Below, one piece after another: positions 1-36,320 of a DNA stretch of 36,320 bases (its first letter is position 1; every line of letters begins with the position of its first letter). Below the pieces are notes generated by a model. The model made no database searches. It was not told the origin of the DNA and saw only the letters and a list, made by a program, of their open reading frames with translations. The DNA comes from an uncultured bacterium (lineage in GTDB: Bacteria; CSSED10-310; CAZUFC01), in the NCBI GenBank assembly GCA_964619725.1, contig CAZUFC010000090.1, forward strand, positions 1 through 36,320, written 5' to 3'. Made by a program: the position numbers and the translations under genes.

Positions 1-318
1 GGACCTTCATTTTTAATTGGTTTTACTTGGATCCACACACAGCGGAAAAAGCTCACGACAAAGGATTCAGAGAATACCGGAAATGAGTCGAAAATTTAAA
101 GTATCAGGACCTGCATCTAAGCAAATGCTTACTGGAGAATTCATGCATCGATGGAAAGTTCTTTCTCAGCTTCCCGGATTTCTCTGCTGCTCGGGGAGAC
201 TCTTTCCCTGAGCAATCGATTAAGAAAGTTGCGAGGAAAAGGTCAATGTATTATTATTCTGGTGATGAAGTGCAAACGGTTGCTGATCGCAGCAAGACAC
301 AACCGGCAAGAATCATAA

Positions 319-2586
319 ATGGAAACAGGAGCGAGTCCAAAAACAGGATATAGCCGAACTGGTCCGGGCGGGAAGGATTCGGAAGAGTCTTCAGTGGAGC
401 GCCGGATCAGGATAATATCCCGTCTGCTGCTGATTTTTTCAGTTTTATTTCCCCTGGCAGGATTGATCCCGGAATTGGTGCACCTGGTCCCTGACACCAA
501 TGACGGCGCTTTTCACATGGGCCTTCTCCAGAACACCCTTTCTGCAATAAAGGAGGGGCGGAATCCTCTTGATTTCTGGATACCGAGCTGGTTATGCGGC
601 TTTCCAATTTTTCATTATTATCAGCCCGGACCTTACTTGCTGACCGCGGGTTTGTACATGATTTTCAAGGGTCTGGTTTCGAAGCTTTTCCTGTTCAGAT
701 TGGTGACGATACTGGCACTGATTTTAACTCCGCCGGCCCATTACATAGCGATGCGACTGGCCGGACAGGATCGCGCTGCGGCTGCCGGGGCCGCTTTTCT
801 TTGTTTAATGATATCGAGTCAGTCCTACGGAATGGAATTGTCGAGTTTTACCTGGTCCGGATGGGGATTGTTCGGCCAGGCGCTGGCATTGCCGTTTTTA
901 CCCCTGGCGCTGGCTGCAGGCTGGACGGCAGTCCAGGGCCGGCGGAAAACATTCGGGCCGGCGCTTCTGCTTTTCGGGACCTTCATGATGCACATTCTTT
1001 ACGGTTACATCGCCGTGCTGAGTCTGGCGATAGCTCCGCTGATCTCTTTAAAATTAAGAAATATTCTGAAGCGATATTGCAATCTGGGACGCTTTTACCT
1101 TCAAACGCTCCTTCTGCTTTCCTTTTTCGTCATCCCCCTGGCGCTCAATATTCCCTATCACGCCAAGAGTCTGTATGATCCGGCCCAGAAGTTCAATTCC
1201 GTGGGAGCGCAGAAGGCGCTGACGAAACTGTTCAGCGGTTCCCTTTTTGATCTGCAGCGATTTCCGATCATCACGATTCTGGTTGCCGTCGGTCTTTATC
1301 TGTGTGTCGACGCCTGGTTGAGCCGCCGTAAAAATTTCCGGGGTTGGATCGCATGCGGTTTCATCGTCTGGATCGGGTTATATTTCGGACGGGCGACCTG
1401 GGGCGGACTTATGGACCTGCTCCCTCTCAGCAAGGGCTTGCACATGGAGCGTCTTTCGAATGGCGCACAGATGTTCGGAATATGGCTGGCCGCCTGCGGA
1501 TTCGGGTATATCCTGAAACGCTGCTGCAGCCTCAAAAAACCCTTCCTGTGGATTCCGGCCCTGGCCGCCATGCTGGTCTTTCACTCTCCCGTCATTCACA
1601 ACCGCTACGAATACTATAAACTGAACGCCAGGATAACCGCAAAAAATGCGCAGCTTTTTTCCAAGGAAATGAAAACGTTCGCTCCGGTTCTGAAACGCCT
1701 TCTTCAAGCGCCGCCCGGCCGAGTTTACTGCGGACATTCCGGCAATTGGGGCGGCAAATATCGTCTCGCTGACGTGAAGGTTTACCATATCCTTTCTTCC
1801 TATGAAATTCCTAATATAGGCAATATGCCCTTTTCCTGGGCGCTGACCACAGACTTCCAGTCACATCTGTCCACGCGCTATCCCCAGCATTATGAACTTT
1901 TCAACATTCGTTATCTTCTGACGAATGAGGAGCGAGTCGTGCCCCCCAACGGCGAATTGATTCTCAAATCGGGCGAACACTTTCTTTATCGTATTCCTGA
2001 AAAGGGAGGACCTTTCAGTATCGTTTCGGTTCCTTTCACGATAATCGGAGATAAGGAAACGGCGTGGTATATGAACATGAGCTGGATGTTGAGCGGCTGG
2101 TCGCGTAATAAGACGCACGCAGGATTGGTTTTCCGCGACGAAGATACAGGCGGTTATCCTCTTTTACGCATGCTCGATCAGTTCAGATATACGAAGGAGG
2201 ATACTGACAGGGTTCATCATGTTTTCGACAGACCCCTGCTGTTTAAGAAAGACCCGCCGAAAGAACCGGAAGGCTCTTTATCGAATCAGCGTTCAGACCG
2301 ACACGAGGCTTCTGTTGACGTCCGGCTTGAGGAACCGGCCGTCATACTTTTTAAAAATACTTTTCATCCTCAGCGGCATGCCTATGTCGACGGAAACCCC
2401 ACTTCCACCATGATGCTTACTCCGGGACTGACCGGCGTCAGATTGGAAGCCGGAACTCACCAACTGATCATGCGTTATGAACCCGGACTTCTGAAACCGG
2501 TCCTGCTCATCGCAGGTTTTATTCTGGCCTGGCTGATCAATTTCATTCTCCCGACAGCCGGCAACGGCAATTTGAATCATGAATGA
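319..2586 (+). CDS. Polytopic membrane GT-C-like protein (PTPS-related/YfhO-like membrane glycosyltransferase)
   Basis: 755 aa with many TM segments. First loop has DxxxH (TNDGAFH) and GFPIFHYYQPGPY. The C-terminal soluble domain ends in a YfhO-like HAYVDG..LTGVRLEAGTHQLIMRYEP plus a final TM. Start is uncertain (alternative GTG at 394). Confidence 0.7.
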   Translation: METGASPKTGYSRTGPGGKDSEESSVERRIRIISRLLLIFSVLFPLAGLIPELVHLVPDTNDGAFHMGLLQNTLSAIKEGRNPLDFWIPSWLCGFPIFHYYQPGPYLLTAGLYMIFKGLVSKLFLFRLVTILALILTPPAHYIAMRLAGQDRAAAAGAAFLCLMISSQSYGMELSSFTWSGWGLFGQALALPFLPLALAAGWTAVQGRRKTFGPALLLFGTFMMHILYGYIAVLSLAIAPLISLKLRNILKRYCNLGRFYLQTLLLLSFFVIPLALNIPYHAKSLYDPAQKFNSVGAQKALTKLFSGSLFDLQRFPIITILVAVGLYLCVDAWLSRRKNFRGWIACGFIVWIGLYFGRATWGGLMDLLPLSKGLHMERLSNGAQMFGIWLAACGFGYILKRCCSLKKPFLWIPALAAMLVFHSPVIHNRYEYYKLNARITAKNAQLFSKEMKTFAPVLKRLLQAPPGRVYCGHSGNWGGKYRLADVKVYHILSSYEIPNIGNMPFSWALTTDFQSHLSTRYPQHYELFNIRYLLTNEERVVPPNGELILKSGEHFLYRIPEKGGPFSIVSVPFTIIGDKETAWYMNMSWMLSGWSRNKTHAGLVFRDEDTGGYPLLRMLDQFRYTKEDTDRVHHVFDRPLLFKKDPPKEPEGSLSNQRSDRHEASVDVRLEEPAVILFKNTFHPQRHAYVDGNPTSTMMLTPGLTGVRLEAGTHQLIMRYEPGLLKPVLLIAGFILAWLINFILPTAGNGNLNHE

Positions 2587-4393
2587 ATCATCACAATCGC
2601 ATAAACCCGCCACACTGAAGCGTATTACGGCGGCAAGCCTCATCTGGTGGATACTGGCGGCGGCAGTCGCTCTGCATGTCATCCTTATGCCCGCTCCGGG
2701 ATGGGAACGCGATCTCTACTGGCACGACGTCTGGATAAGGACATCACTCGAACACGGCATCGTCGAATTACATGAAAAAGTCTGGTGCGATTATCCACCG
2801 GGGTACCTTTATTTTTTAAACGGATTAGGAAGGGCCTGGACCGCGCTGTTAGGCGACCTTCCCCCGGAAAATTCCGTTTCTATGCTTTACATCCTTAAAT
2901 TCTGGGCTGTATTGTCCAACATAGCCGGCGCTTACATTCTTTATCGTCTGGCTAAAAAACATTTCAACCGCAAACGGGGATTGCTGATAGCGGCGCTTCT
3001 CGCTTTTAATCCAGCCCTGATATTCAACAGCGCAGTTTGGGGGCAGGTGGACTCTCTCCAGGGTTTGCTCGTAATCATCGCCTGCATGCTCGTCTGCGCC
3101 AGGCGTACTGCCTTGGGATTCGGGGTTTTAAGCCTGGTGATACTGATAAAATTCCAGGCCGTCGTTGTCCTTCCCGCCCTCGTGATGACGACATTTCATC
3201 TGAATAAAGGCCAGGGCATCAAAAAAGCTTATATCGGCACAGCCCTTTCTTCGCTCATTATCCTGTTGCCCTTCTATCTGGCGAATAAAACGGATTGGGT
3301 TATTCAAACAGCCTTCGGAGCATCCGGCAGATATCCCAAAATTTCCATGAACGCCTGGAACATCTGGTGGCTTGTCGGAGGAAAAGAATCGGTCTTTACT
3401 TCCGATGCCTACAGAATTGGAAACGGTCTCCTGAGCTACTACGGAACGGGCATGCTCCTGTTCGTGCTTATGACCGTGCTGATACTCATCCAACTCCGGC
3501 ATCGCCTTAAAAAGGAACACGTACGACCCGAATCAGCCCTTTTTACGGCATGCGCTTTAGAATTCATGGCATTCTACCTCTTTCCTACTCAGATGCACGA
3601 ACGCTACATCGTTCCATGCCTTTTCCCCCTGGCCGCTTCAATGATATACCGCCCGCGAAGGATATGGCTTTACGCACTCTGGTCTGTCGGGATCGCTCAT
3701 TCACTGGCGTCCACGCTGCGGGTGAGTTACCCTCACGGACTGGGACTCATAGGCGATGTTCTGGAAAAGGCCGATCTGATCAATACCGTTTTCCCCAAAA
3801 ATCGCGTGGATGCTTATGTCGGCAGCATTCTATTCATTCTGCTTTTTTTCTTAACCTTTATCTTTGTGAAAAAAATAAGATTTAACCTTAAACTTTTAAT
3901 TCCTGTAGCCCTTTTTCCATTGTTGGTTGGGGGCATTTCCGCTATTCCGATGAAAGGTTCCACGCTGCTTTCCGAATGGACCCCTGTCTATGCAAGTCAG
4001 GACTGGGGCAGTCTTCAAATAAACAAAACCGTCCTGGGAAAAAGACTCAACGCCGTGGGGTTCATTTTCAGACGCGGCATAGGAACTCATGCCGTTTCCG
4101 TGTTAAAATACCACCTCAACGGAGCCTTCAAAGAATTCGACGTATGCTATGCAAAAACACACTACAGAAAAACAAACGTAGTTTTCAGAATATCAGCCGA
4201 TTTTCCTGACGAACAGGCCGGTCTGAAACGAAAAATCCTTCATGACAGCGGTATAATCAATCGCCAGAAAACCCCAGTGCATGTCCGCGTCCCGGTAAAA
4301 AACGCGGAATTCCTGATACTCCAGGTCACCGACGGCGGAGATACCATTAACTCAGATCACGCCGCCTGGCTCGAACCGCTGCTTATTCGTTGA
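2579..4393 (+). CDS. GT-C mannosyltransferase-like (Gpi18/GT87-type) protein with C-terminal NPCBM/NEW2 carbohydrate-binding module
   Basis: Motifs CDYPPGYLY, NSAVWGQVDS and TQMHERY. C-terminal QDWGSLQINK..GIGTHAVS..DGGDTINSDHAAW is typical of NPCBM. Overlaps the upstream CDS by 8 nt. Confidence 0.75.
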   Translation: MNESSQSHKPATLKRITAASLIWWILAAAVALHVILMPAPGWERDLYWHDVWIRTSLEHGIVELHEKVWCDYPPGYLYFLNGLGRAWTALLGDLPPENSVSMLYILKFWAVLSNIAGAYILYRLAKKHFNRKRGLLIAALLAFNPALIFNSAVWGQVDSLQGLLVIIACMLVCARRTALGFGVLSLVILIKFQAVVVLPALVMTTFHLNKGQGIKKAYIGTALSSLIILLPFYLANKTDWVIQTAFGASGRYPKISMNAWNIWWLVGGKESVFTSDAYRIGNGLLSYYGTGMLLFVLMTVLILIQLRHRLKKEHVRPESALFTACALEFMAFYLFPTQMHERYIVPCLFPLAASMIYRPRRIWLYALWSVGIAHSLASTLRVSYPHGLGLIGDVLEKADLINTVFPKNRVDAYVGSILFILLFFLTFIFVKKIRFNLKLLIPVALFPLLVGGISAIPMKGSTLLSEWTPVYASQDWGSLQINKTVLGKRLNAVGFIFRRGIGTHAVSVLKYHLNGAFKEFDVCYAKTHYRKTNVVFRISADFPDEQAGLKRKILHDSGIINRQKTPVHVRVPVKNAEFLILQVTDGGDTINSDHAAWLEPLLIR

Positions 4394-4548
4394 TAGCGGA
4401 GTCCGTATGCCGGATATCCATGGTTTGCGACGGGCTCTGACCCCTTTCCCGATGCTTGATGCCGAATGACGGATGGAATTCGATCCTTTCACTGTCTTGC
4501 CCTCTGTCATCCCCTAAAATTCAGGCTTATTCCGCCGGCCTCTCTGTT

Positions 4549-5115
4549 TTAAAACTTTTTTCCCGCTGAAAACGCTTTTGCCGTTTCTTTGCCGAAACCG
4601 TAATAGGCACGGTTGTCAGGAACGAAAATTATCGGTTTCAACCTACTGATATCGGCTGCTCCTTTTTCATTAAGGACCGCTTCATCAATTTTTACGTCCA
4701 TTATTTCACCCACGAACTGGGTGTGAAGACCTATCTCGACAGTTTTAATCAGTTTGCATTCCAGGATGCAGGGAAATTCTTCTATGTATGGAGCGTTAAC
4801 CAGCTTGCTTTTTACCGGAGTCAGTCCCGTCGCTTCAAATTTGTTTTTATTTTTTCCGGATGCCATACCGAAATAATCGGCTTCAGCGACGTATTTTTCC
4901 GAAGGAATATTTATCGTAAAAGCCTCAGACGCGACAATGTTTCCGTAAGAATATGTCGCCTTTCTGAGGGATATTCCGACAGAGGGAGGATCGGAGCAGA
5001 CTATACCTCCCCAGGCAGCGGCCATGGCGTTCGGTTTTCCGTTTTTGTCGTACGTCCCCACGATAAACACAGGAGTCGGATATACTAATGTTTTGGCTCC
5101 TAAAGATTTTTTCAT
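4549..5115 (-). CDS. Flavin reductase-like (DIM6/NTAB) FMN-binding protein
   Basis: [53 protein letters not shown]. Confidence 0.9.
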
Positions 5116-5146
5116 TTTTTTTTGCGTCCCTCTTCAATACGCTTTA

Positions 5147-5710
5147 TCAGTCGTTTTTATCCGTTTTTTCACGCTCCTCAAAATCAAGAGCGATTGAATT
5201 GATGCAATACCTCAGTCCCGTGGGTTCAGGTCCGTCGTCGAACACATGACCCAGATGAGAACCGCAACGGTTGCACAAAACTTCAGTCCTCCTCATGAAA
5301 AGACTGTTGTCTTCTTTTTCAGCTACTTTTTTCTCAGCATAAGGCTCCCAGAAACTCGGCCAACCCGACCCTGAATCAAATTTCGCCTCTGAACTGAATA
5401 ATGTATTGCCGCAGGCCGCGCAACGATATATTCCCTCTCCTTTGAAATTATAATATTCTCCGGAGAAAGCAGGCTCGGTCCCTTTTTTTCTCAGGATTTT
5501 GTATTCCTCCGGAGTCAATATCTCTTTCCATTCTTCATCTGTCTTTTCTATTTCGTAAGTCATGTCAGCCTCTTTCTTGTTATAAGTTTCCTCTTTTTTC
5601 GCCTGCTCGCTGTCTGTCATCTTACCGGATTCCGAGCTGTCGCCGCAGGCAAAAGAACTCACAGTCATCAGAAAAAAGACAACCGCCATCAGAATCGTCC
5701 TTTTCCTCAT
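5147..5710 (-). CDS. msrB: Peptide-methionine (R)-S-oxide reductase MsrB with N-terminal lipoprotein-like signal
   Basis: [14 protein letters not shown] and CNRC zinc motifs, [29 protein letters not shown]. Signal peptide ends in FAC. Confidence 0.95.
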
Positions 5711-5779
5711 TTTTTTTCCTTTCAGTTGTTTTGCATTTCATTCATTTTCCTCGCAACATGCAAGAAACTCATACTATTG

Positions 5780-5805
5780 GATGCATAAAACGGCTGAAAG
5801 TTGCA
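5780..5805 (-). promoter_or_regulatory. Possible ECF-sigma promoter upstream of msrB
   Basis: Minus strand reads TGCAAC-N16-CATC, resembling ECF promoters such as TGAAAC-N16-CGTC/A. Confidence 0.3.
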
Positions 5806-5930
5806 TTCTCCTGTGATTTTATATTAATAAGTGTCTGTCCGCAAACTCGAATCTCGATTCAAAATTTAATGCTGGACAGCCGCTAATTGACCGTAATGCG
5901 AAAAGATCGTCTCAGTCCGGCATCCGGTTT

Positions 5931-6596
5931 TCAATCATTCCGGTGTAGTTGACGGGCGATTTTCCAGGAAAATGTTCCGATCTGATCGCTTTGAAGAGAG
6001 ATCACATCGCCCGGCTTGACGGAACCTATGCCTGCGGGCGTGCCGGTGAAAATAAGGTCTCCCTTCTTCAGCCGCCAGACTTTGGACAGAGCGGCAATCA
6101 ATTCCGGCACGCTGAAAATCATCAGACGGGTATGTCCCTCCTGTCGCAGTTCTCCGTTAATCCTGCATGAAAACCGTATGTCGCTTAAATCCGTTTTTTC
6201 ATCATATTCTATGAACCGTCCGACAGGCGCGCTCTGGTCGAAAGCCTTGGACAACTCCCACGGCAATCCTTTACTCTTCAACTCTTTCTGGACGTCTCTC
6301 ATGGTCATATCCAGCCCCAAACTCAAACCAGCGATGAAATCGTGCGATTCGCCGGCAGCTTTCGGTCGTCCGTCCTTTCCGACAAGAACCACAAGTTCCG
6401 CCTCGTAATGCAAATCGCTGCCATGCTCAGGAAATTCAATAACCGCCCCTTCCTCCACCAGGCATGTGTTCGGCTTCATGAAAACGACAGGAGATTCAGG
6501 AACTTCCTCACTCATCTCCCGGGCATGATCGGCATAGTTCTTTCCTATGCAGAAAATCCTCATCGGCTCGAAGTTTCTTTTTCCTGTTTTTATCAC
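5931..6596 (-). CDS. Fumarylacetoacetate hydrolase family protein (YcgM/FAHD1-like)
   Basis: IFCIGKNYADHAREM, FMKP, LHYEAELVV, GLPWELSKAFD, GDLIFTGTPAGIG. Alternative ATG start at 6563. Confidence 0.93.
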   Translation of the reverse strand: MIKTGKRNFEPMRIFCIGKNYADHAREMSEEVPESPVVFMKPNTCLVEEGAVIEFPEHGSDLHYEAELVVLVGKDGRPKAAGESHDFIAGLSLGLDMTMRDVQKELKSKGLPWELSKAFDQSAPVGRFIEYDEKTDLSDIRFSCRINGELRQEGHTRLMIFSVPELIAALSKVWRLKKGDLIFTGTPAGIGSVKPGDVISLQSDQIGTFSWKIARQLHRND

Positions 6597-6768
6597 GTGT
6601 GCCGCCCTCCGGAATCGTATTATTCAAGTTATTGTCCACGAACAGTAAATGCCTGCTGACGAGTTCAAAATCAAACTGCTTCGTGTTTTAATCCAGGTTA
6701 CGGCAACCTGAAGCGAAACCGTTCCGGACGAAAAAACAATATACGGGAAAATCAAGTAACCGGCGTTA

Positions 6769-7794
6769 TTACGCTGCCACCTCGTTTTCCATTTGATCGG
6801 TGTATTTGCCGTACCGGGCAGCGCTGTTGCATTTAGCGCGATGGTAAAACAGTTTTTGAGCCTGACCGATATTTGAGTCTTCCCCCTTCCAGGCATGAAG
6901 CGTCGGCTGCTGGAGCGCTCTTCCGTAGGAAAAACTCAACTCCCAGGGATGATCTCCCATCTTATTCATGGCGTTCAGGTTCCTGGTAGCCTCTTCCGGC
7001 GACTGACCGCCCGACAGGAACACTATCCCGGGTACCGCATCAGGGACCACCCGGGTGAAACATCTGACTGTAGCTTCGGCGATTTCCTCCGGCGTAGCCT
7101 GCCTGGGACAATCCTTTCCGGGAAGGACCATGTTGGGCTTCAATAAACTTCCCTCCAGGTAAACCCGGTGCTCGAAAAGCTGCTGATAAACGCTCTTTAA
7201 TACTTCGGCAGTCACTTCTTCACATTCGTTGATCGTATGGTCTCCGTCCATAAGCACTTCAGGCTCAACGATCGGCACAATGTCCGCTTCCTGGCATAAT
7301 GCTGCATACCGCGCCAGCGCATGAGCATTGGCTTCGATACAACAACGGGTCGGTATCCCGTCGCCTATTTTTATGACGGCACGCCATTTGCCGAATCCCG
7401 CACCCAGTTCCCGGTATTCAGCCAGCCGCTCGCGCAAACCGTCCAAACCTTCCGTAACCTTCTCTTCAGGAAATCCCGCCAGAGGCTTCGCCCCCGTATC
7501 CACCTTGATGCCGGGAACAGCTCCCGAACGCGCCAGCAAATCCGGAAAAGACTCCCCGTCAGAAGTCTTCTGCCTTATCGTCTCATCAAATAATATCACG
7601 CCGCTGATGCAATCGCCGTAACCCCTGGATGTAAACAGAATTTCCCTGTACTTGCGTCGCGTCTCTTCCGTCGATTCAACTTTTATCAACGCCAGACGTT
7701 TCGCTATAGTCGGAAAACTCTCATCAGCAGCTAATATGCCCTTGCCTGCCGCAACTATTTTTTTCGCTGTCTCTTTAAGCTTGGCTCTATTCAT
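6769..7794 (-). CDS. Fructose-bisphosphate aldolase class I (animal/plant type)
   Basis: GKGILAADES, GIKVDTG, KWRAV, IVPIVEPEV, LLKPNMV (Schiff-base Lys), FLSGGQS, SFSYGRALQ. Confidence 0.96.
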   Translation of the reverse strand: MNRAKLKETAKKIVAAGKGILAADESFPTIAKRLALIKVESTEETRRKYREILFTSRGYGDCISGVILFDETIRQKTSDGESFPDLLARSGAVPGIKVDTGAKPLAGFPEEKVTEGLDGLRERLAEYRELGAGFGKWRAVIKIGDGIPTRCCIEANAHALARYAALCQEADIVPIVEPEVLMDGDHTINECEEVTAEVLKSVYQQLFEHRVYLEGSLLKPNMVLPGKDCPRQATPEEIAEATVRCFTRVVPDAVPGIVFLSGGQSPEEATRNLNAMNKMGDHPWELSFSYGRALQQPTLHAWKGEDSNIGQAQKLFYHRAKCNSAARYGKYTDQMENEVAA

Positions 7795-7854
7795 ATCTCG
7801 TCACTCTCCCTTACGAAGTGAAATTTAAGATCTTTACGATCCAAAAGTATCAGC

Positions 7855-7883
7855 ACATTATAGCTTTTTCATTTGATTGTCAA
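7855..7883 (-). promoter_or_regulatory. Sigma70-type promoter of the aldolase gene
   Basis: Minus strand TTGACA-17 nt-TAATGT, about 60 nt upstream of the start codon. Confidence 0.55.
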
Positions 7884-8087
7884 TTCAAATGTTCACGTAT
7901 CGGAACAGTATCTGTCCCGCATTTCTCATACAAAACTGTAGTGAGAGCGCTCAGATTCCTGCTGATTAAGATGATAAGGACTGCAGGACGGCGGATATAC
8001 GGCACCGCTGTAACGAGCGCAGGCGTAAGGATGCCGAAACGCTGGACTGAATCTGCAGGGATATTGCAACTCATAATAGGTTTGGGC

Positions 8088-8312
8088 CTGATCAAACAGG
8101 GGTTACGCTTCTTTAAAAACTTTCAACAGTTTGTTTAAGTGATCGGGATCGGGGATCGGTATCGCAATCGGTATCGGGGTCGCTATCGCAATCGGGGTCG
8201 CTATCGGGAATCGGTATCGGGGTCGGTATCGCAATCGGAAGCAAAATCAAAATAAAATGATGGAGTTCTGTAGAATTGTAACCTCAAAAGCCGATTTTCT
8301 GATCAATGCCAT
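8088..8312. repeat. Dispersed element copy 1: 50-bp core, then 16 NNTCGS units (8141-8238), then conserved tail
   Basis: Core 8088-8137 matches 33061-33110 at 41/50 and the reverse complement of 31092-31141 at 43/50 (manual alignment). Tail GAATT(G/A)TAACCTCAAAAG..TGATCAATGCC is shared with copy 2. Confidence 0.85.
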
Positions 8313-8529
8313 AAATTTGATATGAGAAATGCGGGCTATGCCTTCGCAACGCCATAAGAAATCGAAAACCGCCGGCAGCAAAACCGTACTCAGGCGTCTT
8401 TGACAAAACAAGGCATCTGTTATACGCCATTCGGAATCCTGCATCCAGGTTCAAAAAGGTATGCCCGGCGCTATGCATTGAGGGTTGATGCAAGGCATAA
8501 TCGTAATCGATGTCGGACAGCGTAACTGA

Positions 8530-8560
8530 AAGCGGCAGGATGCCGCTTCTACTTTTTTTT
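8530..8560 (+). terminator. Hairpin plus T-tract (intrinsic terminator-like; also reads as a GTAG-type REP on the minus strand)
   Basis: AAGCGGCA-GGA-TGCCGCTT followed by CTACTTTTTTTT. Confidence 0.55.
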
Positions 8561-8642
8561 ATTCTTTTTTATCGTTCTTTTTGTTTTTTATTTATTGTCT
8601 TTTTCGAAAAGCAGGCGCGGCCTCCTGCATCCATCCGCCATC

Positions 8643-9482
8643 TTACTTAAACCCCTTCAGCAGCTCATATTTTCGCTCCAGTTGTTCAAATCTTTTCAGG
8701 CGTCTCTCAGAATCATAAAATGAGCTTTCCCAGGAGCCATAGAGGGGATTCGGCAGCATGAACCATTTTGTTCCCCAGTAAGAATCGTATTTTTCCACCA
8801 ACCTGATTCTTGCATCGGGTTCTGCATGAGCGCCGGAACAGAAATCATTCAGGTTGTCCCCGAATATGAAGAGAATTCTGTGCGTTTCTGCAGCATGGGC
8901 CCTGCGGTTGCTTTTGTCCGACCTCCATTCTTCTTTTTCGTATTTAGTCAGCAAAAAATCTTTTTCGTCGCTTATTGGAAAACCGGCTTTTTCCAGATTC
9001 TGCCTGGTCGGCGTTTCATTTCTGTGATTCCTGTTCGTGATGTAGAAAACGTCCACTCCCTTGCCTGCCGCATACTTGAGAAATTCTACAGCCCCGGAAA
9101 TCGGTTCTGCGTCGCCTTTGTTCACCCATTCATTCCATAAGCTCCAATTATATCCGATACCTTCTTTCGCCAACTGAGCCTGAAACGGCATATTGCTCAA
9201 AACAGTCTCATCCACATCGACTATTATCGCCGGCGGCAGCGATCCGTAATTCTCCTTTTGCTCGACCGCAGCGGTCCAGGACTTATCTTTTAAAGCTTCG
9301 TCCAGTTGAATCCTGGCTGCAGCGAAAGTCTGTTCCGCGCAGGCGTGGTATTCTGCCGACGTCTGCATCCAGAGAATCCCGTTCAAAGTCTCGTGATTTT
9401 TGTCAAGCTCACAGGAAACTTTATCGGCACTGATGCTGACGAGAAAAATAAACAATGCGACAAGAACAGTCAGTTTTTTCAT
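8643..9482 (-). CDS. Class C acid phosphatase / 5'-nucleotidase e(P4) family, secreted
   Basis: Signal peptide, WMQTSAEY, HAD motif DVDETVLSN, FYITNR, GDNLNDF, LPNPLYGSWE. Confidence 0.92.
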   Translation of the reverse strand: MKKLTVLVALFIFLVSISADKVSCELDKNHETLNGILWMQTSAEYHACAEQTFAAARIQLDEALKDKSWTAAVEQKENYGSLPPAIIVDVDETVLSNMPFQAQLAKEGIGYNWSLWNEWVNKGDAEPISGAVEFLKYAAGKGVDVFYITNRNHRNETPTRQNLEKAGFPISDEKDFLLTKYEKEEWRSDKSNRRAHAAETHRILFIFGDNLNDFCSGAHAEPDARIRLVEKYDSYWGTKWFMLPNPLYGSWESSFYDSERRLKRFEQLERKYELLKGFK

Positions 9483-9547
9483 TTTTTCCTCCTTGCTGAT
9501 CCTCTTGATTTTTTCATCAACCTTTAATTAGTGTAAATCAGAAATAT

Positions 9548-10312
9548 TTACTTTTTGATATACCGTTCAGCCCAGGCGGCAATAACCGTCCCCGCGTACC
9601 GGGAATCAGGTTCCCTCATCAACAGGTGGTCCGCGGTATCGAGCGAAATGAAACTTTTGGGGTGCCTGGCCGCCTGGAATATTTCAGCCGCATTTCGTAT
9701 GTCGACCACGGCATCCCCCGGAGAATGAAGTATCAGTAAAGCGCGTTTCAATCCTGAGATGTTCTTTTTCATGTTCACTTTATCCAGGTCGTCGTAGAAT
9801 TTTTTGGTAATATTGAATTTTCTGCCGGAAATCTCCACCACAGCCGTCCCCTTTTCATCAATTTCACTGCGGGCGCTCCTCATCATATTATTCAGTCCCG
9901 TTAATTCATAAGGCGCAGCGATGACGACGACAGCCCGGCATGAGGGTATCTTTTCCGCCGCCTGAATCACCGCAGCTCCGCCCAGAGAATGCCCTATCAG
10001 CAGAGACGGCGCAGCGTATTCCAGCTTCAAAAAATCAGCCGCAGCAACCAGGTCCTCGACATTAGAAGCAAAATCCGCTTCCGAAAAATCACCCTCGCTC
10101 TCCCCCAGTCCCGTAAAATCAAATCGAAAAACTCCCACATCTGCCCGGGTTAATTCCAGGTTTAAATTGCTGACTGCTTTAAGGTTTTTCGTGCACGTGA
10201 AACAATGAGCGAACAAAGCGTACGATGAGGGACTTTCCGAATCAGGCATGTCGAGCTGTCCCGCAAGCTCATCGCCCCGACTGCCCTGGAATCTTTTTTT
10301 CTTGACCAGCAT
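9548..10312 (-). CDS. Alpha/beta hydrolase (type usually fused to OsmC; stand-alone here)
   Basis: FAHCFTC, RFDFTGLGESEG, GHSLGG, HSPGD, HPKSFISLDTADHLL. Start placed at ATG 10312, behind a GGAGG RBS. Confidence 0.9.
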   Translation of the reverse strand: MLVKKKRFQGSRGDELAGQLDMPDSESPSSYALFAHCFTCTKNLKAVSNLNLELTRADVGVFRFDFTGLGESEGDFSEADFASNVEDLVAAADFLKLEYAAPSLLIGHSLGGAAVIQAAEKIPSCRAVVVIAAPYELTGLNNMMRSARSEIDEKGTAVVEISGRKFNITKKFYDDLDKVNMKKNISGLKRALLILHSPGDAVVDIRNAAEIFQAARHPKSFISLDTADHLLMREPDSRYAGTVIAAWAERYIKK

Positions 10313-10375
10313 TGATTTCCTCCGGTCGTTGAACATTCTCAAGTTCATGTATTTAAACATCGCTCAGTCTCCCTC

Positions 10376-10405
10376 AGCTTAAAAGCTTCAAAAGCCTCTT
10401 GTCAA
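10376..10405 (-). promoter_or_regulatory. Possible sigma70 promoter for the hydrolase and phosphatase genes
   Basis: Minus strand TTGACA-18 nt-TAAGCT. Confidence 0.4.
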
Positions 10406-10771
10406 TGCATATATGTCCTTAAACAGTCATCATTTGACAAACTCCGCACCGCTTTTTCATCAGTGTCGGTATCGGCATCGCTTTCGCATACTCAGCATTA
10501 TTGAGTTTTTGGACAGGCGCCGGCGAATCGGGCGTCGTCTTTCCTGCTGTTTCTCAACAAATACATATTGACTCTTTGAAATTTTCAACAGCCCCTGCGC
10601 TTGATAGTCAACGAAAATTATAACCGTGAAGCGAATATTTTTGATCTATGTCTTAATAATCCGTGTTTTCAAATGGCGAAGGGACATCTTCCGGCTATCA
10701 ATTTTATTGGATGAAATATTTAGCCGCCATTGCTGTTCATACCGAAAGAAGCATTTAATTTCATGGAAAAT

Positions 10772-10799
10772 TTGACTTATGTCCTGAAATTAATATCTT
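10772..10799 (+). promoter_or_regulatory. Possible sigma70 promoter of the large surface protein gene
   Basis: TTGACT-16 nt-TATCTT immediately before a structured leader of about 145 nt. Confidence 0.4.
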
Positions 10800-10947
10800 G
10801 AAATGAGGCTTCCTTGAATAGTTTCAGGGTAACGAAATTTTTTAAGGAGACTGAAAAGACCACTGATATGAGCTATGCTGAATCCGCTGAATTCATCACG
10901 CCTGAAAAGCCTCACCAAAAGGAAATAAATTTTTATGAGAGGGGACC

Positions 10948-13900
10948 ATGAAAAGATCAAATAATTATATTGCGCAAGTCGTAATGACGCTTTTTTTAGG
11001 GATTATAATGAGTTCGCTGGTTTTGGGACCATTTACAGGCTCGAATGACGGATCGGTGGCTTTTGGTGGGGACAGGGATATTGAACCGGAACCGAACGAT
11101 GACTGCTATTATGCTAATGAGATTCCGTCAGGTGTGTGTGTTTTCGGAACTATTAACGATTCCAGCGATCCGAGAGACTGGTGGTATTTCATTTACGGAA
11201 GCACACAGCAAGTAACCGTCGGTCTCCAGGTTCCCGACGGAGTGGACCTTGATCTATATGTTTGGGGAGGGATCGGAGACTGTCATGATAATTCTTTGTT
11301 ATGTTCTTCCCTTGCGGGGGGGTCTACGGATGAGGAATGCACTTTTACGCCGTATTATTCCGGCTATTATTATGTGGAGATTCGTCATTATTCAGGCAGT
11401 ACCTCCTACAATTATATGACGTGGTGGGACACGGGAAGCGCTCCGACGCCGACGAGAACGCCCACGGCGACGGCGACGACGCCTTCCGATACGGCGACGC
11501 CGACCCGAACGCCCACGAAGACCCCGACCAGGACCCCGACGAATTTCCCGGCAACGAGGACGCCTACGAGGACGCCTAGTCCGACGCCGACGGCGACTCA
11601 GCCGAGCGACACGGCGACGCCGACAAGGACCCCGACCAAGACGGCGACTCATACGCCTTCGGGGAATCCGACTTCGACGCCGACCCGGACGCCTACGCGG
11701 ACTCCAACGCCGACCAATTCGCCGACCAGGACCCCGACAATGGCGCCAACGCATCATGACGTGAAGGCGGTGTGCATCGAGACGGACCGCAGCGATCGCA
11801 TGTTCAACGGACCGCGGCCGCGTCAACCGGGCGACGTATATCTGCCGAGAGTATGGGTAGAAAATGTAGGCAATCAGATCGAATATGTGGATGCATCGAT
11901 CCAGGAGACGGTCACGGGATATTCCAGCAGCAATGCGTCACCCCATGTTCTATATCCGGGGGATTGCGTGCCTGTTGTGATGAGCGACATCTGGACGGTT
12001 CCTTCAATATGCGCGGGATATGAATTTACGGCATCGGTCACTATCGCCGAGGATTTCAATCCCATTAACAATTATACCGGTCCCAAATCGATGGAAGCGC
12101 CGCAGACGCCTTTCATGGAGCTGGCGTACGACAATGGGGCTGTAGCCAATTCTTATATTTTCGAAAACAACGAGAATTTTGCTTTAGCCAATGAATTTAC
12201 GCCGCCTTATTATCCGTGTTTCATCGATTACGTTAAAATTTACATGCAGCGCGGCGGAACGGAAGATTTCGATCAATTCTGGGTCGGTATTTGGCTGGAA
12301 GACTCGAATAATCCGGGATTTCCGGCGGCAAACCCTGTTTACATGGACTATCACGTATGGAGTCGCAACTATGAATCGCCTGAGGGCTGGGTGCATGTAG
12401 TTCCGCCATGCTATCCCGACAAGATACAGATCGATTCCGGAAAATTCTGGGTCGGCGTAGTGGACCCGTCCTCATGCACAAGCGTTTATTCTGATAAGGT
12501 AGGCGTCGATGCGGTAAGGGACCATGCGGCCAACTGGGTAAAGATACTGGGCGGCTGGCAGAAGAACCCCGCCTGGTGGGACGGCGACGGACTGGGCGAT
12601 CTGATGATACGGGCGGAGATAACCCTGGACATCGATCCTCCCGCCAATGATGATTGTGAAGATGCCGAGATCATCACCGAAAATGTTTACTCAGCAAACA
12701 TAAATACGTTCAATGCGTCGACTCAGCCTACAGACCCCAATCCGGCGTGCAACAACCAGTCCAACGCCAAAAGCGTCTGGTGGCATTGGACCGCTCCGAA
12801 TTGCGGCAAACTGATGGTGGAAACCTGCGAAACGGATTACCATACGATACTGAGTTTATGGTCGGGAAGCTGCGGAGACCTTTCTATGATAGCCTGCAAC
12901 GATTATAACGACGGAGTTTGCGGAACGGAAAACATCCGGTCGGGCATTGATGATTTCCCAGTGGCGCAAGGAAACGAATATTATATCATGGTTTCTGCGA
13001 TAAACGGCGACGGCGGCGAGCTTGACTTTGATTTTGAATTTACGCCGACCGACCTGCAGTCCATCTGCACGGTGGACGACAATACCCTGTGCGGCGATCA
13101 GACCGCTTCTTTAACATGCATCAGCTTCGGCTCCCATACGCCTTTGCAGTATTTCTGGTCTCCGACTCAATATCTTTCGGATTCTTCCTCACCTCAACCG
13201 GAGTTCGGTCCGGCGCCTCCCGGAGAATACGGCCCGTTTACCTGCACTGTCATGGATTCCTGGGGTTGCATGAAAACGTGTTCCCCTGGAATCACGATAT
13301 ACGTCTCCGATTATCCCGAAGTGAATGGATCGGCTGAAGAGAACGTATTATGCCGATACGAGACCACGACTCTGCACTGCAATGTGAATGGAGGAACTCC
13401 CGAATATTCCTATCAATGGAGTCCCGTCACTTACCTGGATGATCCGAATTCAGCCGACCCGGTATTCACTGCGTCTAACACGGGAACTTTCGGACCTTAC
13501 ACCTGTTCGGTCACCGACTCCGTCGGCTGCAGCGGACAGTCCCCGCAGTTGATCTTTATAGAGGTTAAACCCGTTCCAAACGTTTCCTGCTCGGTCAACG
13601 ATAACACGCTTTGTTCCGTCCATACCACGCAACTGCACGCAACGAACATCGGAGGAACGGCTCCTTTCACGTTTGAATGGACGCCGGCCAATTACCTGGA
13701 CGATCCTGCCGCCAGGGAACCAGTGTTCGGTCCGGCGCCGGCGGGCGAATACGGCCCCTACACCTGCACGGTTACCGATGCGAACGATTGCACTGATGCA
13801 TGCGATTCCGGCATAACCATAACCGTTTACGACAATCCTGCCGTCACCTGTTCCGCAGATGACGGTCAGATTTGCGAAAATGAAACCACTGTCCTTAACT

Positions 13901-14799
13901 GCAACGTAACCGGCGGAACGCCCGATTTCACCTACCAGTGGAACAACTCGACCTACCTGGACGATCCCAACTCGGCCAACCCCGTATTCGGCCCGGCCCC
14001 TCCAGGCAGACATGGACCCATTGCCTGCTCTGTCCTCGACGCCAACGGCTGCTCGGCAGGATGCTTCCCCGGCATTTTCGTCACCGTGAACCCGAATCCT
14101 TCCGCCATCACCGTCAGCGGACCGGAATCCATCTGTGAAGATGAATGCCCGGCCTTCCTCTGCGCCCCGGAGGGTTACGAGGAATACCTGTGGAGCAACG
14201 GCGAAGTAACCAGGCAAATAGCGGTATGCGTTACGGGCGATTATACCGTCACCGTCACCGATGATAACGGATGCAGCGGTACGAGCGACGTTCATCACCT
14301 GGAAGTCTTCCCCGAAGTCTTCGCTGACGCAGGCGACGACCAGGAGATAGTCCAGGGCGAATCCGTCCAGATCGGGGGTTCGCCGTCCGGTTCCGGGGGA
14401 ACCGAACCTCTCAGTTACGAATGGCTCCCCATAGAGGGACTGGACGATCCCAATATTTCCAATCCGATGGCATCACCCGATGCCACGACCCTCTACACAC
14501 TGATGGTCACCGATGCGAACCTCTGCCAGGCTGAAGACTCATGCACCCTCTTCGTCACCGTGCTGCCTACGGAAACGCCGACATTATCTCCTACTCCTTC
14601 GCCGACAACTACCCCAACTCTCGTTCCCACAAATACGCCTACTCTAACCCCAATATACACGCATACGCCGTCCGCTACACCCACTCTCATACCTATCCCC
14701 GCTGTCGGTCATTTCGGCTTATCCGGCTTGTTGATCATCTTCAGTCTTTTCCTGCTGAAATCAATGATCACAAAAGAAAACACTAACAGGCATGAATGA
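10948..14799 (+). CDS. Large secreted surface protein: PPC-like domain, Pro/Thr linker, beta-rich domains, six SprB/PKD-like Cys-rich repeats, PT stalk and IPTL-CTERM-like anchor
   Basis: Signal peptide; EPEPND..DLDLYVW (PPC-like); TPTRTPT repeats; PPANDDCEDA domain; repeats of GGTP-Y-Y-W-P--LDDP--P..TVTD-NGC; tail IPAVGHFGLSGLLIIFSLFLLK. RBS GAGAGGGG. Confidence 0.85.
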   Translation: MKRSNNYIAQVVMTLFLGIIMSSLVLGPFTGSNDGSVAFGGDRDIEPEPNDDCYYANEIPSGVCVFGTINDSSDPRDWWYFIYGSTQQVTVGLQVPDGVDLDLYVWGGIGDCHDNSLLCSSLAGGSTDEECTFTPYYSGYYYVEIRHYSGSTSYNYMTWWDTGSAPTPTRTPTATATTPSDTATPTRTPTKTPTRTPTNFPATRTPTRTPSPTPTATQPSDTATPTRTPTKTATHTPSGNPTSTPTRTPTRTPTPTNSPTRTPTMAPTHHDVKAVCIETDRSDRMFNGPRPRQPGDVYLPRVWVENVGNQIEYVDASIQETVTGYSSSNASPHVLYPGDCVPVVMSDIWTVPSICAGYEFTASVTIAEDFNPINNYTGPKSMEAPQTPFMELAYDNGAVANSYIFENNENFALANEFTPPYYPCFIDYVKIYMQRGGTEDFDQFWVGIWLEDSNNPGFPAANPVYMDYHVWSRNYESPEGWVHVVPPCYPDKIQIDSGKFWVGVVDPSSCTSVYSDKVGVDAVRDHAANWVKILGGWQKNPAWWDGDGLGDLMIRAEITLDIDPPANDDCEDAEIITENVYSANINTFNASTQPTDPNPACNNQSNAKSVWWHWTAPNCGKLMVETCETDYHTILSLWSGSCGDLSMIACNDYNDGVCGTENIRSGIDDFPVAQGNEYYIMVSAINGDGGELDFDFEFTPTDLQSICTVDDNTLCGDQTASLTCISFGSHTPLQYFWSPTQYLSDSSSPQPEFGPAPPGEYGPFTCTVMDSWGCMKTCSPGITIYVSDYPEVNGSAEENVLCRYETTTLHCNVNGGTPEYSYQWSPVTYLDDPNSADPVFTASNTGTFGPYTCSVTDSVGCSGQSPQLIFIEVKPVPNVSCSVNDNTLCSVHTTQLHATNIGGTAPFTFEWTPANYLDDPAAREPVFGPAPAGEYGPYTCTVTDANDCTDACDSGITITVYDNPAVTCSADDGQICENETTVLNCNVTGGTPDFTYQWNNSTYLDDPNSANPVFGPAPPGRHGPIACSVLDANGCSAGCFPGIFVTVNPNPSAITVSGPESICEDECPAFLCAPEGYEEYLWSNGEVTRQIAVCVTGDYTVTVTDDNGCSGTSDVHHLEVFPEVFADAGDDQEIVQGESVQIGGSPSGSGGTEPLSYEWLPIEGLDDPNISNPMASPDATTLYTLMVTDANLCQAEDSCTLFVTVLPTETPTLSPTPSPTTTPTLVPTNTPTLTPIYTHTPSATPTLIPIPAVGHFGLSGLLIIFSLFLLKSMITKENTNRHE
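11440..11751 (+). repeat. Intragenic Pro/Thr-rich low-complexity repeat ([22 protein letters not shown])
   Basis: Direct translation; ACGCCGAC-rich DNA. Confidence 0.9.
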
Positions 14800-14972
14800 T
14801 AAAGCCAAAAACAACGCTGTTAAAGCGTTAACCCCATTCAGATTCGTTAATTCGATGGTCAATGAACTATTGCGGATGAAATTGGCGGATGTTTTGCTTT
14901 GACTGTGAATAGTCCTGCATGCGCAATATCATTCTTTAGATTGGATCAAAATTTCGATATGGAGAGGTAACG

Positions 14973-16853
14973 TTAATCCCGTCTCATTTTTCGTAATATC
15001 AGGGCCCTGTTATGCTGTGCTTTATAATTGTTCTCATCCATTGAAAGAACTTTATTGTAATATTTGAGCGCTTCATCGAATTTTCCCAGTCGTGCTTTCA
15101 CATTGCCCATATCCAAATAAAAAACAGGCTCGTCCGGCTTATTCCGCAATTCAATACCCAAATGCTTTTCCGCCTCCGCATACTTTTTCACCTGTATCAA
15201 CGCTCTGGCGTAGTCATAGTGAAGTCCAGGTCGACCAGCATCGGAAATCAAAACTTTTTTTAAATATGACACGGCTTCTTCCGGCTTAATTGAGATCAGC
15301 AATTCTCCCAAATGATGAAGAAATCGAGGATTCTCCGGTTCTTTCGCCAACGCCAGGCGGTAATACTTTTCAGCTTCGCCCTTCTTATCAATCATATGAA
15401 GGCTTAATGCGAGATTAAAAAGGGTTTCAACTTTAGCGGACCCCATATCCAGCGCTTTTTTAAATTCTTTTGAAGCAGAAATAAAATCGCTTTTTTTAAA
15501 ATACAAAAAACCAAGATTATAATGCCGTTCAGCCGTATCGCCGACAACATATCCCAGGGCTTCCAGTTTTCTTTTTCCATAAGAGTCTTCAGCTTCTTCA
15601 AGCCATTCTTCACCTTCTCCGGTCTCTCGCTGTTGCCCGTAATCAGGAATTCTTGGGGGCGAGGAACTTTTTAAAAAAGGTTCAATTGCCTGTCCCGGCA
15701 TGTTTTCAGCGGCCGGTAAACCAAAAAAATTTAAAATGGTCGGGGCGATATCCATAACAGACAAGGGATTGTCCCTGTTTGAAGTTTCGAAACCGGGACC
15801 CAGGCCCAGAAACATGCCTTCAATCAGGTGACTTTCTATGCCGGCCAACGGATTCTCTTTGCGGCCTGAAGGCGGATTCGCCCTCCATTTGAAGCCATGA
15901 TCAGATATAATCATGACATACGTATCAGCCTCGGCTTCATTGAAAATCTTCTCCAGCCAACTGTCCTGAAAAGAAAAATACGGCAGGAGGATTTCCTCCG
16001 CAGTTTTTGCTTCCTCGGATGCTCTTTGGGGCAGATAATAACGGTTGAAAAGATGTCCGAGCGTATCGGTTCCCTGCAGATAGAGAGTGAAAAATTCAGT
16101 GCGGGCCTTTTCAAGCAGATGAAGGGCCGCCTTGCCGTACTCTTCCGTCTGGTTGTATGTCGCCCATAATTGTTCTGAAGGATATACTTTCCTCATACCG
16201 TTTTCTTTCTTAATGGTTTTTGATAACGGGACAGCCGGCCAGGGTCCTGAGTCCGTCCGTTCCCGGTGTTGCATCAATTCCCCGTAAAGATCAGATGGAT
16301 ATGCTATTCGCTTTTTCGGCATGCTGAATTCATCCATTCCCAGTATGTGAGGGCGATACCGATCAGTGACCATGAATCCGTTGATGCTTTCTGCAGGCCA
16401 TGTCGCCCACCAACCTATTACCGTACATCCTATCCCGCGCTCGCTCAGTATATTCCAGACAGAGGGAACCTTCTTGAACCAGGACGTTATGGGGATTTCT
16501 TCACCCGTTTCCGGGTGAACTGCCATAAAATCCGTTATCCCATGGTCAGTCGGCTCGCGCCCTGTGGCTATCGACGTCCAGATTAAAGGAGAAATCATAG
16601 GTTCAAATGAATGAAATTGCGCTTTTAATCCCCTTTCATGCAGACTCTGAAATACAGGAATTCGACCCATCCGCATCAACGGCGTGAAATTCCTCCAGTC
16701 AGCGCCGTCTAATCCCAGAACCCATAATTCCCCTGAAGAATCCTCAGTCGGACAGCGACATCCGATCTTCCATACGATCAACAGCAAAACGACAATCACA
16801 AACAGACAAATCAGATTTTTTTTGTTTGATCTTCGAAATATTGCCCTTAACAT
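14973..16853 (-). CDS. Alkaline-phosphatase superfamily (NPP/phosphodiesterase-like) protein with C-terminal TPRs
   Basis: LGLDGADW, EPMISPLIWTSIATG..HGITDF, TDTLGH, ISDHGF, DIAPTIL, LEALGYV, followed by several TPRs. N-terminal membrane anchor. Confidence 0.85.
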   Translation of the reverse strand: MLRAIFRRSNKKNLICLFVIVVLLLIVWKIGCRCPTEDSSGELWVLGLDGADWRNFTPLMRMGRIPVFQSLHERGLKAQFHSFEPMISPLIWTSIATGREPTDHGITDFMAVHPETGEEIPITSWFKKVPSVWNILSERGIGCTVIGWWATWPAESINGFMVTDRYRPHILGMDEFSMPKKRIAYPSDLYGELMQHRERTDSGPWPAVPLSKTIKKENGMRKVYPSEQLWATYNQTEEYGKAALHLLEKARTEFFTLYLQGTDTLGHLFNRYYLPQRASEEAKTAEEILLPYFSFQDSWLEKIFNEAEADTYVMIISDHGFKWRANPPSGRKENPLAGIESHLIEGMFLGLGPGFETSNRDNPLSVMDIAPTILNFFGLPAAENMPGQAIEPFLKSSSPPRIPDYGQQRETGEGEEWLEEAEDSYGKRKLEALGYVVGDTAERHYNLGFLYFKKSDFISASKEFKKALDMGSAKVETLFNLALSLHMIDKKGEAEKYYRLALAKEPENPRFLHHLGELLISIKPEEAVSYLKKVLISDAGRPGLHYDYARALIQVKKYAEAEKHLGIELRNKPDEPVFYLDMGNVKARLGKFDEALKYYNKVLSMDENNYKAQHNRALILRKMRRD

Positions 16854-17091
16854 TCTGTCCCCTCATCAATGGAAAAACTCCGATGATTCAGCCGGAATTT
16901 AATATACATTACTTTTTTCAAGAACTCATTATTCAAAGTTTTTTTCGGAAAAATTGTTTTGCCCTTGACTTTTTGAAAAATAACCTTAATAAAGATAAGG
17001 AGTGGAACGGTGAATTTCATGATTAAAATGTTTTTGAAGTCAGATTCACACAAAAAATTCAAATTAACATAAGAACTTGGAGGGGGCTAAA

Positions 17092-18864
17092 ATGGTAATG
17101 AAAAAAATTTTATTTCTCAATGTGATGGGCATGGTGATCGGCCTATTACTTTCACCAGCGCTGTTTAGTGCGGAGCAGGATTTTTCAGGCGGCGGCGGTG
17201 TGATGGGATCGGAATTGCGTCCTGCCACTGAACCGCAGGAATTTTCTGCCGACGATCTGGCTGAGCTTGAAGCCAGACGCGAAGCGGTAGAGAGAGGCGA
17301 AACCAAGGTAGTTGAGGCGCCGGCTCCGATATTCAAAGGAGAAGCTCACCCGGAAAAAAAAGTTGTTGATGAATGGGGTCTGGATGAATTGATGGAAGGC
17401 GAAGCCGGCAAGGGATGGTCTTTCTATGACGGCGCTATGTGTTACGCCGTAACGGGATACCCTTACAATCCGAATCCTGAGATTTACAAAATGAGAAGCA
17501 CCTACGGCAGTATTTACGCCTGGCATCATCTAAGGAACACGAGCGGTTCGTGGACGTACCGGGTTCAATTTGATTTACCGCCGTTTTACGGGGGCAGCAC
17601 CTGGGACACTGGAACCACGACATACAGCGGCAGTTATTATTGGTATAAGGCTTGGTGGGGTTGGTATTTTAGCGGATATTCCAATTCGAATTATGACGGG
17701 ATATGGCAAGCCAGGCAATATATCGACGGCAGCAATCAATGGTCTTCGCCCTGGACCTTGCGATTCGAGCTTGACGATGATCCTTACAGTACAAGCGATT
17801 CATCGCATACGATGTGTACAGGCCTATCGGGCGACGATCCGGTCAATCCGGGGACATCGACGTTTTATTATTACCAGGATGCGGCTTACAATTGGGTACG
17901 TTTCGACGACGTAGCCGAAGCGATTGATTTCAAATGGCGCTGGTACAGACCCGGCGGAACGTTCGACTGGGAATATACAAACAATCAAAGCGATCCCGGG
18001 ACCAACTCGTGGTACGGCTGGGTAAAGGCCTGGTGCTGGCGAGACCTGGACGGATATATGTATCAATTTCCCGGAACGTGGACCGTGAATTTTTATACTT
18101 ACAACACCTATTACAACAATTGGACATACCGTTTCGACGACACATTCACAGTCGTAGGTCCGCCCACTAATACTCCGACGCGAACCCCGACGAAAACGCC
18201 GACCAGGACACCGACGAAAACGCCGACCAGGACGCCGACAAAAACGCCGACCAGAACACCGACCTCCACGCGGTCTCCAACCAGAACGCCGACATATACG
18301 CTAAGTCCGACCAGAACACCCACAGCAACGCTCAGTCCCACACGAACGCCGACTGTGACCCTCAGTCCGACCAGGACCCCAACAGCCACTCTCAGTCCCA
18401 CCAGGACGCCTACTGCGACGTTGTCGCCGACGAGGACTCCCACTGTGACTTTGTCTCCAACATTGAGTCCCACTTTATCGCCTACGCTATCACCGACGAT
18501 GTCGCCTACTCTTTCACCGACGGTCACGTTATCTCCCACAGCGTCCCCAACTCTATCGCCCACGCTTTCACCGACCTCATCGCCGACTCTCTCACCAACG
18601 GTCACATTATCTCCTACAGCCTCCCCGACGCTTTCACCGACACTTTCACCTACTGTAACGCTCTCGCCTACGATGAGCCCCACTTTATCGCCGTCTATGT
18701 CTCCCACGCTCACACCTACTAACACGCCCGAAGAAACTGCCACACCGACGGTAACTCCTACTATTCCGCCGATTCCTGCTTTCGGCTCGACTGGCTTGGG
18801 AATTCTACTGGCGTTGTTCTCACTCGGTTTAATAGGAGCTTTAAAACGCAAACAAAATAAGTAA
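17092..18864 (+). CDS. Secreted Trp/Tyr-rich surface protein with tandem beta-domain duplication, long PT/TLSP stalk and IPTL-CTERM-like anchor
   Basis: RBS GGAGGGGG precedes ATG 17092 (the ORF track start at 17077 is TTG). Signal peptide; 22 Trp before the stalk; tail [30 protein letters not shown]. Confidence 0.85.
18160..18771 (+). repeat. Intragenic tandem repeats encoding (TPTRTPTK)n, ([11 protein letters not shown])n and (TLSP)n
   Basis: Direct translation of about 200 aa of Thr/Pro/Ser-rich sequence. Confidence 0.92.
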
Positions 18865-18891
18865 AAATTCATCAAATTAAACTGACAACAT

Positions 18892-18926
18892 GGGGAATCC
18901 GGGAAATGCCTGCGGTTCCCCTTTTT
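18892..18926 (+). terminator. Intrinsic terminator after the Trp-rich surface protein gene
   Basis: GGGGAA..TTCCCC stem followed by TTTTT. Confidence 0.7.
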
Positions 18927-19154
18927 AATAGCTCTGTCGATCTGCAAAAAAACTCTTCCCTTTCATTCTCTGTGCCGGCAGAATCCTTTCAGGAAATAGA
19001 CAGCGCCGATTGCATGATCGAATTGTTTTCTGATACACTGTCGTTGCTTCAAAGGGGGGAGGCGCAGGCATAAGCAGGTGATTCTTCATTTTTCAAATTA
19101 CGGTAAGCTCAGAGGAAATGTTCTTTTTGTAAATTTACCTGAATCAATTATCGA

Positions 19155-21062
19155 ATGATGAAACATTCTGACGCGAATTATAAAATTCCGAATAAAAGCG
19201 AGTTTTCCGGAATTCGTGGGATAAACCGATTATCGGCTGCAATACAATCTTTTTTGATTATTTTGCTTTCAGGATATCTTTGGTCCGGATGCGGCAATCA
19301 CCAGGACCCTGAAAAACTCAATTTATTATTAATCGTTATCGATACCTGCCGGGGAGATGCCCTTTATGCTTCAGGTCAGAACGAAGCTCTGACACCCAAC
19401 CTGGACCGGTTATGCCGGAAGGGCGCATTATTTGAGAACTTCACTGTCAACACGCCTCACACCGTACCTTCTCACTGCTCTTTATTGACCGGCCTGATTC
19501 CTGCAGTGCACAAAGTGAGATCGACAGGCGGGACAGCCCTGTCAGACAATGCGGTGACGCTGGCTGAACGGTTGAATGAGCAGAATTATGATTGCCGTGC
19601 TTTCGTCAGCGCTTCCGTTCTCAATAAAAATTATGGATTTTCTCAGGGTTTTGATTTCTATGATGAGGTCCTGCCGCAGCAAAATGAAGGAGTCCATTCA
19701 ACCTGGATGTCTATCGAAGGACGCCCCGTCAACGTGCTTTTTCATGAACGTTCCTCCATTGAAACTAACCGCCGTGTTTTTCAATCTCTCCATTCCAATC
19801 CAGTAGAATCACCTTTTTTTATCTGGGTTCACTATTTTGATCCACATTTTCCTTATTTCCCCCTACCGCCGTATGGTTTGAGATTCGACAACCCTTATGA
19901 CGGAGAAATCGCCGCCACGGATAAAGCCTTGGGAATGCTTCTCCATCGATTCCTGGAACTGGGACTCCTTGACGATACGATTATAGTCGTAACTTCAGAC
20001 CACGGTGAAAGTCTGGGAGAACACGGCGAACAGGAACATGGCCTGCTGTTGTTCAACTCAACGATAAAAACTTTCCTGATTTTAAACGGACCCGGAATAC
20101 CTCAAAACAGGATCATCAGCGATCCCTATGGACAGACCGACGTTATGCCGCTCCTGTTGAATTTGCTTGAAATAAACTCCCCCACAGTTTCAGGCTTCAA
20201 TCCGTTCGACGGTCGGACAAGAACAGACAAAGAGCTCATCAGGGCAAGCTATTCCGAGACGATGGACCCTGTGAACAGGTACGGATGGAGCCCTCTGATT
20301 ACTCTCACGGAGAATAACTGGAAATACATCCATGCCCCGCTTCCCGAACTTTATGATCTGGCGACCGATCCGGCGGAGCGGCATCCCGTAAAGGGATACG
20401 AAAATATCAAGCAAAAAATGGCCGGCGAAGTAGATTCTTTTTTAAAACTGAACGAGGATTCGTCCGGATTCGTCGAAATCCAGGACTTATCATCTCAGCA
20501 AATCGCGCAGCTTGAGAAACTGGGCTATGTGGCATCAACCAAACCTGCCGAAATGAGTTTCGACGGCGGCAATCCCATGAGTCTCATAATGGCGCATTAT
20601 TATCATAGCGAAGCGCAGAAAGCGCTCAGTCAGGGAGCCGGTCAAAGCGCAGAGGCATTTTTTGAAAAAGCGCTGGAGATAGACCCCGAAAATGCAGAAA
20701 TTCTCTCTGAATTCGGCGGGGCATTGCTTCGGCTGGGTAAGGTCCGGGAAGCGCAGAAAATACTGGAAAAATCGTTGGAAATCGATCCGTTACATTTTAA
20801 TGCGTTATTGCGGCTGGGGCATTGCGCCTATAAACTGGATCATTCCAGACTCGCAGAAAATTACTACCGTAAATTGCTGGAAATTATTCCGAATCACGCG
20901 GAAGGACATTTCTCCCTGGCTGTGGTTTATGCTGAAAGGGCTGAATATGATGCTGCTGAAATGCATTTTCATAAAGCGCTTGAACTGGAAACGAACGAAA
21001 GAAGTCTGCTCCATCAGAAAGCTCTATCAGCATTGACGAGAATCCAAAAAGAAAAATCGTGA
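19155..21062 (+). CDS. Sulfatase-fold hydrolase/transferase (probable lipoprotein) with C-terminal TPRs
   Basis: LIVIDTCRGD, TVPSHCSLLTG, HYFDPHFPY, TSDHGESLGEHGEQEHG, ELYDLATDPAE, LEKLGYV, then TPRs. Lipobox-like WSGC. Confidence 0.88.
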   Translation: MMKHSDANYKIPNKSEFSGIRGINRLSAAIQSFLIILLSGYLWSGCGNHQDPEKLNLLLIVIDTCRGDALYASGQNEALTPNLDRLCRKGALFENFTVNTPHTVPSHCSLLTGLIPAVHKVRSTGGTALSDNAVTLAERLNEQNYDCRAFVSASVLNKNYGFSQGFDFYDEVLPQQNEGVHSTWMSIEGRPVNVLFHERSSIETNRRVFQSLHSNPVESPFFIWVHYFDPHFPYFPLPPYGLRFDNPYDGEIAATDKALGMLLHRFLELGLLDDTIIVVTSDHGESLGEHGEQEHGLLLFNSTIKTFLILNGPGIPQNRIISDPYGQTDVMPLLLNLLEINSPTVSGFNPFDGRTRTDKELIRASYSETMDPVNRYGWSPLITLTENNWKYIHAPLPELYDLATDPAERHPVKGYENIKQKMAGEVDSFLKLNEDSSGFVEIQDLSSQQIAQLEKLGYVASTKPAEMSFDGGNPMSLIMAHYYHSEAQKALSQGAGQSAEAFFEKALEIDPENAEILSEFGGALLRLGKVREAQKILEKSLEIDPLHFNALLRLGHCAYKLDHSRLAENYYRKLLEIIPNHAEGHFSLAVVYAERAEYDAAEMHFHKALELETNERSLLHQKALSALTRIQKEKS

Positions 21063-21089
21063 CTTTTTTTTACGACCGATATACCTTTA

Positions 21090-23417
21090 TTGTTCATGAA
21101 GCTGTTAAACCGTTTTCCTGACAAAAAAATATTTCCTGTCATCGTTATCCTACTTTTAACCGGTTTCTTCGCCGTTTCATTTACCTCGGCATTAAAAAAA
21201 TCTCCTGTATGCGATGAATACGCAGCGCACGTCCCCAGCGGCTGGTCCTATTGGAAAAGAGGCGTTTTTTGCGGCGGTCTTGACAATCCTCCCTTGATTC
21301 AACTACTAGTCTCCCTTCCCCTGGCCCTTACTCAATCTCCTTTCGACCCTTCCGATGCCTCCGCAGTCATATATCCACGCACAATCATGATCCTGATGAC
21401 TCTCGCCCTGGCCGTTCTTCTTTTCGCACAGGCTCGACGTTTGTATTCCAGGTTAGCCAGCCTTATGGTTCTTGTTATATTTCTTTTTGAACCGAATATC
21501 CTGGCCTACTCACGGGTCGCCGTCACGGACATGGGTTTTACCTGTTTCGCCTTCACCTCCTTCATCCTCCTCGTCCGCTATCTTGAAAAACCTTCTCTCA
21601 AACGATGCATAGCAGCAGGCTGCCTTTTCGGAGCAGCAGCCGCTTCCAAATTCACTGCCTCATGGCTTGTCTTGAATTTTTTGGTTCTCACGATAATCGA
21701 TATTTTTCGGAAAAAAAACGACGCCGGCAAGGACTTCATACGAATTCTGAAAAAATTTTCCCTCCATGCTTTAATTTATGCCGCTTGCGCTCTATTTATT
21801 TTAAACAGTTTATATCTCTTCCAGGGCGCCGCTCGGTGGAATAAAGTCCCGCCGGTCTATGTACAAGAGGTGTTAGGGAGTCATTCACAGGCAGTTCTTC
21901 ACTTACTGAACGCCGGCGCCTTTTTTCTCCCTGAATTATATGTCAAGGGACTTTTGAATGTTTATTATCACGCCCGGCACGGTCATCAAAGCTACCTGTT
22001 CGGCGAGAGGTCGATTGAAGGTTGGAGTTATTATCATTTGATCGCCTTCCTCCTGAAAAGCACTGTTCCATTCCTGATATTAACGGTTCTCGCATTATCC
22101 GGCAGTATCTACAACTTCAAAAACAGGACAGCATTCATCGAACGCTATTCTCTCATCAACGCCGGACTGTTTTTCTGTTTTATTTCATTTTTCGGAATCA
22201 ACATCGGCATTCGACACGTTTTGCCTGTGTTTCCATTTTTGATTCTTTCTTTTGGAAACATTCCAGATTTTTTGAACAGGCTTTTTCGTTTTTTAAAAAA
22301 ACCTTATATCGCTTCCATATCGGTTTTTTCATGTCTGACGATTCTCCATGCAGCATCTTCCTTAAGCGTTTATCCGCATTTTATCAGTTATTTCAATTTA
22401 CTGGCAGGAGGACCGGAAAACGGCAGCGAATTCCTCCTTGATTCGAATATCGATTGGGGCCAAAACGATCTTCTGCTGGAAAAGAAACTGGAGGAATTAA
22501 ATCACCCTGTCGCTATTAATCCTGAAAAACCCCAAACAGGCTGGACGGCCGTAAACGTCAACCGTTTGAAAGGCCTCCTGGCGGAACAAGCTGAAGATTT
22601 TCTCTGGTTGGACGGCTACCCTACAGCGTTTCAAGTCGGTTATACCTGGAATTTCTACAACATAGACATTCAAAGCTATAATGAATTCGCTCGCCGTTCG
22701 GGTTCCAAGGCCTATCATCTCTGGGCGCTGGGTCTGATGTCCCTGGAAGAGGACGATGAGGAGAAGGCGATACTCCTCCTGGAGAAGGCCGTACAAAAAT
22801 CACCCATCAATTCGAAAATAGTGGAATCCTACGTGGATGCCGCTCTCGAACTCGGATTGTTCGATAAAGCATTGCAAGCCGCTCAGAAAATTTCTACGCT
22901 GGAACAAAAAAAATACACTCTTGCGGAAGAAATAGAAATATGCAGAAAATTACAAAGGGAACCCCAAAACGCAGAATACTGGAACAACCTGGGAGTCGTC
23001 AGGAATCAACTGAACCGGCTCAAAAAAGCCTATGAAGCTTACAGTAAAGCTGTCGAAATCCGGCCGAAATTCGCCAATGCCTACTATAACCGTGCCTATC
23101 TTCACTTTCATACGGGCAATCCTGAAAAAGCAGAGAAAGATGTTATGACTGCTTTGATGCTTACCACAGGATTCGAGGATGCCGAAATACTGGCGAACAA
23201 CATACAGACCGTGAAAAATGCATTGGGAAGCTCGGATCCGAAGGCGCAATATTTTTTGGGTAATTATTACGCCTCCGCCGGTAAATTTAGCAAAGCTATG
23301 GAATACTTCTTCTCATCATTCCGTCAAATGCCCGATTGTGAAAACTGCCTTCTGGCTTACGGTGAATTATACGTCGCTTTAAAATTACGTACAAAAATGA
23401 ATAAATATCTTTTTTAA
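21090..23417 (+). CDS. PMT/ArnT-like (GT39/GT83) membrane glycosyltransferase with C-terminal TPRs
   Basis: First-loop SPVCDEYAAH, NPPL, EPNILAY..VTD, ASKFTA, GIRHVLPVFP, LLDSNIDWGQ, then TPRs (YWNNLGVV, AYYNRAYL). Start is TTG 21090 or ATG 21096. Confidence 0.82.
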   Translation: MFMKLLNRFPDKKIFPVIVILLLTGFFAVSFTSALKKSPVCDEYAAHVPSGWSYWKRGVFCGGLDNPPLIQLLVSLPLALTQSPFDPSDASAVIYPRTIMILMTLALAVLLFAQARRLYSRLASLMVLVIFLFEPNILAYSRVAVTDMGFTCFAFTSFILLVRYLEKPSLKRCIAAGCLFGAAAASKFTASWLVLNFLVLTIIDIFRKKNDAGKDFIRILKKFSLHALIYAACALFILNSLYLFQGAARWNKVPPVYVQEVLGSHSQAVLHLLNAGAFFLPELYVKGLLNVYYHARHGHQSYLFGERSIEGWSYYHLIAFLLKSTVPFLILTVLALSGSIYNFKNRTAFIERYSLINAGLFFCFISFFGINIGIRHVLPVFPFLILSFGNIPDFLNRLFRFLKKPYIASISVFSCLTILHAASSLSVYPHFISYFNLLAGGPENGSEFLLDSNIDWGQNDLLLEKKLEELNHPVAINPEKPQTGWTAVNVNRLKGLLAEQAEDFLWLDGYPTAFQVGYTWNFYNIDIQSYNEFARRSGSKAYHLWALGLMSLEEDDEEKAILLLEKAVQKSPINSKIVESYVDAALELGLFDKALQAAQKISTLEQKKYTLAEEIEICRKLQREPQNAEYWNNLGVVRNQLNRLKKAYEAYSKAVEIRPKFANAYYNRAYLHFHTGNPEKAEKDVMTALMLTTGFEDAEILANNIQTVKNALGSSDPKAQYFLGNYYASAGKFSKAMEYFFSSFRQMPDCENCLLAYGELYVALKLRTKMNKYLF

Positions 23418-23567
23418 AAAATACTTATGGGATCAAAGATCAGCATTTTCTTCCAAAACAGTTTTTCTAAGAATCAACGTTTCGCTGAGCAACAGCACGA
23501 AGAAGCTTCAAAAAAAACAGCGCCGGTTTAAATTTTATTTTGTTCAGCGCCGATTTTTCTCTCAGAA

Positions 23568-26105
23568 TTATTGATTCTTTTCCAGTTTATTCAGATATTC
23601 CAGAAATTCCGTCGAGGGTTTCAAACCCAGCTGCAAGGCTTTCTTCAGATGAGTCCTGGCTCTTTCGACGTCCGGTTCAGCCAATTTAGCGTAATAAACG
23701 GCCAGATTATTGTGAGCATCGCGGTCCTGGGGATTCAGATCAAGGGCGATCAACCATTGAGATTCAGCTTTCTTGTATTGGCCTGTTTTCAATAGAGCGA
23801 CCCCATAGGCTGTATGAATGCCGGGCGCATGAGGTTCGAGATTAAGCGTGATCCGGTATTGTTCTGCTGCTTCCTCATATTGTTCGAGAGAGGACAGAAG
23901 AAGGCCATATTTTGCATGTAACAGTGGATTCCAAGGTTTTATTTTAATGTGTTTTTCATACAGGCCTGCGGCGGCGTCATAATCGCCTTCTAATATCATT
24001 ATTTCCGTTAATTGAAATAAAGCTTCATTGAAAAAGGGATCGATCTGAAGGACCTTGTGAAACCATTCCGAGGCTTGTTTTGTATCGTTTTGTTCCAGCG
24101 TAGTTACTCCCAATGAATATGCTTCCCGCGCTTTCATGATTCTGTCGCGGACATCCAGAACAGCCGAATCGGAATAATTGTTTTCGATATCGACGAATAA
24201 TGATAAATCGAATAACAGCGGAGAACGTCCTTCGAAGAAAACAGAGTCGTAAGAATTGGGAAAAAGGCGGTAAATTCTGTAGAACGAATTCTGAAAAACA
24301 AGCCTGAAATGGACTGGCTTGCTGGGTTCGAAATGTAATTGAAAAACAGTGAATTTTTCATCAAGATTAAGTCGATCGACCAGGTATCTGGCTGAAAATT
24401 TGGACCGGTCAAGCATAAAATCAGCCGGAAGAATGATATAATCGACTTCATTCTCCCTGCAGAACTGATATAAAGCATCCTCATCCTTTGAAAATAAAGC
24501 TCTCAGGGATATTTCAACTTTTCGCCGAATAACGGCGGATTCAAACATGGGATGAAGAGTTACAGGTCGACCGGCATATTCGAATATGAAAGGACTCATG
24601 CTGAAGGGGGCAAGGAAGACATCTTCATCGGTCGTGTTCCTCGATATCCAGGAAAGGAGCTTCACCTCATCGTTCATGGTCTGGAAAACCGGAGGGCCGG
24701 CGTTCGCTTCGGTCATACTCATAATTTCTTTGAAAGCAGACGTTTGGGTATATGTCGAGAAAAAATATAACTCGAAGATAATCAATCCGACGCATATCCA
24801 TTTCCATTTACGTTTTCGTCCTGATCGGGAATTTCCGATCAGTCCTGCCGTCCAGAAAGCGGCAAAAAAGGACAGGGGAATCATCATACGATCGAAAATA
24901 ATGTACAGAAACGTAAAAATCACCAGCATGCAACCCATTATAATTGCATTGATCTTTTTCCTTTTTTCTTTTCTGAGGATGGTTTTAAGAAATCCGGTCC
25001 ACCCGAACGCCATCAGCACACCCATATAGTACAGGGCCTGCAGTGGATGCGGAGATGTCCACGGTCCCATCCAGAATACTCGGGAATCAAACGAGAGGGC
25101 GGCGGGGTCTTCAGGTTTCAAATTGAAATGTAATATCTTGTCTGCGATGAGTTTGAAGGCATGTCCATAAGCTTCGTACCGGCTGAAAGTCAGGAATGAT
25201 GCTGCGCCGAGGATTACAGCGCCTGCTGCTGCTGTGCCCAGGAGGGTTTTCCTGTTTGCAATTTTTTTTCTGAGTAAGTATACGATGACCACCAGCCATC
25301 CGGGAATCATGTTAAAAGAAAGGAGAAACCATCGAGAACGTAAATGGGGAAAAAACAACGATCCGAGAGCAACTCCGAAAATTATAAGAGAACACTTTTT
25401 TGCAACCTGCTCTTCAACATGCTCCCTAAAACAAATGATCAAAAGCGCCAGGCAATAAAGAAACCATAAAAATTGGGACATATGCCACGAACCCAAGGTA
25501 ATCAGAAGTAGTATGACGGTAAAAAACAGTTCTATGGTCCTTCTGCCTTTTCTGAAAGATAATAAAGTAAACAGGATGGCTCCATAGAAGAAAGGGAGCG
25601 TGAAGTTTTCCCGCAGGTAACTGCCTACTGTCCTGACGAAGGAAGGCAGGCTGAAGGTCCACAATGCAGCGGCAGTTAAAGCGGCGAACAGGCTGGGGAA
25701 TAATCTTAAAACGGTGAAATACAGAGGAAAAATCGTCATTGAGGAGGTTAAACAGGTACACAGTATCACCAGGTCTTGAAAATCATAGTTATCTGTCCTG
25801 GTTTCAAGAAGCCGGCCCAGCATCCCCGGAAGATATTCCATAAAAATAGTGAGCTCTTCCCGGGTATCGACTCCTTCAGGATATTGCAACCTCTTGTCGA
25901 TTTCCGGTATCTCTTTTCCCTCTGCAATGAGTCTGGCGTAGTGATAATGCACTGCGCTTTCGCTGAAAAACAACCCCGCTCCGCCGGCGCTTCTTCTGGA
26001 ATTTAAGCCTGAATAGTAAACCTGTACAGAGAAAAGAATAAAAAACAGGATGAGCGGGAGAGCTAAATGGATGAAAAACAAATTATTTTTCGATTTAACT
26101 TTCAT
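23568..26105 (-). CDS. DPY19-like (GT98/STT3 clan) GT-C glycosyltransferase with C-terminal TPRs
   Basis: FSE49SAVHYHY, D-RLQYPEGVD, YLRENFTLPF, SWHMSQF, WISRNT--DVFLA..RPVTLH518PMFE, VDYIIL. No WWDYG motif. TPRs from about aa 660. Confidence 0.75.
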   Translation of the reverse strand: MKVKSKNNLFFIHLALPLILFFILFSVQVYYSGLNSRRSAGGAGLFFSESAVHYHYARLIAEGKEIPEIDKRLQYPEGVDTREELTIFMEYLPGMLGRLLETRTDNYDFQDLVILCTCLTSSMTIFPLYFTVLRLFPSLFAALTAAALWTFSLPSFVRTVGSYLRENFTLPFFYGAILFTLLSFRKGRRTIELFFTVILLLITLGSWHMSQFLWFLYCLALLIICFREHVEEQVAKKCSLIIFGVALGSLFFPHLRSRWFLLSFNMIPGWLVVIVYLLRKKIANRKTLLGTAAAGAVILGAASFLTFSRYEAYGHAFKLIADKILHFNLKPEDPAALSFDSRVFWMGPWTSPHPLQALYYMGVLMAFGWTGFLKTILRKEKRKKINAIIMGCMLVIFTFLYIIFDRMMIPLSFFAAFWTAGLIGNSRSGRKRKWKWICVGLIIFELYFFSTYTQTSAFKEIMSMTEANAGPPVFQTMNDEVKLLSWISRNTTDEDVFLAPFSMSPFIFEYAGRPVTLHPMFESAVIRRKVEISLRALFSKDEDALYQFCRENEVDYIILPADFMLDRSKFSARYLVDRLNLDEKFTVFQLHFEPSKPVHFRLVFQNSFYRIYRLFPNSYDSVFFEGRSPLLFDLSLFVDIENNYSDSAVLDVRDRIMKAREAYSLGVTTLEQNDTKQASEWFHKVLQIDPFFNEALFQLTEIMILEGDYDAAAGLYEKHIKIKPWNPLLHAKYGLLLSSLEQYEEAAEQYRITLNLEPHAPGIHTAYGVALLKTGQYKKAESQWLIALDLNPQDRDAHNNLAVYYAKLAEPDVERARTHLKKALQLGLKPSTEFLEYLNKLEKNQ

Positions 26106-26435
26106 TTTTCAGAATTTACAGCATTTCCGTCATGATCTGTTATAATACTGATCTGATTGCCTGATTCTGCTCAATGTTTCAAACTTTTGATTCCGTCGAT
26201 TCTGCGATGAATGATGAAAAAGCCGGGCAGGCTGAATAACTGCGGCTACCGGTTAATGCCTTCTTTTATACTCCTGAAATCATATTAAAAAACGGACGAA
26301 CAGGGCGAAAAGCGACTTTTTCGAACGAGCTGGTCTGCACGTGATTTTGCCGGCATGTGCAGCCGTAACGCAGCAATGATACGACAATAAATAGGCTAAA
26401 GTCAATCTGTAGCCGGCCGGCAATTAACAATCAAG

Positions 26436-26464
26436 TTGACCCGAATGCTATTTATCCTTACAAT
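26436..26464 (+). promoter_or_regulatory. Sigma70 promoter of the ABC transporter operon
   Basis: TTGACC-17 nt-TACAAT, with a GGAGG RBS at 26474-26478. Confidence 0.7.
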
Positions 26465-26484
26465 CCATTAATTGGAGGAAAAAA

Positions 26485-27525
26485 ATGTGGAAAAAAGGAT
26501 TGTTTTTAAGTGTTTTGACGGTTTGTGCGCTGCTTGTATTCCTTTTTGGGTCAGGATGCGGACAATCTAATGAGACAGCGCAGGACAAGGAAACATCCCT
26601 GGAACAGGTCACGGCTGTCGGGTCATCCTGGTACGGTCATGTTCCGGTCTGGGTCGGCATTGAACGGGGAATTTTCGAAAAGCACGGATTTGAAGTGACC
26701 TGGCGGTTCATCAACAAGAGCATGGATCGTTTGAACGCCATTTCATCCGGTGATGCTCAATTTGCGAGTCTTGGTCAGATAGCGATGCTGAGCGCCATGG
26801 CTCAGGGCAACCGGCGTTTTTACTGGGTCGGCAACCAGGATATCGCTCCCGGTTTTGAAGGACTGGTCGTTCATTCCAAAATCGAGGATTACGAGGATTT
26901 AAAAGGAAAACTGATCGGGTTTCCTTTCGGCTCATCCGTCGACCTGACGGCCCGCATGCTTCTGAAAGACCATGGGCTTGACCCGGAGAGGGATGTGAAA
27001 CTGGTTAACCTGGAAGTGGGCGACGTGCCGGCCGTGTTCAGAGCGGGCAATGTCGACGGCGCTCTGATCTGGGAACCGGGTTTCTCGCAATTGAAAGAAG
27101 TTGAAGGAGCTCGCGTGCTTGGCATGGATACCGACACGCCGGTTTATCAAAAATTCGGAACCATGACCGGGCCGGACGTTCTGGTTTTGGGAAGAGCCTG
27201 GTGCGACAAGGACCCCGAACGGGCTCGGAAATTCCTTACCGCTTATTTTGAAGCGCTTTCCCTTGTAAAAAACAACACGGACCAGGCGGCTGAAATCGTT
27301 CACGAAAAATACATACAGCAGGATATCGATCTCATCAGGGAGAACCTGTCCCGTTTCGTCTGGCTTACGCTTGAGGATCAGAAAAAGGTAATGAGCGATG
27401 CCGGCATTTTCGGACAAACCGAATACGTGATGGACATTCTTCATAATGACATGAAAGCCATCCCTGAAAAACCGCAATTTCGCGACTGGGTTCGCCCTGA
27501 TATTTTCCCTTTCAGGGACGAATAA
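26485..27525 (+). CDS. ABC transporter substrate-binding lipoprotein (SsuA/TauA/NMT1-like)
   Basis: Lipobox GSGC, DLKGKLIG, GNVDGALIWEP; first gene of an SBP-permease-ATPase trio. Confidence 0.88.
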   Translation: MWKKGLFLSVLTVCALLVFLFGSGCGQSNETAQDKETSLEQVTAVGSSWYGHVPVWVGIERGIFEKHGFEVTWRFINKSMDRLNAISSGDAQFASLGQIAMLSAMAQGNRRFYWVGNQDIAPGFEGLVVHSKIEDYEDLKGKLIGFPFGSSVDLTARMLLKDHGLDPERDVKLVNLEVGDVPAVFRAGNVDGALIWEPGFSQLKEVEGARVLGMDTDTPVYQKFGTMTGPDVLVLGRAWCDKDPERARKFLTAYFEALSLVKNNTDQAAEIVHEKYIQQDIDLIRENLSRFVWLTLEDQKKVMSDAGIFGQTEYVMDILHNDMKAIPEKPQFRDWVRPDIFPFRDE

Positions 27526-27548
27526 CAGATACGTATTTTCGCTGAATC

Positions 27549-28334
27549 ATGGAAGAAAAACCGCTTGATTTGTGGCAGACCGTCGTCATAGGCGCCGCCT
27601 CCGTAATTCTCTTTACGGGAATCTGGGAACTGCTCGTTCGACTGGACATTATTGATCCCTATTTTCTGCCTGCGCCGAGTCGCATTCTGGAAAGAGCTTT
27701 TCAGATGACGACCGGCGACAACAAGATACTCCTCAACGATATTTTCATCAGCGCCACACGCGTGCTGGCGGGTTTTCTATTGAGCACGGCCGTGGGCATA
27801 CCTTTTGGTTTTCTCATGGGTATGAGCCGTCATTTCCGTGCGGCCTTGAATCCCATCATATCCATTATCCGGCCGCTGCCTGCTTTGAGCTGGATACCGC
27901 TGTCCATGCTGTGGCTGGGCATAGGCGAACAGCAGAAATACGCCATCGTTTTTATGGGTTGTTTCGCATCTATTCTCGTTTATACGACTGATGCGGTCAT
28001 GCGGCTCGACTTGACGCTGCAGAGAGCCGCATTGAACCTGGGGGCTTCCCGTCTGCAGGTTATCCGGTTTGTGGTCCTTCCCGGCGCGCTTCCCAACATA
28101 CTGAGCGGTCTGAAGGTCGTCCTGGCGATTGCCTGGACTTGCGTGATCAGCGCTGAGATGGTCGGCGCCAACAGCGGTCTCGGTTTTCGAATTTGGACGG
28201 GAAAAGAATGGTCTGATACCGGCCAGGTGCTTGTCGGAATGATATCCATCAGCCTTACCGTACTCCTTCTCGATATCCTGTTCCGCAGCCTGGAAAAACT
28301 CCTCCTGCCCTGGCAGCATAAAGGCAGCTCATGA
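27549..28334 (+). CDS. ABC transporter permease (SsuC/TauC-like)
   Basis: FLPAPSRI, RPLPALSWIPL, EAA-like RAALNLGAS..VVLPGALP, SAEMVGANSGLG. Confidence 0.93.
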   Translation: MEEKPLDLWQTVVIGAASVILFTGIWELLVRLDIIDPYFLPAPSRILERAFQMTTGDNKILLNDIFISATRVLAGFLLSTAVGIPFGFLMGMSRHFRAALNPIISIIRPLPALSWIPLSMLWLGIGEQQKYAIVFMGCFASILVYTTDAVMRLDLTLQRAALNLGASRLQVIRFVVLPGALPNILSGLKVVLAIAWTCVISAEMVGANSGLGFRIWTGKEWSDTGQVLVGMISISLTVLLLDILFRSLEKLLLPWQHKGSS

Positions 28335-29116
28335 GCAATTCACCGCTTATAGAGGCCGTGGACGTCACCCGTAAATTCGGCAAAGGGCCTGATGCGGTAA
28401 CCGCAGTCGAGCGCCTGAATTTTCAAGTATCCCGCAACAGGGTAGTCACGATCGTAGGCGCATCCGGATGCGGCAAAACCACCGCTCTCAACATGATAGC
28501 CGGATTCATTCAGCCGACTGAAGGCCAGGTGCTGCTCCAGGGCGAACCGGTAACCCGCGTGGACTCCCGTTGCGGCATGATTTTTCAGAATTATGCATTG
28601 TTTCCCTGGATGACCGTCAGACAAAACGTTGAATTCGGTCCCCGCATCAAAGGATTATCAAAAAAAATACGCGGTGAAACGGCCGATCGATACATCGAAA
28701 TGGTGGGATTAAAAGGATTTGAAGCGGCCTATCCTCAGCAGTTGTCCGGAGGAATGCGTCAGCGCGTGGCGTTATGCCGCGCCCTGGCCAATGAACCCGA
28801 AATACTGCTGTGCGACGAACCTTTCGCAGCGCTCGACGCCATGACCAGGCAACTGATGCAGGAAGAACTGCTGAACATCGTCGATACTTCCGGCCAGACG
28901 GTCCTTTTCATTACTCATTCCATTGATGAAGCCCTTATTCTGAGCGACCGTATCCTCGTCATGTCGGCCCGCCCCGGTCGAATAAAAATGAACATGGAAA
29001 ACGATCTTCCGCGACCCAGGCATGTGGACGTTCAACTCAGCGACAAATTCATTTCCATGAAACGCAGTATCTGGAAACTCGTGGAAGAGGAAGTCAAAGG
29101 TTCTTTGAAAACATGA
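28331..29116 (+). CDS. ABC transporter ATP-binding protein (SsuB/TauB-like)
   Basis: Walker A GASGCGKT, LSGGMRQR, Walker B LLCDEPF, ITHSIDEA. Confidence 0.96.
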   Translation: MSNSPLIEAVDVTRKFGKGPDAVTAVERLNFQVSRNRVVTIVGASGCGKTTALNMIAGFIQPTEGQVLLQGEPVTRVDSRCGMIFQNYALFPWMTVRQNVEFGPRIKGLSKKIRGETADRYIEMVGLKGFEAAYPQQLSGGMRQRVALCRALANEPEILLCDEPFAALDAMTRQLMQEELLNIVDTSGQTVLFITHSIDEALILSDRILVMSARPGRIKMNMENDLPRPRHVDVQLSDKFISMKRSIWKLVEEEVKGSLKT

Positions 29117-30753
29117 ACGGATTGAGTCATCCTACTAATTCATCCGAGAATGCGGCATCGGAGAATCCCGGTCGAACGGATTCCGGTTTCGACAGGAAGC
29201 TGAAGCAGGTCGAAGCAGAAAATACTGACGTTTCAACCGAAACGGTCAATGAAGACTTTACCTGCGAATGGGAAACGGATGACCTGTTCTGTCCCGACCT
29301 GCCCACGGAACCATTGAAAGACGATCCTCTTATCCTGGTGACAGGCGCTTCTGGATATATCGGCGGCCGCCTGGTCCCGGAACTTATCGAACGCGGTTAC
29401 CGGGTGCGGGCCATGGTGCGCGCAGGACGTTTTTCCTATGCTGTTCGCTGGCCCGGAGTGGAAGTCTTTAAGGCCGATGCGCTTGATTTCGAACGATTGA
29501 AAAAGGCCCTCGAAGGCGTCGACATCGCCTATTACCTGATCCATTCGCTGATGATGGGACCGAGTAAATTTGAAGAAGCAGACATCAGGGCGGCGGCAAA
29601 TTTCTGCAGGGCTGCGGAGCATTGCAATCTGAAAAGAATAATATATCTCGGCGGACTGGGTGATGAATTCACAACGCTGTCTCACCATCTGAAAAGCCGC
29701 ATGCAGGTCGCTGTAGAACTCCGTCGCTGCAAAACGCCCGTGACGACATTACGCGCAGCGGTCATTATCGGATCGGGAAGCGCCTCCTATGAAATTATTC
29801 ACAACCTGGTAAATAAAGTGCCTCTTATTCTTTATCCGCCCTGGGTGAACAACAAGTGCCAGCCCATCGCCATCCGGGACGTCGTCAAATACCTGGTCGG
29901 GGTAATGGAAACGCCGGATTCGACAGGCAAATCATACGATATCGGCGGACCGGATATTCTCTCTTACCTGGATATGATGAAAATATTCGCTCGCCTCCTC
30001 AGAAAAAAAATTCTCTTCATTCGTTTTCCCGGCTTGAAAATAGGCTTCTATTCCTACTTCACCAGCTTGTTCACTCCCGTCCCCGGACCCATGGTACGCT
30101 GCCTTATGGATGGCCTGAAAAATGATGTAATCTGTGAAAATAACAATATACGAGATGTCGTTCCCTTCAAACCCATAAACTACGAAGAAGCCATCCTCAG
30201 GGCCCTGGACCGCGAAGAACGGGACCGCGTCTACACACGCTGGACGGCAGCCTATCCCCCGGCTCATACCCTGGCTATTAAATTGTACGAAATAGAAGGC
30301 GGCCCTCGTTACACGACTCAATATTCCCTGCTTACCGACAAGAAAGCGGAAGACCTCTTCAAATCCATCTGCTGCATCGGCGGTAAAGAAGGATGGTTCA
30401 ACAATAACTGGATGTGGCGATTGAGAGGTCTGGTCGATAAAATCATGCTGGGAGTCGGCTCAAGCCGCGGCAGAAGAAGCAAAACAGTATTGCGCGTCAA
30501 CGACGTCATCGATTTCTGGAGAATCGAATCCATTATTCAAAATAAACAACTCAGACTCCGCGCAGAAATGAAATTGCCCGGTAAAGCCTGGCTGGAATTC
30601 ACCATAGAAGAAGAAAAGTCCAAACGCCGTCTCACCATTACACCATACTTCCACACAAATTCCCTGTTCGGCGTCCTATACTGGTACATATTCCTCCCCT
30701 TCCACGGATTCATCTTCAACGATCTCATCAAGCAAATCGAAAAACGGAGCTGA
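29113..30753 (+). CDS. Atypical SDR / NAD(P)-binding oxidoreductase with C-terminal DUF2867-like domain (YbjT-like)
   Basis: ILVTGASGYIGGRL, AYYLIHS, IIYLGGL, GSGSASYE, IGGKEGW, IDFWR, LRAEMKLPGKAWLEF. Confidence 0.9.
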   Translation: MNGLSHPTNSSENAASENPGRTDSGFDRKLKQVEAENTDVSTETVNEDFTCEWETDDLFCPDLPTEPLKDDPLILVTGASGYIGGRLVPELIERGYRVRAMVRAGRFSYAVRWPGVEVFKADALDFERLKKALEGVDIAYYLIHSLMMGPSKFEEADIRAAANFCRAAEHCNLKRIIYLGGLGDEFTTLSHHLKSRMQVAVELRRCKTPVTTLRAAVIIGSGSASYEIIHNLVNKVPLILYPPWVNNKCQPIAIRDVVKYLVGVMETPDSTGKSYDIGGPDILSYLDMMKIFARLLRKKILFIRFPGLKIGFYSYFTSLFTPVPGPMVRCLMDGLKNDVICENNNIRDVVPFKPINYEEAILRALDREERDRVYTRWTAAYPPAHTLAIKLYEIEGGPRYTTQYSLLTDKKAEDLFKSICCIGGKEGWFNNNWMWRLRGLVDKIMLGVGSSRGRRSKTVLRVNDVIDFWRIESIIQNKQLRLRAEMKLPGKAWLEFTIEEEKSKRRLTITPYFHTNSLFGVLYWYIFLPFHGFIFNDLIKQIEKRS

Positions 30754-30901
30754 AGAAGGCAGAACAGTGGAAGAGGGAGAGGTTGGAAGGGGGGAAGACA
30801 GGGTGACTGGAAAGATGGAAGATTGAGCGGGCAATGATAATACACCTGTTACTGTTAGTTCCGACAAAATAATGAAACTCACCTCACTAAACAATTCCAT
30901 A

Positions 30902-30973
30902 GTCCTTTCCGTCCCTTAGGTCCCTTAGGTCCCTTTCGTCCCTTTAGTCCCTTTAGTCCTTTTAGTCCTTTTA
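30902..30973. repeat. Tandem array of eight 9-mers (GTCCYTTNN)
   Basis: gtcctttcc gtcccttag gtcccttag gtccctttc gtcccttta gtcccttta gtcctttta gtcctttta. Confidence 0.9.
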
Positions 30974-30990
30974 AAAAATGGATATAGACA

Positions 30991-31141
30991 AGGCAGACTT
31001 TAAAACGGGAACAGCGGAAATTACCATTCTAAAAGAATTCCCCGATGTTTTTTATGGCTGGCCGGACATTTCGATACCGACAACGGTCACCGAAACAAAC
31101 TGTCAAACGTTTTGAAAGAAGCGTAACCCCGGTTTAATCAG
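30991..31141. repeat. Dispersed element copy 3 (inverted, hexamer array reduced to about 2-3 units)
   Basis: 31092-31141 matches the reverse complement of 33061-33110 at 44/50. Upstream TTACCATTCTAAAAGAATTCC resembles the copy-1 tail TTACAATTCTACAGAACTCC. Confidence 0.75.
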
Positions 31142-31193
31142 TCCCCAAAAAACAACTGAATCCCCTATCCAGCCATAAAACAACCCATTCTTA

Positions 31194-31234
31194 CTCCCCC
31201 TCTCCATTCATGGAGAGGGGGCCGGGGGGTGAGG
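31194..31234. repeat. GC-rich REP-like palindrome
   Basis: Perfect 12-bp stem CCCCCTCTCCAT-TC-ATGGAGAGGGGG followed by CCGGGGGGTGAGG. Confidence 0.7.
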
Positions 31235-31461
31235 TCGCCCACCAACTTTTATTCATAAAAATGGGCATTAACTTTCTTCCCGCATACAACGCCCAGGGCG
31301 GACCTCTCCCGCCTGAGCGTAAGTTTGACGGCTGGAGTTCCCTCCTGCACCCGTTCCACTTATGCAAGCTGCCGGTAGCTTTCATGGATATCAACGTAAT
31401 GGAATCAGATATCTTCGGAACTTTGCGCTCGATTATCCAGCGACGAACAGGTCCTCAAACC

Positions 31462-32760
31462 TCAACCAGTCAACCACAACCACAGAGGTATTTTGTGTAT
31501 CACGCCTTCCGGTAATTCCACTGTTCCCTCGTCTCGACATGTAATCAGATAACCTTCTTCCAGACCCTGTTCTCTCATGGCTTCCAAAAGTCCCTTGAAT
31601 TCTCTCTCAGGAATTGACGAATCTTCATCCCAACACACCTGCACAGCGCTTACAGCTCTTTGACCTTTCCAGACTATGAAATCGCATTCGTTCCTTCCGG
31701 CATGATAAAATAATCTTGCATCCGCATCCCGGGCCAACTGCACCGCTACAGCCGTCTCCGCAAGCCTCCCCAAATCGCCGGAAAAACGAAACGACACGGC
31801 ATTCCTCAATCCTGTGTCTGTCGCATATACCTTGCGCGGCGCTCTGTATAGATTTGACGCCTTCCATGAAAACCTGGGCATTGATATTATCAGATAACAA
31901 TCCTCAAGATATGAAAAATAAGAACGCACCTGATCCATCGCAAGCCCCAGCTTATTCTTTAAACGGTTATACGTCGTCAGATTCCCTGTATTGACCAGAA
32001 GATTGTGCGCCAGCGACTCCAGAGCCCTTACATTGCGCACATCATGTCGACGAACCACGTCACGATATATGATGTCTCTGAAATATTGTTTCAGAAGCGT
32101 CTCCTTTACTTCGACATCCCCGGATAATGCTACTTCCGGCATTCCTCCGTAACGCAGATAGCGCACTGACTCCTCCTGTAAAAGGGAACCGGCAGTTCTT
32201 ACGCTCCTCTCAGGAACTTCAACGCCTCTGATTCTTAAATATTCCCGAAAAGACAATGGCCATAACGTCCTTACGACGCAACGGCCTGTCAATACCGCTG
32301 AAACTTCAGGCTCCAGAATGCTGCTCGACGATCCGCTGATCGTCAAACGTATTTCATTCGTATCCAAACGCACCCGTGCCCATCGCTCCCACCCCTCCAC
32401 ATTATGAATCTCATCAAGAAACAAATGCGGGATGCCCCGGGGTTGCAGCTCCTGAAGGTATACATTCAAAATGTAATCAAGTAATCGATGATCGACTGCG
32501 CTTTCATAAAAAACAGGCTCTTCAAAATTTACAATCAATATCTCTTCATCCGCTGTCCCACCCTCAATCAATTTTTCCGCAAGTTGCCTCATCAAAGTCG
32601 ACTTGCCGCAACGCCTCATTCCTACTATAGCCAGAGCCTGAGGCCGGTCAAGCCATTTAGCCGACCGGACCTTTTCATCACGGGGCATCCCCGTCGATAT
32701 AAGTCCTCTTCCCCATACATTCCAACGTGCCAGCGCTTCCATCAACTCATTCCGATTCAT
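31462..32760 (-). CDS. AAA+ ATPase (AAA_14 + DUF4143, COG1373 type)
   Basis: Walker A GMRRCGKS, Walker B LFLDEIH, ISGSSS, YGGMPE, KVYATDTGL, nuclease-like ECDF..AVQVC. Confidence 0.92.
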   Translation of the reverse strand: MNRNELMEALARWNVWGRGLISTGMPRDEKVRSAKWLDRPQALAIVGMRRCGKSTLMRQLAEKLIEGGTADEEILIVNFEEPVFYESAVDHRLLDYILNVYLQELQPRGIPHLFLDEIHNVEGWERWARVRLDTNEIRLTISGSSSSILEPEVSAVLTGRCVVRTLWPLSFREYLRIRGVEVPERSVRTAGSLLQEESVRYLRYGGMPEVALSGDVEVKETLLKQYFRDIIYRDVVRRHDVRNVRALESLAHNLLVNTGNLTTYNRLKNKLGLAMDQVRSYFSYLEDCYLIISMPRFSWKASNLYRAPRKVYATDTGLRNAVSFRFSGDLGRLAETAVAVQLARDADARLFYHAGRNECDFIVWKGQRAVSAVQVCWDEDSSIPEREFKGLLEAMREQGLEEGYLITCRDEGTVELPEGVIHKIPLWLWLTG

Positions 32761-32773
32761 GGCCCCCTCCGTT

Positions 32774-32832
32774 TGACCCTCATAAAGGTCATTATTAATC
32801 TAATTATAGCCTTTTTAAAGGTTAAAAGTCAA
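32774..32832 (-). promoter_or_regulatory. Sigma70 promoter of the ATPase gene with two operator-like 18-mers
   Basis: Minus strand TTGACT-18 nt-TATAAT (32832-32803). Related pseudo-palindromes lie at 32774-32791 and 32807-32824. Confidence 0.55.
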
Positions 32833-33060
32833 GTCGAGCATTTCTAACAAGCGGATATCAATCAACTAGCCGCCAGATTCTAAATTCAGAGCTTAAATGG
32901 CGCTGACAAGACCGGAATCCGTCAAACTTAACACATTGAAATACCTGTTCAAAGATGTAATTGCATCAGTGATCGGCGAAGGATGACAAAGCGAAATTCA
33001 GGGATGAAAAATGCTTGCAAAGCTGAACCCGTCCTGTCAATGCATTAATAAAAAAGGGAA

Positions 33061-33253
33061 TTGATCAAACCGGGGCGACACTTCTTTCAAAACTTTTGAC
33101 AGTTTGTTTCAGTAATCAGGGTCGGTATCGGGGTCAAAATCGGAATCGGTATCGGGGTCGAAATCGGGGTCGGTATCGGGGTCGGTATCGAATTAAAATT
33201 ATAAAGTGTTCAGTCGAATTATAACCTCAAAAGAACCTTTTTGATCAATGCCA
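33061..33253. repeat. Dispersed element copy 2: core, then 13 NNTCGS-like units (33114-33191), then tail; TTGATCAA near both ends
   Basis: Colinear with copy 1 across core, array and tail. TTGATCAA at 33061 and 33241. Confidence 0.85.
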
Positions 33254-33314
33254 AAAAATGACAGAAGTCAAAGCATAAACCGACTCGTTTTTTTACGTGT
33301 TTTTCCGTTTTTTC

Positions 33315-36149
33315 TCAATTTGCCCGGAAGGAGAAATCCCATTTCGCGGGAGCGGAAACAAGAGCGCCCGAATCGGGATCGGTCAAAGCCGTCCACAGGG
33401 AGAACTCAGCATCATCGATCGAGTCGGGCAGCTCGAATTCCAGGATCGCAGCTTCAGCCGAGACCATGGCCGGGAAAAAATAATCAACGGCTGCCGGATT
33501 CTCCGTCCATTCGGGATAATAGAGGAAAACGTCTCCGTTTTGTCCTTTATACTGAAGGATGATGTAGTGGGCAACGGGCATTTCAGCATAAAAAGAACGG
33601 AGCTGCAGTTCAGCCGCGAAAGGGTCTCCCGGTCCGTAAGTCGTTTGATTGGTATGAATAAAGGCCTGGGGCGGCAGGGAATTATCTGTCGAAGTAACCA
33701 CGAAATCGGAAATTTTCCATCCCTCTCCGCCGACTCCGCCGTCATTGCTGAATCTGAATCGCAACTTGGCCGGGCCTGCAAAATCGCTTAAATCAAAAAC
33801 TTCCTCTTTCCAGTCGAAGCGACCCGTGAAACAGGGTACGCCTCCGAATGGATTTATCATGTTGCCCCTGGCCGATTCAGAAGGATATCCCCCGACGGGT
33901 TCGACGGAGGTCCACTGCGAACCGTCGAAGACCTCGACTATGCCCAGATCGAAATCCGGTTCCGCATTCATCTTATGCTTGAACGACAAACGGGCATCCG
34001 CAGGCAATTTTATAAAAGGCGTTTCAGCGGCTCCGTCTGCGCCTGAGGCATAGGGACTTTCAGGATTCGGACTGCCGTAAAACAGGATGTTTTTCTTTCT
34101 TTCACCGGTCTGCACTTCGACGGCATTCCATTCATTCTCGCATCCTTCTGTCGCCGGATAATCGCGAAATACTGAAAAATCACGATCGAATAATATGGAG
34201 AATCCGCCTGCGGCGCCCACCGGTAAAATAAACGGAATGATGATGTTCTGTTCGGCGATGATCAATTCGAAGTAGGCATAATGAACCGGAGGATGATCCG
34301 GAGAAATCGCAGCCTGCAATTCACAAATGCCGGATTCGCCGGGCTGCAGTTCCGGTATGGTCGCCTCCCCGGCAATATCGATAAAAAGTTCGGAGGTTTC
34401 AACTTGAGCGGTCCCGCCGGAAAAGGTCCCATGACCATAGTTGGTAAGGTGAACTGATAGAAACCCGGTTTCTCCGGGTTCAGGAATCAGGTTGTCGTTT
34501 GAACCGGGAGGATCATCCGCTTCCTGCCATTGGACGTATTGAACGTTTATTGCCGGTGCAGCAGTTTTCAGACACAGGGTTTCCTCCCAAGTCGATTCGT
34601 TTTCATCCGAGAAAACGATTTCGATTTTACCTTCGTAATCGTCCGGACATGAAGCATCCACGGCGATTATGAGGAACGTATCTCCCATGACCCTTTCCCG
34701 GGGATTTGCATCTCCGAAAGAAACAATGGTTTCCTCCATGTTAAAATACTCGTCCGTACAAACCGCCCGGAGGCTTAAATCATTTAACATTTCAAAATAA
34801 AAATTCGCTGCCGTTAATTCAACCTGAACAGTCTCGCCTGCCGGCAACCTGCCGTCATCACGACCAGACGTGTTATGCTCGACTATGATGGGTTCCTGAA
34901 AGGGAATCAAAGTGGGATCGCCCTGGATATTCAAACCCAAAAACCAGTCGGGATTCTTAAGAATCCAGGCATCCGCCCATACACGGAAGGCTTCGCCGAT
35001 GCATCGTCCCTTCTTCAATTCACGGAAGAAAATATCGAACAGGTACATGGCTCCGATTTTGGAATTGCCGATGCAGGTCAGGCCGTAATTCGGCGTCATG
35101 GTATACCAGGTCGTCATGCAGTCCTGAACGGAAAACATGCCGTTGGTGCATCCGTAGTTGATGTAAAAAAGAGAGGAAGGATCAATACCGGCCAATTCCG
35201 TCGACAAAACAGCCTCGCCGCCTTCAGGTGTCTGAAAGTATTGAGCAGTCGGTGAGGCGTGACCGAAAGGCATCATCCACCTGTATCCCGCACGCAATTT
35301 TTCCTTGTAATCTGCTGCAGAAGTCAAGGCTGCATCCGTTACGCTATCGACTTCAGATATGCCCAGTTGCGCTTCCTCAATCCAGTTCTGCTCATCATCC
35401 ACAAAATCATCGTCAATATAGAGGCAGCCGCTGGGTTCGCTCAGTATCCTGCCTTCCCGGAAGCGCCCGGTCTTGCCTAAATATTCCATCACCTTCTCCG
35501 GCGCCGTAAATTCTCCCAGAGTCAAACGGGATGCATCGGTTCGAGCGACGAAAATGTCCATTCCGCCGGGTTCCCTATAAGCATCATAAAAACCGTTCGC
35601 ATCTGTATCCAGCCACTCTATTTCCAAATCCATGTAAAAAACGTCGAATGGAAATATCTCATAACCCATCTCATAAAGCGCAAAAGGAGCATCCCCGATA
35701 AAATAAACTCCATTTATCCCGCCGCTTAACTGCTCCTGCAGATAACTCCGCATCTGCTCAGGATCGCCCCCGGCAAACGTTCCCAACACAAACTCCCAAC
35801 CCTCATCCGCCAGGTCCTCCGTAAATTCGTCCGCCGCTGCCGCAAGCCCCGGCATCTCATATAATCCCTGCTCAACCAGAATGAAAATCCTGTCGCCCTT
35901 CTCACCCGAACCCTTCCGTATCTCCACTTTCAAATCACCATTAAAGGCATATCGGTTCAGGATTTTCTCCGCTTCCTCCAGGCTGAAGTTACGGCGAAAC
36001 ATGTCCCCGGTCGGATCAAAAGACCCGCTCCAGCCTGGCGGTGCGCTGTACAAAGGCGAACCGAACATCCGTAAGGTCGCGGATATCCATAGCAGGATAG
36101 AGAAAACAGTCCGAAATTTCCTTTTTATGGTTCCTGATATATGAAGCAT
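33315..36149 (-). CDS. Secreted C25 (gingipain-like, clan CD) cysteine peptidase with CARDB-like, jelly-roll and C-terminal beta domains
   Basis: YFIGDAP, DVFYMDLE..WLDTDANGFYD, IFVAR, putative dyad GH297AS and YGC334TNG, NIQGDPTL. Later NDNLIPEPGET..TNYG and LSFKHK..DLGIVEV. Confidence 0.75.
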   Translation of the reverse strand: MLHISGTIKRKFRTVFSILLWISATLRMFGSPLYSAPPGWSGSFDPTGDMFRRNFSLEEAEKILNRYAFNGDLKVEIRKGSGEKGDRIFILVEQGLYEMPGLAAAADEFTEDLADEGWEFVLGTFAGGDPEQMRSYLQEQLSGGINGVYFIGDAPFALYEMGYEIFPFDVFYMDLEIEWLDTDANGFYDAYREPGGMDIFVARTDASRLTLGEFTAPEKVMEYLGKTGRFREGRILSEPSGCLYIDDDFVDDEQNWIEEAQLGISEVDSVTDAALTSAADYKEKLRAGYRWMMPFGHASPTAQYFQTPEGGEAVLSTELAGIDPSSLFYINYGCTNGMFSVQDCMTTWYTMTPNYGLTCIGNSKIGAMYLFDIFFRELKKGRCIGEAFRVWADAWILKNPDWFLGLNIQGDPTLIPFQEPIIVEHNTSGRDDGRLPAGETVQVELTAANFYFEMLNDLSLRAVCTDEYFNMEETIVSFGDANPRERVMGDTFLIIAVDASCPDDYEGKIEIVFSDENESTWEETLCLKTAAPAINVQYVQWQEADDPPGSNDNLIPEPGETGFLSVHLTNYGHGTFSGGTAQVETSELFIDIAGEATIPELQPGESGICELQAAISPDHPPVHYAYFELIIAEQNIIIPFILPVGAAGGFSILFDRDFSVFRDYPATEGCENEWNAVEVQTGERKKNILFYGSPNPESPYASGADGAAETPFIKLPADARLSFKHKMNAEPDFDLGIVEVFDGSQWTSVEPVGGYPSESARGNMINPFGGVPCFTGRFDWKEEVFDLSDFAGPAKLRFRFSNDGGVGGEGWKISDFVVTSTDNSLPPQAFIHTNQTTYGPGDPFAAELQLRSFYAEMPVAHYIILQYKGQNGDVFLYYPEWTENPAAVDYFFPAMVSAEAAILEFELPDSIDDAEFSLWTALTDPDSGALVSAPAKWDFSFRAN

Positions 36150-36320
36150 TTTCTTGTTTTATCCTTATATTTTTTGAAATCCATTGATTCCGGCGTCCGA
36201 ACGGAGAACCTTCCGGAAAACAGCCCCAAACTTGTCTATATCCAAAATAGAAATGAAAATCAAAATTCTGAACTCCTGACAAGAATGTCACAATCTATTG
36301 AAAAAGTGTGATTTTCTTGC

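Follow-up and report, generated by a model that had tools for sequence, protein, structure and literature searches.

Do six consecutive genes encoding two secreted proteins and four TPR-tailed enzymes constitute a self-contained pathway for surface-protein glycosylation? The question arises from a window of 36,320 nucleotides (the whole stretch of DNA analyzed) from an uncultured bacterium, in which an earlier note had described two anchored substrates together with four modifying enzymes. Its gene classes hold up well. ORF coordinates place six consecutive ORFs at 10948..26105 (g1 to g6, Table 1), Pfam domains identify g2, g4, g5 and g6 as envelope-type GT-C or AlkP-fold enzymes with TPR tails, and g1 and g3 are rich in Pro and Thr. 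A single public contig, which may be the source sample, matches positions 11356-27500 with zero differences and even depth.

Table 1 Features of the six-gene region within the window.
Feature	Position	Strand	Basis or remarks
g1, 1283-aa secreted modular protein	10948..14799	+	PPC-like, galactose-binding-like, PKD/SprB-like stretches
g2, 626-aa AlkP-superfamily enzyme (Phosphodiest) + TPR	14973..16853	-	Pfam domains
g3, 595-aa secreted protein	17077..18864	+	Trp-rich domain, stalk, C-terminal sorting signal
Terminator-like hairpin with U-run	18892..18926	+	After g3, separates g3 from g4
g4, 635-aa sulfatase-fold enzyme (Sulfatase) + TPR	19155..21062	+	Pfam domains
g5, about 775-aa GT-C glycosyltransferase (PMT_2/PMT) + TPR	21090..23417	+	27 bp downstream of g4
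g6, 845-aa DPY19-like GT-C enzyme + TPR	23568..26105	-	Dpy19 (PF10034)

The layout does not support a self-contained locus. The strand order from g1 to g6 is + - + + + -, with intergenic gaps of 173, 223, 290, 27 and 150 bp, such that only g4 and g5 lie close together. The hairpin after g3 (-19.2 kcal/mol, z -2.59; 3/200 shuffles) was not picked up by a consensus terminator scan. Taken with the mixed strands and the gap sizes, it points to about five transcription units. The earlier note's observation that the window lacks an exosortase and a polyprenol-phosphate-sugar synthase is borne out: these families have no match among the window ORFs searched (14 against Pfam, nine against NCBIfam), and all genome-wide matches fall on other contigs. 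The one exosortase detected in the genome, on contig C134, is short and most like XrtH/ArtB, scoring 76.6 against an XrtH cut-off of 86; an exosortase is present in 14/14 genomes of the phylum. Synthase-like genes are found on C66, where one with E 2.7e-35 to Dol-P-Man synthase 5mlz sits between GT-C genes, and on C11.

Nowhere else in the genome do genes of these classes follow one another in a run as long as these six. Runs of this length are reached in 0/300 label shuffles and in 15/1000 rotations preserving within-class clustering, where the classes were picked after the locus had been seen. Four TPR genes among six appear in 32/500 shuffles, and the TPRs of g2, g4, g5 and g6 are not each other's nearest relatives. 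GC3 of the four enzyme genes is 0.45-0.48 versus 0.53-0.63 for most neighbors, which could reflect a shared history. Each of these families is common in the genome and scattered over it: the 6454 called genes include 206 sorting-signal proteins, 97 GT-C genes and 81 AlkP-fold genes, with TPR fusions in 22 of the GT-C and seven of the AlkP genes, two of the latter in the locus itself. GT-C genes lie beside AlkP genes 13 times versus 5.1 expected (1/300 rotations), that is to say, the two classes are linked in this lineage. No enrichment of GT-C genes was found beside anchored proteins (12 versus 11.3 expected).

Conserved synteny, which the earlier note had set as its own refutation test, is absent from the genomes compared. 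The six-gene arrangement occurs in 0/38 DPY19-like loci, which come from subfamilies other than that of g6 and of which only 18/37 have at least two genes on each side, and in 0/15 phylum regions, where the closest genomes share only the phylum, so that recent synteny is not visible. None of the 38 other DPY19-like loci contains a signal protein or an AlkP gene, and Dpy19 was found in 0/13 other phylum genomes.

The same absence of dedication is seen for g1 and g3, which had been taken for the substrates and are only two of the 206 signal proteins. Both end in an IPxxxxxG-TM-basic sorting signal that matches a profile made from the genome's own tails and does not exceed the TIGR04174 (IPTL-CTERM) cut-off, which only two tails in the genome pass, both outside the window. 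Exosortase H/IPTL-CTERM and other tripartite sorting systems share the motif-TM-basic tails, the Thr-rich stalks and the single exosortase, whereas here the signal is a variant with about 200 targets. In g1, two linkers rich in Pro and Thr span about aa 166-268 and aa 1209-1250, and the Pro/Thr/Ser stalk of g3 (aa 363-562) holds 72 T, 29 S and 45 P in 200 aa. Thr/Ser-rich regions ahead of such signals have already been proposed as O-glycosylation sites (bioRxiv 2023.06.07.544157), and O-glycans on these stalks are plausible. g1 and g3 are probably no special clients of the neighboring enzymes: 132/193 signal proteins contain a Pro/Thr/Ser-rich window, and none of these enzyme classes turns up four or fewer genes away from the closest paralogs of g1, which lie on C113 (53-60% identity) and on C6 (92% identity across the N-terminal domain).

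Nor do the Trp motifs of g3 lend support to C-mannosylation of this protein. Its Trp-rich domain consists of two repeats with a weak DUF2914-like lead, and by Trp content the protein comes fourth among 193 signal proteins. There are two WxxW motifs in g3 (WWGW at 193, WYGW at 312) and one in g1 (WWHW at aa 611). The only homolog of g3 keeps both motifs, but 16/22 Trp of the domain are kept there anyway, and 51% of shuffled versions of the domain contain at least two WxxW; the motifs are at chance level. Their +1 residue is Trp or Tyr, where CeDPY19 accepts only small side chains. In the surface proteins of the genome, the candidate substrates, WxxW is not enriched (89 observed versus 110 expected).

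The one unusual gene of the six is g6, which matters more than the locus. Its Dpy19 match scores 84.6 bits against a cut-off of 27.2, its nearest solved fold is DPY19, and its close structural relatives (DPY19, STT3, AglB, PglB) are all protein glycosyltransferases. Residues were mapped onto CeDPY19 (PDB 7ZLG-7ZLJ), from which g6 differs in being bacterial, TPR-tailed and only about 13% identical, by sequence alignment rather than superposed coordinates. In this mapping Glu49, Arg158, Trp207, Arg406, Trp349 and Phe521 correspond to Glu71, Arg211, Trp262, Arg471, Phe401 and Tyr578, respectively, and all six positions are kept in 108/137 relatives. Glu49 is E in 129 and D in 8, Arg406 is R in 123 and K in 14, Trp207 is kept in 136/137, and the Trp349 position is F, Y or W in most. 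Met407 occupies the donor-binding position of Leu472, Pro519 matches Pro576 of the Trp(0) pocket, and Tyr395 aligns with Phe344 or the invariant Trp345, depending on register. The Trp(+3) clamp is incomplete: Arg158 (Arg211) persists in 125/137 relatives, whereas Lys473 is replaced by Met408, with K or R in only 8/137. C-terminal TPRs occur in 106/137 relatives, and since just a single Cys is conserved in the family, the disulfide that acts as a tether in DPY19 is probably missing. Features of STT3/AglB/PglB are lacking: the WWD motif appears in 0/137 relatives, g6 has LRE in place of the DNE of Rx6DNE, and NxS/T is not enriched in surface proteins of this genome (2125 versus 2169 expected). 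Judged from the alignment, g6 is DPY19-like as far as its catalytic residues, in agreement with its earlier assignment. Across uncultured phyla its family numbers several hundred clusters or more.

g2 and g4 resemble sulfatases, AlkP phosphodiesterases and phosphoform transferases in fold and metal-binding motifs, and differ in their TPR tails and nucleophile positions, which hold Ser88 in g2 and Thr103 in g4. In neither is CxPxR present; g4 has TVPSH (TxPSH) at 103-107 in its place, and the formylglycine sulfatase motif C/S-x-P-x-R is absent from this protein. Thr and Ser nucleophiles fit phosphotransferases. The N-terminal hydrophobic segment of g2 has a Cys at 32, and g4 carries a lipobox-like WSGC (Cys46).

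g5 had been called PMT-like, a description that survives only in part. It shares the PMT/PMT_2 domain and a DE motif with Pmt1/2/4, actinobacterial PMT and ArnT. This motif (D42, E43, after the first membrane helix) is nearly invariant in 102 sequences and aligns with that of Pmt1, but is common to ArnT-type GT-C as well. Among solved structures the family profile matches only Pmt1 (E 1.9e-11) and Pmt2; in fold comparison Pmt4 (E 1.2e-6) and ArnT (E 6.8e-6) are tied, and so the fold does not fix the acceptor class. Several named relatives carry ArnT-like annotation. PMT_4TMC (PF16192) has no match in g5 or in the 91%-complete genome, while a control Corynebacterium genome scores, and g5 further differs from PMTs in its TPRs and in a conserved C-terminal motif of its own, DSNIDWGQ. 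g5 cannot be named a PMT. Fusions of g5 relatives with a TxPSH sulfatase-fold domain occur in genomes G005 and G011. Both g5 and g6 recall TMTC1-4 in placing TPRs after a GT-C domain, and prokaryotic homologs of this architecture have been noted (PMC7801869), but neither matches the TMTC segment DUF1736 at E 0.01-0.05, and this genome encodes 22 proteins of this architecture.

How, then, should the cluster be understood? That g5 O-mannosylates the g1 and g3 stalks and g6 C-mannosylates g3 Trp, with g2 and g4 decorating and the TPRs recruiting, is very unlikely. The length of the run, the TPRs on all four enzymes and their low GC3 are in keeping with such a locus, as are the Trp-rich g3 with its retained motifs and one phylum region in which a g5-like/sulfatase fusion lies 3.4 kb from a signal protein. 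Weighing against it are the mixed strands and hairpin, the missing arrangement elsewhere, chance-level motifs with bulky +1 residues in a domain that keeps its Trp regardless of motif, TPRs that are not mutual closest relatives, and g1 paralogs without these neighbors.

An ArnT-like g5, EptA/LtaS-type or hydrolytic g4 and g2, and a g6 with a non-peptide acceptor would instead direct the enzymes to lipids or glycans, leaving g1 and g3 as bystanders. The tied g5 folds, the ArnT-like annotations, the lack of PMT_4TMC, the Thr/Ser nucleophiles, the lost Lys473 equivalent and the unenriched WxxW are compatible with this. We regard it as unlikely given the Pmt1/Pmt2-only profile matches of g5, the protein acceptors of all close structural relatives of g6, the great number of Thr-rich surface proteins in the genome, and the protein acceptors that accompany TPR tails on the GT-C enzymes TMTC1-4 (PMC7801869). 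It is fairly probable, rather, that the locus is a loose, lineage-specific cluster from a genome-wide cell-surface programme, with no dedicated pathway.

In such a loose cluster, surface proteins would be exported and anchored via the exosortase, and polyprenol-phosphate sugars from synthases elsewhere would feed many GT-C enzymes outside the cytoplasm, in trans. Co-transcription of g4 and g5 is probable, as is their working as a pair: g5 would add a sugar to a glycoconjugate, and the Thr-nucleophile g4 would attach or remove a phospho- or sulfo-substituent on it. g6 would be of the DPY19 type and placed here independently; its most likely reaction is the transfer of a single hexose from polyprenol-phosphate to a peptide in an unfolded protein that has just been exported, with Glu49 serving as the base. 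Among candidate acceptors an aromatic residue such as Trp comes first, probably in a sequon other than classic WxxW. The g1 and g3 stalks may be glycosylated like those of more than 100 other such proteins. A bolder proposal, which we hold only tentatively, is that g6 is an active Trp C-glycosyltransferase of relaxed sequon, acting on exported proteins in trans, while g5 and g4 O-glycosylate and substitute Thr stalks on roughly 200 proteins anchored by the exosortase.

C-mannosylation has been described as limited to metazoa and alveolata (PMC6801728). If the tentative proposal is true, protein C-glycosylation extends beyond animals and alveolates. A bacterial DPY19-like enzyme with its catalytic core intact offers a direct test of that limit and of DPY19 origin. 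For reconstitution, the Dol-P-Man-synthase-like gene supplies a donor, and the many Thr-rich anchored proteins are candidate acceptors. The locus as such matters little, being a sample of common families; the window adds the negative result on neighboring "substrates" and the coupling of GT-C to sulfatase-fold genes. The second DPY19-like gene of the genome (C17), of another clade than g6, adjoins a sulfatase-fold gene on one side and, on the other, genes that we take to be engB/clpP/tig.

The six genes g1 to g6 lie where the earlier note placed them, and each carries the domains ascribed to it: Phosphodiest plus TPR in g2, Sulfatase plus TPR in g4, PMT_2/PMT plus TPR in g5 and Dpy19 plus TPR in g6, with Pro/Thr-rich stretches and a motif-TM-basic tail in both g1 and g3. 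The window is all of C90, a contig in a 9.17 Mb genome (G000; completeness 91%, contamination 6.5%). One public contig, which may be the source sample itself, spans all six genes except the start of g1 with zero differences and even depth. Intergenic gaps are 173, 223, 290, 27 and 150 bp, a terminator-like hairpin lies 3' of g3, and only g4 and g5 look like an operon. The four enzyme genes share a GC3 of 0.45-0.48 (7th to 18th genome percentile, below most neighbours), a weak hint of shared history.

Locations of the genes and other features discussed (C, contigs of G000; L, loci examined)
Feature	Location	Strand	Description
g1	window 10948-14799	+	Secreted Pro/Thr-rich surface protein
g2	window 14973-16853	-	AlkP fold, TPR
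g3	window 17077-18864	+	Secreted Pro/Thr-rich surface protein
g4	window 19155-21062	+	AlkP fold, TPR
g5	window 21090-23417	+	PMT-like GT-C, TPR
g6	window 23568-26105	-	DPY19-like GT-C, TPR
Public contig span	window 11356-27500
Two further multi-pass genes	window 319-4393		755-aa protein without family match; 604-aa ALG3/GT87-like protein with NPCBM domain
944-aa secreted protein	window 33315-36149		InhA-like MAM stretch; weak M36 and MXAN_5808-type peptidase matches; IPxxxxxG tail absent
g1 N-terminal domain	window 10948-11450
Signal protein sharing it	C6:20285-22030
Long DPY19-like ORFs	L049:645-4598; L060:5994-9911		~1310 aa; ~600 extra N-terminal residues without Pfam match
Exosortase locus	C134:12339-16587 (L027)		Membrane gene without known family downstream
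GT-C run	C66:9000-24000 (L117)		Operon-like; surrounds Dol-P-Man-synthase-like GT2
Second GT2	C11:74365-75090		Resembles the C66 GT2
g5-relative fusions, G005 and G011	L102:8964-12230; L103:2-2512		Fused to TxPSH sulfatase-fold domain
2330-aa sorting-signal protein	C12:103849-110841 (L119:3850-10839)	+	Three repeats, each with WxxWxxW and Asp-box-like SxDxGxxW; 14 WxxW in total; no Pfam match over cut-off

Conserved synteny, which a dedicated locus was expected to display, was not observed: the g1-g6 order recurs in none of the loci examined, comprising 38 further DPY19-like loci (11 from metagenome and 26 from genome records, plus one from genome G026) and 15 regions holding the top phylum matches to g2, g3 and g5. 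A Dpy19 Pfam search of 13 other phylum genomes returned 0/13, and the DPY19-like family profile gave weak partial matches only. The 38 loci, of which 18/37 have at least two genes on each side, were retrieved with search patterns that pick subfamilies other than that of g6, whose nearest relative is ~32% identical. They contain no signal-tail match and no AlkP gene (0/38), where the tail profile is lineage-specific and a Pro/Thr/Ser scan of 286 neighbours flagged 1. A second GT-C gene is present in 4/38 by BLAST, with two more by Pfam (54 chosen of the 286 neighbours). Three of the four (L032, L033 and L046) have one common gene order in which a GT-C+TPR gene stands tail to tail with the DPY19-like gene, like g5 and g6, and their GT-C family differs from that of g5. 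The remaining neighbours are unrelated (RadC, MFS, ChaN, radical SAM, TrkH and others). The 15 phylum regions do not repeat the cluster, and in one of them a g5 relative has a signal protein 3.4 kb away. Within G000, the four genes to either side of the g1 paralogues (C113 and C6) include no labelled enzyme, and a second DPY19-like gene (C17), from a clade distant from g6, is flanked by a sulfatase-fold gene on one side and by housekeeping genes on the other. The long ORFs at two DPY19-like loci are either fusions or starts called too early.

The six-gene run was set against genome-wide rates. Among 6454 called genes, 206 match the C-terminal signal (E <= 0.001, profile built from the genome's own tails), 97 are GT-C genes (95 PMT_2 matches and two Dpy19; 22 with TPR) and 81 are AlkP-fold genes (7 with TPR). 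A Pro/Thr/Ser-rich window occurs in 132/193 signal proteins of at least 200 aa. With gene classes picked after the locus had been seen, the run is the longest of its kind in the genome and was reached in 0/300 label shuffles, and in 15/1000 rotations preserving within-class clustering. Up to two genes away, signal proteins have no excess of GT-C genes (12/97 vs 11.3 expected) or of AlkP genes (9/81 vs 10.0), whereas GT-C genes are enriched near AlkP genes (13 vs 5.1; 1/300 rotations). Thus the run departs mildly from expectation, and the sole repeated link is between enzyme and enzyme. Paired AlkP-fold matches with identical scores and lengths on C36 and C117 point to either segment duplication or redundancy in the bin.

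In line with the earlier note, the exosortase and the candidate donor synthase lie outside the window. The single exosortase detected is on C134 beside a signal protein and scores 76.6 against the exosortase H cut-off of 86; exosortases were detected in 14/14 phylum genomes. Only 2 tails in G000, both outside the window, pass the IPTL-CTERM cut-off and the ~200 signal targets mostly fail this model, so the signal is a variant. The candidate polyprenol-sugar synthase is a 240-aa GT2 on C66 that matches Dol-P-Man synthase 5mlz (E 2.7e-35).

The g5 family (245 relatives among 8000 scored) shows the DE motif and profile matches to Pmt1 and Pmt2, but fold comparison ties Pmt4 with ArnT and a PMT_4TMC search of G000 found none. 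Thr103 of g4 (in TVPSH) occupies the position of the sulfatase CxPxR, and Ser88 of g2 the nucleophile position of phosphonoacetate hydrolase. AlkP-fold enzymes such as EptA and LtaS can transfer phospho-substituents, and g2 and g4 may do likewise. None of the 81 AlkP-fold genes carries the CxPxR...TG pattern and 24/81 carry TxP[SA][HF]; judged by these motifs, the large sulfatase-fold set is probably not one of formylglycine sulfatases. The TPRs of g2, g4, g5 and g6 are not mutually closest relatives. In G005 and G011, two genomes of one family, a g5 relative is fused to a sulfatase-fold domain that is not the closest relative of g4.

The proposal that g3 is the substrate of g6 found no support other than the closeness of the two genes. 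The two WxxW motifs of g3 (WWGW at 193, WYGW at 312) are at chance level, since shuffling its 21-Trp domain 5000 times gives at least two in 51%; its single homologue keeps both, but also 16/22 Trp. Both motifs have a bulky +1 residue, which would clash in CeDPY19, an animal DPY19 (structure paper). Across 193 signal proteins, 89 WxxW are observed vs 110 expected, and small +1 residues are not favoured.

These results confirm the observation of the earlier note in part and lend its interpretation partial support. The locus is not self-contained, with exosortase and synthase-like genes on other contigs and a gene order repeated at none of the loci examined; a dedicated locus modifying g1 and g3 is thus very improbable, even given the length of the run and the common GC3. 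Lipids or glycans as the enzymes' acceptors are an unlikely reading too; the ArnT tie of g5 and the lack of WxxW enrichment in signal proteins are compatible with it, and the Pmt1 and Pmt2 matches of g5 and the DPY19-like family of g6 speak for protein acceptors. What the analysis establishes is gene content, family sizes, conserved folds and residues, the absence of shared gene order at the loci examined and the association of GT-C with AlkP genes. We consider a trans-acting, genome-wide mechanism, taken as a whole, the probable one. Here ~200 proteins would be exported and then anchored by exosortase, and polyprenol-phosphate sugars would come from other loci. The g5 enzyme would attach a sugar that g4 substitutes or trims, and g6 would transfer one hexose to unfolded peptide, probably at an aromatic residue and with a sequon other than WxxW. 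Under this genome-wide mechanism, g1 and g3 would be ordinary members of the possible-acceptor pool.

Prokaryotic GT-C+TPR proteins (PMC7801869) and likely O-glycosylation of Thr/Ser-rich stalks ahead of sorting signals (bioRxiv 10.1101/2023.06.07.544157) have been noted before. According to PMC6801728, C-mannosylation is confined to metazoa and alveolata, and passages of two reviews make no mention of a bacterial C-mannosylation enzyme (PMC12990085; PMC8433626). A literature search, with subscription papers and supplements outside its reach, found no publication on bacterial DPY19-like enzymes. The g6 gene is a real DPY19-like gene whose predicted activity deserves an enzyme assay. The 2330-aa C12 protein is a better test substrate for it than g3, and its Trp may be structural. 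Among the surface proteins, g1 shares its N-terminal domain, at 92% identity, with part of the C6 signal protein, a sign of recent domain shuffling.
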